Assembly: GCA_025060395.1 (NCBI GenBank)
Contig: JANXCC010000007.1
Coordinates: 3,308-67,307 of the forward strand
Length of the DNA stretch: 64,000 nt
Source: Candidatus Bipolaricaulota bacterium
GTDB taxonomy: Bacteria > Bipolaricaulota > Bipolaricaulia > RBG-16-55-9 > DRXL01
Reading direction: 5' to 3'
Shown here one piece after another: positions 1-64,000 of this stretch. Within the stretch, counting starts at the first letter, position 1. Each line of letters begins with the position of its first letter. Under the pieces are notes generated by a model that ran no database searches, had not been told where the DNA came from, and saw only the letters and a list, made by a program, of their open reading frames with translations. The translations under genes were made by a program, and so were the position numbers.

Positions 1-439
1 ACTGGAAGAACTCCCTCAATCTGTGTTTTTCCAGGGAGCGATCGATGCCTATCAGGGGGCGATGCGAGACGATTCCCAGCGCAATGCCCCGCCGTCGAAG
101 CTCTGCTAACACCTCAGGTACTTCTGGGAAGAGCTCATCAACAGGGTCCTCCCAGTAGCTTTGGATCTTCGCGGCAAGCTGGGTGAGCTCCCCAGCAAAC
201 CCCAACTCCTCTAAGATCAGCTTGTTCCACTCCACAAACGAGTCGGTACTAAATCCCAGATGGGGACGGATCTCGCGGTGCCAACGCTCTTGCGCACGGG
301 CGTAGGCGTGAGCGAGCCGCTCACGAGCTACCGTTAGACCCAACGCCTCTATTTGCTGAGCAAACCAATCGGCTTGACTGCTGCCAGGCACCCAGACGAG
401 CGTGCCATCCATATCGAAGAAGATGACTCGTGCGTGCAT
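1..439 (-). CDS. HAD-superfamily hydrolase, partial (3' end runs off the window)
   Basis: The reverse-strand ATG at 439-437 opens a stop-free frame to position 1. It reads MHARVIFFDMDGTLVW (DxDGT motif I) and later GIALGIVSHRP (motif II-like). It is absent from the ORF track because it has no in-window stop. Confidence 0.6.
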   Translation of the reverse strand, partial: MHARVIFFDMDGTLVWVPGSSQADWFAQQIEALGLTVARERLAHAYARAQERWHREIRPHLGFSTDSFVEWNKLILEELGFAGELTQLAAKIQSYWEDPVDELFPEVPEVLAELRRRGIALGIVSHRPLIGIDRSLEKHRLREFFQ

Positions 440-517
440 AGGGTGTTATCCTACGCGATGGACGGGCTCTCGTCAAGGGTTGCACCTCGAGGAGCCCTAG
501 AGTAAGATGAGCTCGTT

Positions 518-1471
518 ATGGATCTCGAAGTACATCAGATTGCCATTCCCAACCCGTACTTTGAAAGCCCAACTAATGTCTTCTGCATTCACAACGCTCA
601 CAGCCCTCCTGTACTGATCGACACGGGGATCGGCACACCGGAGTCTTTGAGTCTTTTGCGTCATGAGCTTTCGCAGCATGGGTGCTCTTTGAAGGATATC
701 GCGGCCATTCTGCTGACCCATAAGCATGTCGATCATAGTGGGCTAGCGCGCGCCCTCCAGGAGGAATCTGGCGCGGCGGTTTACGTGCATAGCGACGACT
801 GGGCAGACGTAGCGTGCTTTGAAGAGCGTCATGAAAAGGTCTCCCAGCTCTATCTCGAAGCGATGCGTCGGTGGGGCGTTCCCGAAGAGATCATTCTGGC
901 AGTTGGGAACTTGCGGGCGCGGTTTGCCCAGCTGAGCCGCTCTGTCCCCACCGCTCAGAAGATCAGCGACGGTCAGATCCTGCGCTGCGGCGACTGGGAG
1001 GTCTACGTCTTGCATACCCCTGGCCACACCCAGGGATCTGCTTGCTTTTTGCTAGGCGAAAAGCTCTTTAGCGGAGACCATCTTCTCCCAACGTACACCG
1101 CCAACGTCGGAGCAACCGACGTCACCACCAAGGGCCATCTCGAAAAATTTCTCGGCTCGCTCCAGAAGATTCTTGCCCTGCCCAACGTAGCATCCCTGGA
1201 GATCTATCCAGGACACGGCCAGCCGTGGACCGATCCGCGCCCGCGTATCAAAAAGATCCTCAAGCATCATAGGGAACGAGCGGAACGCATCGTACAGATC
1301 TTGAGCGACGGTCAGACGCTCACGGCGTTTGAGATCGCGCAGAAACTCTTCGGACGGCTCAAAGACTACCATGTGCTGCTTGGGGCTGGCGAGGTCTACG
1401 CCCATCTTGAAGTGCTGGAGAGCCAAGGGTACGTACGCCGCGTCGAATCCTATCGCTTCGCCATAGCGTGA
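518..1471 (+). CDS. MBL-fold metallo-hydrolase
   Basis: 317-aa ORF with the HxHxDH motif (THKHVDHSG) and later His ligands (HTPGHT, GDH, PGHG). The C-terminal ~70 aa resemble a winged-helix tail. Confidence 0.8.
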   Translation: MDLEVHQIAIPNPYFESPTNVFCIHNAHSPPVLIDTGIGTPESLSLLRHELSQHGCSLKDIAAILLTHKHVDHSGLARALQEESGAAVYVHSDDWADVACFEERHEKVSQLYLEAMRRWGVPEEIILAVGNLRARFAQLSRSVPTAQKISDGQILRCGDWEVYVLHTPGHTQGSACFLLGEKLFSGDHLLPTYTANVGATDVTTKGHLEKFLGSLQKILALPNVASLEIYPGHGQPWTDPRPRIKKILKHHRERAERIVQILSDGQTLTAFEIAQKLFGRLKDYHVLLGAGEVYAHLEVLESQGYVRRVESYRFAIA

Positions 1472-1530
1472 CAGGGGCGTAGGTCCTCTGCTACAATATC
1501 GGGCAATCGACAGAGAAAGGGCTGATTACC

Positions 1531-2580
1531 ATGATACGGATGCGACTCGCACACGTGCTCGTGGGGGTTGTGTTGGGGGTTGGGCTGCTTCTATGGCCGG
1601 CCCAGGCCACGATCACCGCGCGCTTGAGCGATCTTTCGCTCAGGCCGGAGGATAGAATCGACTACGACTTCACGCCAACGACAACGGGAGAGATCACAGT
1701 GAAGTTGATGTTGCGCCCTACTACTGCTTCTGTGCGCGTTCAGCTCCTCTTCGCGCAGACAGCGGTAGTAGATCAGACGGGTCCAACAACCCGCATCGCC
1801 AAGGCTGAGGTCGCAGAAGGCCAAGTCGGCCGTCCGTGGCGCTTGATCGTGACCAACCTCAGCGCTCAAACGGTCGAAGGGCGCCTCGAGCTCACCTACC
1901 CTCGACGTTTCTGTAAAGAGATCTTCGCGCATTATCGCATCAAGATCAGCTACGAGATCAATGCAGAACTAGAGGATCTCCATTGCCAGCAGTTATATGG
2001 GATTGTGCGCTCCCTGCCCAGCGATCACCTCAAGCGTCTTCGGGAGATCCGCGCTCGCGAGCCAGATGTCCTCGTCTATGGACAGTACTTCCCGCCGAGC
2101 CTCATCGAACTGCCGGGGCTGCGTGCTAGTCGCACCTTCACCCTCGTCGCCTATCACGAGCTAGGGCATTTGGTTCATTTCACACGCTCCACAGCTGACC
2201 AAGAAGCCCGATGGGAGAAGCTCTTCCGTGAGTCTGGGCGCGACCCTGATAACTTCGTGCCTGATCCTATCGACCGCTCGCTCTATGCCATGACCAATCA
2301 ATACGAGGACTTCGCTGTAACATTTTCGGCGTATATTGCTGAGAGCCAGCGCTCCATCAGCGAAGCGATCACGCGCAGCCAGCGCAACAAACCCTTGCTC
2401 TTGCACAAGTTTAAATTGATCACAGAGTACTTCCGGCACCAGGCGGACGGATCCACGAAGGTTTATATTTATCGCGTTGGGACGGAAGTTCCTATCCCCA
2501 CGATCTATCGTGCCTCTGTGCCGTTGACTGAGGAGGGTCTGCCGGACTTCACCGGGCCTATTGCGTGGGAGTCGTTTTAG
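1531..2580 (+). CDS. secreted hypothetical protein with an HExxH zinc-peptidase motif
   Basis: 349-aa ORF with a signal-like N-terminus (VLVGVVLGVGLLLWPAQA) and a single HExxH (AYHELGHLVHF). I recognise no family beyond that. Confidence 0.55.
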   Translation: MIRMRLAHVLVGVVLGVGLLLWPAQATITARLSDLSLRPEDRIDYDFTPTTTGEITVKLMLRPTTASVRVQLLFAQTAVVDQTGPTTRIAKAEVAEGQVGRPWRLIVTNLSAQTVEGRLELTYPRRFCKEIFAHYRIKISYEINAELEDLHCQQLYGIVRSLPSDHLKRLREIRAREPDVLVYGQYFPPSLIELPGLRASRTFTLVAYHELGHLVHFTRSTADQEARWEKLFRESGRDPDNFVPDPIDRSLYAMTNQYEDFAVTFSAYIAESQRSISEAITRSQRNKPLLLHKFKLITEYFRHQADGSTKVYIYRVGTEVPIPTIYRASVPLTEEGLPDFTGPIAWESF

Positions 2581-3566
2581 GGCATAGGGGCAGCTGCATT
2601 GAGCGCGGTCTCCGCGATGTTGACTGAATAATCTTTGACACGCCCGATGCTGTCAAAGGCGATTCCGATAAGCTGTGCCTCGTGGGGAGCCAGATCCCAG
2701 AGGAGCTTGACGGCCTTCATGAGGCGCTCTTCGACGCCAGAGGCCTTATCGATCACGTCGCTGGCGAGCTCGGGATTGGGCAAGCGGAACGCATCCATGG
2801 CCTCTTTCAGTAAACCTGAGACTTGCTCCCCGTTTTTTTGGAAGGCCTCAGCGACCTTTGGCGGGGTCGGGGATTTGATCAATGTTGTCACATGGGCGAT
2901 CTTCACCGCATGATCAGCCACGCGCTCCAATTGTCGAGCTACGGTATGGATATCAAAGAGCTTGACACGGCTGATGCCTAACGCCTCGTCGGCCAGAAGG
3001 TCGCAGAGCGTGATGCGAAATTGCCTATAGAGCATCAAGTAGAGACGATCCACGTCTTCATCGCGTGCCTCGATGTCATGGGCGAGTTCAGGATCGTAGT
3101 CGACGAGCGCGCGGACGGCGTCAGCGAACATGTCGTACACCATCAAGAAGATGCGATCCAACGTCTTGGGCGCGGAGAGCTCAGAGAGGTTGAGCAGGGT
3201 ATGGATCACGATCGAATCTCGTGATTCCTCCATGATCTCCGGGCCGATGAGGGCTTGGGTGATCTTGCGGATCGTCTGGCGCTGCTCGGGGGTGATGCGG
3301 TCCCCCCGAACCTCGATGATGTCAAATCCCGCGACGTACATGGAGATGAAGGCGCGCATGAGGGTATCGCCGGTCTTAGTATCGAGGGAGAGGACTCCGC
3401 GGCTTGGTTGAGCACCACGATGTGGGCGTAAGATCAACAGATCAGGGCTGCGAGGGTGGAGCTCGATCTCGGCACCGGCATGGAGCTGCTGCGCTTCAGC
3501 CCAGTCTTTGGGCAGGGTAATCATGAACGTTGCCCCACCGGTGATCTGGACTCTTCGGATCTCCAT
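2577..3566 (-). CDS. PhoU-family regulator with an N-terminal AbrB/SpoVT domain
   Basis: 329-aa ORF. The N-terminus MEIRRVQITGGATFMITLPKDWAE is a SpoVT/AbrB-type motif. Two PhoU-like helical repeats follow (LERVADHAVKIA and IGRVKDYSVNIAE). Confidence 0.75.
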   Translation of the reverse strand: MEIRRVQITGGATFMITLPKDWAEAQQLHAGAEIELHPRSPDLLILRPHRGAQPSRGVLSLDTKTGDTLMRAFISMYVAGFDIIEVRGDRITPEQRQTIRKITQALIGPEIMEESRDSIVIHTLLNLSELSAPKTLDRIFLMVYDMFADAVRALVDYDPELAHDIEARDEDVDRLYLMLYRQFRITLCDLLADEALGISRVKLFDIHTVARQLERVADHAVKIAHVTTLIKSPTPPKVAEAFQKNGEQVSGLLKEAMDAFRLPNPELASDVIDKASGVEERLMKAVKLLWDLAPHEAQLIGIAFDSIGRVKDYSVNIAETALNAAAPMP

Positions 3567-3630
3567 AGTTCCTCCCGTCTGTCATGATTGATGGGGATTG
3601 TAATGTATAGCTATATAGCTGTCAAGTGCC

Positions 3631-3660
3631 TTGACAAGGGGGGCGGGAGGGGCTTATAAT
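3631..3660 (+). promoter_or_regulatory. sigma-70-type promoter of the zur-znuABC operon
   Basis: TTGACA (3631-3636), 18-nt spacer, TATAAT (3655-3660), 33 nt upstream of the ATG at 3693. Confidence 0.55.
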
Positions 3661-3665
3661 ATTAA

Positions 3666-3680
3666 TGAAAAATTTTTTCA
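3666..3680. promoter_or_regulatory. putative Zur/Fur-type operator (perfect 7-1-7 palindrome)
   Basis: TGAAAAA-T-TTTTTCA lies immediately downstream of the -10 box and over the expected transcription start. Confidence 0.45.
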
Positions 3681-3692
3681 ATAAGGCATCCT

Positions 3693-4124
3693 ATGACGGA
3701 TCTCTTGAAGATTTGGGGAGAGCGATTACGGAGCGAGGGATATAGGCTGACGCGAGCGCGCCGCGCGATATTGGAGGCCCTGGCTGCAGGGGAAAGCCAC
3801 ATGACTCCCGAAGAGCTCCACCGTCAGGCGCGACGGCGCCATCGCTCGTTGGGCTTGGTCACGGTCTATCGGACCTTGGCGCTGCTAGAAAAGCTAAACT
3901 TAGTCCAGCGCGTGCATCAAGGGGCGCTGAGCTGTCACAGCTTCATCGCGGTGCGCTTACCCACAGGTCACCATCATCACTTGGTCTGTCGCACCTGCGG
4001 GCGCGTGGAGGAGTTTCCCGATTGTGCTCTTGACGACGTGCTAAGAAGATTGCAAGCACGCACAGGATTTGCCATCGAATCCCATCACGTGGAGGTGGTC
4101 GGTCGATGTCCTGAGTGTCAGTAG
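3693..4124 (+). CDS. zur: Fur-family metalloregulator, probably Zur
   Basis: 143-aa ORF with an N-terminal wHTH (RLTRARRAILEAL), an HHHH run and two CxxC pairs (CRTCGR, CPEC). It is the first gene of a znuABC-like operon. Confidence 0.7.
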   Translation: MTDLLKIWGERLRSEGYRLTRARRAILEALAAGESHMTPEELHRQARRRHRSLGLVTVYRTLALLEKLNLVQRVHQGALSCHSFIAVRLPTGHHHHLVCRTCGRVEEFPDCALDDVLRRLQARTGFAIESHHVEVVGRCPECQ

Positions 4125-4186
4125 AGTTTTTTTTAGACTTTGCACATGAAATCTCTTTTCAATATCTTCAGAAAGGAGTGATTACA

Positions 4187-5104
4187 ATGAAGAAAACAGT
4201 GTTCCTTGTACTTTCAGTACTAGCGATGTCGCTAGTTGGAGGAACCTGCGGGGCACAGCCCATGCTCAAGCTCAAAGCAGTGGCCAGTTTTTATATACCC
4301 TATGAGCTCACGAAGAACGTCGGTGGGGATCGCGTCGAGGTGAAGAATCTCGTTCCAGGGGGAGTAGATCCTCACGATTTCGAGCCCTCTCCCGCGGATA
4401 TCCGCGCGATAGAAGAGGCCCAGGTCTTCGTCTACAATGGTGCGTCTATGGAACCCTGGGTCAAGCGTGTGCTCTGGGTGGTGAGGAATCGAGACAAGCT
4501 TGTTGTCATCGAAATGACAAAGGGACTGCCTCTGCGCAAGGTCGAAGAAGAGGAACGCGAGCACGGCGATGATCATGAACACCACGATCCTCACGCCTGG
4601 ACCGATCCAGTCCTCGTCAAAGGGATGATCAACAACATTCGAGATGGGTTGAGCATCGCCGATAGTGCGGGTAGCTCAGTCTACACCAAGAACGCCGAGA
4701 ATTATCAGGCGAAGCTCGACGCACTCGACGCCAAGATCCGCGAGGGCTTGAAGGCCTGTCGCTTACGAGATTTTATCATCTCGCACAGATTTATGGATTA
4801 TTTTGCGGCACGATATGATCTAACGGCGCATGCGCTCTCGGGTTTAGAACCAGCCGAACCGACGCCGCAGCGCCTCGCTGAGCTTATCCGACTAGGCAAG
4901 GAGAAGCAGATCAAGTATATCTTTAAAGAAGAAGGGGACAAGATCAAGGCGCTCGAAGTCTTGGCGCGCGAACTAGGAGCGCAGATACTCACGCTGAACG
5001 TCGGGCACAGCCTCTCTGAGGACGAAGAGCGCGCGGGGAAAAACTATCTCTCGATTATGGAGGAGAATCTGAAGAATCTCCGGATCGGACTGGAGTGCCG
5101 ATGA
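4187..5104 (+). CDS. znuA: zinc ABC transporter substrate-binding protein (ZnuA/TroA family)
   Basis: ATG 4187 is preceded by GAAAGGAG. It has a signal peptide (MKKTVFLVLSVLAMSLVGGTCGA) and the His/acid-rich loop EEEEREHGDDHEHHDPH typical of ZnuA. Confidence 0.8.
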   Translation: MKKTVFLVLSVLAMSLVGGTCGAQPMLKLKAVASFYIPYELTKNVGGDRVEVKNLVPGGVDPHDFEPSPADIRAIEEAQVFVYNGASMEPWVKRVLWVVRNRDKLVVIEMTKGLPLRKVEEEEREHGDDHEHHDPHAWTDPVLVKGMINNIRDGLSIADSAGSSVYTKNAENYQAKLDALDAKIREGLKACRLRDFIISHRFMDYFAARYDLTAHALSGLEPAEPTPQRLAELIRLGKEKQIKYIFKEEGDKIKALEVLARELGAQILTLNVGHSLSEDEERAGKNYLSIMEENLKNLRIGLECR

Positions 5105-5853
5105 GCGAGCCGATTATCGAGATCGAAGATATCTGGTTTAGTTACGGCGCTGAGCCCGTGCTCGAGGGTGTCTCCCTTGAGGTGATCCGGGGGGACATCC
5201 TCGGGCTTATCGGCCCCAACGGCTCTGGTAAGACCACTCTCTTAAAACTGATCTTGGGACTGCTCTCTCCTCAACGAGGGACGATCCGGCTCTTTGGACA
5301 AGAGCTTGGACGCTTTCGCGAGTGGGCACGGCTCGGTTATGTACGCCAGCGCGGCTGGGACTTTGAACGCAATTTTCCTGCGTCTGTAGAGGAGATCGTG
5401 CGTTTAGGCCGGGTGCCGCGCCTCCGCTGGGGCGCGTGGCGGCGCATCGATACCGAAGCGGTCGAGCGAGCTCTGCACGCTGTGCACATCGAAGGGCTGC
5501 GTCATCGCCCGATCAGCGAGCTCTCCGGTGGGCAGCAGCAGCGTGTCTTCCTGGCGCGGGTCCTAGCGCAGGAGCCGGAGATCCTAGTGCTTGATGAGCC
5601 CACGGCTGCCGTCGACCCCAAAGTCGAGGCCGAGTTCTACAAACTCCTCAGAAAGCTCAATCGCGAGCAAGGATTGACAATTCTCTTGGTCTCCCATGAC
5701 CTCGAAGCGATTGTGACCCAAGTGACGAAGATCGCGTGTTTAAACAGAAAGCTGCTCTTCTGCGGAACGCCTCAGGAGTGCTTAGCGAGCGATCTGTTAG
5801 AGAGAGTGTACGTCGGCAAGAGGCTGATGCATCACCAGCATCCATGGGGGTGA
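5101..5853 (+). CDS. znuC: zinc ABC transporter ATP-binding protein
   Basis: ATG 5101 overlaps the znuA stop (ATGA). It has Walker A GPNGSGKTT, signature LSGGQQQR and Walker B ILVLDEP. Confidence 0.85.
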   Translation: MSEPIIEIEDIWFSYGAEPVLEGVSLEVIRGDILGLIGPNGSGKTTLLKLILGLLSPQRGTIRLFGQELGRFREWARLGYVRQRGWDFERNFPASVEEIVRLGRVPRLRWGAWRRIDTEAVERALHAVHIEGLRHRPISELSGGQQQRVFLARVLAQEPEILVLDEPTAAVDPKVEAEFYKLLRKLNREQGLTILLVSHDLEAIVTQVTKIACLNRKLLFCGTPQECLASDLLERVYVGKRLMHHQHPWG

Positions 5854-6680
5854 GTATGGGCGATATCTTTGCGTTTGGGTTTATGAGATTAGCGTTTGTT
5901 GGGGGGACGATCGTCGGGGTGCTCGCGCCGATAATCGGGACTTTTCTAGTCCTCCGACGCTACGGCCTGATCGGTGATGGGCTAGGACACGTGGCATTTG
6001 GAGGGGTAGCGTTTGGCCATCTCATGCGAACTGATCCGATCTTGATGGCCCTTGTGTACTCGACGGTAGCGGCGGTGGGGATGGAGCAATTCCGTGTGAA
6101 GGGGCGTTTAGGCGGCGATGTGGCCATAGCGATCTTTCTCTCGTCGGGGTTGGCCTTGGGATTGGTCTTGGCGCGTCTGGCGCGACGCTCAACGGATCAG
6201 CTCTGGACCTATCTCTTTGGCAGTGTGATCGCGCTCCAGCCCGGCGATGTGATCCAGATCGCGCTCATCGCGTTTATCGTCCTCGGCTCGCTGTGGGTGA
6301 TGCGCCGCGGGCTCTTCTTCGTCACGTTCGACGAGGAGACGGCGCGAGCTTCGGGAGTTCCCGTAGGATTCTATAATATCGCGTTAGTGCTGTTGGCGGC
6401 GCTCACCGTCGTCTCAGCAATTCAGATTGTCGGCTTGCTGTTGATCTCTGCTCTGTTGGTCTTGCCTGTGGCGGCAGCGTTGCAGGTGGCGCGCAGCTTC
6501 CGGCAGACGCTCGTCCTAGGGGTGGGAAGTGGCTTACTGTCGGTCTACGGGGGACTGATCGGTTCATATTATCTGGATACTCCACCGGGGCCCACGATCG
6601 TGTTGATGGCGCTGGGGATCTTTTTGCTTGCGAATGGAGCGCGCCTGATGAGCCGTTCAGCGCGCGTTTTGGCGGCGTAG
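5844..6680 (+). CDS. znuB: zinc ABC transporter permease (ABC-3 family)
   Basis: Multi-pass hydrophobic protein directly after znuC. I prefer the start at 5844 (or 5856) over the track start 5736, which lies inside znuC. Confidence 0.8.
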   Translation: MGVSMGDIFAFGFMRLAFVGGTIVGVLAPIIGTFLVLRRYGLIGDGLGHVAFGGVAFGHLMRTDPILMALVYSTVAAVGMEQFRVKGRLGGDVAIAIFLSSGLALGLVLARLARRSTDQLWTYLFGSVIALQPGDVIQIALIAFIVLGSLWVMRRGLFFVTFDEETARASGVPVGFYNIALVLLAALTVVSAIQIVGLLLISALLVLPVAAALQVARSFRQTLVLGVGSGLLSVYGGLIGSYYLDTPPGPTIVLMALGIFLLANGARLMSRSARVLAA

Positions 6681-7313
6681 ATACTCCTTGATCGTCTCGA
6701 AGATGACCTGAGCAACGGTCCATTGATAGAGCCAGCTGCGCAGTTTCAGCTCTTCTGAGGGATTGGTGAGAAACCCTGTCTCGATGAGCACGGCGGGCAT
6801 CTCCGCCCGGCGAATAAAGAGCCTCTGATGTTTAATTCCGCGGTCGGTGACGCCTAGTGCTCGCGTGAGGCGCTTTTGCAGGAGCGAGGCTAAGGCACGG
6901 CTCTGCGGGTAGGTACGGAGGTTAGGATCGTCGTGGACCAAGACCTCGATGCCGTTGGCTGCAGCATGTCTGGGATGGGCGTTGGCGTGAATTGAGACGA
7001 AGAGATCGGCCTTGAGGCGGTTCGCCAGCCCCGTGCGCTCCCCGTGAGGAACGTAGATATCTTCGGAGCGCGTCAGCACAATAGAGATCTCGTCGTCGTA
7101 CAACCCCAAGAGTCGGATAAATCGAGCGATGTTGAGATTGATATCTTTCTCTTGGGTGCCATAAAAGCCGATGGCCCCGGGGTCCCATCCGCCGTGTCCA
7201 GGGTCGATGACGACGAGAAAGCGCTTCGCTTGGCCCTGGCCCAGCGACCCCCATCCGCAGATACAGACCAGGACCAACACCGAGACGAATGCTCTTGCTG
7301 TCAGGGCCTTCAT
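6657..7313 (-). CDS. N-acetylmuramoyl-L-alanine amidase (Amidase_3)
   Basis: Signal peptide plus the motifs VVIDPGHGGWDPGA, SIHANA and LIETGFLTN. Confidence 0.85.
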   Translation of the reverse strand: MKALTARAFVSVLVLVCICGWGSLGQGQAKRFLVVIDPGHGGWDPGAIGFYGTQEKDINLNIARFIRLLGLYDDEISIVLTRSEDIYVPHGERTGLANRLKADLFVSIHANAHPRHAAANGIEVLVHDDPNLRTYPQSRALASLLQKRLTRALGVTDRGIKHQRLFIRRAEMPAVLIETGFLTNPSEELKLRSWLYQWTVAQVIFETIKEYLRRQNAR

Positions 7314-7401
7314 GGGCCACAGTATAGCACAGGGGAAGGACCCCGACTATGATCGATATTACACACCGATTGGAGGCGACATTACTTGCTCACCAGGCTA
7401 T

Positions 7402-7431
7402 TTGACAGGCCTAGCTTGTTTACAGTATAAT
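7402..7431 (+). promoter_or_regulatory. sigma-70-type promoter of phnDCE
   Basis: TTGACA (7402-7407), 18-nt spacer, TATAAT (7426-7431). A 7-bp hairpin CGCTCTT/AAGAGCG (7442-7464) sits in the 5' UTR. Confidence 0.5.
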
Positions 7432-7489
7432 ATAGTGAAAGCGCTCTTTATATATAGAAGAGCGTACAGATATAAAGGAGGTAGGGAAT

Positions 7490-8530
7490 ATGCACCTAGG
7501 GCGCAAGCGTTGTCTGGTCGGTCTTGTGGGGGTATTGGTGATCGGGGTCTTGGTGGGGAGCTTGGTTTTGAGTTTTCCTGGGGCTTCGCAGCAGGGGCTG
7601 ATTCCCGAAGAGTTGGTCGTGGGTATGGTGCCCTCGCGCGCCGCGACGATCTTGCAGCCCCCTGTCGAAGGGATGGCCAAGCTCGTCCTCGACTACGTGC
7701 AGAAGAATGGGTTCCCCCAAGTCAAGCGCGTACGTGCCGTCGTCCCTGAGTCCTATCCTGCGACCATCGAGGCTATCGGCGCGGAGAAGATCCATGTCGG
7801 ATTGCTTGGCCCCTTCCAAATCGTTTTAGTCGTTGACAACTACGGCGCGATCCCTATTAATGTCGCCAAGCGCGGCGCTAATCTTACCTTCCGCTCCCAG
7901 TTCATGGTGCACGTGGACAGCACCCTCAAGGCCCTTAAGGACAACGATCAAGATCCCAAGAACGACCTTGTCAGCTTGGTCAAGTCCGGAGCTACCGTGC
8001 GCTTCAGCTACGGCGGCAGCTCGACCTCTACCAGCGGCTTCTTGTTCCCCTGCAAGACCCTCAAAGATCTAGGGATTTTGCCGGGAGATTATAAGAACTT
8101 TAAGACAATTCGTGCGGCAAATCACTTGGCATCAGCGATTGCCGTCTACAAGAAGGACGTCGACGTAGGCGCGGGGTTCGATGATGTGCGCCAGAGCCTC
8201 AACACCGAGCAGGCGAAGAAAGAACTCGGGTGGAAACCCGGTGACCCTGAACCCAGCACCAAAGTGAACGTCATCGGCTATAGCGATGACATCCCCAACG
8301 ATGGGATCGTCGCCATCAAAGCCTTGGATGCTAAGCTGCGCGAGACGATCAAGAGGGCCTTCGTCGAGATCATGAAGACCGAAGAGGGCAAGAAGTACGC
8401 CAAGGATGCTCTAGACGCGACAGACTTTGTCCCCGTCCCCGAAGAGTACGATATGCTCAAGGCCCTCGAGGCCGTGCGGGTCGTGGCGAAGGAGATCCAG
8501 CCCAACTTGGCCAAGTGCGAGAATCAATAA
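7490..8530 (+). CDS. phnD: phosphonate/phosphite-type ABC substrate-binding protein (PhnD family)
   Basis: 346-aa ORF with an N-terminal membrane anchor or signal and a GGAGG RBS. It is the first gene of an SBP-ATPase-permease operon whose partners are PhnC/PhnE-like. Confidence 0.75.
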   Translation: MHLGRKRCLVGLVGVLVIGVLVGSLVLSFPGASQQGLIPEELVVGMVPSRAATILQPPVEGMAKLVLDYVQKNGFPQVKRVRAVVPESYPATIEAIGAEKIHVGLLGPFQIVLVVDNYGAIPINVAKRGANLTFRSQFMVHVDSTLKALKDNDQDPKNDLVSLVKSGATVRFSYGGSSTSTSGFLFPCKTLKDLGILPGDYKNFKTIRAANHLASAIAVYKKDVDVGAGFDDVRQSLNTEQAKKELGWKPGDPEPSTKVNVIGYSDDIPNDGIVAIKALDAKLRETIKRAFVEIMKTEEGKKYAKDALDATDFVPVPEEYDMLKALEAVRVVAKEIQPNLAKCENQ

Positions 8531-8623
8531 GCGTTCGCGACAGCAGCCCTGGGGGACATGGGCCTGGAGGCCCTGTCCCCCTTTTGCATCCCTCTGCTGT
8601 ACTCGTTTAAAATTGGGGTGAGC

Positions 8624-9409
8624 ATGGCTACCCCTATCCTACGCATCCGCAACCTTACAGTCATCTATCCTGGCGTGCACCCCGTCAAGGCTCTCGATAA
8701 TGTGAGCTTGGACATCTATCCTGGGGAGTTCGTTGTGGTCGCTGGGGTCTCTGGGTCTGGGAAGTCAACGCTTCTACGCGCTATCAATCGCTTGGCCGAG
8801 AACGATCACGCTCGCATTGAGGGGGAGATCTACTTCGACGGAGTTAATGTCTTAAAGGCATCGCGGCGGCAGCTGCGCGAGCTCCGCTCTCACATTGGGT
8901 TTATCTTTCAAGAGTATAACGTCGTTGAGCGCTTGCCAGTGCTAACGAACACGCTGGTGGGCTCGTTGGCACATGTGGGGCTCTTGCGGTCCTTGCTGGG
9001 GCGGTTTCCTAGAGAACAGATCGAGCGAGCGCGCCAGGCGTTGGTGCGGGTAGGCATTCCCCAGCCACGCCATGGCGATCGCGCCGCTCGCCTTTCAGGA
9101 GGCCAGAAGCAACGCGTGGGCATCGCGCGCGCCCTCATGCAAAAGCCTAAGCTCATCCTAGCCGATGAGCCCGTTGCCTCCCTCGATCCCATCACAGCCA
9201 ATGTCGTCATGAATATCTTCAAGAAAATCAACGAAGATGAAGGAATCACCACGATCATCAACTTGCACGACCCTGTCCTAACGTTCAAGTACGGTAAGAG
9301 AATTATTGGGCTCAAGGGCGGGCGAATCATTTACGACAAGCCCATCTCAGCGATCAACCGCGAGACCTTTGAAGAAGATATCTATGGCACAGGGGATAGC
9401 GGAGACTAG
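8624..9409 (+). CDS. phnC: phosphonate ABC transporter ATP-binding protein
   Basis: The start MATPILRIRNLTV is at ATG 8624. It has Walker A GVSGSGKST, LSGGQKQR and ILADEP. Confidence 0.85.
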   Translation: MATPILRIRNLTVIYPGVHPVKALDNVSLDIYPGEFVVVAGVSGSGKSTLLRAINRLAENDHARIEGEIYFDGVNVLKASRRQLRELRSHIGFIFQEYNVVERLPVLTNTLVGSLAHVGLLRSLLGRFPREQIERARQALVRVGIPQPRHGDRAARLSGGQKQRVGIARALMQKPKLILADEPVASLDPITANVVMNIFKKINEDEGITTIINLHDPVLTFKYGKRIIGLKGGRIIYDKPISAINRETFEEDIYGTGDSGD

Positions 9410-10961
9410 GCTCTCCGTGACGATCTGGCTCAGGCGTATAGGGCTCGTGGTGGGACTTCTCGGGCTTGGAGCCCTGTACGGATGGGCCCTACGGGGAGTT
9501 GAGTTCGATCTCTTCTCTGTTTTCAAGTACGGTGGAAAGTTCTTTGAGCTGCTGGGGCGCATGTATCCCCCGGATTTCTCTCCGCTCCCCAACTTGGTGC
9601 GCCCCCTGCTGCAGACCCTCCAAATGGCTACGTTAGGGACGTTCATAGGGGCGCTTATGGCCCTGCCGTTGGTCGTCTTTGGGTCGCAGCTGGTCGTGCG
9701 CTCCGCAGTCATCTACTGGCCGGTGCGCACCGTGCTGAATGTGATGCGCACCATCCCGGATTTGCTCTATGCGGTCTTATTCGTTGCGGCGATGGGGTTT
9801 GGACCGGCCGCCGGGGTGGGAGCGCTCTCGTTCTTTGCCTGTGGAATTATCGCTAAGCTCACCTCAGAGTCAGCCGACAATATCAACCCCAAGCCCATTG
9901 AAGCTGTTGAAGCTGTTGGCGCGGGCAAGCTTCAGGTCATTCGCTATGCCGTCCTGCCCCAGCTCATCCCCGCGTATATCGATCACGTGATTTACGTCTT
10001 TGAGCTCAACGTGCGTGTCTCGGCGGTCATGGGCTACGTAGGGGCCGGAGGTATAGGGATGCAGCTGACCACCGCTATGGAGTGGCGCAATTACCCTCAA
10101 GTGCTGACGATTGCGCTGCTAATCTTCGCTCTTGTTCTCGTCATTGATCTCCTAGCAAATCGGATTCGCGATGCGTTCGTCCAGGGGATTGCCTGGCCGC
10201 GCCCGTTGCGCTTTCTCGGTCTAGGAGCCCTCGTCGCGTTGATCACCTGGGCGTTCATCTCGCTAGAGATCGACGTCGATCGATTGATCCGAGGGGTTGA
10301 TTACTTTAGAAATCTCGTCTGGGCGATTATAACCGAGCCGGCCACAGAGTACCTTGGGCTTGCGATACAGCGCATGGTGCAGTCGGTGCAGATCGCGCTG
10401 GTGGGCACGACGATCAGCTTTTTGATCTCGGTGCCCTTAGGGTTTTTGGCATCGCGGCGGCACGTAGGGATGCCTGTGGTATTTGCCGTGGGGATGAAGC
10501 AGATCCCCAACGTCATTCGCGCCTTCCCCGAGCTGATTTTAGCGATCTTCTTCATTGCGACCTTTGGACCGGGACCGCTAGCTGGGGTCCTAGCTATTGC
10601 GATTCACTCTGTCGGGACGTTGGGGAAGTTTAACGCTGAAATCGTCGAGAAGATCCGCAAAGAGCCGGTAGAAGCGCTGCAATCTTCAGGGGCTTCGCGA
10701 CTGCAGATCTTTCGCTACGCGGTCTTGCCTCAGGTGCTCCCGGAGTTTCTCGCGCTCTTTATCTATAGATTTGAGATCAGTGTCCGAGCGGCTTCGGTCT
10801 TGGGGATTGTCGGGGCAGGCGGGATTGGGTCATTGATTAACGAAGCGCAATCGTACCGCGCGTGGGACATCGTGGGGATCTGCCTTGTCGTGATCATCCC
10901 CACAGTAATGGTCATCGATTTCTTGAGTGCACGCATCCGCAAGAAACTAATCGAGGGCTAA
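9384..10961 (+). CDS. phnE: phosphonate ABC permease, fused tandem PhnE-PhnE
   Basis: Two homologous permease halves in one polypeptide (EAVEAVGAGKLQVIRYAVLPQ and EALQSSGASRLQIFRYAVLPQ). ATG 9384 overlaps the end of phnC. Confidence 0.8.
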   Translation: MAQGIAETRLSVTIWLRRIGLVVGLLGLGALYGWALRGVEFDLFSVFKYGGKFFELLGRMYPPDFSPLPNLVRPLLQTLQMATLGTFIGALMALPLVVFGSQLVVRSAVIYWPVRTVLNVMRTIPDLLYAVLFVAAMGFGPAAGVGALSFFACGIIAKLTSESADNINPKPIEAVEAVGAGKLQVIRYAVLPQLIPAYIDHVIYVFELNVRVSAVMGYVGAGGIGMQLTTAMEWRNYPQVLTIALLIFALVLVIDLLANRIRDAFVQGIAWPRPLRFLGLGALVALITWAFISLEIDVDRLIRGVDYFRNLVWAIITEPATEYLGLAIQRMVQSVQIALVGTTISFLISVPLGFLASRRHVGMPVVFAVGMKQIPNVIRAFPELILAIFFIATFGPGPLAGVLAIAIHSVGTLGKFNAEIVEKIRKEPVEALQSSGASRLQIFRYAVLPQVLPEFLALFIYRFEISVRAASVLGIVGAGGIGSLINEAQSYRAWDIVGICLVVIIPTVMVIDFLSARIRKKLIEG

Positions 10962-12023
10962 ACGAATCTCGATGTCCCCGTTGGTTGTGCTCGCCGTAAT
11001 TGTGATCTTGGTGGGGGCCGTCTGAAAATTGCTCGTCTCGCCCTCGATAGAGCGACGCTCTTGCCGTCGAAAGACGAAGTTGGGGATCTCCATGTGCACG
11101 TGACCAATAGTGCTCTGCGCAGAGATCGCATACCCAATCGTGGGATCATCGTGCACGTCGAGTGTAATTGAGCCGTTGAACGTGCTCAGTTTATAGCTCC
11201 CTGTCACTGCCCTCAGGGTGAGCCTGATATCGCCGTTAGTCGTAGAGAGGGAGGCTTCCGCGGCTGCAAGCTGTCCGGAGATCTTCCCGTTTAGGGTGTG
11301 AGCTGTCAGCTGTTGCGCCGTCAGCATGATGAGCGTGATATAGCCGTTGCTTGTGCTCAGCTCCGCTTGCGTGGCGCTGATCTCCCCGATGTTGAGTGCG
11401 CCGTTAATAGCGTTGAGTTTCAGCTCATAGACGCGTCCGCGTGGCACAAGGAGCTGGACGTCCGTCTCGAGCGAGCTGAGCCGGCCAAATGAGATCCTCG
11501 GTGCACGAAAGACGATCCCTGTCGGAGAGATCTGCGGCTCCAGTGTGACATCAGCTAGAAGCCGTTGAGCTTCGAGGCGCTTCCATCCCCGTGCTCGTGC
11601 GGTGATCGTGATCTGAAACGACTCCTTCTCCCAGGTTTGCACTGTTGCGGTGCCGTTCTGTAACTCGAGCTTCACTGAGAGCGTTGGGGCAGAAGGATCG
11701 AAGGTGCCATCGAACGAAAGAGTCTTCTCTGCGCGCACAGGGCCAGCCACGTCTACCCACGTCGAGACTTCTGAGCTTGAGACGAGCAGCCCTAACACAA
11801 TCGCGCCGATGATTAGGGATACTAAGTGAATCAGTTCGTCCAAGAGCACCGAGCGCGACCAGAGCGCTCCAGCAAAACAGATCAGCAAGACGACCCCACC
11901 GGCGATGACAAGATCAGCTCGCTCGATGGGCGCAAATGCGCTCCAGTCTATATACTGCAATGCGAGCACGAAGACCCCAATGAATATTAAAAATTCCCCT
12001 AAGCGCACGGCACCCGTTCTCAC
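10947..12023 (-). CDS. DUF4097-like membrane-anchored beta-repeat protein
   Basis: 358 aa with three N-terminal TM helices, then repeated beta units ending in NGxI motifs (INGALNI, SNGYITL, TNGDIRL, FNGSITL, TNGDIEI). Confidence 0.7.
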   Translation of the reverse strand: MRTGAVRLGEFLIFIGVFVLALQYIDWSAFAPIERADLVIAGGVVLLICFAGALWSRSVLLDELIHLVSLIIGAIVLGLLVSSSEVSTWVDVAGPVRAEKTLSFDGTFDPSAPTLSVKLELQNGTATVQTWEKESFQITITARARGWKRLEAQRLLADVTLEPQISPTGIVFRAPRISFGRLSSLETDVQLLVPRGRVYELKLNAINGALNIGEISATQAELSTSNGYITLIMLTAQQLTAHTLNGKISGQLAAAEASLSTTNGDIRLTLRAVTGSYKLSTFNGSITLDVHDDPTIGYAISAQSTIGHVHMEIPNFVFRRQERRSIEGETSNFQTAPTKITITASTTNGDIEIRLALD

Positions 12024-12025
12024 AG

Positions 12026-12256
12026 CTAACCTCCTTGCTGAGAGTCTGTCTCAGACGAGCGCGCAGAGCGATACCATCGAGCTAAGCCCGAGATGAGCAG
12101 CCCTAAGCCCAAGATAATCAAGATCCCCGGCAGCATAAATCTCCAAGAGAACTCGAACCACCCCATGAGCGACAATCGCCATGCCAACCCGCCCAAGACC
12201 AAGACGACTCCCCAGAAGAGATACTTATATGGGCTATGGATTTTCACCTGGACCAC
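12026..12256 (-). CDS. small two-TM membrane protein (LiaF-N-like)
   Basis: 76-aa hydrophobic ORF that ends 2 nt before the DUF4097 gene start and overlaps the upstream gene by 23 nt. Confidence 0.5.
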   Translation of the reverse strand: MVQVKIHSPYKYLFWGVVLVLGGLAWRLSLMGWFEFSWRFMLPGILIILGLGLLISGLARWYRSARSSETDSQQGG

Positions 12257-12722
12257 CCCCGCGACGCGCGTAGGCTACGCCGATCAAAAGCACTCCGACA
12301 GCAATCAAAAAGACCGCCCAGGGAGGTTCTGGGAGATACTGTCTCACAAGCGCATAGACGCCGATGCCGATCAGGAGCAGCCCGCCGAAGATGAGCCAGT
12401 CTTCGGAGCGCGGGGGTGCGAGCGTGAGTGAAGGAGAACTGGGCTGGGAAGCTGTCTGCGCTTGTACGCAGAGCTTAGCAATGAGTAAGCTCGCGATGAG
12501 CGCGCCGATGGGCCAGAAGACCCAGCTCACGATGACCATCCCGATAGCAAAGCCGGTATTGACGGCGTACTTGGCAATGAGATCGCCCAGCTCAGCGAAG
12601 AAGTGCAACGGGGATTTGGGTCGCCCAGTGCTCACGGTGTCGCCTCCTTCTAGATACTTAACGATGAGCCCGCTCAGTTCAACGAAGAACTGCAAAGGGG
12701 ATTTAGACTGTTCGGTGCTCAT
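12234..12722 (-). CDS. membrane protein with a duplicated N-terminal amphipathic motif
   Basis: 162 aa with the tandem repeat SKSPLQFFVELSGLIVKYL / PKSPLHFFAELGDLIAKYA followed by about four TM helices. Its start overlaps the upstream Yip1 stop (ATGA). Confidence 0.5.
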   Translation of the reverse strand: MSTEQSKSPLQFFVELSGLIVKYLEGGDTVSTGRPKSPLHFFAELGDLIAKYAVNTGFAIGMVIVSWVFWPIGALIASLLIAKLCVQAQTASQPSSPSLTLAPPRSEDWLIFGGLLLIGIGVYALVRQYLPEPPWAVFLIAVGVLLIGVAYARRGGGPGENP

Positions 12723-13339
12723 TTGAATATCCCTTCAAGAATCCAAAAGATCACAATATCAATCACCCTAGCTAGAATGTAAGTGATTATTGCTTCTCCG
12801 TTCTCAAGATCATAGTGTTCGCGTATGGCTATCACATTTAAAATGATTATCCAGACAAGCGTAGCGATAGCTAAGAGCAGCGTAAAGATACCCACACCTG
12901 GATCAAGCTTAGGTCCCCAAGTCCAAGATCGTGGATCTAGGCTTGGAGGTTGTATACCTAAGGGGAGAATCAGAATAGATATCAAGGAGAAGAATATGAA
13001 TGGAACCGAGGTAAAGGCAAGCGCACAAAAAGCTCCTTCGTAGTCTCCCTCATCATACCATTGTTGACCGATAACATGCACGAGGCCCACAAACACTACA
13101 TATGAGAACAATGCATAGAAGACATTCGAGATCATTCCAGATAGAGAAAATTGATCTCCAGAGGGTAGCAGAGAGTCGACTCCGTAACCTAAGATGCTCG
13201 CGATTAGGATAAGTCCAAGAGCATCGCCCCAAGGACACTCATCGGCAATATAGCGCAGGGTCTCAGCGGGGTCAAGAATCGTCCCTAAGACCATCTCCCA
13301 ACCTTTCAATCGCGGTGGCTTGGTCTCAGATTCTTGCAT
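12719..13339 (-). CDS. Yip1-domain membrane protein (paralog 1)
   Basis: 206 aa and multi-TM. It has the N-terminal motif WEMVLGTILDPAETLRYIA and the C-terminal ITYILARVIDIVIF, both shared with the ORF at 14047-14706. GC is low (20/60 GC in 12721-12780). Confidence 0.65.
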   Translation of the reverse strand: MQESETKPPRLKGWEMVLGTILDPAETLRYIADECPWGDALGLILIASILGYGVDSLLPSGDQFSLSGMISNVFYALFSYVVFVGLVHVIGQQWYDEGDYEGAFCALAFTSVPFIFFSLISILILPLGIQPPSLDPRSWTWGPKLDPGVGIFTLLLAIATLVWIIILNVIAIREHYDLENGEAIITYILARVIDIVIFWILEGIFK

Positions 13340-13361
13340 GGCTATCGCCTCTTAATACCGT

Positions 13362-14035
13362 CTACCTCTTCCCCAAGGCCGATGGCCAGAGGACCAGCGT
13401 GATAACAGTCAGCAGAGCCCCAACCAACGCCAGGAGCGGCACGAGAGCCCAGAGAAGAACAAGCACCACGACAATCCCTGTGAACACAGCATAGACTCCC
13501 ACTGCTCGCAACGTCGAGAGCTCATGAGCTTCCCGCACCGCAAGAACGCTCAGCACCAAGACCCATAAAGACAGACTCATATCGCTTACTGTCTTCAGCG
13601 CCTCCCCAAGATCGCCCCCCATATCTTTCGCCAGCACTTCAGGATGATGCTGACGATCCCTGGCGGCACGCCAGCGAATCCTAAAGCACTCAACGTTTCG
13701 GGATAGCTTCCTTGACCGCCAAAGAGCCAACTGATCCAGTGCAGGGCCGCAGATGATATTAGAATGAGCAACAGCGCAATCGCGGTAGACGTCAATCCAG
13801 CCTTCCAGGGTTTGTCCATGAAACACATCAAAGGATATCCCACGTCATAAGCCGTCCGATCAGTCCATGACACGAGGGCGTACACAAAAGTCACGCTTGC
13901 GATGAGCGCGATAGCCCAGCCTACAGGCTGCTGGCGAGCTACTCGTTGCAAGCCCTCATCAGGATAGAGAAAGACCCGCCAAATCAAACCGGCACTTGAG
14001 AGAGGTCGACTAGTCCTTGGCCCTAAAGTCCGCAT
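13362..14035 (-). pseudogene. Yip1-domain membrane protein (paralog 2), frame broken at a G6 run
   Basis: The N-terminal part is ORF 13595-14035 (...QRVARQQPVGWAIALIA...LSALGFAGVPPGIV). The C-terminal TM part continues in another frame (13362-13622: MGGDLGEALKTVSDMSLSLWVLVLSVLAVREAH...). The two frames meet at CCCCCC 13615-13620. Confidence 0.5.
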
Positions 14036-14046
14036 TCTGCTCCTCC

Positions 14047-14706
14047 TTATAAGAATTCAAAGAGCCTCTCGATTGCCCGAAAGATCAAGCTATCGGCAAT
14101 ACGAGCCAGAATGTAGGTCACAATACTGCCCATAGCGGTGATCTTGTAATGGGCCCGAATAGCCATGGCTCCCAGCGTTATCATCCATATGAGGATAAAG
14201 AGGCAAAAGAGGAGGAGGAAAATTTGAGCGCTGTTCAGGTTCTTTAACGCGAATGGAAACGGCCATACCGGTTGAGCTGAGAAGCTTGCCCAAATGCTCA
14301 TGAAATTCAATAGAATCATGGGGGGAGCCATAGCAAAAGCAAGGGCAGAGAAAGCCCCTCGATAGCTCCCTTCTTCTTTGAATATACGAATGATGCCATG
14401 CACCAAGGTCACGAAGACCACAAATTCAAGAAGATTTTGAGCAATATCTAAGGCTAAAGAAGTGAGAGAGAACTCCTTGCAAGCTATGGTGCCTAGCTCT
14501 AACGTATTCTCTTTGAAGAATAAAGCGCTAGATATACAGCTGAAGGTATTTAAGACGACGGTGAATCCGATAGCCCATCCTATTGGACGTTGCTGCGCAA
14601 TGCGAGAGAGCGTATCAGAAGGGGAGATGAACGTCCCTGCCAGCATCTCCCAGAAGCTCAAGCGCATTGGCTGGGTTTGAGTCTGGGGCTCTTCCATCGT
14701 TCTCAC
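14047..14706 (-). CDS. Yip1-domain membrane protein (paralog 3)
   Basis: 219 aa with FWEMLAGTFISPSDTLSRIAQQRPIGWAIGF, multiple TM helices and the C-terminal VTYILARIADSLIF. Confidence 0.65.
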   Translation of the reverse strand: MRTMEEPQTQTQPMRLSFWEMLAGTFISPSDTLSRIAQQRPIGWAIGFTVVLNTFSCISSALFFKENTLELGTIACKEFSLTSLALDIAQNLLEFVVFVTLVHGIIRIFKEEGSYRGAFSALAFAMAPPMILLNFMSIWASFSAQPVWPFPFALKNLNSAQIFLLLFCLFILIWMITLGAMAIRAHYKITAMGSIVTYILARIADSLIFRAIERLFEFL

Positions 14707-14830
14707 CTCATCTCAAATATCATAGCATGTCGTGTCAGCCTTCTAGAATCCATAAAGCGCGGGTGCTCACGCACATATTTATTGAACTCTCGAATGAGCA
14801 TCCCATGCTTCACTTCATAGGCAGACAAAC

Positions 14831-15110
14831 TCACGGAAACCTCCCCGCGAGAAAGCGTTCTCGATAGGCCTTCCAATTTTGTTCTAGGTCCTCCTCTGCA
14901 GCGTTCAAAGCCTCTGCAAATGATAAATAAAGCAATCTCTTCACCGATCCACGTGAGCGTAGCCATGGGCACAGTCGTAGCGGATCACAGGATGCTATCC
15001 CCCTTTTGTGAAACTAAGTACACGACCACACGCCCGCGCTCCATTCTGTGATAGTGCCGCTCGCGTGTGTCTTCAGCACGCAAGATTTCATATCGTACTT
15101 CTCTCGCCAA
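14831..15110 (-). pseudogene. remnant of a small (~93 aa) conserved hypothetical gene with two 1-nt frame breaks
   Basis: Three consecutive reverse-strand frames read LAREVRYEILRAEDTRERHYHRMERGRVVVYLVSQKGDSI, then PVIRYDCAHGYAHVDR, then VKRLLYLSFAEALNAAEEDLEQNWKAYRERFLAGRFP*. A TTG start at 15110 follows AGGAAG. Restoring one C (CC to CCC) and one G (GG to GGG) gives one ORF. Confidence 0.3.
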
Positions 15111-15122
15111 GATTGCTCTTCC

Positions 15123-16052
15123 TTAGTTGCCGTACCGTGGCACGGCGTGCCAGCCCTCTAGCACCCGTAAGAGATACACCAGCTCTGGCTTGAGCTCACT
15201 TAGCACTGTATTTGTAGCACTCCCTCGACCAAAAAGCAACTCGAGCAACCCCGGCGCCGGCGGACGATACTCGATCACCTCAGCGTTGGGAACCCCAGCT
15301 AAATCTCGCGCTGTCTGTAGAGCGTCTTCGAGGCTCCCTAATTGATCGATCAGCCCAAGCTGCAGCGCTTGCGCCCCGGTGTACGGCTGCCCTGTCGCCA
15401 GCTCTCGCACTCTCTCGACGGACAGCTTGCGCCCCTCGGCAACGGCGTTGACGAACTGCTCGTAGAACTCGTCTATGTATTGTTGGACCAAGGCGCGCTC
15501 CTCATCGGTGAGGGGGCGTAATCCCAGCCCAACGTCTTTATAGGCGCCGGACTTAAAGATCTCTGCCTGGATACCTAGATTCTTTAAGAGCTCTTCGAGG
15601 GAGAAAAACACCGTGATGACGCCGATGCTCCCCGTCGTGGTCCCCGGATGGGCAATGATCTTATCAGCAAAGAGCGAGATATAGTATCCCCCAGAAGCCG
15701 CAACGTCGCCCATCGAGACGACGACCGGCTTTTTTGTCCGCTCTTTGAACCTCTTGATGCTCTCGGCAATCGCTTGCGAAGCCGCGACGGTGCCACCGGG
15801 GCTGTCTATCCGAAAGACAAGGGCTTTCACAGACGGATCGCGCTCGGCTCGCTTGAGCATCCCTTCGACTTGAGCTGGGGTAATCCCCCCGCCGCCGAAA
15901 AGTCCTGTATCGAGAGATTCGCTGATAGGGCCGCTCAAACGCGCTAGTACGACCTTGGGGCGCATACCCAGAGCGATCTGCTGTGCCGCGACCCAGATGA
16001 CATAGACAGCAACAAAAATGAGAATGATCCACAGAATGCGCCGTCCGCGCAT
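15123..16052 (-). CDS. sppA: signal peptide peptidase SppA, 36K type
   Basis: 309 aa with an N-terminal TM anchor and a ClpP-like fold carrying SMGDVAASGGYY (Ser nucleophile region). The RBS is AAGGAGG. Confidence 0.85.
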   Translation of the reverse strand: MRGRRILWIILIFVAVYVIWVAAQQIALGMRPKVVLARLSGPISESLDTGLFGGGGITPAQVEGMLKRAERDPSVKALVFRIDSPGGTVAASQAIAESIKRFKERTKKPVVVSMGDVAASGGYYISLFADKIIAHPGTTTGSIGVITVFFSLEELLKNLGIQAEIFKSGAYKDVGLGLRPLTDEERALVQQYIDEFYEQFVNAVAEGRKLSVERVRELATGQPYTGAQALQLGLIDQLGSLEDALQTARDLAGVPNAEVIEYRPPAPGLLELLFGRGSATNTVLSELKPELVYLLRVLEGWHAVPRYGN

Positions 16053-16227
16053 AGGGCACCTCCTTTACGGCAAGCACACTTCGCCTGCAAACCTTCCAGA
16101 TCTGTTATTACCGGTGATGATGTTCTCACCCTCGATGACGACTTTGCCATTGAACTCATCGCGCTCATACCCGCATTTGCGGAGCTTAGCTGCTACTCCC
16201 CAATCCCAGTTGCTCGTTACGCGCGAG

Positions 16228-17007
16228 TTACTGATCACTACCTTCTTGGTCCCCTACTTCAATGCCTGGGCATACCATACAGAGGGGATTTGTTCCGTTG
16301 TTTTCTATTGTGCTCTCACGAATCTCTATGTGAGCTAAGCCGCCGGCTGTAAGGCCTTTCCACCTATTACCAGCGATAACAGATCTCTCAAGGGTGATAT
16401 ATATCGACTCTTCCCAAACCCCTGCGCTGATCCCAATGGCGTTATCTAGAACACGCGAATTCACCAGACTTAACTGAGCTTTCCCATCTCTCCCGGACAG
16501 GACCATAATACCACCAAGCTCAGCCCCTATGACTTGGGAATCGACAAGTGTCACCGTAGCTTGGAAAAGTATTAACGATGATCTTGATACTGTCGTCTTC
16601 ACTAGGTCTACAGCAGTGTTCCCTACCCCTACGATATATATCCCGGCTCCTTGGACATAAACGTCTTGAAGGGTAACACGAATTGGCCCTCCAACCACGA
16701 CACCTGCGACGCTGAACCCCTGAATCACAGCAGTGATAGGCAACTCAGCCCAAACCATTGCTCTTGATCTTACGATAGTTTTATCAGGGCCAGCTCCGCG
16801 AATCGTGATATCCTTCTGGATGAGAAAGCCATCATCCCATATCCCTTCTTCAAGGCATATGACTGCGCCTGGTGCTACCTCGTCAATGGCCTTCTGAATC
16901 GAGTCTCCTGGCTTGATGGTCACAGTACAGCTTAGCTGCGGTTGCACGGCCGCGCCCATCCAACCGGCGAAGAGTACTGCTAGAACGGCTACGTACAGTT
17001 GCTTCAT
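16228..17007 (-). CDS. secreted right-handed parallel beta-helix repeat protein (frame continues to 16065 after a shift)
   Basis: The start MKQLYVAVLAVLFAGWMGAA is at ATG 17007 after GGAGGA. It has repeated V.I..S.I..N-type beta-helix units. A further 57 codons of the same repeat type lie in another frame down to TAA 16065-16067. Confidence 0.6.
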   Translation of the reverse strand: MKQLYVAVLAVLFAGWMGAAVQPQLSCTVTIKPGDSIQKAIDEVAPGAVICLEEGIWDDGFLIQKDITIRGAGPDKTIVRSRAMVWAELPITAVIQGFSVAGVVVGGPIRVTLQDVYVQGAGIYIVGVGNTAVDLVKTTVSRSSLILFQATVTLVDSQVIGAELGGIMVLSGRDGKAQLSLVNSRVLDNAIGISAGVWEESIYITLERSVIAGNRWKGLTAGGLAHIEIRESTIENNGTNPLCMVCPGIEVGDQEGSDQ

Positions 17008-17026
17008 GAGATCCTCCTTTTCTTTC

Positions 17027-19669
17027 TTAGAACCCAATTCGAAACTCGCGCTCGAACCGCACGCTCCACCCCACTCGTGCGCCTTCTTGCGTGTTCACCC
17101 ACAAGGGATATTCTATATACACAATAGGGGATCCGTAAAATCCGAGCGTCACGCCGAGCCCTACCTCCGCGCGCACCTTTCGCTGCTCTCGGTCGAAAAC
17201 CGCTGCATTCGCAAATATAATCGCGCCCATGGAGAGCGGGATCGGCCCAATATCTATTTTGTTCAGCATGGGGATGGGAAGCCGAAGCTCATTCGTTTGG
17301 GCAAAGACCCAGTCGCTCTGCACGTCAAATGCGCGAAAGCCCGCAAAATCTTTGAGTCGAAAATCACGCTCTTCGGGAGCACGCTCCTCACGCCAGCCGA
17401 ACACCGTACGCTGCACCCAGAGCGTCTGCCACCACAGCCGAACGCGAAGCTCTTGACTCCATGAGAACTTCTGAAACGTATACTCCCCGCCCCACAAAGC
17501 CAAGCCCACTGTATAGTTTACGGCCAGCCGCGTGACTTGTGAATAACGTTCGTAGCTCATCCCTACTGAGAAGAGGCGCCCCGGATCGCGCGCGACGTCG
17601 TAGCGATTGTGATAGAGGGCACTGAGCGAGAACCGTACATCTGTTCTGTCGCGGTGCCAACGGAAGTGAATTACCCCGTCGTGAGCGAGAATGTGCCCAT
17701 CGTCTTTCTGCGTGAAAGCCCACTCTGAAGTGCAGCGATCGGCAAAACAAAACGTGCTCTTGAGACTCTGCTTGAAGACGATTCTCCCAAGTCCAAACGC
17801 CCAGCCCACGTGTATGTGCATCACTCTCAAGCCCAAGATCAGCCCGTCGTCTGGACGGCCGTGAAGCGTCCCGTGATCAAGCCACAGACTCATATCAAGT
17901 CTCTTGGGGGCAGAGTTATCCGAGCGATCCAAATCGGGCAGCACACGGTCGGGATCGAGCGTCACGGACCTGACGGGCTTATCTGTGATGAACGTGAGCG
18001 TTCCCCGCCGGTCGAGCATCTCCCAGCGCTGGCGCACCTTCGTGCCGTCGGCGAGCGTTGCTTCAGCGTCGACGGGGATGCGCATCTCGCCCTTTTGCAA
18101 GACCGGCACGCGCGTCACGTATTTGTCCTCGATCTTGCGCGAGATCAGTCGTCCAGCGCTGACGTCGAGCATCCTGGTCGTCGTGAGCCATTGCGCAAAA
18201 AATTCTCTCAGATCGCGTCCGGAGACGTCCTCAGCAGTTTTTATAAAATCTTCAGCAGTGACTTGCTTATAGCGATAGCGTCGGTAGTACTCTTGCATGA
18301 TCTGGTCGAATTTCTCGGTGCCCACTAAATTCTCCAGGGCGAAGAGCATCAGCGCGCCCTTGTGATAGGGGAGGACAGTCTTGCCCGACGGAACTTTATG
18401 TAACGGCGTCGCGAGGGGGGCTTCGCGGCCCTCGCGAGCGATGCGCGTGTAAGTGCTCAGCAGCCCTGCTCGCTCATTGCTCTCCTTGAAAATCTCTGTG
18501 AGCAAGCTGAGCCCTTGCGCTTTCAGCCAGAGAGTATCAAAGGAGTTTGCGGCTTTGCCGTATTTGTGCTCCATGTAGCTGACTTGAGCAAATGTTGCGA
18601 AGCCCTCGTCGAGCCAAGTCTCTTCTAATTGATTGTTCATAAAAATCCCGTAGAACCATTGGTGGGCGGTCTCGTGTGCTGTGACGCTGTCGAGCATCGT
18701 AAACAGCTCTGGGATGCGATAGAGCATGTAGCTCTGCTGAATGATTTGGGGGTACTCCATGGCAAAGCCGAAGCCTCTGATCTCGGCGACGGTAAAAGTC
18801 GAGTACGGATAGCGCCCGAAGCGTCTGCTGAAGTACTCAAGAGCGTCTCGAGCGTACTGGGCGGCGCGCTTGCCTGCGGCGGCGTCCTCAGGGAAATAGA
18901 GCGAGACAATCGTGACGTCCTCCCACTGAAGAGTTTCGCTCTGGTAGCGTGCGTCGGCGACCCACGCGAAGTCGTGCACGTTATCCGCGATATAGGTGAG
19001 CGTCTTGGTGCCATCAGGGTTCATAGTTTCGCGATAGAGCTGGCCCGTCGCGCCGACGACCATCTTTTGGGGAACTGTCAGCTCGACAGAATAGTGCGCG
19101 AAGTCTTCGTAGGGTTCGCTGGCGCCGAACGCATGGGCCACGTCGGGGTGCCAGCCCTTTTGATCATAGACGCTCAGCTTGGGGTACCACCACGAGATAT
19201 AATAATTGCCCTGATCGTGCCCCAGACGTTCGAGGGCGTTGGGAATCTTGAGAATAAATTTCACAGTGATCTCAACGGTCTGATCGGGGGCGATGGGCGT
19301 CTCCGGCTCGATTTTGAGAATCGTGTCGTCAATAAAATATTTGACTTCTTTGCCGTCGAGCTTCAGCTCTTGGATGAAGAGATACCCATAGTCGGGGCCA
19401 TTGGGAAAGAGCCTATCGAACGAGAGTTTGCCCATCTCGCGAGCTTGGATGCTCTCTTCAGAGAAGCGATTGGGCCACAAGTGCAGATAGAGTTCCGTGA
19501 GGGGCTTCTCGGCTTTGCTGGTGAAGAGAATTCTTTCATTGCCGTAGAGCTTGTGATCTTTCGCATCGAGTCGCGCGTGGATCTCGTAGGAGATCTCGTT
19601 GGGGAGCGCGAGAGCCGGCACGCACAGCCAACTGAGGGTTATGCAGGCGAGCAAGAGACTTCTGCGCAT
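17027..19669 (-). CDS. M1-family metallopeptidase fused to a C-terminal Omp85-like beta-barrel
   Basis: 880 aa with a signal peptide, GFAMEYPQ (GAMEN-like), HETAHQWFYG and WLDEGFA. The last ~300 aa are amphipathic beta-strand sequence ending ...VRFEREFRIGF. Confidence 0.8.
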   Translation of the reverse strand: MRRSLLLACITLSWLCVPALALPNEISYEIHARLDAKDHKLYGNERILFTSKAEKPLTELYLHLWPNRFSEESIQAREMGKLSFDRLFPNGPDYGYLFIQELKLDGKEVKYFIDDTILKIEPETPIAPDQTVEITVKFILKIPNALERLGHDQGNYYISWWYPKLSVYDQKGWHPDVAHAFGASEPYEDFAHYSVELTVPQKMVVGATGQLYRETMNPDGTKTLTYIADNVHDFAWVADARYQSETLQWEDVTIVSLYFPEDAAAGKRAAQYARDALEYFSRRFGRYPYSTFTVAEIRGFGFAMEYPQIIQQSYMLYRIPELFTMLDSVTAHETAHQWFYGIFMNNQLEETWLDEGFATFAQVSYMEHKYGKAANSFDTLWLKAQGLSLLTEIFKESNERAGLLSTYTRIAREGREAPLATPLHKVPSGKTVLPYHKGALMLFALENLVGTEKFDQIMQEYYRRYRYKQVTAEDFIKTAEDVSGRDLREFFAQWLTTTRMLDVSAGRLISRKIEDKYVTRVPVLQKGEMRIPVDAEATLADGTKVRQRWEMLDRRGTLTFITDKPVRSVTLDPDRVLPDLDRSDNSAPKRLDMSLWLDHGTLHGRPDDGLILGLRVMHIHVGWAFGLGRIVFKQSLKSTFCFADRCTSEWAFTQKDDGHILAHDGVIHFRWHRDRTDVRFSLSALYHNRYDVARDPGRLFSVGMSYERYSQVTRLAVNYTVGLALWGGEYTFQKFSWSQELRVRLWWQTLWVQRTVFGWREERAPEERDFRLKDFAGFRAFDVQSDWVFAQTNELRLPIPMLNKIDIGPIPLSMGAIIFANAAVFDREQRKVRAEVGLGVTLGFYGSPIVYIEYPLWVNTQEGARVGWSVRFEREFRIGF

Positions 19670-19842
19670 AGGGGCCTCCTGAGCAATTCTAGGATTTTTG
19701 GTTGTGTGTTTAGTCTATCACACGCTGCGTTCCTTCTCCAGCCACGCGCACCCAAATTATTAAAGTTTTAGTACAGCCAATTCACTTCCTCTTCGATCTT
19801 GATAATTTGGATCTCGTTGCCAAGCAGTCGCTCTATATCTCT

Positions 19843-20085
19843 TCAGAACAGCCAAGCTAATTCTGGATTCGTTTGCAATAATCTAATGATTTCCTCTAGG
19901 ACTTCAATCCTTAGTTTTATATTCTCGAGCCGACGTCTTTCGCGTTCAGCTGGCAATTCAATTAAAATGCTAAGAAGCTCAACAAAAGTCTTGCCCGCGC
20001 TATAAAGCCAGCGGTCATTCCAATGATCAACTCGATTTGAAGCGGGGACTGTTTGGATAGCTTTCCAATCTTGAGTTCCAATCAT
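19843..20085 (-). CDS. hypothetical protein (80 aa) in an AT-rich islet
   Basis: Strong RBS (GAGGAGGATAGAGCG-ATG). I recognise no family. Local GC is about 32% (19/60 in 19861-19920). Confidence 0.4.
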   Translation of the reverse strand: MIGTQDWKAIQTVPASNRVDHWNDRWLYSAGKTFVELLSILIELPAERERRRLENIKLRIEVLEEIIRLLQTNPELAWLF

Positions 20086-20301
20086 CGCTCTATCCTCCTC
20101 TAGCGTCTATAGAAGTTAGGAGGGTAAAGAATGGGGTTATCAGGGCTCTCATAGAAGAGAACCAAACGGCCGCAAAGCATGGTAAGGTCGAAGATGAACT
20201 CTGTGATTGATCTTGCCGAAAGTTCCGGAACCTCTTTGCACGTTAGTAGAATCCTCCTTTTACGTGCTTCCTACCCACTCCAGCCGCGTGTCAGCTTTTC
20301 C

Positions 20302-23094
20302 CTACATTCCCCCTTGTACATCAAAATAGACCGTCGGCCCCGACTGGCCCTGCCCCTGCGCTAGCCCAACTCTTAACTCTATCGGTACTCTATACCCTAG
20401 CACGATCCTCAATCGCAACTCTCCCCCATAGCTGAAATGCGCTTCGTCCGACGTCAAAGGCTCGCCTGAAAGATATACCCCCTCTGCAAAGAGCGCTCCA
20501 TCTATCCGATCAAAGAAGACAGACCAGTGCCCTATCCCGTGTCCGATGTGCAAGATCGGAAAGACAAACTCCCAACCCGTGTAGATGACTTGCGTCGCTT
20601 TTCTGAAGTCTTTGGGAAAGCCCCGCAGCGACCAGAGCTCCCCAAGCCCGCCCACACTCAATGGCTCAAGATCGTCACGCGCTAAAACAGTGAGTCGACT
20701 CAAGCGATTCGCAAAACCTAACGGTAACTGAATGCTCTCGCGCTGCGCGACCTGAAAGAGCATTTTCCATAAATTGCGCTCCAGGACAAATTCGACAAAA
20801 AGCTCTACGTCTCGCCCGATACGCAAGAGATCGCTCCCACTCTCGAGCGACTCACGATAACGCACTGTGAACGACGGCATAAGCTGTCTGCCTTGGCACA
20901 CCTGTGCCCCAAATGCTAGTATCTGCTCTCGACCTACGACCCGTGAGGATGTCAGCTCGAGCTCCGCCCGCGCAACACTCTCAAACTCGGCAGTATGCTC
21001 CAGATGCACTGAAAGTCTAGGGCTGAGCGCGTTGATGGTCTCGGCGAACCAGCCTCGCTCTTTCACTGCCAACGCCACGGAGTAGTCAAACACCAACATC
21101 GGTTGCTGGGTAGGAAGATCAACCCCAGCATAGAGTGTATAGTTGTGATGCCTAAGCGGGTCGAACCCGACAAAGAGCACGGCAGGCTGCAGAGGATTGG
21201 GCACGGGCATCCACAGGCGTGGCGCTAAGAACTCTTCAGCACGATAGGGCTTTTCTGACAGAGACCCTGCACGCCAGCCGGGCCATTCTATAACGCTCGC
21301 GCGCGCAAACTGCACTGGCTTCCAACTTTGGGGATCGTAGTCCATCACGTGTAGCTCATAGCCCTTGGTGCTGTAGCTGATAAACGCAATCTTTGTCCCA
21401 TCGGGCGAGACTGCTGGCGCGAACGCGCCCGTCAGCAGATTCGTCACTTTAAAAAATTGTCCGTCGGAGACGCGATACGCATAGAGATTGTAGATGCCGT
21501 CGCGCTCGGAGCTGAAGAGAATATATTGACCATCGGGGGACCAGTCTGGGTCAAAGTCTCCGGCTTTGTCTTGGGTGAGAGCTGTCAGCGACGAGCCGTC
21601 TGCACTCAGCAGATAGAGATCTTGGTAGCCGCCCATCTTCCAGAGAGTCAGGGCAATCTGGGTGCCATCGGGGGAGATCGCGAATGAGTCTATCAGGGTC
21701 CCCTCAGGGAACTCATAGAACGGCACGGTTCTTTCGCTGTTTAGCTCGTAGATCGCAAGTATAGGAGCTTGGCCGTTGGGACGCTGCTGCGCAAAGAGAA
21801 TCTTTGTGCCGTTGGGGAAGAAGACGGGATTGTACGCACGAGCGCGCTCTGTTAATCGACGCTCTTCTTTCTTCTCTAAATCCCATAGATAGAGATCGGC
21901 GTAGAGATAGTGATTCTCGAAGATCTCGTGTCTAGTGTAGAGCACGGACTTGCCGTCGGGAGAGACGTGCGGGGCTGGAGCGAAGAACGGTGGTCTAAAG
22001 AAATCGAGTTCGAAGGGCACAACGAAGAGAAACTGTTCGTCCTTGCCGTCGGGAGTGATGCGTCGGACGGACGCTTCGCGAACTACGTCTTTGTGATAGT
22101 AATAGATAAATTTCCCGTCGGGCGCCCATGCCGGATCGTTGTGCCAATAGCTTAAGCGACTGATCTTGCGTGACTGCGTAACGCCCTCACTCTTGATTTT
22201 TTCGATCTGGGGCTCAAACTGGACCTTGAGCCAAGCGCGCCAAGCCCTTTCTAGCTCCTGAGCCGAGACACCAAGAGCTCTCTTGAAAACGTTCCCAAAA
22301 TCGTTGATCGTTCCCAAAGTCAAGAGAGGCCAGAGTGAATCAGCGTTGATCTCGTCGATCCTAGCAAATGCTTCGTCGCCATACGTTTCAGCGATGAAGC
22401 GGCCAAACCAAGCGCCCCAGTCGTGGGCGAGCATATATCCTGAGGGCCAATGGGGTGGATTGTAGCCGTAGCCGACGCCCATCTGAGCTAAGGGCGTAAA
22501 GCGATTCTCCAGCACTTCGGCTCGGAGGTACATGGCATCTCGTGCGGAGTTGGAGCGCGACGCGCCAGCTCGCTTCAATTCAAAATAGATGGGGATGCCT
22601 TCAATGATCGTACCAGGCTTGCTCGCGTTGGGGAGCGTGAGCAGCGGGCCGAGCCAGGGGCGCAGCTTCTCCGAAAGCCCCGAAACTTTCGTAATATCGA
22701 AGATATGCCCAATCTCGTGATATAAGACGTCTTCGAGCCAAGAGGGGTTTTGCGAGTTGAGCCATTCATTAAAGACACGAGCGTTGGAGACACTGGCGAT
22801 GACGTCTCCAAAGGGATTGGCCGCGCCCACGGCAAAGTCCGACGGATCAGCCAAGATAATATTAATCTTGAGGGGGACAGCGTATCTCAGCTCCTTCGCC
22901 CAGAACTGATACGCTTCTTCGCTAATGAGCGCAGCTTCTTGGGCAATCGCTTCTAGGCCCTCATGATAGATCACGTTGAAGTGCTCTGTTGTGAGCACAT
23001 ACCAATCGAGCGTGGGATCTAGGTCAAGAAACTGCGCCGACGTCGAGAGCCCGAACGTAAGCATAAGAATGAGACTACACACTATGAGACGCAT
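20302..23094 (-). CDS. secreted HExxH peptidase-like domain, PD40/TolB-type beta-propeller and Omp85-like C-terminal barrel
   Basis: The start MRLIVCSLILMLTFGLSTSAQ is at ATG 23094 after AAGGAGG. It has YHEIGH and the PD40 repeats SPDGKSVLY, SPDGTQIAL, SPDGQYILFSSERDG and SPDGTKIAFIS. The C-terminal ~300 aa carry LRGF and GGELRLRIVLGYRVPIELRVGLAQG. Confidence 0.7.
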   Translation of the reverse strand: MRLIVCSLILMLTFGLSTSAQFLDLDPTLDWYVLTTEHFNVIYHEGLEAIAQEAALISEEAYQFWAKELRYAVPLKINIILADPSDFAVGAANPFGDVIASVSNARVFNEWLNSQNPSWLEDVLYHEIGHIFDITKVSGLSEKLRPWLGPLLTLPNASKPGTIIEGIPIYFELKRAGASRSNSARDAMYLRAEVLENRFTPLAQMGVGYGYNPPHWPSGYMLAHDWGAWFGRFIAETYGDEAFARIDEINADSLWPLLTLGTINDFGNVFKRALGVSAQELERAWRAWLKVQFEPQIEKIKSEGVTQSRKISRLSYWHNDPAWAPDGKFIYYYHKDVVREASVRRITPDGKDEQFLFVVPFELDFFRPPFFAPAPHVSPDGKSVLYTRHEIFENHYLYADLYLWDLEKKEERRLTERARAYNPVFFPNGTKILFAQQRPNGQAPILAIYELNSERTVPFYEFPEGTLIDSFAISPDGTQIALTLWKMGGYQDLYLLSADGSSLTALTQDKAGDFDPDWSPDGQYILFSSERDGIYNLYAYRVSDGQFFKVTNLLTGAFAPAVSPDGTKIAFISYSTKGYELHVMDYDPQSWKPVQFARASVIEWPGWRAGSLSEKPYRAEEFLAPRLWMPVPNPLQPAVLFVGFDPLRHHNYTLYAGVDLPTQQPMLVFDYSVALAVKERGWFAETINALSPRLSVHLEHTAEFESVARAELELTSSRVVGREQILAFGAQVCQGRQLMPSFTVRYRESLESGSDLLRIGRDVELFVEFVLERNLWKMLFQVAQRESIQLPLGFANRLSRLTVLARDDLEPLSVGGLGELWSLRGFPKDFRKATQVIYTGWEFVFPILHIGHGIGHWSVFFDRIDGALFAEGVYLSGEPLTSDEAHFSYGGELRLRIVLGYRVPIELRVGLAQGQGQSGPTVYFDVQGGM

Positions 23095-23167
23095 CTTGGC
23101 CTCCTTGGATATGTGCATCACGGAAAGCATGAAAGCGATTTTATTCCTATACTTTCAGTAGTGTGCG

Positions 23168-23392
23168 CTATTCTCCGAAATCCTCGACTTTGAAGTTCTC
23201 GGCTTCCTCGAGGACTTTTTTGACGCGCAGTTGCGCTTCACTTAATCGCTTCTGAATGGAGTCGGCAAGCTTGACCCCTTCTTCAAAGAGCTCCAGAGAT
23301 TCCTCGAGCGAGATCTGCTCGTTTTCTAATTGGCGAACGATCTCTTCTAGACGCGCGAGTGCCGGCTCAATCTTGAGAGGGTGCTGTTCCAT
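23168..23392 (-). CDS. xseB: exodeoxyribonuclease VII small subunit
   Basis: MEQHPLKIEPALARLEEIVRQLENEQISLEESLELFEEGVKL is the typical XseB helical hairpin. It overlaps the end of xseA. Confidence 0.85.
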   Translation of the reverse strand: MEQHPLKIEPALARLEEIVRQLENEQISLEESLELFEEGVKLADSIQKRLSEAQLRVKKVLEEAENFKVEDFGE

Positions 23393-24656
23393 GGTTGGCC
23401 TCCTTGGCCTCAACGCGACTCAATAATTTCCCTCGATATAATCGAATGATGACGCGCTCCCCTACGCGTACATGCTCAACCGAGGATACAGGTCGCCCCT
23501 CTTCGTCCTCCACAACGGAGAAGCCGCGCCGCAGCACGCTAATGGGATTGACGCTCTCCAAGTGCTGCATTAAGGTCTGCCATTGCTCTTGAAGGCGCGC
23601 CAGGCGCTGACGCATCGCGCGCAGCAATAGCTCCGACGCATGATCGAGCGACTGCTCATGCTCCCGCAGAAGCTGGATTGGTCTATGCAGCCCACGGCTG
23701 CGCCGCAGCATCTCCACCCGCAAACGATAGTTCTCAATACGCCCTAGGAGACGTTGCTCTAGCTGAGTTTGCGCACTTCGAGTGAATTCAAGAAGCTCCC
23801 TCTTGTCGGGGACGGCCATCTGAGCCGCGGCTGTGGGCGTGGGCGCGCGCACGTCCGCGACAAGATCCGAGATCGTTATATCGACTTCGTGCCCGACCGC
23901 GGAGATGATAGGAATACGGGACTCGAAAATCGCGCGGGCGACGGGCTCCTCGTTGAACGCCCATAAGTCTTCTATAGAGCCGCCACCGCGCGTGACGATC
24001 AGCGTGTCTATGGGCTCTCTCTCCAGAGCGTAGCGATTGGCGATACGGATCGCCGAGGCGATCTCTGCCGCAGCGCCCTCCCCCTGGACGCGCGTGGGAA
24101 AGAGCAACACTGTGACAAGGGGATATCGCTCACGCAAGATCTTCAGAATATCTCTGAGAGCCGCACCTTCAGGGGACGTGACGATCCCAATACGCTCTGG
24201 GAAGCGCGGGATGGGTTGCTTAAACCGCGCGTCGAAGAGCCCTTCAGTATGCAAGCGCTCTTTGAGCCTTTCAAACTCTAACTGCAGTTTGCCAACGCCC
24301 GCCGGGTGCATCTCCAAGACATCAATTTGATAGCGTCCCTTCCGTTCATAGAGCGTGATCTGCCCAAACGCGATGACCTTCTGACCGTCGGCAGGGGTGA
24401 ACTGCAAGAGTGCGTTCCGGTCAGCAAACATCACCGCGGCGATCTCAGCAGCCTCATCTTTGAGGGTGAAGTACATGTGCCCGTTGCGATGATGGGTAAA
24501 GTTGGAGATCTCGCCTTCAAGCCAGAGCGCGGGGATGCCCGCTTCGAGCAGATCGTGCACGACACGATTGAGCTGGCTGACAGTAAAGATCGGCGGAGCA
24601 GTCTCAGGCGGCTGCTGTCGAGCTGTCTCGGTGAAGAGGAATCGCATCTCGCTCAT
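23367..24656 (-). CDS. xseA: exodeoxyribonuclease VII large subunit
   Basis: 429 aa with an N-terminal OB fold (FTVSQLNRVVHDLLE...WLEGEISNF), the catalytic region (GIVTSPEGAALRDIL, RGGGSIEDLWAFN) and a coiled-coil tail. Confidence 0.9.
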   Translation of the reverse strand: MSEMRFLFTETARQQPPETAPPIFTVSQLNRVVHDLLEAGIPALWLEGEISNFTHHRNGHMYFTLKDEAAEIAAVMFADRNALLQFTPADGQKVIAFGQITLYERKGRYQIDVLEMHPAGVGKLQLEFERLKERLHTEGLFDARFKQPIPRFPERIGIVTSPEGAALRDILKILRERYPLVTVLLFPTRVQGEGAAAEIASAIRIANRYALEREPIDTLIVTRGGGSIEDLWAFNEEPVARAIFESRIPIISAVGHEVDITISDLVADVRAPTPTAAAQMAVPDKRELLEFTRSAQTQLEQRLLGRIENYRLRVEMLRRSRGLHRPIQLLREHEQSLDHASELLLRAMRQRLARLQEQWQTLMQHLESVNPISVLRRGFSVVEDEEGRPVSSVEHVRVGERVIIRLYRGKLLSRVEAKEANHGTAPSQD

Positions 24657-24693
24657 CGCTCTATCTTAGCGCGAGAGCGTCGTGGCGATCAAC

Positions 24694-25992
24694 TTAGAAC
24701 TTTACTCTGATTGAAGGGCTGACGTAGAGCAAATACTCTCGGCGCATTTGCGCTTCGAGGCTCGCCATCCAAGCCCATGTCCCAGGGCCCGCAAATCCCC
24801 AGCTCAGCTCGACTCTTTGATTGTAAAAGCCGTTGATCAAACCGCCCATGAATGCCGTCTGCGACCGAAATCTGAATGGATCAAACTCTGCAACGACCTC
24901 CAGCGTATGCATCAACCCTACAGGATCTTGAGCGACTATCTCGTCCCTGAAAGAGATCGCTCCCCACTGGACGAAGAAGCTCAAGCGCCTGGCAGGAAAG
25001 TGAAAGAATCCATTAGGATCGATAAATTCGATCTCGAAGACCCCTTCCCCTAGCTGCACCGTCCACCCAAAGCTCACAAAGGACGGCGTTGCTAGATCGT
25101 TGAGCACGATCTTCTGATAGACGACTACGCCCATCAGGGAGACCCGAAGCGAGAGAATGAGCTGCGAGAGCTCAATGGTCGTGAAGTCGAACGCAAGTTC
25201 TGCTCCTAGCGTTACTCCGGCGATCGTCACGTTTCTAATGATGAGCTTCTCTTCTTGGAAGCCGAGGCCGGGCACGACGCGGCCTTCAAAGGAGCGTTCA
25301 AAGGCTTTGCACTCGCCAAAGCACTCCCAACCTTGCCGAGCCCCGATATATGTCTGCATCATGACCTCAGCACCCCCAGGAGTGCGGCCCCCGGCCTCGA
25401 AGATAAGCCCGCTCTGAAAATCTGGGGTAGAGGCCGTCCCGAAATTTGCGACCAACATGGTGACCGTGAACCAGACGCCCCAGAGGTTGATCGACATTTG
25501 AGAGATAAGCTTTCTGAACTGTAAGGGCTCGTCGAGGGTGGGCGCCAGTAACTTCGAGAGATCTAGAGGCGAAGCCAGCTCGTCTATGAACATCCGTAGA
25601 GGGACACCGACTAACCCCGGATCGGGCTGAGCAAACCGAATCGTCCAGAAAGGGTCGTCATCGATCTCGAGAATATTAGGGGCGAAGATTACGACGTTTC
25701 TGAACGTGATTGCCATGCCCGCGTACATCTCGAGGGCCTGAAATTCTGCGCCCTTGAAGCTGAAGACGCTTGTGCTTGTGAGCGCAAGCCCGCTTACGTA
25801 TAGCCCTAGCTGAAGGATTGTCTCAGCGTCGACGTTGATCTGATCTATCTTAGTTTGACCAAAGGTGAGCGGCTCAAAGAAGATAGCCAGCTGAACCTCG
25901 CCGGAGATGGGCGCGGCCAAGCCCGTCGCTGGCTCCCAGCCCCAAGCCCCTAGCTGCGCAACAGCAATAGCGATAAGGAGCGCCCTCTTCAT
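24694..25992 (-). CDS. predicted outer-membrane beta-barrel protein (no family recognised)
   Basis: 432 aa with a signal peptide (MKRALLIAIAVAQLGAWG). It is beta-strand rich and ends ...YVSPSIRVKF (terminal Phe). Its start overlaps the upstream stop (ATGA). Confidence 0.5.
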   Translation of the reverse strand: MKRALLIAIAVAQLGAWGWEPATGLAAPISGEVQLAIFFEPLTFGQTKIDQINVDAETILQLGLYVSGLALTSTSVFSFKGAEFQALEMYAGMAITFRNVVIFAPNILEIDDDPFWTIRFAQPDPGLVGVPLRMFIDELASPLDLSKLLAPTLDEPLQFRKLISQMSINLWGVWFTVTMLVANFGTASTPDFQSGLIFEAGGRTPGGAEVMMQTYIGARQGWECFGECKAFERSFEGRVVPGLGFQEEKLIIRNVTIAGVTLGAELAFDFTTIELSQLILSLRVSLMGVVVYQKIVLNDLATPSFVSFGWTVQLGEGVFEIEFIDPNGFFHFPARRLSFFVQWGAISFRDEIVAQDPVGLMHTLEVVAEFDPFRFRSQTAFMGGLINGFYNQRVELSWGFAGPGTWAWMASLEAQMRREYLLYVSPSIRVKF

Positions 25993-26498
25993 GGTGCGAC
26001 GATCACCACCTGACCGGCTATGGGCGGACCGAGGGGAATAGGCTGCCCAACTCTATCGGTGAAGAGATCGATAGCTGTTATGGTGAGCGCGGTTTGTGCG
26101 CCCACAGAGCCTATGGCTTGGACACTCATCTCAATGATAGGGATTTGGAGTACCCCTAGCCCTGGAGCGACGATGGGCCGGATGCTTCCCCCAGAGAAGC
26201 TCGCCACAAACTGCACCCACCCCATCAGGTTATTGATCGTGCTCCCAAAGACAGTAAACCCGTTCACCCCAGTTAGCCCTGCCACTTGAATGACTGCAGG
26301 ATTGAACGTCAAGAATCCTCCAGGACCGACTTGGATGGTCTTGACATCTGGGGGATTCAGAACACTGATGCGAACAATTCCCGTTCCCCCGGAGGGCAGC
26401 TCGAGCGTACCTACTATAACCTGAGTACGATAAGATCCCTCGCAGCCCGTTATGAGCCCTAGCGCTATGATCAGGCCCACCAGCACTCTAGGCTTCAT
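25989..26498 (-). CDS. cohesin-like lipoprotein
   Basis: 169 aa with a lipobox (LGLITGC). Its single beta-sandwich pattern resembles cohesin modules (IQVGPGGFLTFNPAVIQVAGLTGVNGF...GWVQFVASFSG...LTITAIDLFTD). Its start overlaps the stop of the giant gene (ATGA). Confidence 0.5.
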   Translation of the reverse strand: MKPRVLVGLIIALGLITGCEGSYRTQVIVGTLELPSGGTGIVRISVLNPPDVKTIQVGPGGFLTFNPAVIQVAGLTGVNGFTVFGSTINNLMGWVQFVASFSGGSIRPIVAPGLGVLQIPIIEMSVQAIGSVGAQTALTITAIDLFTDRVGQPIPLGPPIAGQVVIVAP

Positions 26499-29400
26499 CG
26501 GAGGATCACCAGCTTCTGGATACGGCTATAGATGAGGGAACCGTCAGCCCCTCGCACCGTAACAACGTAGAGATAGACACCGTTTGCGAGCGTATCTGGG
26601 AACCAAGTCAGCTCTGAGCCTTGATGCCATCCACTTGTGAAGACGATCCTTCCAGCGAGGTTGAAGACCTGGACGTTCAAAGCTGCAATAGCTGTTCCGT
26701 GAGCGCGGAAGCGAATCGCTTGTCCGAGGGCTCGATGTTCAGCGCGCTCTAAGGTCACAGGAGCGTGTGACTGCAGAGGAGCCATCTCAGAAGCTCGGGC
26801 ATCCAACGGTGGGCAATAGCTCAGATAACCGCGGGCAATCTCGCTAATCCGAGTAACATCGCGAGCATCGAGCACACCAAATGGGGGGGCGACGTCGGCA
26901 GCAAGGCGTTGCGCTTCGGTGAGTTCGATAGCTCCTAGAATAGCTCGTGCGACGAGCTGCGCATCGGCTTCTTCGACAAGACCGCTGCTATCGACATCAC
27001 CGCAGAGCAAGAACGAACTTCCCAAAGCGATGACCGTCGCGTCGTTAGGCGTAGGAGTGCGGGGGTCATCGCTGTATTGGCCAGAGATGTTCGAACCGGA
27101 GATCTGGGCTTGGTTGGAGATCGTTAGGGTGTGAGGCGGGAGAGGATTATCAATCTGGACGCGGAAGCTCACGCGAGCTTGGCCTCCGAGAGCCCCCAAT
27201 GCCCCAAAGGCGACCTGAACGCCAGAGGCCCCCCCATGAGCCACACCTAGGCTGGCCTTAGGCGCTTCGTTGACAAGATATGTCTTGGGATCAGGCGTAT
27301 CGGCGAGCGTGAGATTTGAAGCGTCTCGAGTCCCAGCGTTGATGATTGTCAAGACATATTCGAGTATATCTCCGGGGGTGATGGTACCGCTTCGATCGGT
27401 GTCATAGACTAAGAAAGCGTCCTTGGTGAAGTATAGGAGCGGTGCAGCAGCCAGAGCGGTCTTCGTTGCATCCTTCTGCGCTGGGGTATCAGGATCGTCA
27501 CTAGTGATGCTGCCAACCCCAGGGACGTTGACAAGCACATGGTGGGAGATGCTAGAGACGCTTGACGGCAGAGGATCTCTGAGGACGACGTCAAACGAAA
27601 CCGCAGCCATCTCTCCTGGTGGGATTCTGTCTAACAGCACTCCCAGCGAACTGTCTCCTGAGGAGTTACCCGTCTGCACAGTCCCAACAGAAGCGCGCAC
27701 GCTCCCTACCACCAGGGTAGTATTGAGATCAGGGATAGCACTCAAAAAAGCGTTGATAGCTTCAGCGTTTCCGATATTCATGAGCAAGACATGATAGCCG
27801 AGGGTATCGCCAGGGCTAGGAAGGCCATCAAGATCGGCGTCGACTTTGAGAAAGTCTCTCATGAAGACCAACACATAGGGAAGCTGAGCGATGGCCGTGA
27901 GTGTTGGGTCATCGAGGGCTGGTGTTGCTGGATCATCGCTTACGAAGCTGGGGATGTTGTCACCACTCACGAGCACGCGATTGGCTACCGCGGTGATGCC
28001 GCTAGGCAGAGGGGAGTTTACCCCAACGCGGAACGTGATCGTCGCACTCTCGCCGTTGCCTGCTAGCGTGCCTAGGTTCACCTGTACGAATCTATCGTTT
28101 TCTGAGTTCCCCACTAGCACGGCACCTTGAGTGGTCGTCACACTCCCAATCACTAGGGTGACGTTCGGGTCCAAGCTATCGGATACGAGGACAGAGCCAG
28201 CATTCTCGCGACCCACGTTCGTCACCGTGATCGTATATTTGAGGATATCGCCGGGGCTAGGGATGCCGTTTTCATCTAGATCAGAAAAGATCGAGAACGT
28301 CTTGTAGACTCTCAGCAGCGGGGCCACGCTGAGGATGATCTCCGTAGGATCGTAGGGGATAGGCGTCGCCGGATCATCTGTAGGTTCGTCGGGGCGCTCG
28401 TTGCTAGAGACCAGTCCATGAGCGCGAATGCTGAGGACTCCTGGAGGAAGCGAGGGCTTCAAGCGTACTCGGAACTGAACCGTTGCCGACGCCTTTGGGG
28501 CGAGAGTTGTCCATTCGACGCGCACTTGTGACCCCATGGATGACGATATCGTGCCTTCGCTCGCGTTGATGCTATTAGCAACGAGATCAGTATAGGGATC
28601 TAGCATACCCCGGAAGACAACCCCTGTAGCGGCGACCGACCCTCTGTTAGCGATCGTTGCTGAGTACTCTATAGTGTCACCGGGGCTCGCGCCTAAGGGG
28701 GGGATGTCTTCGACGAGAGAGGCCGTAAGAACAGCTTGGAGCTGCGGGCCCTGAGGAGTGGCTCCAACGGTCGTTGTGAGAGACGCGGCATTATTGGCAG
28801 TGTTGCTCTCAGGGGAGTTTGTTATCGCTTGGGCGACTGTGGTGAGCTTAGTACCTGTGGGTACAGAACTGAGCACAGTGACTTGGAGGCTCAGCGAGCC
28901 GCCTTGGCCTGCCGCCAGCGATCCAATCGAGAATGTCACTGTCTGATCAGCGTTGCTTGTCGGTATCTTGCTGGCGCTCACTACTCGAGTCCCTTCAGGG
29001 AGGGTAAGAGTAATCTGCAGGTCCTCAGCGACTGACGGTCCAGCATTATGATAGTTTATAATAAGATTCAAAGAGCCTCCTGGGAGCACGGTCGTCGGTC
29101 CAGAGAGCGATAGCTCTACATCCGCCACACTGTTAACACACGTTGTATCCGAAGCGACAATGGAGTTTGAACTTACAGTCCCTTGAGCGGTATTGCAGAT
29201 GGTATCAGCTGAAGTAGCTGTAGCTTGGAAGCTCACGGTGCCAGCGAGATTCTGCCCTGGGAGAATGGCCTCAAGGATGACCCAGCGGAGGGCATTCACG
29301 CTTGCTGGAGAGGACGGCTCCGTTGCGACAAACGTTGCACCTCCATCGGTAGACCAGAGCGTCAAGCAAGGAGCGCTGCACGTTGCACTTCCTTGAACAT

Positions 29401-30490
29401 AAGTGATCTCTGCCGGGAGGATATTCGTGATCACGATGTTATTTCCCGAAGCGGGATCGCCTATAGGAGCGCCGCCGGTGTTGCCGTAAGCAAAAGAGTA
29501 TGTAATGACTGTCCCGGGAACGGCAGCCGATGGGGTGGCAGAAGCATCGAGGACGAGGTTACCGAGGGTCTCGCGCACTTGAATAGTGATCTTCAGTGCG
29601 CCCAGGTCAGCGTTAAACTTATGTCCACTGCCTGAGGCTGCTTGTTGATAGGGCTGGAGCGTCGTCACACAGTTTCGTAGCCCGATGAACGTATACTTCA
29701 CATAGTCAGATGGGTTGCGCACATAATTTGGCGGCGGATTATGAGAACCAATCCCTGAGAAATAGATCTGGTCTTGATAGGGTGTTGCTCTGATGCTCTG
29801 GAGCGCGACTTCGGTGCGGACGAGACGCAAGCACGTGGGATCGAAGCTAGGGTTGCTGACGGGCTGGAGCCAGACGTCCTCGACGGCCTCAGGACCGGCT
29901 CCGATGGCGCCCAAATCAAAACCCCTGATCGTGATCGTGACGAGCTGGCCAATGCCGATCTGGCCGGAACTGGGCTCTAGGGTCACCGAGCCATCGGCGG
30001 CCAAGATCTTGCTCGAGCTCAGTGCAGATGCGCTGTGGGTCTGCAAAGTGGCGCTCTTCGTCGCGCCGCAACTGCCTTCCGAGATCGCCCACACCACATA
30101 CGGATATGAGATATTGATCGTATTGGGGTAGACGACATGCCAGTAGAGAGTTCGGGTTACTCCAGCGGGAAGGTTCCCCAAGAAGCGAGTCGCTTCGCTG
30201 GGGGAGCCAAGCATGTGTAAGCTCTGCCCGCTAACCTCGTCAAAGACTCCTGGGATGGTGCCATTCCCAAGGAAGACTGTGACGTTCTCGAGCACTGTTG
30301 AGCCGGTGTTCTGCACCCTTGCTGAGAGCGTAGCGACCCTTGGCCCCTCCGCAGCGACGAGCGCGAACGGACTGGACGTGATCGTGATCTTCAGCGAACA
30401 GCTGGCGTAGACGACCCGGTTTGAGATCGCACCAGACACGAAGAGAGAGAACACACCGGCTAGGACCAGCAAGCAGATCTGTCGGCGCAT
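26495..30490 (-). CDS. giant secreted repeat protein: DUF11-type repeats, dockerin and an Ig-like sorting-type C-terminal domain
   Basis: 1331 aa with a signal peptide and at least five DUF11-like repeats (PGDTIEYSATIANRGS, PGDILKYTITVTNVGR, PGDTLGYHVLLMNIGN, PGDILEYVLTIINAGT). Its dockerin-like pair is GDVDSSGLVEEADAQLVARAILG / ADVAPPFGVLDARDVTRISEIARG. The C-terminus reads VQVFNLAGRIVF...LANGVYLYVVTV. Confidence 0.75.
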   Translation of the reverse strand: MRRQICLLVLAGVFSLFVSGAISNRVVYASCSLKITITSSPFALVAAEGPRVATLSARVQNTGSTVLENVTVFLGNGTIPGVFDEVSGQSLHMLGSPSEATRFLGNLPAGVTRTLYWHVVYPNTINISYPYVVWAISEGSCGATKSATLQTHSASALSSSKILAADGSVTLEPSSGQIGIGQLVTITIRGFDLGAIGAGPEAVEDVWLQPVSNPSFDPTCLRLVRTEVALQSIRATPYQDQIYFSGIGSHNPPPNYVRNPSDYVKYTFIGLRNCVTTLQPYQQAASGSGHKFNADLGALKITIQVRETLGNLVLDASATPSAAVPGTVITYSFAYGNTGGAPIGDPASGNNIVITNILPAEITYVQGSATCSAPCLTLWSTDGGATFVATEPSSPASVNALRWVILEAILPGQNLAGTVSFQATATSADTICNTAQGTVSSNSIVASDTTCVNSVADVELSLSGPTTVLPGGSLNLIINYHNAGPSVAEDLQITLTLPEGTRVVSASKIPTSNADQTVTFSIGSLAAGQGGSLSLQVTVLSSVPTGTKLTTVAQAITNSPESNTANNAASLTTTVGATPQGPQLQAVLTASLVEDIPPLGASPGDTIEYSATIANRGSVAATGVVFRGMLDPYTDLVANSINASEGTISSSMGSQVRVEWTTLAPKASATVQFRVRLKPSLPPGVLSIRAHGLVSSNERPDEPTDDPATPIPYDPTEIILSVAPLLRVYKTFSIFSDLDENGIPSPGDILKYTITVTNVGRENAGSVLVSDSLDPNVTLVIGSVTTTQGAVLVGNSENDRFVQVNLGTLAGNGESATITFRVGVNSPLPSGITAVANRVLVSGDNIPSFVSDDPATPALDDPTLTAIAQLPYVLVFMRDFLKVDADLDGLPSPGDTLGYHVLLMNIGNAEAINAFLSAIPDLNTTLVVGSVRASVGTVQTGNSSGDSSLGVLLDRIPPGEMAAVSFDVVLRDPLPSSVSSISHHVLVNVPGVGSITSDDPDTPAQKDATKTALAAAPLLYFTKDAFLVYDTDRSGTITPGDILEYVLTIINAGTRDASNLTLADTPDPKTYLVNEAPKASLGVAHGGASGVQVAFGALGALGGQARVSFRVQIDNPLPPHTLTISNQAQISGSNISGQYSDDPRTPTPNDATVIALGSSFLLCGDVDSSGLVEEADAQLVARAILGAIELTEAQRLAADVAPPFGVLDARDVTRISEIARGYLSYCPPLDARASEMAPLQSHAPVTLERAEHRALGQAIRFRAHGTAIAALNVQVFNLAGRIVFTSGWHQGSELTWFPDTLANGVYLYVVTVRGADGSLIYSRIQKLVILR

Positions 30491-30739
30491 AGCACCTCAC
30501 TGTACAGTGTCGCAGCTCACTCGTGCTGCGGTGCTGCACAGCAGCACCGTTACACCGATTGTACGACTTAGCGGGCTAGGGAACGGTGTCTGAGGTCTAG
30601 GCGCGGGTGCCACTTCTTCCGCCAGTTAATGGACGGATGGGGTGGGATCAGGCAGACAAGGGTCCTACGTTGCATCACAGCAGGTACGGAGCGACTTGAT
30701 TTGGTACAATTAAAATAAATCTTGGGGGGTGAGCATACT

Positions 30740-30955
30740 ATGGGCGAATTGATCTTTGCGCTAATCATCTTGCTGAGCACGGTGATTGGGTTTATTGGAT
30801 TGGGGTACATGGTCTTTTCGCCGCCGACGGCGCCGAAGGTCTTTCTCATCGCAGGGATTATTGCGATGATCGGGTTTTTTGGGTATGCGGTCTCGCGCGT
30901 GCGCGCAGAGAGACGAGCGCAGAGCACCAACAATCCTGGGGAACGGAAGAGCTGA
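30740..30955 (+). CDS. small two-TM membrane protein
   Basis: ATG 30740 follows GGGGGTGAG. The 71-aa product reads MGELIFALIILLSTVIGFIGLGYMVF...IAGIIAMIGFFGYAV. Confidence 0.45.
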   Translation: MGELIFALIILLSTVIGFIGLGYMVFSPPTAPKVFLIAGIIAMIGFFGYAVSRVRAERRAQSTNNPGERKS

Positions 30956-31049
30956 GATCCCGCTCAAGTCCCTTCATCTTCGGCGTCTTTGTCGCACAAT
31001 TTGTCGTGAACGATGGTCGCAACTGTCACCCTCCTTTGCTAGGGTATAA

Positions 31050-32573
31050 TTATCGTCCTCGCAACAAGTACTTTTGAATCTTCCCTGACGCGGTCTTGGG
31101 CAGCTCTTTGACAAACTCGATCTCTCGCGGATGCTTGTACGCGGCTAACTCTCTGAGACAGTGCTGGCGGATCTCTTCCGCTAACGCTTCTGAGGGTTCA
31201 TAGCCAGCCTTGAGCACAATGTACGCTTTGACCGTCTCGCCCTTGCGCTCGTCGGGAATCCCCACGACAGCACACTCCGCAACAGCGGGATGTTCGTATA
31301 GAACGTGCTCGACTTCCTTAGGGAAAACTTTCACTCCCCCAACGTTGATCATATCTTTGACACGATCGACTATATAGTAATAGCCCTCTTCGTCAACATA
31401 CGCTAAATCCCCGGTGTGGAAGAAGCCCTCTTCGTCAATAGCTTGGCGCGTCGCTTCAGGATTGTTGTGATAGCCCTTCATCACCATGGGGCCACGCACG
31501 CACAGCTCTCCGACTTGTCCCACGGGAAGCTGTCTATTATTTTCATCAACGATCTTGCACTCGGCGCCCTCGATGGGCCAGCCAATCGAGCCGATCTTGG
31601 GCCTGGGCGCCGCTAAGTTCGTATGCGTCACCGGCGAGGTCTCGGTCAGTCCGTAGCCTTCGTAAACAGTGATGCCAAGCTTCTTCTGCATCGCTTCGAT
31701 GACGGGCACGGGCATCTTCGCGCCCCCAGAGCTGCAGAGCCTAAGCGAACTGAGATCGTACTGCGTGACTTTAGGATGATTTAACAGATCGATATAGAGT
31801 GTGGGAACGCAGACCATGCTCGTGATCTTATGCTCTTGGATAAGCTGCATCGCGTGTTCAGCGTCCCAACGGAGCATGGGGTAGATAGTCACGCCCATCG
31901 AGAGCGGGCTGAGCATGAGCACGGTCATCCCCGTGATATGAAACATTGGAATGGGCACCAGCAAGCGTTCGCCTGCGCCCTTGGCTTGCATTAGTTTCAT
32001 CACGGCTTGGATGTTACTGCTTAAATTTTTATGAGTAAGCAAGACACCCTTGGGTTTGCCCGTCGTCCCCGACGTGTAGGGCATAAGCGCAAGATCGTCA
32101 TCGTCGCGCTCTACAAACGTCGGGGGATGCTTCAGCAGTTCGTCAAAATTTGGGTACGCCGAGCCAGGGCCAACGACAAAGACTTTCAGATCGGGAAGCT
32201 CTTCGGCAGCTTTAGCGACTTCTTCAAGCATGAAGACCGGAGCGATAATCAGCTTCGCCCCAGAATCTGTGATCTGATGGATGATCTCCCGCTTTTTGAG
32301 CGTGGGGTTCATAGGAGTGGGAACACATCCGGCTTTGAACCCACCCCAGATCGCGATCACAAATTGAGGCAGATTGGGTAGATAGACAGCAAAACGATCT
32401 CCAGGGGCAAGCCCGAGGGCTTTTAGACCTCCGGCGAATCGGCTTGTCAGCTCAGCAAGCTCTTTGTAGGAGATCGCCCGCGAGGGCACAGCGTTGGGGA
32501 TGCCAGGGAAATAGACAGCCGTTCTCTCTGAGTGCTGTTGCGCAGCGTGGTCAAAGAGATGCGCGACGTTCAT
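31050..32573 (-). CDS. long-chain fatty-acid--CoA ligase (AMP-binding enzyme)
   Basis: 507 aa with the AMP-binding motif YTSGTTGKPKGV, plus GYGLTE, TGD and a C-terminal ...PKTASGKIQK. Confidence 0.85.
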   Translation of the reverse strand: MNVAHLFDHAAQQHSERTAVYFPGIPNAVPSRAISYKELAELTSRFAGGLKALGLAPGDRFAVYLPNLPQFVIAIWGGFKAGCVPTPMNPTLKKREIIHQITDSGAKLIIAPVFMLEEVAKAAEELPDLKVFVVGPGSAYPNFDELLKHPPTFVERDDDDLALMPYTSGTTGKPKGVLLTHKNLSSNIQAVMKLMQAKGAGERLLVPIPMFHITGMTVLMLSPLSMGVTIYPMLRWDAEHAMQLIQEHKITSMVCVPTLYIDLLNHPKVTQYDLSSLRLCSSGGAKMPVPVIEAMQKKLGITVYEGYGLTETSPVTHTNLAAPRPKIGSIGWPIEGAECKIVDENNRQLPVGQVGELCVRGPMVMKGYHNNPEATRQAIDEEGFFHTGDLAYVDEEGYYYIVDRVKDMINVGGVKVFPKEVEHVLYEHPAVAECAVVGIPDERKGETVKAYIVLKAGYEPSEALAEEIRQHCLRELAAYKHPREIEFVKELPKTASGKIQKYLLRGR

Positions 32574-32637
32574 AGCGAGACCTCCTCACGCTGGGGGCTT
32601 ATGGTATCTTATAACGACAGCTTAGGCGTAGTCAAGA

Positions 32638-32772
32638 TTACTTTGGGGATTGCACAAGACGTTCTGTTTCATCTAGCTTGAAGTGTAGCTCCAAGGTGTG
32701 GCGGATATGAAGGCGCTTGGCCGGCGTCGAGCGCGTAAATCCTCGATGCTCTCGTAGAGCTTCGCGGTTCAT
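32638..32772 (-). pseudogene. RbfA C-terminal fragment (44 codons)
   Basis: An ATG overlaps the DUF503 stop (ATGA). The ORF reads MNREALREHRGFTRSTPAKRLHIRHTLELHFKLDETERLVQSPK and resembles the RbfA C-terminal ...LR..PEL.F..D motif. The N-terminal two-thirds of RbfA are absent. Confidence 0.35.
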
Positions 32773-33050
32773 AGAATCTCGATCTCGTAATCTTCTACTG
32801 TAATATCTCTGTAGCGCTCCACAGCTTCGACCAACTTCCCCAACAGCGCGTTGTTGACCCGCCCATCGTTACAGACGATCGCCGCGCCCAGCACAGCCGA
32901 CTTCCAATCGTCTAACCGATCGATCTCTGCAATCGAGGCATTGAATTTACGGCGCAGGTGCGCGATCAGGCTCTGGAGGATATGCCGCTTCTCCTTGAGA
33001 GACTTAGGCTCATGCAAGCGTAATGTCAAACGCACCACCCCGATCCGCAT
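32769..33050 (-). CDS. DUF503 (YlxP-like) protein
   Basis: MRIGVVRLTLRLHEPKSLKEKRHILQSLIAHLRRKFNASIAEID... is the typical DUF503 pattern, and the gene lies downstream of infB as in many genomes. Confidence 0.75.
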   Translation of the reverse strand: MRIGVVRLTLRLHEPKSLKEKRHILQSLIAHLRRKFNASIAEIDRLDDWKSAVLGAAIVCNDGRVNNALLGKLVEAVERYRDITVEDYEIEIL

Positions 33051-33099
33051 AGGGGTCACCCCCAACTTCCCCGCTCCTGGCTGCAGCGCGCCCCCTTAG

Positions 33100-35025
33100 T
33101 TAGAACCCCCTGACGACCTCACGCATGTAGAACTCTAAGATATCGCCCTCCTCGATCTTCTCAAACCCAGCTATCTTGATCCCGCATTCTTTGCCTTTTT
33201 CGATCTTCTTCTCGTCTCGATCGAGATGCTTCAAGCTGGCCAAAGTTCCATCGAAGATGACCGTGTCATTGCGTTTGACGCGCACGCGCGCCTCCCGCAG
33301 CACATAGCCATCGCGCACATAGCACCCGGCTACAGCTCCCACGTTGGGGATCTTGAAGACCCGGCGGATCTCAGCCTCGCCGATCTTCGTCTCGCGGATC
33401 TGAGGAGCAACGAGCCCTTGGAGCGCTCTCTTGACGTCATCGGTCAAATCGTAGATGACATCATAGAGCTTGATGGAGACGCCTTCTTGATCGGCAAGCT
33501 TAGCAGCTTTGTCGTCAACCCCGGTGCGAAAGCCAAGGATCACCGCGTCTTTGGCAGTCGAGGCGAGCAAGACATCGCTCTCGTTGACGTGGCCCACGCC
33601 TTCATGGAGAAATTCAAGATCCACCGACTCGACTTTCAGAGTCTTCAGCTCTTGGCGCACTGCTTCCAAACAACCGACGCTATCGGCCTTCAAGATGATC
33701 TGCAGCATGCGCTTCTTCGCCTGGGCTTGCTGCTGTAGGATATCGTGAATAGTGCGGCGCGGTTTCTCTAAACGCTTGCGGCGCAACTCGTCGAGGCGAG
33801 CCTCAACCAGACGTTTAGCTTCCATCAGATCGGTCATGACTCCAAAGCGCTCTCCTGCGCCGGGGACTTCAGAGAGCCCAAGGACTTGGACGGCTGAGCC
33901 TGGACCGGCTTCATTGACTCGACGCCCACGGTCATCTAAGAGTGCGCGAATGCGTCCATACGCCGTATGACAGACCATAATATCGCGCTCACGGAGTGTC
34001 CCCTCTTGGACGATCACGGTGGCGATGGGACCGCGGGCAGGGTCAAGCGCACTTTCGATGACTACCCCGCGAGGAGGCGCGTGCGGATCTGCTCGCAGCT
34101 CTTGCAACTCTGCGACGAGCAAGATCATCTCTAGGAGCTCATCCACGCCCTGGCCGGTGAGCGCAGAGATAGGCACGGTGATCGTCTCGCCGCCCCAGTC
34201 CTCTGGAGTAAGCCCCTCTCGCGCTAACTGTTCCTTAACGCGCTGCACGTTCGCCGTGGGTTTGTCTATCTTATTAATAGCAACGATGATGGGGACTTTA
34301 GCAGCGCGGGCATGGCTGATCGCCTCGCGGGTCTGTTCCATGACGCCATCGTCTGCTGCGACGACCAGGACCGCAATATCGGTGACTTGGGCGCCGCGAG
34401 CGCGCATGTTGGCAAAAGCTTTATGGCCCGGCGTGTCGATGAACGTGATTTTTCTGTTTTTATATTCGACTTGATACGCCCCGATAGACTGGGTGATGCC
34501 GCCAGCCTCGCTGGCTGCTACGTGCGTCTTGCGAATATAGTCCAAGAGCGTTGTCTTGCCGTGGTCGACGTGGCCCAAGATCGTGACGACCGGGGGCCGT
34601 GGGATTAAAGGCTTGGCTGGGGGCGGTGGAGGTGGGGCAGGCTTTTCTAGAACTTCAGCTTGGGGTTTGGGCGGAGCGGGCGCTACGGCTTGTGCCTGGG
34701 CTTGCAGCGCAGGAGCAGGCGCTAGCGATGCTGTGGGTTGTACTCCTGTAGGCGACGCCGGAGCTTGGGGGTGCGGGGCTTCCGGTTTCTTTGGAGTTGG
34801 TTCTATCGTGGGCTGAGGGGCTATCGGCGTAGCGTGTGACGGTGGGGTTACGGGGGCTATGGGTTTGGGTTCAGGCTGGGCAAAGAGCTCTTTCGCAATC
34901 TTATACTCTTCTTCCGTGAGATTCTCAAAGCTATGCTTGCGCTTCTTGATCCCCCGTGTCTCGAGGCGCGCGACAAGCTCCGCAATAGTCGTGTTCAGTT
35001 CCTTGGCGACCTTATGCAATTGCAT
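33100..35025 (-). CDS. infB: translation initiation factor IF-2
   Basis: 641 aa with a Pro/Ala-rich linker, the GTPase motifs [14 protein letters not shown] and NKID, and C-terminal beta-barrel domains. Confidence 0.95.
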
Positions 35026-35077
35026 AATTGAGACTCTACGCTCCTACGGAAGTGCTAATAGAATCGGTCAAATCTAC

Positions 35078-35106
35078 ACTATACCGTCTTTGGAGGGATT
35101 TGTCAA
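35078..35106 (-). promoter_or_regulatory. sigma-70-type promoter of infB
   Basis: On the reverse strand: TTGACA (35106-35101), 17-nt spacer, TATAGT (35083-35078). It starts right after the ychF stop. Confidence 0.5.
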
Positions 35107-35108
35107 CT

Positions 35109-36197
35109 TCAGGCGACGACGAAGTGGATGACGTCGCCGTCCTGGACTTCATACTTTTCGCCGTGGCGGTGGAGATGCCCAAGCTCTCGTAAGCGCGCCA
35201 GCGATCTTTCCCTCACGAGCTCATCCCAGCGAGCGACCTCGCATAAGACAAAGCGTTCAGCAAAATCCGTGTGAATCTTGGCGCCGGCTTGCGGGGCGTG
35301 TGTCCCCTTGGGCACTGTCCAGGCGCGCACCTCCGGACCGTCGATAGTATAGAACGTCACCAAGTGCAAGATCTCGTAACCGGCGCGCACGAGCGCATCA
35401 AGCCCAGACTCTTCAATGCCTAGCTCTCTTCTAAACGCACGGCGCTCTTCGTCGGTGTCAGCAGCCTCATAGACTTCAGACTCTAATCGCCCACGAATGA
35501 CAACGGCTTTCGTCCCACGTTCCGTGGCGAGCCTCTGCACTTCTCGAGAGTATTCGTTCTCACCTTCATCGCCGACGTTGGCGACAAAGAGCACGGGCTT
35601 GAGAGTAAGGGGGTTTAGGTCTTTCAGAAACGGGCGCTCGTGCTCGTGGATAGCTATGTCGCGAACGTGCTTCCCTTGCGCCAATCCCTGACGAAGTCGC
35701 TCGAAGAACTCATATTCAGCCTTGGCGGCTTTATCGCCGAGCTTGACCCGAGAGGCGAGCGATTTCACGCGCTTTTCAACGAGTTCTAGGTCCTTGAGCA
35801 AGAGCTCAGTCTCGATCACTTCGATATCGCGTTTGGGATCGAGCGAGCCGTCGACGTGGATGACTTCAGGATCTTCAAAGCAGCGCACAATGTGCACGAT
35901 GGCGTCGACGTTCCGAATCTCAGCGAGAAACTGATTGCCGAGTCCTTGGCCCTCACTAGCGCCCTTCACAAGCCCCGCGATATCTATAAACTGCAGCGTC
36001 GTTGGGACCTTCTTTTTTTCTGGGAAGAGCTGATGGAGCGCATCGAGCCTGGGATCAGGCACAGGGGCAACGCCGACGTTGGGCTGGATGGTGGTGAACG
36101 GATAGTTATCAACCTTGGCCCCAGCGGCCGTCAGAGCATTGAAGATCGTGCTCTTGCCGACATTGGGGAGGCCCACCAGCCCGCAGCTGAAGCCCAT
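35109..36197 (-). CDS. ychF: redox-regulated ATPase YchF
   Basis: 362 aa with [21 protein letters not shown] and a C-terminal TGS-like ...GDVIHF. Confidence 0.95.
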
Positions 36198-36199
36198 GC

Positions 36200-36877
36200 C
36201 TATCCTTTCATCTTCTTGAGCTCCTGGATGAAATTCTCACGATCACCCACAAAGCGATCGATGGCGCGGCTTGCGACCTTGAGGGGGAGCTCCTCCAAGC
36301 GCGTATAGTGCGTCCCCATCACTGCATTGATATAGTCGAGTAGTTTGGTCTCTTTGAGATTAGCTGTGCGCAGCTCCTTGCGCAAACGGGCGAGCTGGGC
36401 TTCGGTGGCCAAGGGTACGGAGGGAGCTTCTTCGGCTTCATGCTTCTTATAAAGACTTAAGCCGAATTGATCCCCAAGTGCCCGGAAGCAGCGCTTCAGC
36501 GCATCAGAGACTGCGCCCTTGAGAGCGGTCTCATAGGCACGGGCGGGATCGGTCTGGCTCACTCCAGAGCCAAACCCCACGTCCTCGTGTACCACGTCGC
36601 CGATGCGAATCCGGCACTCACAGAGATACCCGACGCTATACGTGCCTTCACTCAAATCTTCGTAAATTTTCTCTAATCGTTTGATCTCGCGCTGCCAGCC
36701 ACCATACCCAAAGATTCTATTGGCCGTCTCGATGATGTCATAGGTGGGCAGATAGGTCAACCCATCAGGACGACGTTGCACTCGCGATTCATCTAAAGGC
36801 TTCTCTAGTTCTGCAATCTGCTCTGGGGAAAAAGGGGACGCTTTGTGAGGCTTCCCTTCCTTGAAGAGATCGGGCAT
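36200..36877 (-). CDS. Rad52/Rad22-family single-strand annealing protein
   Basis: ATG 36877 follows AAGGAG. The region ...LTYLPTYDIIETANRIFGYGGWQREI...YSVGYLCECRIRIGDVVHEDVGFGSG...AYETALKGAVSDALKRCFRALGDQFGLSLY aligns motif-for-motif with the Rad52 N-terminal annealing domain. Confidence 0.75.
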   Translation of the reverse strand: MPDLFKEGKPHKASPFSPEQIAELEKPLDESRVQRRPDGLTYLPTYDIIETANRIFGYGGWQREIKRLEKIYEDLSEGTYSVGYLCECRIRIGDVVHEDVGFGSGVSQTDPARAYETALKGAVSDALKRCFRALGDQFGLSLYKKHEAEEAPSVPLATEAQLARLRKELRTANLKETKLLDYINAVMGTHYTRLEELPLKVASRAIDRFVGDRENFIQELKKMKG

Positions 36878-36976
36878 GGGCTTCAGCTCCTTTCTCACTC
36901 ACGACTCTCGCAGGAGCGCGCAAGCGATCCCCCTCTCCCCCCACGCTCACTAATCAGCCCTTGGCCCTGAGGGTGG

Positions 36977-37492
36977 TCACTCGTGCGAATGTTCCCCCTG
37001 TAAGCTCTTAATGTACGCGATGATCGCTTGAATATCGTCGTCACTGAGCTGCCCTTCGTAGACGGGCATAAGGTTCGCTTGGAAGCCCTTGGTGATCTTG
37101 GCGTTTGGGTTTAAGATGGACTCGCGAAGATAAGCATCGTCAGCGATGACCTTCGTCTCGGTGCCATCGGGCAGCACGACTTCAACTTCATGGCCATAGA
37201 GCCCCTTCCATGTGGGGCCGACGAGCGTCGTTCCGTCGGCACTGTGACATGCTGTGCACCCTACAGAAGTCGCGAGAAACTGCCCGCGAGCGACGAGCTG
37301 CTCCTCTTCAGACGGGGGAGCAGGTTGTTCGGCGGCAGGGGGCTGAGCCGGCTGTTCTGAGGCTGGGGGAGATGGTTGTGATGCCGGTTGTTGCGCCCGT
37401 TCTCCCCCTCCTCCTCCACATCCCGTCACAAAAGCAAGCACACAAGCCAAGACAATCCCGTACCACATCCTGCATCTATGACTCACGAGCAT
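36977..37492 (-). CDS. lipoprotein-anchored class I c-type cytochrome
   Basis: Lipobox (AFVTGCGG), a Pro/Ala/Gln-rich linker, the single heme motif CTACH and a distal Met (NLMPVY). Confidence 0.8.
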   Translation of the reverse strand: MLVSHRCRMWYGIVLACVLAFVTGCGGGGGERAQQPASQPSPPASEQPAQPPAAEQPAPPSEEEQLVARGQFLATSVGCTACHSADGTTLVGPTWKGLYGHEVEVVLPDGTETKVIADDAYLRESILNPNAKITKGFQANLMPVYEGQLSDDDIQAIIAYIKSLQGEHSHE

Positions 37493-37567
37493 CTACCTCC
37501 TTAGGGTATATTTTAGCTCAAATTCTCGAGGTGCTCAAAAGTCACGTCTTATGAGAGCAGAAGGCCT

Positions 37568-38440
37568 CTAGAGCCGCAGAGCGTTTCTCACGAATTCGAC
37601 GACCTGGCGTGGCGTTCTGGCTACAGGGATCCCCTGGGCTTCAAGAGCTTGTGCTTTGGCGTGAGCTGTCCCCTCCCCCCCTGAGATGATCGCCCCGGCA
37701 TGCCCCATGCGCTTGCCCGGCGGCGCTGAAAACCCCGCAATGTACGCAACTACGGGCTTGGTCATCTCGCGGGAGATGAACTCGGCAGCTCGCTCTTCGT
37801 CGGTACCCCCAATCTCACCGACCAAAACAACAGCTTTCGTTTGACGGTCTTTCTGGAAGAGCTCTAGGATATCAATGAAAGAACTCCCGATGATCGGATC
37901 GCCCCCGATCCCGACGACCGTAGACTGTCCAATCCCCACATGCGACAGCTGAGCGGCGATCTCATAGGTGAGGGTGCCGCTGCGGCTGACGATCCCCACG
38001 GGACCAGGCTTGAAGACGTGATTGGGCAGAATCCCCACCTTGGACTTGCCCGGCGAGATCACCCCCGGACAGTTAGGCCCAATCAGGCGACTCCCCCTCT
38101 GAGAGACGACGTGCACGACCTTGAGCATCTGATGAACCGGGATATGCTCTGTGATGCAAACGATCAACTTGATCCCGGCCTCAGCGGCCTCTAAGATAGC
38201 GTCGGCGGCAAACTGGGCGGGCACAAAGATTGCGCTCGCGTCGATCTTGTGGGCTTTAACGGCCTCAGCGACCGTGTTGTAGATGGGGATACCCTCGAAA
38301 TCTAAGCCGCCTTTGCCCGGCGTCACTCCAGCCACGATCTTGGTGCCATACTCACGCATCCGCTGCGCATGAAAGCTGCCTTCGCTCCCCGTGATCCCCT
38401 GGACTAAGACCGTCGTGCTGGCGTTAATGAGAATACCCAT
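37568..38440 (-). CDS. sucD: succinate--CoA ligase subunit alpha
   Basis: 290 aa with [23 protein letters not shown] and a phosphohistidine loop GHAGAII. Confidence 0.9.
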
Positions 38441-38526
38441 GACATGTGAGTATAAAAGAAGCTACGGCGGGCTGCAACAAGGTTGTGGAGGGCAAGATTT
38501 CTTGCTACTGTACATACCGGAGCGTT

Positions 38527-39072
38527 ATGGACATCGATCGGACGATCATCGAGCGCCAGATAGGTCGGCCTCCGCGAGGCGTGCTCAACGTCGAGGTACG
38601 CTGCCCATGGGGGTATCCTGCGGTCATTCGTGTTGCCCCGTTGCTCATTGAGGACGATAGAATCGAGCCGTTCCCCACGCTCTTCTGGCTGACATGTCCG
38701 ATCTTACGGGAGCAACTGGCTCGGTTAGAAGAGCGCGGGGTCATAGCCCAGGTAGAAGCCGAGCTCGCGCGCGACGCCACTCTCCAGGCGCGCTATATCG
38801 AAGATCACCGCCGCTACGCGGCAGAGCGTTTCGCGCTCCTCGCCCCTCACGAGCGAGAGCTCTTGCAGGAGCGCGGCTGGCTGGAAGCACTACGCGATCG
38901 CGGGATCGCCGGGATCGCCGATCTGCGCACCGTCAAGTGCCTCCATGCGCATTATGCGCATCACCTAGCGCGCAAGAGCACAATCGGACGCTGGCTGGAT
39001 AAACGCTTTCCGCTCTCGTGGTGCCCTGCCGAGGATATCCGCTGCCAACGGTTATCCACAAACAGTCGCTGA
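38527..39072 (+). CDS. DUF501 domain protein
   Basis: The start MDIDRTIIERQIGR is at 38527. It has RCPWGYPAVIRV...PFPTLFWLTCP...VKCLHAHYAHHLA. Confidence 0.7.
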   Translation: MDIDRTIIERQIGRPPRGVLNVEVRCPWGYPAVIRVAPLLIEDDRIEPFPTLFWLTCPILREQLARLEERGVIAQVEAELARDATLQARYIEDHRRYAAERFALLAPHERELLQERGWLEALRDRGIAGIADLRTVKCLHAHYAHHLARKSTIGRWLDKRFPLSWCPAEDIRCQRLSTNSR

Positions 39073-40008
39073 TCGTTTCTCTATAGCTGTCCACAACATG
39101 CGTTCGACTAGCTCGTCAAAGCCAATACCCGCCGCGGCCGCAGCCTTCGGCAAATCGCTGGTGTTAGTCATCCCCGGAAGCGTGTTGACTTCAAGGAGAT
39201 ACGGCTTATCCGTAGGAGTGACGCGGAGATCCACCCGCGAAAACCCAAAACAACCAAGCGCGCGATGAGCGTGAAGCGCGAGCTGCTGCACACGCACTGT
39301 CGTTGCCTCGGCGAGCTCCGCAGGGATGAGAAACTCACACTCACCCGGAGTGTATTTGGCGATATAGTCATAAAATTCTCGGTGAGGGCGCAGTTCGATG
39401 AGCGGGAGCACACGATCCTCTCCATCTATACGTAAGATCCCAGCCGTAATCTCTTTGCCGGGGATGAACGCCTCGACGAAGAAGGCCCCAAACTCTGCAT
39501 ACGTCGCCTGGCATGCCGGGATAAGCTCTTCACGGGTATGCACGATGCGCACCCCTATGCTGGAGCCCTCGCGCACGGGCTTGACGACGCAAGGAAAGCC
39601 AAGCTCGGCCGTGACACGCTCGTCCCACGTGGCCCACGGCTCCCCCGTGTACTCGAGCCAGGGAGCTGTAGGCAGATGATAACTGACAAAGACGCGCTTG
39701 GCCTGCGGCTTATTCATGGCTAGAGCACTGGCCAAGACCCCCGATCCGACATAGGGAATCCCTAAAACCTCCAACAGGGCTTGGATCGTCCCGTCTTCCC
39801 CTATCCCTCCGTGCAAGCAGAGAAACGCGATGTCTATCTGAGCGAGCGCTGGGATGATATGATCGGGATGATCGAGCACGATCGCTTGAGCGCGATATCC
39901 TAGCCGCACGAGTGCTTCGTAGACATTCCGTCCCGATCGTAACGAGACCTCGCGCTCAGGCGAGATCCCCCCCATCAGAACCCCGATCCGCTGGCGCTTC
40001 AGATCCAT
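39052..40008 (-). CDS. ddl: D-alanine--D-alanine ligase
   Basis: 318 aa with GGISPEREVSLRSG, an ATP-grasp region (VVKPVREGSSIGV) and C-terminal EVNTLPGMT. Confidence 0.9.
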   Translation of the reverse strand: MDLKRQRIGVLMGGISPEREVSLRSGRNVYEALVRLGYRAQAIVLDHPDHIIPALAQIDIAFLCLHGGIGEDGTIQALLEVLGIPYVGSGVLASALAMNKPQAKRVFVSYHLPTAPWLEYTGEPWATWDERVTAELGFPCVVKPVREGSSIGVRIVHTREELIPACQATYAEFGAFFVEAFIPGKEITAGILRIDGEDRVLPLIELRPHREFYDYIAKYTPGECEFLIPAELAEATTVRVQQLALHAHRALGCFGFSRVDLRVTPTDKPYLLEVNTLPGMTNTSDLPKAAAAAGIGFDELVERMLWTAIEKRSATVCG

Positions 40009-40120
40009 ATTATGACTCTATCCCCTCCAAGCTCGCTCGGCAAGGAGCCCTGTCTTCCCCGGCGGGAAGGACAGTGAGCACCTTCTCCCCAAAGGCCCAG
40101 CACAAAACCATGAACTGCTC

Positions 40121-40149
40121 TTGACAATATCTCCTGAGGCAGCTATAAT
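40121..40149 (+). promoter_or_regulatory. sigma-70-type promoter of rpoD
   Basis: TTGACA (40121-40126), 17-nt spacer, TATAAT (40144-40149), leaving a 5' UTR of about 110 nt. Confidence 0.55.
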
Positions 40150-40267
40150 GTTTTTGCTTTGGACCAAGTTGTGGGAGTCTTGCTGTCCTCTGGCAGGGCC
40201 AGGGGTTTCTTTGTATCTGAACCCTCGCGACCTTCGTTTAGAATAGAGTCGAAGGAGGAGCTTCCTT

Positions 40268-41242
40268 ATGCGCCCCGACGAGGAGACAGAGCTTTTTGAA
40301 ATGAACAACGAAGAAGAGTTCGAAGAAGAGTTTGAGGAGGAGCTTGACACGGAATTGGCCCTCGACGAGGAGTTGGAGGGTGACCTCTCAGAAGATTTAG
40401 TCAAGCTCTACCTCCAAGAGATCGGCAAAATCCCGCTGCTGACGCGCGAGGAGGAAGTGAAGCTGGCCAAGCGAGTCGCTCGCGGCGATAAGAAAGCGAA
40501 AGAACAATTAGCGCTGGCGAACTTGCGCTTGGTCGTCTCTATCGCCAAGAAGCACCAAGGCAGCGGGCTGTCCCTGCTAGATCTCATTCAAGAGGGGAAT
40601 ATCGGCTTGATGAAAGCAATCGAGAAATTCGATTATCGGAAAGGGTACAAGTTCAGCACCTATGCGACGTGGTGGATTCGTCAAGCGATCAGCCGAGCCA
40701 TTGCTGATAAAGCGCGGACGATCCGGATTCCCACCCACGTCCTCGAGCTGATGCGGCGCATCTACAAAGCCGAAGAAGAATATGTCCAAGAGAAAGGGGA
40801 GCCGCCCAGCAGCCAGGAGCTCGCCAGGATGCTGGGCGTGCCCGTCGAAGAGATCGAACGGGTGAAGAAGATCAGCCCATACACGCGCTCGTTTGAAGAG
40901 CCCATCGGCGACGAAGAAGAGGGCTCGGTGTTAGGCGACTTCATCGGGCGGACGAAGTCCTCCCCGCTCCAGCAAGCTTTTTCAGAGATGCAGCGCGAGG
41001 AGCTGCGCAAAGCGATCAACGAGCTGAGCGAGCGCGAGCGCAAAGTCTTAGATCTGCGGTTTGGGCTGAGCGGACAGCAGCCTATGACCCTCGAAGAAGT
41101 CGGGAAGGTCTTTGGGCTGAGCCGTGAGCGCATCCGCCAGATCGAGAAAGAGGCCTTGGAGCGCCTAAAGGCTATGAAGCTCCGCCAGAAGCTAATCTCG
41201 TTTGAGAATCTTATCCAGGAGAGCGAAATTCACATGAATTGA
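40268..41242 (+). CDS. rpoD: primary RNA polymerase sigma factor (group 1, short acidic N-terminus)
   Basis: 324 aa with region 2 ([36 protein letters not shown]), region 3 and region 4.2 ([20 protein letters not shown]). Confidence 0.9.
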
Positions 41243-41246
41243 TAGC

Positions 41247-41573
41247 CTAGCCCCCGCAGGCGCACCCTCCTGCCCCTTCGGCGTGAGCTTTGGGATTGTC
41301 GATGAAGAATCCCTGCTCAGGGCCGTCCATGAAATCGAGGGTCGCTTCATCGAGGAGCGCACTGCTCATTTGATCTAAGAAGATCTTCACCGGCCCGGCG
41401 TGGATGATCGTGTCCCCCGGCGCGCTCTCTTTCTCTAAAAAGAGCCCATAAGCTGGACCACAACAGCTGCACCCTCCCAGCTGTGCAACGATACGGAGGG
41501 CGTAATCCGTCTTGCCCTCGCTCTGCAAGAACTGATAGAGCGCTTGGGCAGCTCTCTCCGTCACTGTTAGCAT
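41247..41573 (-). CDS. HesB/IscA-family iron-sulfur cluster insertion protein
   Basis: 108 aa with MLTVTERAAQAL..., an internal Cys and a C-terminal CxCG-type motif (GGCACGG). Confidence 0.75.
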   Translation of the reverse strand: MLTVTERAAQALYQFLQSEGKTDYALRIVAQLGGCSCCGPAYGLFLEKESAPGDTIIHAGPVKIFLDQMSSALLDEATLDFMDGPEQGFFIDNPKAHAEGAGGCACGG

Positions 41574-41666
41574 CAGATATCACTCCTTAGGACACTAGAT
41601 GGTCTATTATAACAAGATAGTGTGGGGGTTGCGAAACTCGGACTATTTTAGTATACTTTTGAAGAC

Positions 41667-42209
41667 ATGAGAGAGACAGCTGAGGGAATCGTCGTAAGTC
41701 AGGCTGTTGATCGGGTGCGCGTGCGGGTTTATCGCACCGGGACGTGTGAAAACTGCTCGTGTGTGCTGAGCACAGCGTGTACACCCGAAGAAGTCGACCG
41801 GCGTCGCGGGATCTTGGGAAGCCTCCTGCGCCAGTCTTCAGTAATAGAGATCGAGGCGCTCAATGAAGCCGGAGCTGTTCCTGGAGATCGCGTTGAGCTC
41901 CAGCTCCGATCGAATGCGTCGGTCGTAAAGGCTTCGGCATTGCTCTACCTCATCCCGGCAGTGATGTTTGTGGTAGGGGTTGTGGGTGGCGGGTGGTGGG
42001 GTGTGACACGCTGGGGCCTCTCAGGAGATGCTGTTATCCTTGTCCAGGTTGCTTGTGGCTTTGGACTGATGATGGTGAGCTTTGCGTTCGCTGCGCTCTA
42101 TGCGAGGCGACGCGAGCGCGCCGAATTCACCCCTATAGCCACAAAAGTCCTCTTCAAAGCTGAGGGTCAACATCCACCGTCACCAAGTCGGTCAACTTCA
42201 ACTCCGTGA
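41667..42209 (+). CDS. RseC/MucC-family (SoxR-reducing system) membrane protein
   Basis: The N-terminal beta domain has a Cys cluster (RTGTCENCSC) and is followed by two TM helices. Its 3' end overlaps the convergent priA by 56 nt. Confidence 0.6.
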   Translation: MRETAEGIVVSQAVDRVRVRVYRTGTCENCSCVLSTACTPEEVDRRRGILGSLLRQSSVIEIEALNEAGAVPGDRVELQLRSNASVVKASALLYLIPAVMFVVGVVGGGWWGVTRWGLSGDAVILVQVACGFGLMMVSFAFAALYARRRERAEFTPIATKVLFKAEGQHPPSPSRSTSTP

Positions 42210-44304
42210 TGGCCTCCCAGACGATTTTTTGTCTAGATGCTATAGGGGTTTTGAGCAAGAGTTGCCAGCGGAATCGTCCACGCAGTCGATAGGGGAGCGC
42301 TTGTGCCGGGCCGAGCACCTCTCCGATTTTCATGGCTTCTAAGCGCTCTTTGAGCCGATCCGCTTGCTCACGCGCCTTTGCTTCGTGGCTGTGTTCGACC
42401 ACGATAAGGATAAGCTGGGTGAAAGGTGGATATCCCAAGGCCTCGCGCAATGCGATCTCGTGCTCGTAGAACGCGCGATAGTCTTGAGCGGCGGCCAACT
42501 GAATGATCGTGTTTTCAGGGTGCCGGGTCTGGATGATGACCTCGCCGGGGCGCTCGCCGCGCCCGGCTCGTCCAGCAGCCTGGGAGATGAGTTGGAACGT
42601 GCGCTCCCCCGCACGAAAGTCTGGAAAATCCAGGAGGGTATCTGCCGAGACGATCCCTACCAACGTGACGTTGGGAAAGTCCAGCCCGAGCCCGATCATC
42701 TGGGTACCTATGAGGATTTGAATCTCTCCCTGGCGGAAGGCTTCTAGGATGGCGGCGTGTTCGCCGCGTCGCACGCTCTCGGAGTCCATCCGCCGGGAGT
42801 GCGCCTGGGGGAAGCTGCTCCGGACTTCAAGCTCCAGGCGTTCTGTACCCCCGCCCTCGAAGAAGAGTTCCGTCGAGCCGCAGGTGCGACACCGAGGCAT
42901 CTTCAGCCTATACCCGCAGTAGCGGCAGCGAAGCTCTTGCTCGCGCATGTGCACCGTCAAGGCAATCTGACAGAGAGGACACTGCACCGTCTGCCGACAG
43001 CGCCGACAGATCGCGATGGAGTAGCCTAGTCTGTTTAACAAGAGCATGACTTGCTCGCGGTTGTGAAGGCGCTGCTCGATCTTAGCGCGCAAGATTGGGC
43101 TCAGGAGATTCTTGCGCTCCCTCATATCTACGATGCGGATTGTCGGGGGCTGGGTGGGGACGACGCGCTCCGTCAGCTCGAGCAACTGATAGCGTCCGCG
43201 CTGCGCGTGAAAATAGCTCTCTACGCTAGGGGTGGCACTACCCAAGACGACCGTTGCCCTGGCGAGCGCTGCGCGCTGAAGCGCCACATCCCGAACGTGA
43301 TATCTGGGCGCGATATCATCTTGTTTATAGGTGCTCTCGTGTTCCTCGTCGATCACGATGAGCTTGAGATTGGGGCATGGGGCGAAGAGCGCAGCCCGCA
43401 CCCCGATAGCGATCTGAGCGTCGCCGCTCTTGAGACGATACCATTGGCGCGCGCGCTCGGTGTCCGTCAAGCCGCTGTGATAGACGGCGATCTGCGCGCC
43501 AAAGTAATTCTTGAAGCGCGCTATCAGCTGAGGGGTAAGGGAGATCTCTGGGACGAGGACAATCGCCTGGCCACCGTGCGCTAGGACATCTTGACATGCC
43601 CTCACATAGACTTCTGTTTTGCCGCTATTGTTGACGCCATGGAGCAAGAAGACCCCTCCCTGAGCGCGGGTGATGGCTTGAAGAGCGCGCTGCTGCCCTG
43701 CATTCAGGGTGATCTTCTTAGGGGCTTCATGAAATTCCTGGTGTTCACGTGGTCTCCTTGTGATAGTGACAAGCCCCGCTTTTGCCAGGGCGCGCAATGG
43801 CCCGGAACCACATCCCACCCGCGCCAACAGCTCTCGTTCGGGGATAGCTTGGGCAGCAAGCAGCGCGCGCAGCAGGGCGGCTTGCTGGGGTGCGCGCCGG
43901 CTCCGCTCCTCGATCTGCGCTAAGAGCTCTGGGAGCGGAACGCTGAGCTGTACGTATCGAAGTACGTTCTCGCGCTTGGGAGGAGTATAGCCTGGGGCTA
44001 TGGCGTGCAAGACGATTCCCAACGGCGTCAGATAATAATTAGAGATCCAATGAGCTAAGGCAAGATCGAGCTCGTTGAGCTCTGGCTCTTGTGCTACAAG
44101 GGCGATGATCTCGCGCAACCGACTTGCCAATGGGCTGCTCTCTTTAAGAGCGATGACGAATCCCTCAAGCTGGTCATGCTCCCGAAATGGCACGCGCACG
44201 CGCTGCCCGACCCTGATTGTGTCGCGTAGCGCTTCAGGGATCTTATAGTCGAATGTCTGATCCACAGCTAAAGGGATCGCGACCTCAGCGATAGCGGGGC
44301 TCAT
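42154..44304 (-). CDS. priA: primosomal protein N' (replication restart helicase PriA)
   Basis: The start MSPAIAEVAIPLAVDQTFDYKIP is at 44304 and overlaps the upstream stop (ATGA). It has Walker A GVNNSGKT, DEEH and a Cys-rich zinc region (CRRCRQTVQCPLC...CRYCGY...CRTCGS). Confidence 0.9.
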   Translation of the reverse strand: MSPAIAEVAIPLAVDQTFDYKIPEALRDTIRVGQRVRVPFREHDQLEGFVIALKESSPLASRLREIIALVAQEPELNELDLALAHWISNYYLTPLGIVLHAIAPGYTPPKRENVLRYVQLSVPLPELLAQIEERSRRAPQQAALLRALLAAQAIPERELLARVGCGSGPLRALAKAGLVTITRRPREHQEFHEAPKKITLNAGQQRALQAITRAQGGVFLLHGVNNSGKTEVYVRACQDVLAHGGQAIVLVPEISLTPQLIARFKNYFGAQIAVYHSGLTDTERARQWYRLKSGDAQIAIGVRAALFAPCPNLKLIVIDEEHESTYKQDDIAPRYHVRDVALQRAALARATVVLGSATPSVESYFHAQRGRYQLLELTERVVPTQPPTIRIVDMRERKNLLSPILRAKIEQRLHNREQVMLLLNRLGYSIAICRRCRQTVQCPLCQIALTVHMREQELRCRYCGYRLKMPRCRTCGSTELFFEGGGTERLELEVRSSFPQAHSRRMDSESVRRGEHAAILEAFRQGEIQILIGTQMIGLGLDFPNVTLVGIVSADTLLDFPDFRAGERTFQLISQAAGRAGRGERPGEVIIQTRHPENTIIQLAAAQDYRAFYEHEIALREALGYPPFTQLILIVVEHSHEAKAREQADRLKERLEAMKIGEVLGPAQALPYRLRGRFRWQLLLKTPIASRQKIVWEAITELKLTDLVTVDVDPQL

Positions 44305-46139
44305 GGCACAAGCTCGATCTGCCATGGCGAGCGCACGATAATCTGCGGTTGCCCTTGATACTGGGAGAACTCGCCAGTCACGCGGATCTTCTTCTTCGTA
44401 TAGAACGACGCGGGATCGATCCCAAGCCCACGAAAGCGCGGTTCATAGCTCTTAAATACGATCACCGAGAGGCGACGGGCATAATCCCGATCAGACTGGA
44501 TCCGGATAACGCTTCCCGATACCGTCGTGTCGACGACGGTGAACTCCGTTGTCACCAACTTCTCCAAATAGCGTTCGGGGTGAGTCTCGAGCGCTCTTGT
44601 GGGCGTCAGGCCTAGCACGACGCGCTCGCGGCTGTTGACGCGCCACTGCGGGCCAAGACACTGCGTCGCAGCCTTGCAATCGAGATCATCGCAGTCTACA
44701 GAGCGATCCCCGTCGTTATCTAGTGTATCGTCGCAATCGCACTCCTCGCGAGCCCCGGCAAGCGGGCAGGACGGCGCTTGCACCGTAAGCACGAACTCGT
44801 TCGACCAATCCGTGAGCTGACCGTTCACGGACCCGCGCATCCGATAGAACCAGCGTTGGCCGACCTGGACGTCATGATCGACAAAATAGCGATGAGTCGG
44901 GGGGATCTGCGAGTAGACGCGCTGGCAGGGCCCAAACGATTCTTGCGCTCGGCATAGTTCATAGAAATCCACGGGTCGCTGGAGATGCGGCCGCCATTCG
45001 ATGCGTGCCAGCACATCTTGCGTGTTGTAATGACGGATCGTGACGCGCGGCGGCAGCAGCGGCGTCTGATCATACTGCATGGCGTCGCGCTTGAGGCGCT
45101 CAAAGTGTTGGGAGAACTGGGCTGCAATACTTGGGCTTTCTAGGACCAAAAGATTCTCGTCGTTATTGAAGAACCCGCTATCAGACCAATTCGTCGAGCC
45201 GACAAGCACCTTGTGCCCATCGATCACGGCAAACTTGTGGTGTGCTAGCCCTGGCAGAGCATCGACGACACCGATCCCCAACCGCAGCGCGTCGTCTATC
45301 TCGGAGTCTTCGAAGCGCTCCCAGCCCCGGAAGTCCCAGACGGCTTCGATCGCCACGCCGCGAGCTTGCGCCGCTGCCAGCTCCGCCATCAGCAGATCAT
45401 CGGTGAAGTAGAACATCGCGATCTGTATAGACTTTTTTGCGTTACGGATCGCGTCCCGCACGATCTTCTGCGGAGCGCCACTGGGGGTAAAGTAGACCCC
45501 GACTCCCCCTGAGTCGATTAGGTAAGTGCGCAGCTGCGTGAAGACCCTGCCGTCATATTTTTGTTGGCCGAACCGATCTTTGAGAAACATCTCCTCGAAC
45601 TCCGCGGTGAAGATACGAGCCAAAGGCTCGTGGCGGATGACCAAGGCGGCGTTAGCGTCGAAGAGCAGCTCTCTCTCGGTCCAATTCAGTGAGCCTGTCC
45701 AGATGAGGATCTTATCAAAGACTGCGAACTTATGGTGCATAGTGTGATCGAAGCGTGCGCGGGCATCGGCGCTAGCGTCGGTTCTTAGGGTGACACAGGG
45801 GAGGTTGTGGAGCTGGCTATAGGCGCTGGGGAACTCCTCTACCGACGATTGATCCGTGACGATACGCACCAAGACCCCTCGCGCGCAGGCGCGCTGAAGA
45901 GCTTCTACCACCGGTTGATAGGTCATCCGGTAGACCGCCGCATCGATCGTCTTTTGTGCTGAATCTATGAGGGTAATCAGCGCGCGATCTACACCGTTGG
46001 CTTGAGCGGTGGGCTTATCCATGTGAGGGAGACCGGCTAGGGGATCGGTGAAGTAAACGACGATGGGATCGCCCCCTGAAGGTACGGATATGGGCCATCC
46101 TATGCTGCAAACAAGCAAGACGAGTCCGAGCTTTTTCAT
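44301..46139 (-). CDS. secreted phospholipase D-family (HKD) nuclease-like protein with a C-terminal extension
   Basis: 612 aa with a signal peptide and two HKD motifs (HHKFAVFD...GSLNW and HHKFAVIDG...GSTNWS). An FN3-like segment, an Asp/Cys-rich segment (DCDDTLDNDGDRSVDCDDLDC) and an OB-like tail follow. Confidence 0.75.
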   Translation of the reverse strand: MKKLGLVLLVCSIGWPISVPSGGDPIVVYFTDPLAGLPHMDKPTAQANGVDRALITLIDSAQKTIDAAVYRMTYQPVVEALQRACARGVLVRIVTDQSSVEEFPSAYSQLHNLPCVTLRTDASADARARFDHTMHHKFAVFDKILIWTGSLNWTERELLFDANAALVIRHEPLARIFTAEFEEMFLKDRFGQQKYDGRVFTQLRTYLIDSGGVGVYFTPSGAPQKIVRDAIRNAKKSIQIAMFYFTDDLLMAELAAAQARGVAIEAVWDFRGWERFEDSEIDDALRLGIGVVDALPGLAHHKFAVIDGHKVLVGSTNWSDSGFFNNDENLLVLESPSIAAQFSQHFERLKRDAMQYDQTPLLPPRVTIRHYNTQDVLARIEWRPHLQRPVDFYELCRAQESFGPCQRVYSQIPPTHRYFVDHDVQVGQRWFYRMRGSVNGQLTDWSNEFVLTVQAPSCPLAGAREECDCDDTLDNDGDRSVDCDDLDCKAATQCLGPQWRVNSRERVVLGLTPTRALETHPERYLEKLVTTEFTVVDTTVSGSVIRIQSDRDYARRLSVIVFKSYEPRFRGLGIDPASFYTKKKIRVTGEFSQYQGQPQIIVRSPWQIELVP

Positions 46140-46292
46140 GGCAGGGTCTCCTCCTCTCTGGCTCAGATAAGTCTATCCTCCTCCCCATCAAGGAGCAAGT
46201 GCCCGCGAGGAGCCGCAACGAAAACTTCGATGCCAAGGGCACGAGGCGATATAGGTTACTCTCTGGGGTGATCAAGATCACACGCACACATC

Positions 46293-46321
46293 TTGACACA
46301 AAAAAATTTTTGCTCTATACT
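46293..46321 (+). promoter_or_regulatory. consensus sigma-70-type promoter
   Basis: TTGACA (46293-46298), 17-nt spacer, TATACT (46316-46321). It drives a ~225-nt leader and a small ORF. Confidence 0.55.
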
Positions 46322-46554
46322 CACATTGGATACCTTACACATGGTGGTGCATAGCGAGGATGAACAGAGGATCATCAAAGCCTGGAGAGATCGAGCCAAG
46401 ATCTCTCTCCGTGAGCTACGTAGGTGCACCACGCTCAGCCTCCTGTCACCTTCTCTCTCCTTCCTCGGGGAAAATCTCTTGGACTGCGGCCATTTCCTCT
46501 GCGCTGATCACTCTATGAACCCCATACCCTTACTACGGAGGAGGTGACAGACGA

Positions 46555-46626
46555 ATGCCGGCGAAGAAAGCAGCCACCAAGAAGAAGACGACGACGGCGA
46601 AGAAGACGGCGAAGAAGAAGAAGTAA
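46555..46626 (+). CDS. 23-aa lysine-rich peptide (MPAKKAATKKKTTTAKKTAKKKK)
   Basis: The ATG is 10 nt after GGAGGAGG (46537-46544) and the stop is TAA 46624-46626. Two strong hairpins follow. It is too short for the ORF track. Confidence 0.45.
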   Translation: MPAKKAATKKKTTTAKKTAKKKK

Positions 46627-46634
46627 AGAGAGCA

Positions 46635-46669
46635 GCCCTCGACAAAGCTCTCCACCCCTTGTCGAGGGC
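46635..46669 (+). terminator. stem-loop 1 after the small ORF
   Basis: GCCCTCGACAA (46635-46645) pairs with TTGTCGAGGGC (46659-46669), giving an 11-bp stem and a 13-nt loop. Confidence 0.4.
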
Positions 46670-46677
46670 CGGATAGG

Positions 46678-46704
46678 AGGGGCGACCGGTCTCCGGTCGC
46701 CCCT
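46678..46704. terminator. GC-rich hairpin between convergent genes (possibly bidirectional terminator)
   Basis: AGGGGCGACCGG-TCT-CCGGTCGCCCCT is a 12-bp perfect stem followed by CTCTATTGT. It lies between the small ORF (+) and the dehydrogenase gene (-). Confidence 0.55.
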
Positions 46705-46719
46705 CTCTATTGTATCCCC

Positions 46720-47742
46720 CTAGGGGTGCAAGAGCAACTTTCCGAACTGTTCACGCTTTTCAAGCATCTCGTGCGCCCTGGCCGCCTCGGCGAGGGGAAA
46801 CGCCCCGGCTATCACAGGCTTGAGCTTGCTCGCCCACACTAAGTTCAATACCGTCTGAAGCTCGCGGCGCGTCCCCATCGTCGAACCCAAGATCTGCAGC
46901 TGCCTCCAGAAGACCAGGCGAATATCGGTCTCGCCCATCGGCCCAGCCGTCGCCCCGCAGGTAACTAGGCGCCCATTGCGCGCCAAGGCTCTCAAGCTCT
47001 TCTGCCATGTCGCCTGCCCAACACTCTCGATGACGACGTCCACACCGCGCTTGTTTGTGAGCTTCCAGACTTCTTTATCGAAGTCGGTCTTGGCATAGTT
47101 GATCACGATATCAGCCCCGAGTTCTTTCGCCTTGGCGAGCTTCTCGTCGGTGCTCGCGGCGGCGATGACCCGCGCGCCACAGAGCTTGGCAATTTGAATT
47201 GCTGCGCTGCCCACGCCGCTGCCCGCAGCTAAGACTAAGACGTCTTCGCCGGGTCTGACCTTGGCGCGGGTGACGACCATTCTCCAAGCCGTCATGAAGA
47301 CCAAGGGCACAGCAGCGGCTTCATCGAACGAGACGTGATCGGGGATCTTGATCACATTGCGCGCTGGAACTTTAACGAATTCGGCGTAGCCGCCGGGGGC
47401 GTGCTCTCCTAAGATCCCGTAACTCACACAAAGACTATCTTCGCCCATCTGGCAATACTCGCATTCCCCGCAGTTTAAGTTTGGGTTGAGCACGACGCGC
47501 TCGCCGACTTTTATGTCTTTGACCGCTGAGCCGACTCTTTCGACGACGCCGGCGACGTCGGCTCCGGGGATATGCGGGGGCTCGATGCCAGGAATGCCAC
47601 GCCGTATCCAAATATCCAAGTGATTGAGCGCGCAGGCCTTGACGCGCACCAGAACTTCGTTCTCTGAGATCTCGGGGGTGGGAATCTCTTCGAGCTTGAG
47701 CTTCTCCGGTCCGCCGTGCTCACGGATGACGATGGCTTTCAT
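46720..47742 (-). CDS. zinc-binding medium-chain dehydrogenase/reductase (alcohol dehydrogenase or quinone oxidoreductase family)
   Basis: 340 aa with a GroES-like N-domain carrying structural-zinc Cys residues (CGECEYCQMGEDSLC) and the Rossmann motif LAAGSGVGSAAIQ. Confidence 0.85.
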   Translation of the reverse strand: MKAIVIREHGGPEKLKLEEIPTPEISENEVLVRVKACALNHLDIWIRRGIPGIEPPHIPGADVAGVVERVGSAVKDIKVGERVVLNPNLNCGECEYCQMGEDSLCVSYGILGEHAPGGYAEFVKVPARNVIKIPDHVSFDEAAAVPLVFMTAWRMVVTRAKVRPGEDVLVLAAGSGVGSAAIQIAKLCGARVIAAASTDEKLAKAKELGADIVINYAKTDFDKEVWKLTNKRGVDVVIESVGQATWQKSLRALARNGRLVTCGATAGPMGETDIRLVFWRQLQILGSTMGTRRELQTVLNLVWASKLKPVIAGAFPLAEAARAHEMLEKREQFGKLLLHP

Positions 47743-47780
47743 AAATCCTCCTCAATTATTTTTTTGCTACAGTAGTTCTC

Positions 47781-48386
47781 TCAGAGCTGTACTCTTCCGG
47801 CCAGTGCCCGCGAGAGCGTTACTTCATCAGCGAATTCTAAGTCGCGCCCCACTGGAACCCCATGCGCAATCTGAGTAACTTTTATCCCCAAGGGCTTGAT
47901 CTTTCTTGCTAAATACATGGCTGTCGCTTCGCCCTCAACTTTCGGGTCGAGCGCGAGAATCACTTCTTGGACATTCCCCTTGCTCAAGCGCACGAGAAGC
48001 TCTTCGATATGGAGCTGCTCCGGCCCGATGCCGTTGACTGGCGAGAGCACCCCCCCTAAGACGTGATAGAGCCCGCGATATTCACGGGTCTTTTCGAGCT
48101 TCAACAGCTCTTGAGGATGGCTCACGACACAGATTACAGAAGAATCGCGCTGAGCATCCCGACAGATCTCGCACAGCTCGTGCTCGATCTCCGTGAAATT
48201 GAAGCACTCTTTGCAAGTACGGATCCTCTCCTTGACCTGAGCGATCGCTTGACTGAGCGACTCTAACTCTTCAGGGGGCTGCGCGAGCAAATAGAAGGCG
48301 AGGCGCTCGGCGGTCTTACGCCCGATGCTCGGTAGCTTCTGAAATTCTTTGATGAGATGCTCCAACGGCTCAGGATACTTGTCCAT
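47781..48386 (-). CDS. recR: recombination protein RecR
   Basis: 201 aa with a helix-hairpin-helix (LPSIGRKTAERLAF), a C4 zinc finger (CKECFNFTE...CEIC) and a Toprim domain. Confidence 0.95.
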   Translation of the reverse strand: MDKYPEPLEHLIKEFQKLPSIGRKTAERLAFYLLAQPPEELESLSQAIAQVKERIRTCKECFNFTEIEHELCEICRDAQRDSSVICVVSHPQELLKLEKTREYRGLYHVLGGVLSPVNGIGPEQLHIEELLVRLSKGNVQEVILALDPKVEGEATAMYLARKIKPLGIKVTQIAHGVPVGRDLEFADEVTLSRALAGRVQL

Positions 48387-48387
48387 T

Positions 48388-48720
48388 TTAGAAACCCAAG
48401 CCTGGAATATTGGGCAATCCTAACTGCCCCATGATGCTTGCCATCTCCCGCTGCGCGAGCTCTTTCGATTTTGCTTGCGCTTCTTTAATCGCTGCTAAAA
48501 TCAAGTCTTCCAGCATCTCGATATCATTGGGATCAACGACTTCTTTGGAGATTTGAATATCAACGATCTCCTCTCGACCGTTGGCGATTACTTTCACCAT
48601 GCCCCCTCCTGACGACGCTTCAACCCGCAAGTTCGCCAGCTCCTGCTGCTTCCGCTCCATGAGCTCCTGCATCTTCCTGATCTGTTTCATTGCTTCTTTC
48701 ATGCCCCCGGGGAATTGCAT
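48388..48720 (-). CDS. ybaB: YbaB/EbfC-family nucleoid-associated protein
   Basis: 110 aa with [18 protein letters not shown]...[14 protein letters not shown]...I. It holds the conserved position between dnaX and recR. Confidence 0.9.
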
Positions 48721-48741
48721 AGTTCCTCCTTATTTTGTATT

Positions 48742-50211
48742 CTACGAGACGATCTCGCCCCCAAACGTCTTCTTCAAGAGCTCGGCTTTCTCGCGTATCT
48801 CCGCGCTCTTGCTCTTGCGCCGCGGCGTAGATTCTGTTGCCTGCGTAAACGCGATCTCAACCCGACGCACCCCGTAGACCCGGGCGACAACCTCTTCAAG
48901 ATATTGGTGATGTTTCTCTAAACTCTCTTTGTGAAAAGTATGCTGCGGGTCGTACTCGATGCGCAATGCCTCGGGGAGTTCGACAGGATGAGCATCAAGC
49001 AAGAGCGCATGGATGGTGCCACGCCGATCACGCTTGACTTCGTTGAGAAGCTGTGTCCATCGATCTGGCGACGGGGTGGGTGTCGCGCTAGACCCCCTCT
49101 CATCGTGCGCTTTTTTTATGGACTTTTCTTTTGATGGCTTTGTCTCTTTGCTCACAGAGGGGAGTGCTGCGAGTTCTAATGCTTTGACCTCAAGCAAGAT
49201 ACGCTTCTCCCAGGCGCGCCCCAGCTCGCGCTTGAGATTTAAAAGCTGAGTGCTCAGTGCGATGAGCGCCTCAAGAGCTACCCCATCCATCGGCGGATGA
49301 CCATCGATATGGGCGATGATCCAATCGCGCGTCTGCTCGATCAGTTCGTCTACAAAGAGCTCTAAGTCCTTGCCGCGATCCGCCAGATCCGCGATGATCT
49401 CGAGGGCCTTGCGACCTTGATGCTCGAGCAAGGCCTTTAAAAACTCGGTCACGGTCTCCTCGCTGGCTAAGCCCATGATCTCGTACAGATCCTGCTCTTC
49501 GATGCGTGCCGAGCCTTTGTACGAAGCCAGTTGCTCGAGCATCACGATGGCATCGCGCAGGGCCCCGCGCGCCCGGTACGCAATCGCCGTGAGCACTTTC
49601 GGACTGGCATTGATCCTCTCGGCTTTACAGATCTCTGCGAGACGCTTCTCGATACGCTCAGGGGGCAGAAGTTTCAGTTCGAACGCTTGGCATCGACTCA
49701 CTATAGTCAAGGGGACTTTGTGGGGCTCCGTTGTAGCAAAGATAAAGATCACGTGCCGCGGCGGCTCTTCCAAGGTCTTTAAGAGCGCATTGAACGCTTC
49801 GTTGGTGAGCATGTGCACCTCGTCGATGATATAGACTTTATATTTGGCTTCGGCGGGGACGAAGTTCACCTCTTCTCGGAGCTGCCGGATCTGGTCGATG
49901 CCGCGGTTGCTGGCACCGTCGATCTCGATGACATCGAGGGCGTTGCCGCGCGTGATCTTCTTGCACATATCGCACTGATTGCACGGCTCGCCTCCCTGGG
50001 GATTGGTACAGTTGACGGCTTTCGCGAAGATGCGCGCTATCGAGGTCTTGCCGACGCCGCGCGGGCCGGCCAGCAGATACGCATGAGCAATCTGGCCGGA
50101 GAGCACGGCATTCTGTAAAGTGCGCACCGTGTATTCTTGGTGGACGACGTCGGCGAAGCGTTGGGGACGCCACTTGCGATAGAGCGCTTGGTACTCGTGG
50201 GCTTCGGTCAT
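48742..50211 (-). CDS. dnaX: DNA polymerase III subunits gamma/tau
   Basis: The true start MTEAHEYQALYRKWRPQRF is at ATG 50211, because the track's N-terminal extension translates a tRNA. It has GPRGVGKTS, a zinc module (CTNPQGGEPCNQCDMC) and DEVHML. Confidence 0.9.
   Translation of the reverse strand: MTEAHEYQALYRKWRPQRFADVVHQEYTVRTLQNAVLSGQIAHAYLLAGPRGVGKTSIARIFAKAVNCTNPQGGEPCNQCDMCKKITRGNALDVIEIDGASNRGIDQIRQLREEVNFVPAEAKYKVYIIDEVHMLTNEAFNALLKTLEEPPRHVIFIFATTEPHKVPLTIVSRCQAFELKLLPPERIEKRLAEICKAERINASPKVLTAIAYRARGALRDAIVMLEQLASYKGSARIEEQDLYEIMGLASEETVTEFLKALLEHQGRKALEIIADLADRGKDLELFVDELIEQTRDWIIAHIDGHPPMDGVALEALIALSTQLLNLKRELGRAWEKRILLEVKALELAALPSVSKETKPSKEKSIKKAHDERGSSATPTPSPDRWTQLLNEVKRDRRGTIHALLLDAHPVELPEALRIEYDPQHTFHKESLEKHHQYLEEVVARVYGVRRVEIAFTQATESTPRRKSKSAEIREKAELLKKTFGGEIVS
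49100..49119 (-). other. candidate -1 recoding (or transcriptional slippage) site in dnaX
   Basis: The zero frame reads ATA AAA AAA GCG, with the A7 run on the plus strand as T 49111-49117. The -1 frame reads AGC GCA CGA TGA, so a stop (49100-49102) comes three codons after the run, at codon ~367 of 489. Confidence 0.45.
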
Positions 50212-50219
50212 AAAAGTAG

Positions 50220-50291
50220 TCGGAGAGGCCGGATTTGAACCGGCGACCTCTTGGTCCCAAACCAAGCGCGCTGCCACTGCGCCACTCTCCG
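50220..50291 (-). tRNA. tRNA-Pro (anticodon UGG)
   Basis: It folds as a cloverleaf: CGGAGAG-TG-GCGC-AGTGGCA-GCGC-G-CTTGG-TTTGGGA-CCAAG-AGGTC-GCCGG-TTCAAAT-CCGGC-CTCTCCG-A. All four stems are Watson-Crick, G37 is present and CCA is not encoded. Confidence 0.9.
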
Positions 50292-50301
50292 AGCGCAAAT
50301 T

Positions 50302-50330
50302 ATTATAGTTTCTGCGGGAGTGCCCGTCAA
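50302..50330 (-). promoter_or_regulatory. sigma-70-type promoter of tRNA-Pro (and probably dnaX-ybaB-recR)
   Basis: On the reverse strand: TTGACG (50330-50325), 17-nt spacer, TATAAT (50307-50302). The -10 box ends 10 nt upstream of the tRNA 5' end. Confidence 0.55.
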
Positions 50331-50376
50331 CCCTGGAGGGGTTGCTAGGCAGCTCACTACAAGATAGGATCAGAGC

Positions 50377-52221
50377 GTGGTCTGCTGGGAGGCGAAGATA
50401 AAGGCTCTACCGGCGGAGCCCGGGGTCTATCTCTTCAAGGGCGCCCAGGGTGAGATTCTCTATATTGGGAAGGCCGCGTCCCTCAAAGATCGGATACGCT
50501 CGTACTTCCAGCCCACAGATAACCCCAAGATCCAGCGCCTCATGCGCGACGCCGTAGATTTTGAATATATCGTCACGCGCAGTGAACGCGAGGCCCTCCT
50601 CCTTGAAGCGACGCTCATTAAGCATCATCAGCCGCGCTACAATATCCGTCTCAAGGACGACAAGCGCTATCCGTATATTAAGATCACAGCCGAACCCTTC
50701 CCGCGGCTAGAGGTGGCGCGGCGCGGCGCGCGCGACGGCAGATATTTCGGTCCATATACAAACAGCGAGGCTGTGCGCGAAACGATAAGAATTTTGCAAA
50801 AGATCTTTCGATTGCGCACGTGTGCCCTAGATCTCACGAAGATCCCGGCGCGGCAGCGCCCGTGCTTGGATCACTATATTGGGCTGTGCGATGCCCCCTG
50901 CGTCGGCGCAATCACTCAAGAAGAGTACGACAAACTCGTCGAGGAAGCGACGCTCTTTTTGCGCGGGCGCAAGGACGAGCTCATCGAGGAGCTACGCGCG
51001 CGTATGGTCGAAGCGTCTGAGCGCCTAGAGTTTGAGCGTGCGGCACGGCTGCGCGATCAGATTGCGACTTTGGAAAAGCTCTTTGCCGGAGAGCGCGAGT
51101 TGTGCCCTCGTCCTGTCGAACGCGATCTGATCGGCTACGCCCTGGGCGACGGGATAGCGTGTGTGCAGGTCTTCTTTGTTCGCCGAGGCAAACTCATAGG
51201 TCGCGAGAGCGTCTTCGTCGAAGCTCCGGCCGACACAAGCCCGTCCGAACTGCTCACAGCGTTCGTCACGCAATACTATGGCAAGAGTGAGCAGATTCCC
51301 AAAGAGATTCTTGTGCCCTGCGATTTAGAAGAACCGGACGCGATTGTGCAGTGGCTTTCGGAGCGCCGCAAGGGCTCGGTTGCGCTCAAGGTGGTTAGGC
51401 GCGGGCCGACGCGCCAGCTCTTAGACTTAGTGGCGCATAATGCCGAGCTGGCCTTACGCGAGCGCGCCAAGCTCCCCTCAGCGTCCGATGATGCGCTCCA
51501 GGAGCTCCAACAGGTCTTAGGGCTGCCAGCCCTGCCTCGGCGCATCGAAGCTTATGATATTTCAAATCTCTTTGGTCAGCATGCGGTGGGCTCGATGATC
51601 GTCTTCTGGGATGGTGCGCCCAAGAGATCCGAGTATCGTCGGTTTCAGATCCAGACCGTCTCAGGGGTTGACGACTGTGCGATGATCGCTGAGGTGCTGA
51701 GGCGGCGTGTCGAGCGGGCGCTCGGGGGTGATGAGCGATTTCTGCCTCTGCCCGATCTGATTCTCGTCGATGGGGGCATTGGGCAGCTCAGCGCGGCGCG
51801 TGCGATCCTGCGCCAGCAGGGCTTAGAGCAGATCCCCGCAATCGCATTAGCCAAGGAGCATGAGCACGTTTTCGTAGGGAACCGGGCACACCCCCTCGTG
51901 CTCTCGCGGCAGTCCCCGGCGTTACAGCTGCTGCAAAGAATTCGCGATGAGGCCCATCGCTTCGCAGTGGCCTATCATCGAGTGGTGCGCCGCAAGAGAT
52001 TTTTGGAGTCAGTTCTTGATAAGATCGAGGGTCTTGGGCCAGCGCGTAAGCAGAAGCTCTTTGAGCGTTTTGGCTCGTTGCAGGGGATCAAGCGAGCGAG
52101 TGTAGCTCAGCTCCGGGAGGTTCTCCCTGCTCAGGTGGCGCAGCGGCTCTATGAGGCCCTGCATGTCCCATCATCTCCAGCCACACCGTCACTGTCTGAT
52201 CGGACTGATGGCTGCTCCTGA
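50377..52221 (+). CDS. uvrC: excinuclease ABC subunit C
   Basis: 614 aa with a GIY-YIG domain (PGVYLFKGAQGEILYIGKA), a UVR domain (FERAARLRDQI), an endonuclease V-like domain and a C-terminal (HhH)2. Confidence 0.9.
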   Translation: MVCWEAKIKALPAEPGVYLFKGAQGEILYIGKAASLKDRIRSYFQPTDNPKIQRLMRDAVDFEYIVTRSEREALLLEATLIKHHQPRYNIRLKDDKRYPYIKITAEPFPRLEVARRGARDGRYFGPYTNSEAVRETIRILQKIFRLRTCALDLTKIPARQRPCLDHYIGLCDAPCVGAITQEEYDKLVEEATLFLRGRKDELIEELRARMVEASERLEFERAARLRDQIATLEKLFAGERELCPRPVERDLIGYALGDGIACVQVFFVRRGKLIGRESVFVEAPADTSPSELLTAFVTQYYGKSEQIPKEILVPCDLEEPDAIVQWLSERRKGSVALKVVRRGPTRQLLDLVAHNAELALRERAKLPSASDDALQELQQVLGLPALPRRIEAYDISNLFGQHAVGSMIVFWDGAPKRSEYRRFQIQTVSGVDDCAMIAEVLRRRVERALGGDERFLPLPDLILVDGGIGQLSAARAILRQQGLEQIPAIALAKEHEHVFVGNRAHPLVLSRQSPALQLLQRIRDEAHRFAVAYHRVVRRKRFLESVLDKIEGLGPARKQKLFERFGSLQGIKRASVAQLREVLPAQVAQRLYEALHVPSSPATPSLSDRTDGCS

Positions 52222-52270
52222 TGAGACCTCTCCCCTTGAGGGATGAGCCGAGCTGGCGTAGGTTCGAAAG

Positions 52271-52666
52271 ATGATCTCTATGACTCCGGTGAAGCTATTG
52301 CGAGCGGATACGGAAGGAATTTGGTGCTGGGGGTGGTTAGGGGAGCTGGGTGTGCGGAAGCGGTATGGGCGTGGGGAATGGATTCATGGAGGGCACGATG
52401 CGCCGGATGCGATCTATCTTGTGTACAGTGGGCGAGTAGGGGTTGCTTTGGGGGGAGCGGGGGCGGTTATGGGGGCTGGTGATTGGTTTGGGGAGCTCTT
52501 TTTGGATGACGAGCTGAGGGGGAGTTATTTAGCGCGGGCGTTGGAGGAGAGCGAGGTTTGGGTTGTGCGGCGGGAGCGATTCAGTGAAGTATTACGGGAG
52601 AAGGGCTTGGGGAGGTTGCGGGGGGTGATTGGGTACAAGCGCGATCTCATCCTTGTTTTCAAATAG
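52271..52666 (+). CDS. stand-alone cyclic-nucleotide-binding-like domain protein
   Basis: 131 aa. The stretch ...IYLVYSGRVGVAL...GDWFGELFL...ARALEESEVWVV resembles a cNMP-binding beta-roll. No DNA-binding or effector domain follows. Confidence 0.45.
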   Translation: MISMTPVKLLRADTEGIWCWGWLGELGVRKRYGRGEWIHGGHDAPDAIYLVYSGRVGVALGGAGAVMGAGDWFGELFLDDELRGSYLARALEESEVWVVRRERFSEVLREKGLGRLRGVIGYKRDLILVFK

Positions 52667-52746
52667 TAGGAATCCAGTCTTTCGTCTCAGGCTAGCTTTT
52701 TCTTTGAGACTCACTCCATCCCTGCCGGGTGCGGTGCTCTCCTGAT

Positions 52747-52867
52747 CGCAACACAACACACTAGTCCAATTAAAAGCTCGGCGAGCGAGCTTTCATCTAT
52801 GGCTGCTCGCTTACGTTTCAATACCACACTGGTCCAATTAAAAGATTGAACCAGTGTGGTATTGAAA
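52747..52867. repeat. CRISPR-like 30-nt repeat: one intact copy, one degenerate direct copy 68 nt away, one inverted partial copy
   Basis: The intact copy is GTTTCAATACCACACTGGTCCAATTAAAAG (52815-52844), whose reverse complement ends ATTGAAAC. In 52747-52776 the last 20 nt match at 19/20. The 18 nt at 52850-52867 are the exact reverse complement of 52816-52833, forming an 18-bp hairpin. Confidence 0.5.
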
Positions 52868-54267
52868 TGGTGGGAGTAGTGCGTTATAATTCCGCCGTGA
52901 ATCAGCAGGATGCCGATATCGAAACCACAGAACAAATACGTCCTAACCCAAATCCCATCGTCCCCCCCAACAACGTCCAAGTCCCCGGCCTCGCCGGCGC
53001 ACGCCTTGCTAAAACCTTCCGCGCCCTCCGCCATAGAAACTACCGGCTCTTCTGGACCGGCCAGCTCATCTCCCTCACTGGCACCTGGATGCAGTCTGTA
53101 GCCCAAGGTTGGCTCGTCTACTTGTTGACTAAGTCGGCCCTGCACCTAGGCCTCGTCAGCTTCTCTCAGTCTTTACCCGTCTTGCTCTTCACCCTCTTGG
53201 GCGGCGTCGCCGCCGACCGCTTCGACCGCCAGCGATTAGTCCTGAGCACCCAGAGCGCCTCCCTCACCCAGGCCGCCCTCTTGGCCCTGCTCACCCTCAG
53301 CGGAACCATCCAGATCTGGCATATCATCGCTCTCGCCTTTCTCTTGGGGACGATCAACGCCCTCGACACCCCCGCACGCCAGTCGCTCATCCACGAGCTC
53401 GTCTCCAAAGAGGACTTGATGAACGCTATTGCCTTGAACTCGACAGCCTTCAACAGCACGCGCATCATCGGCCCAGCCCTCGCCGGAACGCTCCTGGGAG
53501 CGCTGAGCACCTGGATCAGCTCACACTATGCGCTCGACAGCGACGCCGCGACGCGGATCGCCATTGGCGTCTGCTTCGCCCTTAACGCCCTGTCATACGT
53601 GGCTGTGATCGTGGGACTGCTGCGGATGGATCGTCCCTCATCCGCCCCGCACACCAATCACGAATCGGTCTGGCAGAGCCTGTGGACCGGGCTCACCTAC
53701 GCCCGCCGCGACCAGAGGGTGCTCGCGCTGCTCTGCCTGATGGGGGTGTCCAGCGTCTTCGGGTTCTCGTATGTAACCGTCTTGCCTCTCTACGCCGGGG
53801 AGATCTTGAAGGTCGGTCCTCAGGGCTACGGGCTCCTAATGGCGGGGGCAGGGGTGGGAGCGCTCTCCGGAGCGCTGATCTTAGCATCTTTAGGGAATTA
53901 TCAGCGCAAGGGCTTTCTGCTCACGATAGGGAATTTTGTCTTCCCTGTGATGCTCTTGATCTTTGCGCAATCCACGCTCTTCCCCCTCTCCCTGATTGCC
54001 CTGGCGGGATTTGGCTGGGGATTGATCACTCAGAACGCGCTCGTGAATACGCTATTGCAGACGATTGTGCCAGGGGAGCTGCGCGGACGGATCCTCAGCC
54101 TCTATACGCTGATGTTTCTAGGAATGCTCCCCCTTGGGAGTTTGCAAGTGGGGATCATCGCCGAGCGATTTGGGGCTCCTACGGCCCTCACCCTGGGAGC
54201 TTTCGTCTGCCTGAGCTTTGGGCTCTTCGTCTGGTGGCGCTGGCCGCATGTGCGGCGCTTGGCGTAG
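52867..54267 (+). CDS. MFS transporter (12-TM)
   Basis: Hydrophobic 12-TM pattern with FRALRHRNYRLFWTGQLISLTGTWMQ at the start of TM1. The start is uncertain (ATG 52867, or TTG 52846 in the track). Confidence 0.75.
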   Translation: MVGVVRYNSAVNQQDADIETTEQIRPNPNPIVPPNNVQVPGLAGARLAKTFRALRHRNYRLFWTGQLISLTGTWMQSVAQGWLVYLLTKSALHLGLVSFSQSLPVLLFTLLGGVAADRFDRQRLVLSTQSASLTQAALLALLTLSGTIQIWHIIALAFLLGTINALDTPARQSLIHELVSKEDLMNAIALNSTAFNSTRIIGPALAGTLLGALSTWISSHYALDSDAATRIAIGVCFALNALSYVAVIVGLLRMDRPSSAPHTNHESVWQSLWTGLTYARRDQRVLALLCLMGVSSVFGFSYVTVLPLYAGEILKVGPQGYGLLMAGAGVGALSGALILASLGNYQRKGFLLTIGNFVFPVMLLIFAQSTLFPLSLIALAGFGWGLITQNALVNTLLQTIVPGELRGRILSLYTLMFLGMLPLGSLQVGIIAERFGAPTALTLGAFVCLSFGLFVWWRWPHVRRLA

Positions 54268-54268
54268 C

Positions 54269-54297
54269 TTGAATCTCCCTAAACTGTTTGCTATACT
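54269..54297 (+). promoter_or_regulatory. sigma-70-type promoter of the V-type ATPase operon
   Basis: TTGAAT (54269-54274), 17-nt spacer, TATACT (54292-54297), 42 nt upstream of ATG 54340 (RBS AGGAGAG). Confidence 0.5.
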
Positions 54298-54339
54298 CGG
54301 TATAACTTTCGCCCACCACGTGTTTCACAGGAGAGCACG

Positions 54340-54717
54340 ATGTGTGGGCGCGTGTTGACAGCGAGGGCAGGGATGAGACCAGAGCGCCAGCTCAGTCCAG
54401 AGGAACGGTTCTCTGAACTAGTCTTGATCCGAGAGAAGGAGCAAGAGATCAAGCGTCGCCTTGAGGCGGCGCGCGCCCGTGCGGAGGAGCAGCTTGCTCA
54501 GGCCCGTAAGCGCGCCGCGCAGCTCAAGTCCCAAGCCAGGCAAGAGCTGCACCGGGAGCTAGAGCGACGCCGCGCGGAGGCTCAGGCTGCCTACGAGGCC
54601 GAAGCCCAGCGGATCCTCGCCGAAGGCCGTGCTCGCGCGCAACAGGTCTTCGAGCGTGTCCAAGCACACATGGCCCATCTATTTGAAAAACTCCGCCGCG
54701 AGCTCTTCCTCGAGTGA
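54340..54717 (+). CDS. V/A-type ATPase peripheral-stalk subunit (G/H-like coiled coil)
   Basis: 125-aa Arg/Glu/Ala-rich helix (EKEQEIKRRLEAARARAEEQLAQARKRAAQLK...). It is the first gene of the operon, as in the Thermus atp cluster, and its stop overlaps the next start (GTGA). Confidence 0.5.
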   Translation: MCGRVLTARAGMRPERQLSPEERFSELVLIREKEQEIKRRLEAARARAEEQLAQARKRAAQLKSQARQELHRELERRRAEAQAAYEAEAQRILAEGRARAQQVFERVQAHMAHLFEKLRRELFLE

Positions 54718-56552
54718 CGACCATGCAGCGCCGCATGACCCGTGTCTACGTGATCTCCTCGCAGCACCGGCGGGACGAGCTGGTGCGAGCCCTTCAGAGA
54801 CTGGGGGTCCTTCACATCGACCCGGTGCAGCTGACAGATCGCCCCACTTCTTCCCAGGAGCTGAGCGCCGAGCGCCACGACGCAGAAGTCCTCCTCTTGC
54901 AGGTCCGCGGGCTACGCGACCTGCTAGCACCCCCGCCTGATATTCCGGCGCCAACTTATGCAAGACTCGATCTAGCACAAACGCGGGAGCACCTCCAGAG
55001 GCTTGAGGAGCAGGTGCGTTCGGCCATCGTCGAGCGCCGCCAGCTCCAGGAGCGGCTGGAAGCAGCAACGAGCCTCAAATATATCCTCGACGCTACACAA
55101 GCTCTGCTGCAAGAGATCGCCACGCCCCCCAGTCACGAGCTGATCATAGGACTGGGCAGCAGCCCTCTCTCTCCGGAGGAGATCGCACAATTTTTAGAAC
55201 AGACCCTGCCAGGGCGATGCGTCGTCCGCCTCCATGCCTTACCTGCAGATCGCTGGGAGCTGGTGGTGAGCGTCGACGCTCTCTATGCTGCAGCGGTGCG
55301 TGAGTATCTAGGAGCCAAAGGGGTGCGCCCCTTAGCGCTCCCCGCCCATATCCCCAGTAATCTAAGCTTGGCCGAAGCTATCGCTCACTTACAGCGTGAT
55401 CTCAAGGAGGCTCCGATCCGCCTCCGCGAGATCGACGCGAAGCTCCACGAGCTGGGGCAGGCTCATGGGGCGGAACTGCTCGCCCTAGAACGCGCTCTGG
55501 TCAATAGAATTGCCCAGCTTGATGCGATGGCCCGCTTCGGCTACACCGCCTATGCCCTCGTGATCTCCGGCTGGATTCCCCACGAAGAGTTCGAGCCTTT
55601 TGCTCGCAGGCTCCAGGAGCAATTCCCTGAAGTGATCGTGCGCGAGGACCCGCAGCCCGCCCCCCCTCACGAGATCCCCGTAGCGCTCCACAATAATAGC
55701 TGGAGCCGACCCTATGAGCTCTTCTTGTCTATCATGGGGATGCCCAAGTACGGCACGATCGATCCTGTGCCGTTTATCAGCTTCTTCTTCCCGCTCTTTT
55801 TTGGGATCATCGTAGGCGATATAGGCTACGGCGCTGTCATTGGGCTCTTGGGGTTCTGGCTGCGTCGGCGTTTTGCTCACTCTAATATAGTGCGGCAAGC
55901 AAGCCAGATCGTGATCCACTGCGCCTTCTCTACAATAGTCTTTGGAGCGATCTTCGCCGAGCTCTTTGGGTTTATCTTGCCGTACCCCCATCTGAAGCGT
56001 GGCGAGCAGACCAACGCTCTGTTGCTCTTCACCGTTGCGTTAGGGGCGACTCAGATTCTCCTGGGCTTTCTGCTTGGGGCGATCAACGCATTCAGGGAGC
56101 GCCATAACAAACATGCGCTGGCGAAGCTCGCCGCCATCGGCGCTCTGCTCGGCCTGGGGCTGACCATCGGCGCGCTTGCCGGACAGCTCCCTGACGCCCT
56201 CAAGACCCCAAGCTTTGCGCTCCTGGCTGCAGCCATGGTGCTCTTGGTGCTGAGCGAGGGCTTCTTAGGGGTTCTAGAATTAGTCAGCTACGTCGGCAAT
56301 ATTATCTCCTATGCCCGGCTGATGGGCTTTGGCTTAGTGGGGCTGAAGATCGCGGAGGTGATCAATGAGCTGGGACATGCGTTGCATAATATCTTCTTAG
56401 CGGTGCTGATTGGGATTGCAGCCCATGCCGCGAATCTAGGGCTGGCCATCTTTGAAGCGACAGTGCAGTCGGCACGATTGCACTACGTCGAGTTCTTTGG
56501 GAAATTCTTAGAGTTGGGCGGCCGCAAGTACGAGCCGTTCCGAGAGATTTAA
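54714..56552 (+). CDS. atpI: V-type ATP synthase subunit I
   Basis: 612 aa with a soluble coiled N-half, about 7 TM helices in the C-half and a conserved Arg region (ISYARLMGFGL). Confidence 0.85.
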   Translation: MTTMQRRMTRVYVISSQHRRDELVRALQRLGVLHIDPVQLTDRPTSSQELSAERHDAEVLLLQVRGLRDLLAPPPDIPAPTYARLDLAQTREHLQRLEEQVRSAIVERRQLQERLEAATSLKYILDATQALLQEIATPPSHELIIGLGSSPLSPEEIAQFLEQTLPGRCVVRLHALPADRWELVVSVDALYAAAVREYLGAKGVRPLALPAHIPSNLSLAEAIAHLQRDLKEAPIRLREIDAKLHELGQAHGAELLALERALVNRIAQLDAMARFGYTAYALVISGWIPHEEFEPFARRLQEQFPEVIVREDPQPAPPHEIPVALHNNSWSRPYELFLSIMGMPKYGTIDPVPFISFFFPLFFGIIVGDIGYGAVIGLLGFWLRRRFAHSNIVRQASQIVIHCAFSTIVFGAIFAELFGFILPYPHLKRGEQTNALLLFTVALGATQILLGFLLGAINAFRERHNKHALAKLAAIGALLGLGLTIGALAGQLPDALKTPSFALLAAAMVLLVLSEGFLGVLELVSYVGNIISYARLMGFGLVGLKIAEVINELGHALHNIFLAVLIGIAAHAANLGLAIFEATVQSARLHYVEFFGKFLELGGRKYEPFREI

Positions 56553-56574
56553 CCACACCACGAAAGGAGACCAT

Positions 56575-56880
56575 ATGAAGAGACTCGCACTAGCTGTTCT
56601 TATCTTCAATGTGATCGTAGTCGGGGCATGCTTTGGAGGGTTGGCTCAAGAGCTTGCACAGGATGCGGAAAGCCCGCTCGTTGCAGGGCTGAAGACAATC
56701 GCCGCAGCGATTGCCTTCGCGTCAGGGGCGTTTGCCACGGCGTGGGTACAGACGCGCGTCGGCCCGGCAGCCATGGCCGCAGTAGCCGAAAACCGCGAGA
56801 ATTTCTTCAGTGCGTTGGTCTTAGTCGCGCTGCCGGAGACGCTCGTCGTCTTCGGGTTCGTCGTGATATTCTTGCTGTGA
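56575..56880 (+). CDS. atpK: V-type ATP synthase subunit K (proteolipid)
   Basis: 101 aa with a two-helix hairpin carrying a carboxylate in the second helix (LVALPETLVVFGFVV). Confidence 0.8.
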   Translation: MKRLALAVLIFNVIVVGACFGGLAQELAQDAESPLVAGLKTIAAAIAFASGAFATAWVQTRVGPAAMAAVAENRENFFSALVLVALPETLVVFGFVVIFLL

Positions 56881-56881
56881 T

Positions 56882-57448
56882 ATGGAGCTGCTACGTCAGA
56901 TCGAAGCGGAGGGCGAGCGCCAAGTTCAAGAGCTCTTAGCTCAAGCAGAGAGGCAAGCTCAAGAGATCCTAGCACAGGCGGAGCACGAGATCGCCCAAGA
57001 GCGCGAGCGTGCTCTCAAAGAACTTGAAGCACAAGTGGATCGAGAGCGCCAAGCGGCGCTTAGCCGCGCCCACTCCCAAGCTCGCGCAGAGCTCCTCAAA
57101 GCGAAGAACTCCGTAGCAGAGGCGCTCTTCGAGAGGCTCGCTCAAGAGATGGCCCAGCTCCGCTCCGATCCGGCACGATATAGAAGATTTCTAGAGAGAT
57201 GCCTGCGCGAAGTCGAGCAGGCCATTCCAGGGCCGCTTGTCGTTCGCGCCGCGCCAGAAGATCAGAAGCTTCTTCGCGAGTTGCTCGCGGGGACGCAACA
57301 TACCCTGGGCGATCCTGTCAAGACCGTGGGCGGGATCTTGGCCCTCAATGAGCGCGGCGATCTTGTCGTAGATAATCGCTTAGAGACGCGCTTAGCTAAC
57401 CTCCAAGCACGCTATCGCCTCGAAATCGGGCGAGCGCTCGCAGCGTAG
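56882..57448 (+). CDS. atpE: V-type ATP synthase subunit E
   Basis: 188 aa with a long N-terminal helix (ELLRQIEAEGERQVQELLAQAERQAQEIL...) and a globular C-terminus, in the expected operon position. Confidence 0.75.
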   Translation: MELLRQIEAEGERQVQELLAQAERQAQEILAQAEHEIAQERERALKELEAQVDRERQAALSRAHSQARAELLKAKNSVAEALFERLAQEMAQLRSDPARYRRFLERCLREVEQAIPGPLVVRAAPEDQKLLRELLAGTQHTLGDPVKTVGGILALNERGDLVVDNRLETRLANLQARYRLEIGRALAA

Positions 57449-57450
57449 CT

Positions 57451-58503
57451 ATGTCTTACGAATATCTCAACACACGAGTGCGTGTCATGCTTGCGAAGCT
57501 TCTCAAACCCAAAGAGTTTGAGGCGCTCTTGGAGCTCCGCGAGCTCGATGAGCTCATCGACGCCTTGGCTGACACCGATTATGCCCCGGAGCTTGAACAC
57601 TGCTCCGTCGAATTCTCTGGATATGAGCTGATCGAGCAGACGATCCTGCGGAACGGCCAGCGTGTCTTTACTCGCTTGATGCGCATTGCTCCCGAAGACC
57701 CACGCCAGCTCCTCGAGGTAGTCTTGGAACGCTTTGAGATCTTCAATCTCAAAACGATCCTGCGAGGCATCCATGTCGGCGCCTCCCCTCAGGAGATCGC
57801 GCGGAGTCTCTACCCGTCCCTGCTCTTCTCTCCAGCGTTCTATCATGAGCTCCTCCAACGCCAGACGCTACGTGCCGTGCTCGATTATCTCTTGAGCGTA
57901 GGCCATCGCTACTATGAGCCGTTGGCTCGAGTCTTCCCTGAGTACGAACGCACCCAGAAGCTCGCCGTGGTGGAGCACGCCCTTGATTCGTTCTACTTCG
58001 GCCATGTCCAGGAGCTCTTCACTCGAAGAGGCGATACGAATGCCCAGATAGTGCGCGACGCCTTAGGCCTAGAGGTCGATCTTCTCAACATAGTCTATGC
58101 GCGGCGCGTCGTCGAAGCCGGCGTGGACTCGGAGGAGAGATATCGCTATATCCTAGAGGGTGGCCGCCATATCTCTAAAGAGATAGCGGTCGAGCTGGTC
58201 AACTCAGCAGGGGTGAGCGAATTCTGGAGAAAGTTTGCGCGTACTCCATACTTTCGGAAGCTTGGGGCGCCGCGCGAGCCCCTGAGCGCCCCGCGCCTCC
58301 AGGAGCGCTTAGAAAATCTTCTCTACGCCGAGCTCTGCCGGCTCGAATTGGGACGACTCTTCGACATCCAGCTGGCTCTGAGCTATATCTGGCGCAAGAG
58401 CGCCGAGATGACTAATCTCCGGGTGATCGCGAGCGGCCTGCTGCGCCATACGTCGCGCGCCCACATCGAAGAGAATCTCATTCCCCTGGAGGTCTTAGCG
58501 TGA
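57451..58503 (+). CDS. atpC: V-type ATP synthase subunit C (eukaryotic d homolog)
   Basis: 350-aa all-helical protein starting MSYEYLNTRVRVMLAKLL, which is typical of this subunit, in the expected operon position. Confidence 0.75.
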   Translation: MSYEYLNTRVRVMLAKLLKPKEFEALLELRELDELIDALADTDYAPELEHCSVEFSGYELIEQTILRNGQRVFTRLMRIAPEDPRQLLEVVLERFEIFNLKTILRGIHVGASPQEIARSLYPSLLFSPAFYHELLQRQTLRAVLDYLLSVGHRYYEPLARVFPEYERTQKLAVVEHALDSFYFGHVQELFTRRGDTNAQIVRDALGLEVDLLNIVYARRVVEAGVDSEERYRYILEGGRHISKEIAVELVNSAGVSEFWRKFARTPYFRKLGAPREPLSAPRLQERLENLLYAELCRLELGRLFDIQLALSYIWRKSAEMTNLRVIASGLLRHTSRAHIEENLIPLEVLA

Positions 58504-58805
58504 AGCCGATCATCGTGGCTCCTCCGGATCTTGCCGACGGCTTTCGTCTGGCAGGGGTGGCGGTCTTCGAGATCACAGCTCACCATGAGATTGATCAGAT
58601 CGTTGAGCGGATCCGTGCCATGCCTGAGGTCGGCTTAGTCTTGGTGGACGAGCGCTTCATGGAAGGCTTTGAGCGCGCGTTAGGTGGGGGCGAGCTGCCC
58701 ATGCTAGCGTCCTTCCCCGCCGCAGAAGTCGCTCGCGAAGAGACGTACATCGACGAACTGACAAAACGGTTTCTCGGACAGAAGATCTACATCGAGGGAG
58801 CGTGA
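58500..58805 (+). CDS. atpF: V-type ATP synthase subunit F
   Basis: 101 aa with MKPIIVAPPDLADGFRLAGV... and overlapping start/stop codons with its neighbours. Confidence 0.75.
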   Translation: MKPIIVAPPDLADGFRLAGVAVFEITAHHEIDQIVERIRAMPEVGLVLVDERFMEGFERALGGGELPMLASFPAAEVAREETYIDELTKRFLGQKIYIEGA

Positions 58806-58809
58806 GCCT

Positions 58810-60552
58810 ATGATCGTGGGGCGGATTACACGGATCTCCGGCCCGGTCGTCACCGCTCGAGGGATGGAGGGCATCAAGATTCGCGATATGGTGCGCGTGG
58901 GCGAACTGGGCCTCGTCGGAGAGGTGATCGAAGTCAAGGGCGATCTCGTCTCGATCCAAGTCTACGAAGAGACTGACGGTTTGAGAGTCGGCGAGCCCGT
59001 CCAAAGCGAAGGCCGGCCCTTCCTAGCCGAGCTTGGGCCGGGGCTCTTAGGGACGATCTACGATGGGATCCAGCGCCCGCTCGAGGTCATCCGCGATCAA
59101 ACAGGGGTGTTCCTCGCGCGAGGCGCCTCGGGAGATCCCCTCAACCGCTCCAAACGCTGGCATTTCGTGCCCACGGCGCAGATTGGCGATCATGTCGCCT
59201 ATGGAGATGTCGTGGGCTGGGTGCAAGAGACGCCCGCCATCACTCATAAGATCATGGTCCCTGAAGGGATCAGGGGGCGGATCGTCGCGATCGCCGAGGG
59301 CGACTACACGGTCGACGAGCCGATTGCAGAGCTCGACACGGGGCAGAAGCTCTATATGAAGCAGCTCTGGCCGATCCGCAGACCGCGTCCTAGCGCTCAG
59401 AAGATCGCACCAGCTCTCCCCCTGATCACCGGGCAACGGATCTTCGATGTCTTCTTCCCCGTGCCCAAGGGTGGAAGCGCCATTGTGCCCGGGCCATTTG
59501 GCTCGGGGAAGACGGTCACTCAACAAGCCCTAGCCAAGTGGTCCGACGCCGATATCGTTGTCTATATTGGGTGTGGGGAACGGGGCAATGAGATGACCGA
59601 AGTCTTGACGGAATTTCCCCGTCTGGAGGACCCGCGCACGGGCCAGCCTCTGATGCGCCGCACGGTGCTCATCGCCAATACGTCTAATATGCCTGTAGCG
59701 GCTCGCGAGACAAGCATCTACATGGGCATCACCATTGCCGAGTACTACCGTGACATGGGGTACGACGTGGCGCTCATGGCCGACTCGACGTCGCGGTGGG
59801 CCGAGGCCCTGCGCGAGATCTCGGGACGCCTCGAAGAGATGCCCGGCGAAGAGGGCTATCCACCGTACTTAGCGAGCCGTATTGCAGAGTTCTACGAGCG
59901 TGCCGGACGCGTGATCTGCCTTGGCTCCCCTCACCGAGAAGGCTCGGTGACGGTGATCGGGGCGGTCTCGCCCCCTGGAGGAGACTTCTCCGAACCCGTG
60001 ACGCAGAACTCCCTGAGGATAGCCGGGGCATTCTGGGGCCTGGATGCCCGCTTGGCCTATAGCCGGCACTTCCCCGCGATCAACTGGCTAACTAGTTACT
60101 CTCTCTACCTGGATGTGCTACAAGACTGGTACATCCGCCACCTTGGGGCGGACTTTCTCGCGATGCGCCGTGAGCTTCTGGAGATCCTCCAGAAAGAAGA
60201 CGAGTTGAAGAAGATCGTCCAGCTTGTGGGCAGAGAATCGCTCAGCGAGCCCGATAAGCTCTTATTAGATATAGCCCGCACCATCCGCGATGACTTCTTG
60301 CGTCAAAACGCGTTTCACGAGATCGATGCCTTCTGCCCCCTGAAGAAACAATACTATATGATGCAAGCGATTTTAACGTTCTACAAGGCGTGTCAACGCC
60401 TGGTGGGCACCGTCCCCTATGATGAGCTTGCGAAGCTTCCAGAATGGGAGCAGCTGAGCAAGATGCGCTACGTGCCGAATGAGCAGATCGGAAGCTTCTT
60501 CCCAAAGTTCATCCAAGAGCTCAGCACCCTGAGCAAGGAGGCTGTCCGATGA
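58810..60552 (+). CDS. atpA: V-type ATP synthase catalytic subunit A
   Basis: 580 aa with the P-loop GPFGSGKTV and the non-homologous insert typical of A subunits, plus [16 protein letters not shown]. Confidence 0.95.
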
Positions 60553-61937
60553 ACGCCCCCCTCTATGCTAAGGCCTACCAGACGATCACGGACATTAAAG
60601 GCCCCTTGGTCTTTTTACGAGGCGCTCCCGAGGTGCGTTACGGCGAGCGCGTCACGCTCGTCGATAGCCTGGGGAACAAGAAGTCCGGCCAAGTCCTCGA
60701 GGTTGGCGAAGATAGTATCGTGGTGCAAGTCTTTGAGGGCAGCGACGGTTTGGACAAGAAGGGAACCGCTGTCTTTTTCAGTGGTGACGTTGTCAAGCTT
60801 GGGCTCTCTGAAGAGATGCTAGGCCGCGTCTTTGACGGCTCTGGCAAACCTCGTGACGGCCTAGGTGAGATCTTTCCCGAGGTCGAGCGCCCTATCACCG
60901 GCAGCCCCCTCAACCCCGTCTGCCGCCAACAGCCCTTCCAGTACATCGAGACGGGGATCTCTTCAATAGATCTGATGAACACCCTCGTCAAGGGGCAGAA
61001 GCTCCCCATCTTTACGGGGGCAGGACTGCCAGCCAATAGAGTCGCGGTCCAGATAGCCCGCCAAGTAATCCGTCAGTCTCAGGAAGAACTGATCGTCGTC
61101 TTCGCCGGTATGGGCATCACCTCGAGAGAATATAATTATTTCTATCAAGAGTTCCAAAAGTCCGGAGCGCTCGCCAACGCCGTGCTCTTCCTGAATCTCG
61201 CCGACGACCCAACGATTGAACGCATCCTCACCCCTCGGCTCGCTCTGACGACCGCTGAGTACTTTGCCTTCGACAGAGGCCGAGACGTCCTGGTCATCTT
61301 GACCGATATGCTTAACTACGCCAATGCCCTTCGGGAGATCAGCTCCGCTCGCGAAGAGATCCCAGGACGACGCGGCTACCCCGGCTATCTCTATACAGAC
61401 TTAGCCACCAACTACGAACGCGCCGGGATCATCCAAGGGCAGAAGGGATCGGTGACCCAGCTGCCCATCGTCACCATGCCCAACGACGACATTACCCACC
61501 CCGTCATCGATCTGACAGGCTATATCACCGAAGGGCAAATCATTCTCAGTCGCGACCTCGACCGCAAAGGCATCTATCCCCCCATCGATCCCTTGCCAAG
61601 CCTCTCACGCTTGATGAACTTGGGGATCGGCCCAGGGAAGACCAGAGCAGATCATCGCCAAGTCCAGGACCAGCTCTATGCCCTCTACGCCCAGGGCAAA
61701 GAACTGGAGAAGCTCACAGCGATCATCGGGAGCGCGGGCTTGGGCGAGACGGAGAGGCGAATCCTTCGGTTTGTCGAACGCTTCGAGAGGGAGTTTATCA
61801 ACCAAGGGGAGCAGCCGCGCACGATCCAGGAGAGCCTCGCCCTAGCCTGGGATCTGCTCAGCGAGATCCCCCGCGCGGAGCTGCGCCGCGTCGAAGATAA
61901 GTACATAGATCAATACTGGAGGGGCGCGCGTCCATGA
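60549..61937 (+). CDS. atpB: V-type ATP synthase subunit B
   Basis: 462 aa with the B-type motifs [21 protein letters not shown] and PSLSRLM. Confidence 0.95.
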
Positions 61938-61998
61938 CAGCCCAGCAGGGACATGAGGTGTTGACCAACCTCTCAAGTTCATATAATCTCTCAGAGAT

Positions 61999-63207
61999 AT
62001 GACGAACAAGGGAGCGGCTATAGAGATTTTAGAGCTTCTAGGGAGCAGCCGGCCAATCCAAGAGATCGTCGAGAGCTTCCAGCGAGAGTTCAACAAGGTG
62101 CTGGCAGCCTCGCTGACGCGTCGCGCCGAAGAATCTCAGCATTTGCCTGCCCTCGTACAACGCGCACTTGCCGGGCCAGAACGCTTCAGCCTGCAGAGCT
62201 TTACCGCGCGGGGCGGCAAGCGCATCCGACCTCTGCTTTTCTGTTGCGGGTATCTTTGCCTGGGTGGCACCGACTCTCAGGCGATCCTGGAGGCTTCAGT
62301 AGCCGTTGAGCTCCTGCAGACCGGGCTCATCATTCACGACGATCTCATCGACCGCAGCACGGAGCGGCGTGCCGGCCCTACCATGCACTTGCTGTGGCGA
62401 GATTATTTTCATCAAGCGCGCTATCGTCCCCGGTACACCGGGGAACCTGAGCACTTTGGGCTCTCCATGGCACTCCTCATGGGGGACATCGCCTCAGCGT
62501 TGGCATATGAGATCTTGGTGCGCTCCCGCTTCCCCGCGGAGCGCCGGCTCGCGGCTGTACGCACGTTCAGCGATGTAATCTATCGCGTCGCATTTGGGGA
62601 GTTGCTCGACGTCGATCTGGGCATGAAGTCCTTGGAGACGCTCTCTGAAGAGGAGATCTTAGAAGTCTATAAGCTCAAGACCGCGGGCTACACGACTGAG
62701 GGGCCGCTGCATATGGGAGCAGTTCTAGGAGGGGCCCAGCCCCATCACCTGGCCCTCCTCAGCGCCTATGCTGTCCCCTTGGGGATAGCGTTCCAGGTGC
62801 AAGACGATCTGCTGGGGATGTTCGGCAGACGGGACGAGATCGGGAAGGACGAGGGTGCGGATCTTCTTGAAGCCAAGCGTACCCCGCTGGTGTTGTGGGC
62901 GTGGCGGCAGGCTCCGCCATCCGGGCGCGCTCTCCTAGAGAGGGCCCTGCAAGACCCTGCGCAGGCGCACCGCGATCTCGACCATATCCGTGCACTCATA
63001 GTCTCTACAGGTGCGGCCTCCCACGCCCAGGAGCTGATCGCACAGCACTTCGTGCGCGTCTATACGAGCTTAGAGAAAATCGAGCGCGAGTTGGGCTCAA
63101 CGGCAGCACGCGTGCTCCGCCAAGTCGCTCAGTACATCGAAGATCGGAGGGATTACAAGGGGGCGGTAGAGGCTTATGTCCACGCTTACGCAAAACGTAT
63201 CGTCTGA
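61999..63207 (+). CDS. polyprenyl (trans-isoprenyl) diphosphate synthase family protein
   Basis: 402 aa with the first Asp-rich motif LIIHDDLID and the second FQVQDDLLG. Confidence 0.85.
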   Translation: MTNKGAAIEILELLGSSRPIQEIVESFQREFNKVLAASLTRRAEESQHLPALVQRALAGPERFSLQSFTARGGKRIRPLLFCCGYLCLGGTDSQAILEASVAVELLQTGLIIHDDLIDRSTERRAGPTMHLLWRDYFHQARYRPRYTGEPEHFGLSMALLMGDIASALAYEILVRSRFPAERRLAAVRTFSDVIYRVAFGELLDVDLGMKSLETLSEEEILEVYKLKTAGYTTEGPLHMGAVLGGAQPHHLALLSAYAVPLGIAFQVQDDLLGMFGRRDEIGKDEGADLLEAKRTPLVLWAWRQAPPSGRALLERALQDPAQAHRDLDHIRALIVSTGAASHAQELIAQHFVRVYTSLEKIERELGSTAARVLRQVAQYIEDRRDYKGAVEAYVHAYAKRIV

Positions 63208-63952
63208 AGAGCAGCACTTGCTCGCGCAGCTCAATCGCGAGCGGATGCCCACTCATATCGCGATCATTATGGATGGCAATGGGCGTTGGGCTAAGGAGCG
63301 TGGGCTCAGCGTCCATCACGGCCATCAAGCGGGGCGTGAGGCCGTCAAACGCACGCTCGAGGCCTGCCTCCAACTGGAGATCCCGTACCTGACGGTCTAC
63401 GCCTTCTCGACGGAGAATTGGCGTCGTCCCGCCAGCGAAGTAAACTTCCTCATGAAGCTCCTGGAGCAAGCTATCGAAGAAGAGCTCGACGAGCTCAAGC
63501 AGAATGGGGTACGGGTGCGCGTCATCGGGCGCCTCAACGACCAACTGCCTGCCTCGCTGGTGCAAAAGGTCCATCGGGTTATCGAAGAGACCCAGCACAA
63601 CAGAAGGCTGACGTTCACCGTGGCGCTCAACTACGGCGGTCGTGCGGAGATCATCGACGCAGCGCGCAAGCTCGCCGCGGAAGCCGCCGCAGGACGACTC
63701 GATCCCCGCTCGATCACTGAGGAGAATTTCCATGAATTTCTCTATACTAATGGCACGCCCGATCCTGATCTTGTGATTCGCACCGGCGGCGAGATGCGCC
63801 TGAGCAATTTCTTGCTCTGGCAGCTTGCATATGCCGAATTCATCTCGACTCCAATCTACTGGCCCGATTTCGATAAGAAGGAGCTCCTCCGCGCCATTCT
63901 CGAGTATCAGCGACGTGAGCGACGCTTTGGAGGACGCAATGGAAGCTATTAA
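63176..63952 (+). CDS. uppS: isoprenyl transferase (undecaprenyl diphosphate synthase)
   Basis: 258 aa with HIAIIMDGNGRWA, YAFSTENWRRP and RTGGEMRLSNFLLWQ. Confidence 0.9.
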   Translation: MSTLTQNVSSEEQHLLAQLNRERMPTHIAIIMDGNGRWAKERGLSVHHGHQAGREAVKRTLEACLQLEIPYLTVYAFSTENWRRPASEVNFLMKLLEQAIEEELDELKQNGVRVRVIGRLNDQLPASLVQKVHRVIEETQHNRRLTFTVALNYGGRAEIIDAARKLAAEAAAGRLDPRSITEENFHEFLYTNGTPDPDLVIRTGGEMRLSNFLLWQLAYAEFISTPIYWPDFDKKELLRAILEYQRRERRFGGRNGSY

Positions 63953-64000
63953 GGCGACTCGCGATGAGCTGGTGCGCGTCCGGCAAGAGCTGGCCATCGC
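63939..64000 (+). CDS. start of an unidentified ORF (partial)
   Basis: ATG 63939 overlaps the end of uppS and reads MEAIKATRDELVRVRQELAI... It is too short to identify. Confidence 0.2.
   Translation, partial: MEAIKATRDELVRVRQELAI

Follow-up and report, generated by a model that had tools for sequence, protein, structure and literature searches.

Omp85 proteins are known as protein insertion or translocation machines and are in practice defined by their POTRA domains. Not all family members fit this definition, and one group, the WD40-like Omp85 proteins, has to our knowledge no experimentally characterised member. This subfamily was defined in 2014 together with two other non-POTRA subfamilies, ‘Metallo’ (PF00149) and ‘noNterm’ (Heinz & Lithgow, PMC4104836). 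Its members (H1XQ58, D0MEQ5, D5CSQ4), for which Table S3 of that study gives a best match to TolB and a best match to an aminopeptidase, combine an aminopeptidase-like gluzincin, a TolB-type PD40 propeller and a POTRA-less barrel; these subfamily fusions have been summarised as ‘WD40 and peptidase domains’ (PMC11358297). Type Vd proteins such as PlpD of Pseudomonas aeruginosa and FapA likewise join an N-terminal hydrolase to a C-terminal Omp85-type 16-strand barrel. In PlpD the passenger is a patatin lipase, POTRA precedes the barrel, and secretion has been shown. A preliminary description of the locus studied here had taken Omp85 passenger fusions to be established only for patatin-type Vd proteins, which, as regards described architectures, the WD40-like, Metallo and noNterm subfamilies of 2014 contradict (PMC4104836).

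The locus and its two reading frames

The window (the whole 64,000-nucleotide stretch of DNA that was analysed) comes from a Bipolaricaulota (Acetothermia) bacterium and contains two adjacent minus-strand reading frames, here called P1 and P2. Both frames given in the preliminary description, 17027-19669 and 20302-23094, held up. P1 has an AGGAGG sequence 6 nt upstream of its ATG and a stop codon at 17027-17029, and full-length orthologues with 38-90% identity occur in Bipolaricaulota MAGs. The mechanical reading frame of P2 ends with a stop codon at 20302-20304 and extends to 23130 (942 aa). We consider the ATG at 23094 the likely start because it follows an AAGGAGG ribosome-binding site and gives a product of 930 aa, against 930-933 aa in the nearest orthologues (P0121-P0123). 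Residue numbers of P2 refer to the 942-aa frame (subtract 12 for the 930-aa protein). The features of the two genes are as follows:

17027..19669, minus strand: P1, M1 aminopeptidase plus POTRA-less Omp85 barrel, 880 aa (ORF and translation)
19607..19669, minus strand: P1 predicted signal peptide, residues 1-21, predicted ALA/L cleavage (...VPALA/LPNE; read by eye, Sec-like)
18188..18850, minus strand: P1 M1 catalytic domain, residues 274-494 (PF01433 and motifs)
17957..18163, minus strand: P1 predicted 7-strand beta-sandwich, residues 503-571 (AlphaFold2: strands only, pLDDT about 90 or above)
17894..17956, minus strand: P1 predicted linker, residues 572-592, opening with the DPDRVLPDLDRSDN motif (572-585; AlphaFold2 model, homologue alignment)
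17030..17893, minus strand: P1 predicted Omp85-type 16-strand barrel, residues 593-880 (AlphaFold2, Foldseek, family profile)
20302..23094, minus strand: P2, M1-like gluzincin plus TolB-type PD40 propeller plus POTRA-less Omp85 barrel, 930 aa (ORF, ribosome-binding site, orthologues)
23035..23094, minus strand: P2 predicted signal peptide (MRLIVCSLILMLTFGLSTSA/Q; ...STSA/QFLD; read by eye, Sec-like)
22162..23034, minus strand: P2 N-terminal HExxH domain (alignment, hhalign)
21301..22143, minus strand: P2 PD40/TolB-type beta-propeller, approximately residues 330-610 (Pfam PD40, NCBIfam TolB)
20305..21216, minus strand: P2 predicted Omp85-type 16-strand barrel, residues 639-942 (AlphaFold2, Foldseek, family profile)

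The preliminary description pointed to the occurrence of two such genes within 6 kb. In close relatives the gap between them varies from 0.6 to 8.3 kb, and in the one distant orthologue examined no P2 gene was found within 10 kb of the P1 orthologue. The adjacency is thus clade-specific and does not represent a conserved functional pair.

The C-terminal barrels

AlphaFold2 predicted a barrel at the C-terminus of each protein, and in these predictions DSSP counted 16 main strands both in P1 (residues 593-872; pLDDT 93.1, pTM 0.81) and in P2 (residues 639-940; pLDDT 91.9, pTM 0.81). P1 ends in ...EFRIGF, and the last 5 residues, which lie in the presumed beta-signal, have pLDDT below 50. Among the 50 best PDB matches listed by Foldseek for each model, all were BamA, TamA, TpsB proteins (FhaC/CdiB) or the mitochondrial SAM complex. 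The P1 barrel matched TamA (4c00) and BamA best, with a best E-value of 1.1e-6 and TMq up to 0.50; for P2, TamA 4c00 was found at 8.2e-7 and D. radiodurans BamA (8xnb) with a TMq of 0.62.

A direct match to PF01103, proposed earlier as a check, was not obtained for either protein at E<=10, whether the full sequence or the isolated C-terminus was used, the P1 barrel had no direct sequence match in the PDB, and the P1 family profile found no Omp85 among PDB sequences. Relatives in both families do score above the PF01103 cut-off of 24 (for instance P0043 at 47.9 bits and P0173 at 43.7 bits). A profile built only from the P2 family matched the PF01103-positive P0170 (2e-29) and P0188 (6e-25) over the barrel (Z=1e6), and its P1 counterpart also reached proteins that pass PF01103 in the matched region. 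Run again against 1.84 billion (1.84e9) proteins, the P1 profile retrieved the PF01103-positive P0256 at 3.3e-7, plus P0261, P0262, P0267 and P0274. In hhalign the P1 and P2 barrels aligned at 88% and E 3e-6 with their motifs in register; they are homologous. Based on the AlphaFold2 fold, the structural matches in the PDB and the family profiles, we assign both predicted barrels to the Omp85 superfamily, as the preliminary description had proposed for peptidases with such C-termini.

Loop 6 is, in both models, the long connection from strand 11 to strand 12. That of P2 (820-846, 27 residues) contains LRGF (835-838), in agreement with the earlier reading of this sequence as the loop-6 motif, and LRG(F/Y) is kept in most relatives. 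That of P1 (763-786, 24 residues) reads FRAF at 778-781, with the Arg and the aromatic residue kept and the Gly lost, and more distant P1 orthologues keep FRGF. On strand 13, P1 has FANAA and P2 has FAEGV. The canonical FxDxG, found in neither, is present in PF01103-positive relatives and some other Bipolaricaulota orthologues; P2 relatives outside the window's clade keep it as well.

P1 and P2 thus have in common with BamA and TamA (PDB 4c00, 4n74, 8xnb, 4k3b) the 16 strands, a loop 6 with R-x-aromatic, and the strand-13 partner position. They head the list of structural matches, with TM-scores of no more than 0.43-0.62 at 9-13% identity. The P1 and P2 barrels are also shorter (approximately 290-300 aa) with short external loops, the lid-lock motifs of P1 are degenerate, and an enzyme occupies the place of the substrate-handling domains. 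Pfam gave no POTRA match in P1 or P2, and the POTRA-like fold that was to be looked for before the barrels is absent from the models: an all-beta sandwich and a linker of about 20 residues precede the barrel in P1, and in P2 one short helix separates the propeller from strand 1.

Two autotransporter classes were rejected. Type Va does not fit, since the models have 16 strands rather than 12 and the best Foldseek matches are Omp85 proteins; PF03797 was not matched, and the models show no pore helix before the barrel. Membership in type Vd (PlpD/FapA) was rejected as neither patatin nor POTRA occurs in P1 or P2, which carry zinc peptidases and, unlike PlpD, show no sign of export.

The peptidase modules

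The complete M1 core proposed for P1 was confirmed by a match to Pfam Peptidase_M1 (PF01433; 1.4e-20, 74.3 bits against a cut-off of 27.7) and by the motifs GFAMEY (301-306), HETAH (332-336) and WLDEGF (352-357, with E355). The last two leave HExxH-X18-E intact. Tyr435 lies in the catalytic-Tyr context PYHKGA (434-439), and with PF01433, HExxH-X18-E, a GxMEx motif and Tyr435 we assign P1 to MEROPS family M1. A phmmer search of the PDB found glutamyl, alanine and N aminopeptidases with E-values down to 1.6e-11. P1 has the M1 module in common with PepN, glutamyl aminopeptidase (4kx7), tricorn-interacting factor F3 and the cold-active aminopeptidase 3cia, but differs from them: the GAMEN (GxMEN) motif reads GFAMEY, with Glu kept and Asn changed to Tyr, and the small beta-sandwich replaces the ERAP1-like helical C-domain. 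The model and the extent of the barrel-less homologues show this sandwich to be the peptidase module's own C-terminal domain rather than a POTRA, and the complete M1 module of P1 spans residues 22-571.

Barrel-less homologues of 585-630 aa match P1 up to approximately residue 585 and have in common with it the signal peptide, the mature N-terminus ‘..YGLPNEV’ and the terminal beta-sandwich. Past the DPDRVLPDLDRSDN motif, homologues continue with either a TM helix or a barrel. Where P1 has the Omp85 barrel, the barrel-less proteins have a TM helix or no anchor; 15 of the 26 end in a hydrophobic helix with a K/R tail. The examples inspected keep the DPxR...RxNN motif there, and a TM anchor and a barrel thus appear to be interchangeable C-terminal anchors on one exported enzyme.

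P2 has the HExxH motif noted earlier (YHEIGH 137-142, HEIGH 138-142) and also GGELRLRIVLGY. Across the P2-family alignment H, E and H are invariant, as is E-G at 177-178. Pfam gave no match for the N-terminal domain of the window's P2, and Peptidase_MA_2 was matched in 3 of 12 relatives. In hhalign the domain aligned over 243 columns with the M1 core of the P1 family (probability 96.6%, E 6.4e-10), and the zinc ligands of the two coincide. It has an M1-like, thermolysin-type catalytic fold without the M1 N-domain and without GxMEN, and in the window's P2 clade the presumed catalytic Tyr column holds His (alignment, hhalign). P2 is not an M1 family member; at profile level it matches the catalytic core only. 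The at least four PD40 repeats reported before were also recovered, with four Pfam PD40 matches (6.5e-25); NCBIfam TolB matched at 7.6e-41, yet under that model's curated cut-off. P1 has no propeller.

The architecture of P2 is that of the WD40-like Omp85 subfamily catalogued in 2014, and it is also found in Geomonas paludis P0188 and Geomesophilobacter sediminis P0192. NCBI names such relatives from cultured organisms (Geomonas, Geomesophilobacter) ‘BamA/TamA family outer membrane protein’. Because the subfamily is catalogued and its relatives are named in this way, P2 belongs to a common annotated family, and the earlier claim of an undescribed architecture falls for P2. The 2014 catalogue did not cover Bipolaricaulota, and compared with its members the Bipolaricaulota P2 clade is too divergent for PF01103, with FxDxG changed to FAEGV and the presumed catalytic Tyr to His. 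The Metallo and noNterm proteins (PMC4104836) and the Leptospira noNterm paralogues (PMC11358297) resemble P1 and P2 in having POTRA-less barrels, but carry a different fused domain or none. For P1 the claim stands: PF01433 has 0 occurrences in the 2014 tables (PMC4104836), and no M1-Omp85 fusion was found in the full-text literature searched. This fusion, which in databases is present in several phyla, therefore seems to be undescribed.

Orientation and role of the barrels

We favour a reading, with a probability of about 0.5, in which the barrels anchor periplasm-facing peptidases to the toga-like outer membrane. Bipolaricaulota are diderms without LPS, and peptides and amino acids are the fermentation substrates of the one member whose metabolism has been reconstructed. 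The BAM machinery would insert the barrel into this toga-like outer membrane, which is free of LPS. Strand 1 would begin on the periplasmic side, as it does in all solved Omp85 structures that we know of. This would hold the enzyme module at the inner face of the outer membrane, within the periplasm or toga space. There P1 would trim N-terminal residues off oligopeptides, and P2 would cleave peptides or unfolded chains that its propeller admits or holds. The products would then pass to ABC importers for peptides and amino acids, in an organism that ferments peptides.

In the P1 model, even-to-odd strand connections are 2-3 residues long in 6 of 7 cases (11 residues between strands 12 and 13), and odd-to-even connections are 3-24 residues long. 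With a periplasmic N-terminus, these predicted lengths give short turns on the periplasmic side and longer loops outside, as is usual for such barrels; those in the P2 model fit either topology equally. The barrel-containing C-terminal part appears to evolve faster than the enzyme (P0014 is 55% identical to P1 over the last 380 residues and 72% overall), and the decay of the lid-lock motifs to FRAF and FANAA in the window's P1 clade fits a passive anchor.

The preliminary description proposed surface display or secretion. In this reading the barrel, alone or with BAM, would carry the peptidase through the outer membrane in the manner of type Vd proteins, and the enzymes would break down external peptides on the surface of the cell or toga. 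The domain order, with enzyme N-terminal and barrel C-terminal, is that of type V systems, and PlpD, whose Omp85-type barrel exports an N-terminal enzyme (PMC4104836), is a counter-example to the anchor reading. Ran1-type Bipolaricaulota, moreover, need external peptides and encode one extracellular protease only, and the short external loops of the P1 model might leave a pore open. However, both proteins lack POTRA, and approximately 20 residues connect the folded beta-sandwich of P1 to strand 1, with no helical or extended linker able to thread a pore. The passengers would be large multidomain zinc enzymes (approximately 570 and 600 aa), and loop 6 in both models sits where that of BamA and TamA plugs the barrel. 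TolB-type propellers are periplasmic modules, and the C-terminal helix of the barrel-less homologues would tie them to the cytoplasmic membrane and so expose them to the same compartment. The WD40-like N-terminal domain has also been treated by analogy with periplasmic TolB and BamB (Heinz & Lithgow, PMC4104836). We therefore regard display as unlikely; anchoring is what the predicted topology and the homologues without a barrel suggest.

The same loops bear on a channel-coupled peptidase, in which an open pore would admit external oligopeptides and the tethered enzyme would trim them on arrival, as one uptake-processing unit. Since several external loops are only 3-5 residues long in the model, the P1 barrel may lack a BamA-like cap, and given these very short loops (loop 6 excepted) it may serve as a pore or in translocation. 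In the P1 clade the lid-lock motifs, which keep loop 6 inside the barrel, have been lost, and the short linker would keep the enzyme beside strand 1. Against this, solved Omp85 barrels are closed toward the outside (PMC4104836) and P2 keeps the lid-lock arginine motif. Of the explanations considered, we find this one the most improbable.

Envelope quality control or biogenesis is a further alternative. Here the barrel would bind unfolded OMPs by beta-augmentation at its lateral seam, or dock to BAM, and the fused protease would degrade stalled or misfolded substrates, giving a BepA-like function in one polypeptide. The propeller of P2 recalls BamB and TolB. Conservation of LRG(F/Y) in the P2 family, and of FxDxG in its more distant members, hints at a working Omp85 function, since a mere anchor would not need these motifs. 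P2 could also be an endopeptidase, because it lacks the GxMEN exopeptidase motif, and lpxC/fabZ-lpxA adjoin the gene of one M1-Omp85 relative. P1, though, is a complete M1 aminopeptidase; M1 enzymes cut short peptides at free N-termini, and we know of none that acts as a quality-control protease. Heinz & Lithgow likened WD40-like Omp85s to a BamA-BamB fusion and proposed that enzyme-bearing Omp85s serve in quality control by proteolysis in the periplasm (PMC4104836). The decayed lid-lock motifs of P1, a neighbourhood without envelope-biogenesis genes (xseAB, an S49 peptidase and Yip1-type membrane proteins) and the TM-anchored homologues, which argue for a generic exported peptidase, make this explanation quite unlikely, if somewhat less so than channel coupling.

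We think it similarly doubtful, to about the same degree as quality control, that a single ancestral fusion of a gluzincin to an Omp85 barrel gave rise to both M1-Omp85 and WD40-like Omp85 proteins, and that these form a widespread, unrecognised POTRA-less class in which the barrel is more than an anchor, exporting its own peptidase by a POTRA-free type V-like route or feeding the enzyme as a peptide pore. If true, such fusions would be a major means by which LPS-free, toga-bearing bacteria such as Bipolaricaulota bring hydrolases to their outer membrane.

Returning to the anchor reading, an enzyme that continues from one and the same junction into either a TM helix or a beta-barrel would represent anchor swapping between envelope types. 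Most members of the two families score under the PF01103 threshold: a precomputed match exists for just 9 of 94 and 8 of 78 of the homologues with a barrel that were examined. Databases call these proteins ‘M1 family metallopeptidase’, ‘TolB family protein’ or ‘hypothetical’ and nothing more, so that the probable outer-membrane location of both families is missed, which matters for reconstructing substrate acquisition in peptide-fermenting uncultured bacteria. The role of POTRA-less, enzyme-bearing Omp85 barrels was raised as a question in 2014 (Heinz & Lithgow, PMC4104836). P1 and P2 present, next to each other, two forms of an Omp85 barrel attached directly to a peptidase that is complete and apparently active. 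They belong to a deep-branching phylum whose toga-like outer membrane is free of LPS, and they allow a test of whether such a barrel is an anchor, a pore or an exporter.

Domain anatomy of the two proteins

ORF calling and translation confirmed that both reading frames of the preliminary description exist at its coordinates, on the minus strand: P1, a protein with an M1 aminopeptidase, and P2, a protein with an HExxH domain and a propeller. Mechanical ORF calling puts the P2 start at 23130, and P2 residues are numbered here in that 942-aa frame (minus 12 for the 930-aa protein). Because AAGGAGG precedes the ATG at 23094 and the closest orthologues are 930–933 aa long, translation likely starts there, which makes 20302-23094, as first described, the likely extent of the gene. 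The features are as follows.

19669 to 17027, minus strand: P1, 880 aa, AGGAGG ribosome-binding site 6 nt 5' of the ATG
P1 residues 1-21: predicted Sec-like signal peptide, judged by eye, ending VPALA before LPNE
P1 residues 22-571: complete M1 aminopeptidase module
P1 residues 503-571: seven-stranded beta-sandwich, closing the M1 module in the model
P1 from residue 572: linker of about 20 residues, starting with DPDRVLPDLDRSDN (572-585)
P1 residues 593-880: barrel
20302-23094, minus strand: P2
P2 N-terminus: predicted signal peptide, ending STSA before Q
P2, about 300 residues: HExxH domain, no Pfam match
P2 about residues 330-610: propeller, four PD40 repeats (6.5e-25)
P2 residues 639-942: barrel

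Pfam Peptidase_M1 matched residues 274-494 of P1 (1.4e-20), and the protein carries GFAMEY (301-306), HETAH (332-336), an 18-residue spacer, E355 in WLDEGF and Tyr435 in PYHKGA. Its nearest solved relatives are the glutamyl, alanine and N aminopeptidases and tricorn factor F3 (best 1.6e-11). The P2 propeller also matched an NCBIfam TolB-propeller model at 7.6e-41, under that model's curated cut-off. The N-terminal domain of P2 searched alone had no match in Pfam at E<=10, and a profile of it against the PDB gave weak M1 matches alone (E 0.18-0.7), a relationship then confirmed by profile-profile comparison (hhalign) with the M1 core of the P1 family (96.6%, E 6.4e-10, 243 columns). The HExxH, the third zinc-ligand Glu and the Tyr column were all in register, with His in the Tyr column of P2's window clade. 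Across 12 diverse aligned relatives, the H, E and H were invariant, as was an E-G about 35 residues further downstream. In the profile-profile comparison, P2 lacked both the N-domain of M1 and the exopeptidase motif GxMEN. Since the core aligns while these two elements are missing, the P2 domain is an M1-like gluzincin catalytic domain, and P2 itself lies outside family M1. We rejected a lipoprotein reading for both proteins because neither has a lipobox; the 'SWLC' of P1 does not fit one.

Omp85-type barrels at both C-termini

The PF01103 match proposed as a check in the preliminary description was found for neither protein, even with the C-termini searched alone at E<=10. Structure prediction, structure comparison and one-step profile searches, three independent lines of evidence, nevertheless agree on an Omp85-type barrel at both C-termini. 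AlphaFold2 models, built on alignments of 94 (P1) and 79 (P2) sequences, had mean pLDDT values of 93.1 and 91.9 and a pTM of 0.81 in both cases. Each contains 16 main strands; strands 11 and 12 are joined by a loop of 24 (P1) or 27 (P2) residues, where loop 6 of Omp85 proteins lies. Among the 50 PDB matches listed by Foldseek for each model, all were BamA, TamA, FhaC, CdiB or mitochondrial SAM-complex chains; the best were TamA 4c00 (1.1e-6) and BamA (1.2e-6) for P1, and TamA 4c00 (8.2e-7) and Deinococcus BamA 8xnb (TMq 0.62) for P2, at modest TM-scores of 0.43-0.62. Given the 16-strand models, we rejected a soluble beta-sandwich at the C-terminus.

Because iterative profile searching could drift, we rest our conclusions on single-step searches with family-only profiles. 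In distant relatives of both families, the roughly 300 C-terminal residues pass PF01103, and the Bipolaricaulota-only P1 barrel profile reached such regions in P0042 (8.7e-12) and P0082 (3.6e-9), as the P2 family profile did in P0170 (1.8e-29) and P0188 (5.6e-25; database size 1e6 throughout). Against 1.84 billion proteins, the P1 family-only profile gave 40 matches at E<=1e-3, among them P0256 (3.3e-7), P0261, P0262, P0267 and P0274, in which the matched stretches lie within or overlap PF01103-passing regions. The P1 barrel as a single sequence (phmmer) found nothing among PDB sequences, and its Bipolaricaulota-only profile found no Omp85 there, its one hit being a chance match to DEPDC5 (E 0.28). 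The two barrels aligned with each other by hhalign (88%, E 3e-6, 205 columns), while BLASTP of P1 directly against P2 gave nothing significant. Sharing a catalytic-domain type as well as related barrels suggests a common ancestry for the P1 and P2 families.

No POTRA domain was found in P1 or P2, by Pfam scan or in the models. A type Va or Vd autotransporter was rejected, as there is no PF03797, patatin or POTRA match and the models have 16 strands and no pre-barrel pore helix. Three weak matches of the P1 barrel profile (P0262, P0267 and P0274) are Omp85 barrels preceded by DUF5686, a further Omp85 architecture that lacks POTRA or is equipped differently.

The hallmark motifs occupy their expected positions in both barrel models. 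In P2, loop 6 carries LRGF (835-838) and strand 13 carries FAEGV. The corresponding P1 sequences are FRAF (778-781) and FANAA, so the Gly of RGF has been lost from its clade, as has the D-x-G of FxDxG. FRGF persists in other Bipolaricaulota P1 orthologues, some of which retain FGDVG, FGDLG or FADVG, and both motifs are canonical (LRGY and FxDxG) in the M1 fusions that pass PF01103. The start of the P1 barrel (residues 593-612, window about 17834-17893) carries the motif SPxxDHGxLxGRxxDGLILGL, strongly conserved in the Bipolaricaulota P1 family (H599, G600 and D608 at least 90%; G613 invariant), which in the model spans strand 1, a short helix and strand 2. We know of no counterpart to it in BamA or TamA; it may serve at the seam, as a plug or in docking of the enzyme.

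Known relatives, spread and gene neighbourhood

The preliminary description took the architecture to be undescribed. For P2 this does not hold. The Omp85 superfamily has been divided into ten subfamilies, of which 'WD40-like', 'Metallo' (PF00149) and 'noNterm' are among those without POTRA (Heinz & Lithgow 2014, PMC4104836), and the supplementary tables of that study give PF01103+PF07676 architectures for the WD40-like group, with a best TolB structure match (2ivz, 2w8b) and a 'best aminopeptidase hit' (1z5h, 4kxd, 4fgm) for each member. A 2024 paper summarizes the group as having 'WD40 and peptidase domains' (PMC11358297). Since the 2014 tables already pair TolB and aminopeptidase matches with PF01103, P2 is a new, divergent member of a catalogued subfamily. 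Its cultured Geomonas and Geomesophilobacter relatives already bear the name 'BamA/TamA family outer membrane protein'. P1, in which an Omp85 barrel without POTRA carries a true M1 aminopeptidase, appears to be new: PF01433 is absent from the 2014 tables, and a search of open-access full text for Omp85 together with M1 or aminopeptidase found nothing relevant.

The M1-Omp85 architecture is not rare in sequence data. The barrel is borne by 94 of the 120 best P1 homologue clusters (9 of these 94 with a precomputed PF01103 match), including MAGs labelled KSB1, Zixibacteria, Calditrichaeota and TA06, and one M1-Omp85 protein occurs in a Saprospiraceae genome. The Bipolaricaulota subtype of the P1 barrel is divergent and has few members, 14 representatives in 1.84 billion proteins at E<=1e-10. 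At one locus (L015 8001-10862), the PF01103-positive M1-Omp85 gene P0043 stands without a paired gene, directly after lpxC/fabZ and lpxA and near a cstA peptide-transporter gene; as this MAG encodes LpxC and LpxA, the fusion also occurs alongside enzymes of lipid A synthesis. To our knowledge, POTRA-less enzyme-Omp85 proteins, a class known since 2014, have never been studied at the bench, nor has the WD40-like subfamily been characterized.

The window is ordinary chromosome, with genes for IF-2, PriA, DnaX, UvrC, a V-type ATPase and xseA/xseB, and the closest genomes are MAGs 80-84% identical, labelled Bipolaricaulota, 'Fraserbacteria' or 'uncultured Thermotogae'. The names of homologues assign the window to Bipolaricaulota (Acetothermia). 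A broad barrel profile run against all six-frame ORFs of at least 150 aa in the window matched P1 and P2 only, and a promoter and terminator scan found sites no more numerous than in shuffled sequence. Close relatives share the order xseA-xseB-P2-gap-P1-(beta-helix ORF)-S49 peptidase, with a P2-P1 gap of 0.6, 3.3, 4.2 or 8.3 kb depending on the genome; in L001, one such locus, it holds two ORFs of 1011 aa (L001 1740-4775) and 1247 aa (L001 4822-8565). On a 606-kb contig carrying a 39%-identical P1 orthologue, P2 is absent within 10 kb. The preliminary description had noted that the architecture occurs twice within 6 kb. Because the gap varies and P1 orthologues occur without a nearby P2, the adjacency is clade-specific; given this variable spacing, and the loss of the pair from one distant relative examined, we rejected a conserved two-gene system.

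Other features of the neighbourhood are listed below.

15123-16052, minus strand: S49 (SppA-type signal-peptide peptidase) gene directly downstream of P1
16228-17037, minus strand: 269-aa ORF with a hydrophobic N-terminus, overlapping the P1 stop codon by 11 nt; likely start MKQLYVAVLAVLFAG
19843-20085, minus strand: 80-aa ORF (MIGTQDWKAIQ...ELAWLF) with a strong GAGGAGG ribosome-binding site, in the 632-bp P2-P1 gap
About 23170-23380, minus strand: small ORF between xseA and P2 resembling the exonuclease VII small subunit XseB (LEEIVRQLENEQISLEESLELFEEGVKLADSIQKRL); P2 begins only about 75 nt downstream
24694-30490, minus strand, upstream of xseA: 1331-aa protein with DUF11 (x4), CARDB, Ig-like and weak dockerin matches, then two ORFs (169 and 432 aa) without a Pfam match

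The S49 gene, which could be co-transcribed with P1, is kept beside it in all relatives of at least 68% identity with sufficient contig (L001-L005, L007 and L008). The 269-aa ORF matches a right-handed beta-helix only weakly (E 6.7e-4, under the Pfam cut-off); a counterpart is present in L001, reduced to a remnant in L003 and absent from L002, L004, L005 and L008, and this patchy distribution marks it as a variable passenger gene. The P2-P1 gap, 0.6 to 8.3 kb long in relatives, is likewise a site of variable insertion. The 24694-30490 block is at least partly conserved in L002, L003 and L008 and may be a cell-surface or S-layer-related cluster.

Anchoring and its alternatives

P1 and P2 are exported zinc peptidases with a C-terminal Omp85-type barrel. 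We propose that the barrel would anchor them to the outer membrane with the enzymes facing the periplasm, a reading to which we assign a probability of about 0.5. In all solved Omp85 structures known to us, the N-terminus of the barrel is periplasmic, and short turns on one side with longer loops on the other are the usual pattern for that topology. The P1 model fits this pattern, and therefore favours the periplasmic topology: six of seven even-to-odd strand connections are 2-3 residues long (the exception, between strands 12 and 13, has 11), and the odd-to-even connections span 3-24. The connection lengths in the P2 model do not discriminate between topologies. The alternative proposed at the outset, that the barrel exports its own peptidase to the surface in the manner of PlpD, appears unlikely. 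In the P1 model only about 20 residues separate the sandwich from strand 1, and the shortness of this linker, with neither a POTRA domain nor a pore-spanning segment, argues for anchoring.

Barrel-less homologues bear on the same point. They make up 26 entries in the list of the best 120 P1 homologue clusters, four of them truncated fragments, and 15 of the 26 have a hydrophobic C-terminal helix and, after it, at least two Lys/Arg (583-612 aa; P0052, P0053, P0058, P0059, P0062, P0064, P0066, P0072, P0073, P0075, P0084-P0086, P0100 and P0111). A DPxR...RxNN motif just before the helix is conserved in most of these 15; together with the helix and the Arg/Lys tail, it recalls sortase- or exosortase-type sorting signals, and the element may be either a simple transmembrane anchor or a sorting signal that is processed. 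The barrel-less homologues whose ends we inspected have the signal peptide of P1, its 'LPNEV' mature end and the DPxR...RxNN motif in common, which points to one exported enzyme carrying either a transmembrane helix or a barrel at the same junction, and hence to the barrel as an anchor.

Anchoring is further suggested by faster divergence of the barrel-containing part than of the enzyme (P0014 is 55% identical over the C-terminal 380 residues and 72% overall), together with decay of the lid-lock motifs of loop 6 and strand 13 in the P1 clade. A BepA-like role in quality control, acting via the Omp85 seam, seems quite unlikely overall, though less so for P2, in which LRGF is retained and the exopeptidase motif is missing. 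A pore coupled to a tethered enzyme seems very unlikely. The preliminary description, which saw secreted peptidases on Omp85/BamA-like barrels and proposed surface display or secretion, thus stands as an observation and is supported in part as an interpretation.

Anchoring also fits the organism, as Bipolaricaulota have no LPS genes and a toga-like outer membrane (PMC6092417), and the metabolism reconstructed for the member Ran1 is fermentation of peptides and amino acids that it imports, with only one extracellular protease. A 'bacterial surface antigen' gene reported for Ran1 may encode a true BamA or one of these fusions. The first isolate of the phylum is J31 (bioRxiv 10.1101/2025.11.21.689855). 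The architecture itself would be no great surprise to a specialist. Its paired occurrence in a toga-bearing, LPS-less phylum, together with the swap between transmembrane helix and barrel, makes it a clean system in which to probe POTRA-less Omp85 barrels.

Follow-up and report, generated by a model that had tools for sequence, protein, structure and literature searches.

Operon layout and conservation

Three adjoining genes lie on the minus strand of the window, the whole 64-kb stretch of DNA analysed here. They encode a giant protein, a small lipoprotein and a predicted outer-membrane barrel.

26495..30490, minus strand: giant-protein gene, 1331 aa (ORF; orthologues in every type-A locus, see below)
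25989..26498, minus strand: cohesin-lipoprotein gene, 169 aa (ORF)
24694..25992, minus strand: predicted outer-membrane beta-barrel gene, 432 aa, Omp-beta family (ORF)
26495..26498, minus strand: ATGA stop/start overlap of the giant and cohesin genes (sequence; 17/17 loci)
25989..25992, minus strand: ATGA stop/start overlap of the cohesin and barrel genes (sequence; 17/17 loci)

The ORFs and junctions are as originally predicted, the latter reading ...CTC CGA TGA / ATG AAG CCT at 26498-26495 and ...GCA CCA TGA / ATG AAG AGG at 25992-25989. Both overlaps are kept in all 17 of the orthologous loci checked, where protein identity is as low as ~50%, and this retention is far in excess of chance. 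Judged by sequence, the giant, cohesin lipoprotein and barrel genes are a translationally coupled, co-inherited unit. The expectation that the trio would co-occur in relatives is borne out: in Bipolaricaulota, a deep-branching phylum, and only there, it is present at 20 or more loci that differ from one another and come from separate genomes and metagenomes. Across these loci cohesin identity drops to 48-50% and the flanks vary: xseAB in the window and L001, a flavin reductase in L003 and L044, and an ABC transporter in L045. The window ORFs scanned, which were the neighbouring and the largest ones, are of housekeeping type (xseAB, IF-2, acyl-CoA ligase, priA, dnaX, uvrC, V-ATPase).

The fibre protein and the cohesin lipoprotein

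In the giant protein a signal peptide and a head of ~280 aa are followed by six CLIPPER/DUF11 units, then by a dockerin and lastly by a T9SS-type C-terminal domain (CTD).

30404..30490, minus strand: putative Sec signal peptide, residues 1-29, MRRQICLLVLAGVFSLFVSGAISNRVVYA (read from the translation)
29561..30403, minus strand: N-terminal head domain, residues 30-310, ~280 aa (jackhmmer conservation)
27014..29548, minus strand: stalk of six CLIPPER/DUF11-type Ig-like units (jackhmmer, Pfam and TIGR01451 matches)
26807..27010, minus strand: dockerin module, residues 1161-1228 (profile against PDB)
26498..26740, minus strand: CTD, a T9SS-type sorting-like Ig domain, residues 1251-1331 (profile against PDB)

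By eye, the N-terminus has a basic n-region, a hydrophobic core and a VYA cleavage-type motif. Every orthologous giant carries the head (jackhmmer E 1e-135 to 1e-167), which has no sequence match in Pfam, NCBIfam or PDB and is, as far as its homologues indicate, specific to the cohesin-dockerin type of operon. The stalk units, bounded by jackhmmer with a single unit as query, span residues 315-457, 462-580, 598-725, 735-872, 883-1018 and 1028-1159. Their DUF11 character is confirmed at 123.6 bits against Pfam DUF11 (renamed CLIPPER, PF01345; cut-off 24.6), and DUF7619, DUF7927 and DUF7507 also match the giant. According to a survey (PMC12617251), CLIPPER is a CnaA-like stalk domain typical of fibrillar adhesins, which share with this protein a signal peptide, a distal head, CLIPPER repeats in tandem as a stalk and a module for anchoring at the C-terminus. 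The anchors and sorting signals quoted from it, an OmpA-like anchor and archaeosortase-type C-terminal signals, do not include a dockerin plus CTD served by dedicated genes for a cohesin and a barrel.

A profile of 11 orthologous dockerin modules matched ~28 solved dockerin chains in the PDB (best 8x39_A, E 8e-16; 2ccl_B, E 3.5e-9; 4uyp_B, E 7.5e-9), upholding the two-segment module that had been proposed; as a lone query the dockerin gave E 9e-5. The first loop is canonical (DVDSSGLVEEAD). The second, DVAPPFGxLDxRD, is invariant and without the canonical Ca2+ ligands, and this non-canonical loop sets the module apart from known cohesin-dockerin pairs. Cys1163 and Cys1226 flank the module. In known dockerins the N- and C-termini are joined by an 'intramolecular clasp' (PMC3821032); by analogy, the termini here are probably joined in clasp-like fashion by a Cys(-1)...Cys disulfide.

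The T9SS-type sorting tail was likewise recovered, together with its NGVYLY motif. The CTD profile matches the CTDs of PorZ (5m11_A residues 698-739, E 6.5e-6) and PorU (6za2_A, E 0.014). CHU_C, a type-B CTD model, gives 26.3 bits in the L001 orthologue (cut-off 27), and related CTDs pass this cut-off, a likeness to T9SS type-B cargo. The window giant's own dockerin and CTD fall slightly short of the Pfam/NCBIfam cut-offs.

The lipoprotein has the predicted lipobox, LITG-C19, with Cys19 retained in at least 90% of homologues, and a single cohesin domain at residues ~24-169. The top 50 Foldseek matches in the PDB to its AF2 model (pLDDT 79.9, pTM 0.71) are all cohesins, with E-values to 4e-8 and TM-to-target up to 0.77; these include 3ul4_A (TM 0.77), 4dh2_A, 2zf9 and 2xdh from known cohesin systems. 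A direct sequence search with the lipoprotein reached no Pfam or PDB cohesin. Comparison by hhalign with an intermediate domain that itself passes the Pfam Cohesin cut-off (40.2 bits) gave 98.5% probability and E 4e-15. By modelled fold and transitive sequence homology, then, the protein is a true cohesin. At the level of direct Pfam searches, the DUF11 assignment stood above its cut-off, whereas those of dockerin (Dockerin_1 19.8-21.8 bits, slightly below the cut-off of 22.9) and cohesin did not. All of the component identifications made earlier are nevertheless supported by these tests. Their co-occurrence and domain identities suggest that the cohesin may pair with the dockerin.

A single envelope-tethered cohesin is also found in the cellulosome anchoring cohesins OlpA/OlpC of C. 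thermocellum and ScaE of R. flavefaciens, and in Archaeoglobus fulgidus 2xdh, and in cellulosomal and non-cellulosomal pairs a two-segment EF-hand-type dockerin likewise terminates the anchored protein. The present system differs in its diderm host, in an anchor that is a lipid-modified Cys rather than SLH or sortase, in a cargo that is a CLIPPER fibre rather than an enzyme or scaffoldin, in the translationally coupled barrel gene and in the T9SS-type CTD that follows the dockerin. It also differs in that, as stated in the original prediction, no carbohydrate-active enzyme genes were seen among the neighbouring and largest window ORFs. Candidatus Stygibacter (Cloacimonadota), an uncultured diderm, has an inferred cellulosome-like cohesin/dockerin system with T9SS-type CTD attachment (PMC8542988), in which the CTD is on a multi-cohesin scaffoldin and the dockerins are on enzymes; the present operon instead has a lone lipoprotein cohesin, a non-enzymatic fibre with a single dockerin, and a barrel coupled to them.

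The barrel and its relatives

The 432-aa protein has a signal peptide (~1-26), a predicted ~22-24 strands, a helical insert (132-153) and a terminal Phe, the C-terminus being ...SIRVKF with Phe432 invariant. Its AF2 model (pLDDT 82.3) has ~24 long antiparallel strands and matches, by Foldseek, only outer-membrane or VDAC-type transmembrane barrels at low TM. No Pfam or NCBIfam model matched, even at E <= 1. The model agrees with the earlier reading that this signal-peptide protein is a large outer-membrane barrel.

At three loci, paralogues (33% identity, E 8e-46) come immediately after a gene for an SLH/coiled-coil Omp-alpha-like protein. This position places the barrel in the Omp-beta (split OmpM-like) family, and by homology it is a diverged paralogue of the Bipolaricaulota Omp-beta porins. 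Omp-alpha/Omp-beta form a split OmpM-like outer-membrane tether in Thermotogota, Bipolaricaulota and Fraserbacteria (bioRxiv 10.1101/2021.05.31.446380). As in that system, homologous barrels of the same phylum directly follow a protein with SLH, coiled-coil and C-terminal TM segments. The window barrel, in contrast, is encoded with the cohesin lipoprotein and the CTD fibre as partners rather than with an SLH protein; it is also shorter (432 versus 480-555 aa) and in a separate orthologous group. Elsewhere the family includes ordinary Omp-beta copies beside Omp-alpha with no fibre gene close by, and tandem paralogue triplets. One motif stands out in the alignment.

25306..25344, minus strand: invariant GARQGWECFGECK motif with twin cysteines C224 and C228 (alignment)

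Its columns are invariant across orthologues and paralogues, and it was selected automatically as the search pattern for the family. Twin cysteines are functionally important in SprF (PMC12635249), where they are in the C-terminal tail, whereas the CxxxC here is mid-sequence.

Type-B CTD cargo is genetically linked and physically bound to cognate PorP/SprF barrels, for example SprB-SprF in Flavobacterium and PG1035-PorP in Porphyromonas, where the barrel holds the adhesin on the surface (PMC9143113, PMC12618676). Here too a giant repetitive CTD-ended protein is encoded beside an outer-membrane barrel. However, T9SS is known from the FCB group, to which Bipolaricaulota do not belong, and no T9SS core gene was seen in the 64-kb window. 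The operon barrel matched no PorP/SprF-type model, is larger and of the Omp-beta family, and the cohesin-dockerin pair is additional.

Two types of locus carry such barrels. Type-A giants each have a dockerin and an adjoining cohesin lipoprotein. In type-B loci (L005, L032, L033, L035, L036, L039, L040, L043, L118) a paralogous barrel lies beside a CLIPPER+CTD giant, or in L036 a beta-helix CTD protein, with neither dockerin nor cohesin. Dockerin and cohesin are therefore present together or missing together, although the two types are clades, so that the pattern reflects just one or two events in evolution. Barrel-CTD adjacency is seen in two barrel subfamilies, and arose independently in the second. 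The type-B pairs suggest that barrel and CTD fibre are the core, and the cohesin-dockerin pair looks like an added lock.

Related CTDs are also found on hydrolases, subtilases and beta-helix proteins, which look like exoproteins. No barrel adjoins the CTD-tagged proteins of contigs classed as Bipolaricaulota-like on composition alone, which argues against the barrel as a receptor for CTDs in general. In the L003/L044/L045 clade the giants have an internal cohesin, placed after the dockerin and before the CTD, that is homologous to the lipoprotein (hhalign 96.7%, E 3e-10); the window giant and most orthologues have none. Many proteins of other metagenomic organisms combine dockerin, cohesin and CTD. 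In one genome a second dockerin gene adjoins the operon.

A proposed surface-display device and its alternatives

Bipolaricaulota are diderms with an outer membrane, the toga, on which an S-layer is present in the single cultured isolate. It is somewhat better than an even chance (about 0.55) that the operon is a dedicated surface-display module of such a cell, fastening a fibre to the outer membrane. The first gene would provide a Sec-exported fibrillar protein with the head distal on its six-unit CLIPPER stalk, and with the dockerin and then the CTD at the cell-proximal end. The barrel would serve as membrane platform and, by analogy with PorP/SprF, as cognate partner of the CTD. The lipid-anchored cohesin would grip the adjacent dockerin through a bond that depends on Ca2+ and is mechanically strong, so that the fibre base would be fixed at two points; the barrel may in turn hold the lipoprotein or have it threaded through. 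The 1:1:1 gene coupling suggests a stoichiometric complex. The fibre might cross the outer membrane via the large barrel or via a general CTD pathway encoded elsewhere. The description of the device as self-contained was an overstatement: its barrel has paralogues in the Omp-beta porins, and the CTD is on many proteins with no barrel alongside. The device therefore probably plugs into a wider CTD pathway. Counting against the surface-display reading are the dockerin and CTD scores just short of the cut-offs, the non-canonical second dockerin loop, the ordinary Omp-beta copies beside Omp-alpha and the CTD-tagged proteins with no barrel; nor did any export machinery, T9SS-like or other, come to light in the window. 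Such a system would combine known kinds: a non-cellulosomal cohesin-dockerin pair, and CTD cargo with a cognate barrel.

It is possible, though unlikely, that the barrel is instead a dedicated export pore, like an usher or the TpsB of two-partner secretion, to which the CTD targets the fibre; sequential folding of the CLIPPER units outside would drive translocation, and the lipoprotein would only retain the finished fibre. Its predicted size, an internal helical insert that might serve as plug and its constant place beside giant CTD proteins in two subfamilies would fit, as would the absence of other secretion genes from the operon and the window. Among the best Foldseek matches are the 24-strand ushers FimD and PapC, but at TM-scores of only 0.3-0.45, and the usher plug, N- and C-domains and chaperone gene are all missing. 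The rest of the family consists of porin-type proteins encoded beside an SLH tether, and other CTD proteins have no such barrel.

A somewhat smaller chance is given to a fibre that stays in the periplasm as a strut from the toga (barrel and lipoprotein) to the cell body, an alternative to Omp-alpha. The canonical partner of Omp-beta is periplasmic, Sec export and lipoprotein processing would suffice for all three proteins, and the single closed Acetothermia genome was described as having no recognised outer-membrane secretion system; the six Ig-like units of the stalk could bridge a widened periplasm. Against this, the CLIPPER stalk, the dockerin and the T9SS-type CTD are each a hallmark of extracellular proteins, the same CTD type is on the exoprotein-like enzymes and beta-helix proteins above, and no SLH or peptidoglycan-binding signature was found in the head.

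It is improbable that the lipoprotein serves the barrel, for example as an LptE-like plug or assembly factor, while the dockerin binds another cohesin and links fibres. The internal cohesins of the L003/L044/L045 clade, the chaining networks suggested by the dockerin+cohesin+CTD proteins and the second dockerin gene would accord with linkage, but most giants have no internal cohesin, there is no second cohesin in the 64-kb window, presence of the lipoprotein cohesin tracks the dockerin exactly, and type-B barrels function with no such lipoprotein.

Least probable of all is that the adjacency has no mechanistic meaning, with the barrel a porin of the usual kind transcribed along with envelope genes. 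The Foldseek matches do include general porins (Occ, Rhodobacter porin, OmpU/T) and the tandem triplets have no fibre gene, but the ATGA coupling is retained in all 17 loci checked, the trio travels as a unit across differing genomic contexts, and a second barrel subfamily independently adjoins CTD giants.

A translationally coupled operon in Bipolaricaulota

The three minus-strand open reading frames of the original prediction were found at exactly the coordinates claimed for them. All three proteins are hypothetical in public records.

26495-30490, minus strand: giant protein, 1331 aa
25989-26498, minus strand: cohesin lipoprotein, 169 aa
24694-25992, minus strand: predicted outer-membrane barrel, 432 aa

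The ATGA overlaps are present at both junctions, which read ...CGATGAAGCC... and ...CCATGAAGAGG..., therefore each TGA stop overlaps the following ATG. The same ATGA occurs at both junctions in 17 out of 17 orthologous loci, including those with only ~50% protein identity. The coupling is thus a conserved feature and no coincidence. A promoter and terminator scan of 24300-31200 gave sites no more numerous than in shuffled sequence, and the boundaries of the operon therefore rest on gene spacing only, with a gap of 37 bp to xseA and an upstream spacing of ~560 bp.

Homologues of the 169-aa and 432-aa proteins are all from Candidatus Bipolaricaulota (Acetothermia, OP1), some of them in MAGs carrying the submitter labels Fraserbacteria or Thermotogae. 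The Bipolaricaulota are atypical diderms whose toga resembles that of Thermotoga and whose OmpM-like tether is split into Omp-alpha and Omp-beta (bioRxiv 10.1101/2021.05.31.446380). In the first isolate, a hexagonal S-layer covers the toga (bioRxiv 10.1101/2025.11.21.689855). For an earlier closed Acetothermia genome, no outer-membrane secretion systems, LPS genes, recognised adhesins, or pili were reported (PMC6092417).

The trio of genes was predicted to co-occur in related genomes, and does so. Besides the window, it is present in the homologous loci from other genomes and metagenomes designated L001/L021, L002, L003/L004, L009, L010, L012, L013, L015-L020, L022, L023, L044, L045, and L046-L054. 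One further locus, L011, has a 100-N assembly gap (positions 7942-8042) upstream of its cohesin and barrel genes, with no giant gene detected there. It has been counted neither for nor against the trio, and the lack of a giant there is probably due to the assembly and not to gene loss.

The neighbours of the operon and the largest open reading frames of the window are housekeeping genes, including xseA/xseB, IF-2, a ychF-like GTPase, an acyl-CoA ligase, priA, dnaX, uvrC, and a V-type ATPase. No carbohydrate-active enzymes were seen among those scanned, in agreement with the initial reading of the region. The ATPase genes form a V/A-type cluster at 54714-61937 on the plus strand, with subunit I and the A and B catalytic subunits; this second notable operon of the window is ordinary for the lineage. 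Two genes downstream of the operon, past xseA and xseB, is the gene for a 942-aa signal-peptide protein (20302-23130, minus strand) with a HEIGH zinc-protease-like motif and PD40 repeats. This synteny is kept in L001, where the counterpart is a 933-aa gene with Tricorn_N-type domains. A Tricorn_N/PD40 gene also adjoins L005, a locus of a different type described below.

Domains of the giant protein and the cohesin lipoprotein

In the giant protein a signal peptide and a 280-aa head precede a stalk of repeats. The head is kept in all orthologues and has no match in Pfam or PDB. The DUF11 repeats claimed for the stalk are evident, scoring 123.6 bits with the Pfam family (PF01345, renamed CLIPPER) against a gathering cut-off of 24.6. 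There are also matches to DUF7619, DUF7927, and DUF7507, which are related to DUF11 in Pfam, and to TIGR01451 at 108.6 bits. With one unit as query, six CLIPPER units are found, at residues 315-457, 462-580, 598-725, 735-872, 883-1018, and 1028-1159.

Behind the stalk, residues 1161-1228 form a dockerin. The two-segment module that had been recognised here is real, with significant similarity to known dockerins (PF00404, type I) across both segments. The single sequence matches 8x39_A (E 9e-5) and the Xyn10B dockerin 2ccl_B (E 9e-4) in the PDB, and a profile of 11 orthologous modules (A4) matches ~28 dockerin chains, with E values of 8e-16 for 8x39_A, 3.5e-9 for 2ccl_B (positions 4-59), and 7.5e-9 for another. 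With the Pfam model, the window protein scores 19.8-20.0 bits and the L001 orthologue 21.8, both below the gathering cut-off of 22.9. The first loop (DVDSSGLVEEAD) is canonical: its ligands at positions 1, 3, 5, and 12 are acidic or polar. The second (DVAPPFGVLDARD; DVAPPFGxLDxRD) is non-canonical, being one residue longer and having Ala as its third residue and Pro as its fifth, yet it does not vary among the orthologues. The module is flanked by a conserved Cys at position -1 and a second near its C-terminus. Other dockerins carry an 'intramolecular clasp' at matching positions (PMC3821032), and the bracketing Cys pair may be a disulfide clasp.

A linker of 22 residues separates the dockerin from the last 81 residues, the C-terminal domain (CTD) containing NGVYLY. 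The proposal that this tail is a T9SS-type sorting domain holds at the level of profiles, the single sequence being below the family cut-offs: 17.9 vs 23 for TIGR04183, 15.3 vs 27 for CHU_C (PF13585), and 12.5 vs 27 for Por_Secre_tail (PF18962). In one orthologue of the giant the CHU_C score is 26.3 bits against the cut-off of 27, and close relatives of the domain in metagenomes exceed it, with 30.4, 30.5, and 28.3 bits. A profile of 16 sequences (A5) matches the PorZ CTD (5m11_A residues 698-739; E 6.5e-6) and the PorU CTD (E 0.014). Together, the profile matches and the relatives above the cut-off identify the domain, on sequence grounds, as a homologue of T9SS sorting domains.

For the 169-aa protein, the predicted lipobox is present (...GLITG-C19, fitting [LVI][ASTVI][GAS]C). 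Of 22 homologues, at least 90% have Cys19, and the EGSY directly after it is also conserved. The sequence has no Pfam or NCBIfam match at E <= 1 and, as a single sequence, none in the PDB; its alignment profile (A1) gave only noise against the PDB (PsaL, E ~1). Two database searches, one with the single sequence and one with a profile that included an internal cohesin of the L003 giant, returned Bipolaricaulota proteins only and no bridge to canonical cohesins. As expected of a cohesin, the protein is modelled with the fold of that family, a nine-stranded beta-sandwich (jelly-roll). The AF2 model from a 22-sequence alignment is all-beta with a pLDDT of 79.9 and a pTM of 0.71. In a Foldseek search of the PDB the top 50 matches to this model are all cohesins, of types I, II, and III and non-cellulosomal, with 66 matches at E <= 1e-3, a best E of 4e-8, TM to target up to 0.77, and rmsd 2.5-2.6.

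The bridge to cohesins came from metagenomic loci fetched through the CTD. Three domains, in L121:2262-3548, L063:8094-9425, and L065:1336-1910, score 40.2, 34.1, and 38.1 bits with Pfam Cohesin (PF00963, cut-off 24.1), and 59.5, 44.5, and 46.5 bits with the lipoprotein HMM. In hhalign, A1 matches the L121 domain with 98.5% probability (E 4e-15, 37% identity over 123 columns). The 169-aa lipoprotein is therefore a genuine but divergent cohesin.

Additional cohesin-like sequences are seen at some loci. In the clade of L003, L044, and L045, the giant has an internal cohesin between dockerin and CTD (in the L003 giant, 613-6834, at residues ~1844-1949). It is a homologue of the lipoprotein (hhalign 96.7%, E 3e-10). 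Fibres of this clade, having two cohesins for each dockerin, could chain or stack. In one MAG (L019:765-1936), a frameshifted beta-helix open reading frame a short way upstream of the operon runs into a fully canonical dockerin. A hydrophobic helix and basic tail follow, and after them, with no change of frame, come a lipobox (LSILTGC) and a domain resembling a cohesin by eye. This second lipoprotein-like domain is not significant against A1 (hhalign 3.5%). The region may hold another cohesin-dockerin pair or the decayed remains of one.

The barrel family and its locus types

The 432-aa protein was expected to be an outer-membrane barrel, and a large beta-barrel is what the AF2 model predicts (pLDDT 82.3, pTM 0.72). 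Its strands, ~24 in number, are long and antiparallel; residues 132-153 form a helical insert, and the last residue is Phe. Its Foldseek matches are all transmembrane barrels of outer-membrane or VDAC type (ushers, Occ porins, TonB-dependent receptors, VDAC), and because the TM values are low, at 0.3-0.47, this indicates only a generic large barrel. Membership of the chaperone-usher group was rejected. Ushers are the top matches, yet with TM 0.3-0.45 and rmsd >12; Pfam shows neither usher nor chaperone domains, and the operon has no chaperone gene. Apart from a noise match, the barrel has no Pfam or NCBIfam family at E <= 1, and a direct sequence search of the PDB gave no match. Membership of the PorP/SprF family was likewise not found, as neither the barrel nor its paralogues match any family in Pfam or NCBIfam. 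When 1.84 billion representatives were searched exhaustively with the barrel profile in HMMER, only 130 clusters were returned, none with a Pfam family or name.

A genome survey and an HMM map of the loci divide this family into three locus types. Type A has the arrangement seen in the window: giant, then cohesin, then barrel. In type B, the gene directly after a barrel of 27-38% identity encodes a CLIPPER giant that carries a single CTD or two of them; there is no dockerin and no nearby cohesin gene. The exception is L036, where the barrel adjoins a beta-helix CTD protein of 657 aa that has no CLIPPER match. Type C loci have three barrels in tandem. A CTD protein is paired with the barrel in all type B loci and in all type A loci with sufficient flank, L011 excepted because of its gap, so that barrel and CTD giant are adjacent in two subfamilies. 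At L005, which is type B, the gene past the giant (16465-17118) encodes a 217-aa lipoprotein with an LSGC lipobox, weak CBM_4_9/DUF3047-like similarity, and no cohesin. A different small lipoprotein may accompany the type B subfamily.

Across all three subfamilies, the motif GARQGWECFGECK with its twin cysteines (window 25306-25344, minus strand) is invariant in the barrel alignment (A2). SprF of Bacteroidota also has twin cysteines, which engage a periplasmic partner through functional disulfides (PMC12635249).

Three type C loci connect the family to a known tether. Each has an Omp-alpha-like gene and then three tandem barrels:

L025:5936-11392, Omp-alpha-like gene then three tandem barrels
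L026:5849-11482, the same arrangement
L042:481-6082, the same arrangement

The gene immediately upstream of the three barrels encodes a protein with an SLH domain (PF00395, 28.5 bits), a coiled-coil region, and a TM helix at its C-terminus. This layout is the Omp-alpha/Omp-beta arrangement described for Bipolaricaulota (bioRxiv 10.1101/2021.05.31.446380). The window barrel is 33% identical to an L025 barrel over residues 18-398 (E 8e-46), and its homology to barrels downstream of SLH-containing Omp-alpha-like genes marks it, from sequence comparison, as an Omp-beta paralogue. No SLH gene is present beside the window barrel or any type A or type B barrel in the loci examined.

Proposed attachment of the fibre to the toga

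These results are compatible with a model in which the giant is a surface fibre held at its base by both of its operon partners. The C-terminal end, with the dockerin, linker, and CTD, would be the cell-proximal end. The CTD would bind the barrel, and the dockerin would be clamped by the lipid-anchored cohesin through a putative Ca2+-dependent bond, giving a stoichiometric complex of the three proteins in the toga. The CLIPPER stalk could then project the head ~25-30 nm outward. As a whole, this anchoring model is slightly favoured, with a probability of roughly 0.55. Cohesin-dockerin bonds in cell adhesion are counted among the most force-resistant protein complexes known (PMC7456326), a property that fits a stalk of stabilised Ig domains.

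The barrel could instead be the export pore for the fibre, a reading considered unlikely. A little less likely still is a periplasmic fibre acting as an Omp-alpha-like strut.

There is also a small chance that the dockerin pairs with another cohesin. Against this reading, dockerin and cohesin lipoprotein are always co-present, as in type A, or co-absent, both being missing from nine out of nine type B loci (L005, L032, L033, L035, L036, L039, L040, L043, and L118). Types A and B are clades, so this pattern amounts to one or two evolutionary events and not ~30 independent ones. That the adjacency of the trio is meaningless is the least probable reading of all, since the flanks differ between the trio loci and the trio has therefore been inherited as a unit.

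The T9SS is described as restricted to Bacteroidota, or to the FCB superphylum, and no match to its core (SprA/Sov, PorK/L/M/N, PorV, PorU) was found among the scanned open reading frames of the 64-kb window and the flanks of related loci. It is conceivable, though doubtful, that the T9SS-type CTD and the Omp-beta-family barrel make up a T9SS-independent route of export, anchoring, or both on the LPS-free toga of these deep-branching Terrabacteria. If so, the Bacteroidota logic of CTD cargo plus cognate barrel would have an ancient relative outside the FCB group, and the lipoprotein cohesin-dockerin lock would be a reinforcement added in the Bipolaricaulota lineage.

Non-cellulosomal cohesin-dockerin pairs, CTD cargo with a cognate barrel, Omp-alpha/Omp-beta, and CLIPPER adhesins are already known. 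Their combination in one translationally coupled operon is new, as are the lipoprotein cohesin in a diderm, the apparent recruitment of an Omp-beta paralogue to a fibre, and a T9SS-type CTD outside the FCB group. No paper on cohesins or dockerins in Bipolaricaulota was found in a literature search. The operon is a concrete and testable three-protein module in a phylum far from the usual study systems, and its newly combined parts all have strong precedents: the cohesin-dockerin bond with its extreme mechanical stability, stalk domains of the isopeptide type, and the CTD/barrel pair. It bears on how LPS-free toga diderms (Thermotogota, Bipolaricaulota) place and hold proteins on the outer sheath. 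Two families of 'hypothetical protein' now have a fold and a family, lipoprotein-anchored cohesins now extend to diderms, and the Omp-beta barrels are seen to have given rise to subfamilies associated with fibres. Should the first isolate (bioRxiv 10.1101/2025.11.21.689855) carry the operon, the model is open to experiment. What would be a thermostable, self-contained cohesin-dockerin pair may serve surface-display engineering.

The CTD is not restricted to barrel-associated giants. When metagenomic loci were fetched by a 6-sequence CTD alignment instead of by the barrel, many CTD-tagged proteins without a nearby barrel were found, often in tandem. They include beta-helix proteins, an alpha/beta-hydrolase with PKD domains, and a fervidolysin-like subtilase with one DUF11 unit. 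The taxon of loci identified by the CTD was assigned by tetranucleotide correlation alone, which is weak evidence; on this measure the L083, L085, and L113 contigs are Bipolaricaulota-like (r 0.94-0.96) and others, such as a 3.2-Mb contig of 46-47% GC, clearly are not. If the compositional assignment holds, the CTD would be a general tag in Bipolaricaulota, and the barrels beside giants would then be specialised partners and not a general receptor. T9SS cargo with a type-B CTD follows this pattern: in Bacteroidota its genes are in many cases linked to those of a cognate PorP/SprF barrel, to which the cargo binds and by which it is retained at the surface (PMC9143113, PMC12618676).

At L061, a contig of Bipolaricaulota-like composition (r 0.91), two fervidolysin-like S8 subtilases (229-3417 and 7090-10278) have one DUF11/CLIPPER unit and a CTD of the giant type, which suggests that the CTD also marks secreted enzymes. 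Other metagenomic proteins combine dockerin, cohesin, and CTD, or cohesin, PKD, and CTD (L062, L064, L067, L073, L080, L086; L063, L065, L121). These are often in tandem gene arrays, and their hosts are partly non-Bipolaricaulota, the 3.2-Mb contig being an example. Such arrays suggest cohesin-dockerin networks on CTD-sorted surface proteins, well beyond cellulosomes.

Follow-up and report, generated by a model that had tools for sequence, protein, structure and literature searches.

A probable host-retained single-strand annealing protein of the Rad52 family in Bipolaricaulota

Bacterial Rad52-type annealases are regarded as phage equipment. To our knowledge, DdrA of Deinococcus, a distant and atypical member of the family, is the one chromosomal exception that has been studied. 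What, then, is a Rad52-family gene doing directly upstream of ychF among the housekeeping genes of a Bipolaricaulota genome, and how did it get there? We analyzed a stretch of 64,000 nucleotides (hereafter, the window) from a Bipolaricaulota (Acetothermia) metagenome-assembled genome of 1.70 Mb that is 88% complete, with a reported contamination of 2.6%. Based on the evidence below, we infer that the window's protein is a domesticated, cellular Rad52/Sak-type single-strand annealing protein with an annealing role parallel to RecFOR, a reading to which we assign a probability of roughly 0.6.

Automatic annotation already labels homologs of this protein "Rad52/Rad22 family DNA repair protein." A literature search found no paper linking Rad52 with Bipolaricaulota, Acetothermia, or "Fraserbacteria"; the first cultured isolate of the Bipolaricaulota was described in a 2025 preprint. 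New here are the assignment of the C-terminal domain, the SSB tail, the exclusion of orthology with DdrA, the inventory of RecFOR genes, a test of selection, and the reconstruction of a move of the gene from a comEC site to the sucD-ychF site.

The source assembly contains two full-length recA genes (C1:45763-46725 and C44:77592-78554), and leuS (C22; C14/C78) and dprA (C11, C33) are also duplicated, which suggests that it merges two related strains or carries some contamination.

The gene and its junction with ychF

The gene, its translation signals, and its nearest neighbors are all on the reverse strand:

36200..36877, (-): rad52-like CDS, 225 aa plus TAG stop (ORF and translation; PF04098, E 9.7e-29; AlphaFold2 pLDDT 91.5)
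36887..36892, (-): ribosome-binding site AAGGAG of rad52 (sequence reading; kept in all family relatives)
36203..36208, (-): predicted ychF Shine-Dalgarno sequence AAAGGA, within the Lys-Gly codon pair that precedes the rad52 stop
35109..36197, (-): ychF, the next gene downstream, translationally coupled (PF06071 and PF01926)
36977..37492, (-): lipoprotein-type cytochrome c gene, between sucD and rad52 (PF00034)
37568..38440, (-): sucD, ancestral direct upstream neighbor of ychF (Pfam CoA_binding and Ligase_CoA)

A preliminary description of the window had reported a 225-aa Rad52-type ORF and quoted its motifs, all of which we found in the translation of 36200-36877. AAGGAG lies 8 nt upstream of the ATG at 36877, an arrangement shared by the relatives, and because of this conserved spacing we preferred the 225-aa start over the GTG at 36898. 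At the other end of the gene, the TAG stop (36200-36202) is followed by GC and then by the ychF ATG (36195-36197), leaving the 2-nt gap that had been described. This junction (AAG GGG or AAA GGA, stop, 1 to 3 nt, ATG) is kept in 11 of 12 family genomes compared, the exception being L014, whose protein ends Lys-Ser. Read from the sequence, the last rad52 codons thus act as the Shine-Dalgarno sequence for ychF. The two genes adjoin in every family f1 locus long enough to show both sides.

Pfam identified the neighbors as YchF, IF-2, DUF503, an AMP-binding acyl-CoA ligase, cytochrome c, and SucD and, further out, DUF501, Ddl, a sigma-70 factor, an Fe-S assembly protein, RseC, and PriA. This agrees with the flanks named previously (cytochrome c, sucD, and infB). 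Also as described, all neighbors are housekeeping genes, and no phage, integrase, or exonuclease gene was detected with Pfam within ∼10 kb 3′ or ∼7 kb 5′ of rad52.

A Rad52-type annealing domain

The proposal that the gene encodes a protein with a Rad52-family annealing domain is borne out by PF04098 (Rad52_Rad22), which matches residues 22-150 with 100.7 bits (E 9.7e-29), well above the cut-off of 20.3. Mgm101 is a weaker Pfam match of the same protein, and the PHROGs matches are to "DNA repair protein" and "recombinase" families. Yeast and human RAD52 chains were recovered by phmmer at E values of 1e-15 to 1e-16, with 33-37% identity over about 115-130 residues. The cut-off of the eukaryotic Rad52 subfamily model TIGR00607 (224.8) was not reached (78.6 bits).

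An AlphaFold2 model of the 225-aa protein, built with 120 homologs as input, has a mean pLDDT of 91.5. Its N-terminal part was delimited by a Foldseek comparison with human RAD52:

36434..36832, (-): N-terminal Rad52 annealing domain, residues ∼16-148 (Foldseek versus human RAD52 5jrb_A)

The model superposes on 5jrb_A with an rmsd of 1.6 Å over 131 columns (33% identity, E 1.8e-13), the stretch placed on the human N-terminal domain being residues ∼18-146; as modeled, this domain has the Rad52 beta-beta-beta-alpha fold. R32, Y42, K128, R129, and R132 align with human R55, Y65, K152, R153, and R156, the residues of the inner groove that hold single-stranded DNA (ssDNA); the R32/R55 pair falls outside the printed alignment and was placed by ungapped offset. 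Y42, K128, and R129 are invariant in an alignment of 34 sequences. The human lysines K102 and K133, of the outer double-stranded DNA-binding site, have no lysine counterparts: T78 aligns with the first and a residue within Q108-D110 with the second.

The disordered N-terminal tail (residues 1-5, window 36863-36877, pLDDT ∼52) carries a (D/E)-L-F motif that is kept in 13 of 17 aligned Bipolaricaulota sequences. As a sequence pattern, it may resemble the final three positions of QL(S/D)LF, the beta-clamp-binding motif.

We compared the protein with Rad52-like annealases of phages and prophages, namely, Sak of lactococcal phage ul36 and its relatives and PF04098 proteins of actinophages, cyanophages, and Thermus phage phiFa. 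Their annealing domains belong to the same subfamily (29-38% identity; 107-138 bits against the subfamily HMM). The inner-groove residues are common to the window's protein and eukaryotic Rad52, which scores 89-107 bits against the same HMM. We considered and rejected a special closeness to eukaryotic Rad52, as homologs borne on mobile elements in Roseibium and Sulfurimonas reach equal or higher scores and the deep nodes of the tree form a polytomy.

A C-terminal domain of the Red-beta/Erf kind

The preliminary description had called the helical C-terminal part similar in kind to that of phage recombinases, and structure comparison gave this a more definite form:

36212..36409, (-): C-terminal four-helix domain, residues ∼157-222, Red-beta/Erf C-terminal-domain-like fold

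Modeled alone, residues 150-225 form a four-helix bundle (pLDDT 88) whose best six PDB matches are all the Red-beta C-terminal domain (CTD), with TM-scores of 0.67-0.72, probabilities of 0.97-1.0, and E values of 0.06-0.4, which are weak although TM-score and probability are high. The rmsd is 1.8 Å over 61-63 columns for the lambda Exo complexes and 4.6-5.1 Å for the SSB-peptide complexes, and the probability of every PDB match after these six is ≤0.1. The best matches in a library of viral structures are the C-terminal parts of Erf-family annealases. No Pfam family matches this domain.

The two-part layout, in which a small helical domain of the partner-binding type comes after the annealing domain, is shared with the phage annealases. 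Eukaryotic Rad52 differs in having a C-terminal region that binds RPA and Rad51, in place of which the window's protein has the Red-beta/Erf-type domain. The likeness to the Red-beta CTD of phage lambda is one of fold (TM-score ∼0.7), with only 11-12% sequence identity, and the two are mounted differently, the lambda domain on a Red-beta-type N-domain and the modeled one, with its putative SSB binding, on a Rad52-type N-domain. The host SSB ends in ...EEGEEEIPF, in which EEEIPF is the canonical acidic tip of SSB proteins. The Red-beta CTD binds the SSB tail and its exonuclease partner, lambda Exo, via overlapping surfaces (PMC11611040). By analogy, the C-domain described here presumably docks SSB or another partner.

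Comparison with DdrA

An alternative that we consider unlikely, yet the best of those weighed here, is that the protein resembles DdrA in function, binding 3′ ssDNA ends and shielding them from exonucleases under stress, with no annealing. DdrA is likewise a Rad52-family protein encoded on a bacterial chromosome, outside any phage and alongside RecFOR, and PF04098 has matches in Deinococcus and Thermus. It calls for caution in reading the window's protein as an annealase, as this studied chromosomal member protects 3′ ends and had no annealing activity in vitro (PMC515370).

The resemblance in sequence is very distant. DdrA sequences, retrieved with a query that was 80-91% identical to proteins annotated as DdrA, gave 25 bits against the window's protein in BLASTP over a single motif (SDALKRC...FG..Y), the only one in common. 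They scored 22 bits against the subfamily HMM, compared with 89-138 bits for eukaryotic and phage annealases, and lay on a long separate branch in the tree; we therefore rejected orthology. The C-terminal region of DdrA is also unlike that of the window's protein, whose full inner ssDNA groove and C-domain of the SSB-docking type, as modeled, point to an annealase.

A move from comEC to the sucD-ychF spacer

In families f2 to f4, rad52 follows a conserved ∼65-aa ORF, with ruvX or tsaE upstream, and is convergent with comEC, the tails of the two genes overlapping. At the corresponding site in the window's genome (C2:41050-43234), ruvX is followed by the small ORF and then by comEC, the latter two being direct neighbors. 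At the present site, sucD directly abuts ychF in four genomes of the order that have no rad52 there; two of these lack rad52 altogether, and two have it at the old comEC locus. The direct sucD-ychF junction in these four genomes and the emptied old site together indicate that rad52 moved into the sucD-ychF spacer in the ancestor of genera g1 and g2.

The history that we propose would begin with a single acquisition of rad52 from the pool of phages or mobile elements. Its first site would have been downstream of the 65-aa ORF, with comEC converging on it. A transfer to the sucD-ychF spacer would have followed in the ancestor of the window's family, with gain of a sigma-70-type promoter and translational coupling to ychF, and in the window's genome a cytochrome c gene would later have been inserted upstream, with loss of the −10 box. 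The coupling to ychF noted in the preliminary description is thus genuine, but its conservation is limited to the window's own family, where it arose by insertion at an older sucD-ychF junction. Because that junction existed before rad52 arrived, the coupling is not very informative about whether the protein is functionally linked to YchF.

An alignment of the sequences upstream of rad52 in 12 genomes shows a conserved promoter at the new site, cTTGCAc-N17-cATACTATA followed by GAGAAAGGAG. The window retains part of it:

36918..36923, (-): remnant TTGCGC of the −35 box of the rad52 promoter (upstream-region alignment, 12 genomes)

The −10 box, cATACTATA in the relatives, is deleted in the window's genome, leaving TTGCGC alone. 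Among the 12 family genomes compared, only this one has a cytochrome c gene at this position. A promoter-like site lies upstream of that gene at 37538-37510, and the sequence suggests that transcription of rad52 now probably starts there and runs through cytochrome c. In the sister genome L029, a VapBC-like toxin-antitoxin pair occupies the corresponding stretch upstream of rad52. The spacer is an insertion hot spot.

The small ORF at the old site (G000:C2:41565-41762, in the window's own genome but outside the window) encodes ∼65 aa with the pattern ...VQYGYV.LS.P.EDFE.FVE.LV... and has no Pfam or PDB relative. Its counterparts lie immediately upstream of rad52 in L036-L043 and L078. Of 151 genomes of the phylum, 45 have the ORF, among them entire families that lack rad52, and it is older and more widespread than rad52. 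The idea that it encodes an obligate Rad52 partner is weakened by those families and by its persistence alone at the old locus in the window's family.

The arrangement in families f2 to f4, where rad52 overlaps the tail of comEC, and the presence of both comEC and DprA in the window's genome would also suit a protein that anneals or processes ssDNA imported through ComEC in natural transformation, for example, in reassembling plasmids or fragments. We regard this as improbable: the genes are convergent, hence not in an operon; rad52 has gone from that locus in the window's family while comEC is still there; and many genomes have the small ORF beside comEC without rad52.

Inheritance and selection

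Full-length homologs (52-94% identity) were found only in assemblies of Bipolaricaulota, Acetothermia, and "Fraserbacteria"; beyond these, identity drops sharply to ∼40%, in the N-domain alone. Across the 151 genomes sampled from the phylum, rad52 is present in 23, comprising 22 of the 33 genomes of the window's order and one genome of another family. Within the genus, 10 of the 11 other sampled genomes have it, and the large families f6 to f8 of the same sample have none. Because rad52 was not found in five genomes of the order that are at least 90% complete, the gene is dispensable and its distribution patchy.

Maximum-likelihood analysis of 98 sequences over 144 columns placed the Bipolaricaulota proteins together in a single clade (support, 98/98), in which three starred subclades match host families. 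At its base, this clade joins a polytomy that also includes eukaryotic Rad52 and clades in which phages are mixed with bacteria from scattered taxa. In comparisons with nine same-family genomes, dN/dS was 0.02-0.06 wherever dS was estimable, equal to the values for ychF in the same genomes, with values of 0.018 for the N-domain and 0.069 for the C-domain. The GC content of rad52 (0.54; GC3, 0.62) is like that of its neighbors and genome. In the related loci, all neighbors are housekeeping genes (tsaE, panC, dnaK/dnaJ, ruvX, comEC, leuS, and amidases), and no mobile-element gene lies beside rad52 in any of ∼20 loci. The gene is thus vertically inherited and under strong purifying selection in one order of the Bipolaricaulota. 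The "domesticated chromosomal" annealing protein postulated from the window fits this monophyly, purifying selection, and native base composition.

The homologs outside the phylum are set differently. At three outgroup bacterial loci (31-45% identity), which lie in prophages or mobile elements, the direct neighbors of the gene encode Mu Gam-like proteins, exonucleases, integrases, Abi proteins, and methyltransferases. In a Microbacterium phage, an exonuclease gene directly precedes the Rad52-type gene, and in Thermus phage phiFa, DnaB and a RecB-family nuclease are close by. The homologs examined therefore match the earlier statement that the family is usually phage-borne and sits beside an exonuclease, having an exonuclease, Gam, DnaB, or integrase gene near them, unlike the window's gene, which is chromosomal, has no nuclease partner, and lies outside any prophage.

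The phage- or mobile-element-borne state of the nearest relatives outside the phylum, together with the variable insertion spot upstream, which holds cytochrome c or toxin-antitoxin genes depending on the genome, could be taken to mean that rad52 is what is left of a prophage or mobile element that has decayed and that it persists by chance or in a selfish or antiphage capacity. The absence of mobile-element genes at the ∼20 loci, the single clade following host families, the constraint on both domains, and the native base composition make this very improbable.

Recombination background

RecO (C33), RecR, RecF, RecA, and SSB of the window's genome all score above their NCBIfam cut-offs, with RecR encoded within the window at 47793-48365, and RecO is also found in every Rad52-bearing relative. 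RecT, a phage-type gene carried by few bacteria, is absent from the window's genome. For AddAB, AddA is absent, and the one candidate, a UvrD-like helicase, falls short of the cut-off. RecJ was not found in this assembly, which is 88% complete. We rejected its absence as a correlate of rad52, as all 11 other genomes of the genus have RecJ, so that the gap reflects assembly incompleteness. In family f6, every genome listed, including two closed ones, has neither RecJ nor rad52, and RecO is present.

The suggestion that the protein compensates for a missing RecO/RecT-type function hardly survives this inventory: the absence of RecT and the RecJ gap speak for a replacement mediator, but RecO is present, which refutes the idea for RecO, RecF, RecR, and RecA are present as well, and no other mediator has been correspondingly gained in the lineages that lack Rad52. 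The gene adds to a complete RecFOR/RecA system and fills no hole in it.

Proposed role and significance

As a domesticated single-strand annealing protein, the window's protein would form rings, be recruited to SSB-coated ssDNA through its C-domain, and anneal complementary strands without ATP. It would thereby offer a RecA-independent annealing route, in double-strand-break repair, single-strand annealing, or gap repair, alongside RecFOR rather than in its place. Counting against this reading are the unconserved K102/K133 positions, the patchy distribution, the loss of the gene's own −10 box, and the weak E values of the C-domain matches.

More tentatively, the cellular Rad52 ring may be a standing recombination factor of this deep-branching bacterial order, docked on SSB via the Red-beta/Erf-type C-domain and acting independently of RecA beside RecFOR. 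If the ring does dock on SSB, it would resemble eukaryotic Rad52 working with RPA, and the system would be a bacterial, nonviral counterpart of the Rad52-RPA system.

The protein appears to be a typical annealase, with a full ssDNA groove and a tail of the SSB-docking type in the models, that hosts of several families have retained under selection as tight as that on a housekeeping GTPase and whose move between two loci can be traced. It would thus be a clean natural case of a cell taking over a phage recombinase and is a compact candidate for biochemistry and for building recombineering tools for lineages that are hard to manipulate. With RecFOR and RecA intact, it leaves the understanding of bacterial recombination unchanged.

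Some homologs themselves end like the tip of an SSB. Of 58 family members, 12 end in ...PF and 17 in F (e.g., EEKPF, ETPF, and EVPF), these endings being found in the Acetothermia-type subclade (P0033-P0058). By analogy with the Red-beta CTD, it is possible that such homologs bind themselves or function as hubs via their C-domains. The window's protein ends instead in KKMKG, a consequence of its final codons now doubling as the ychF Shine-Dalgarno sequence.
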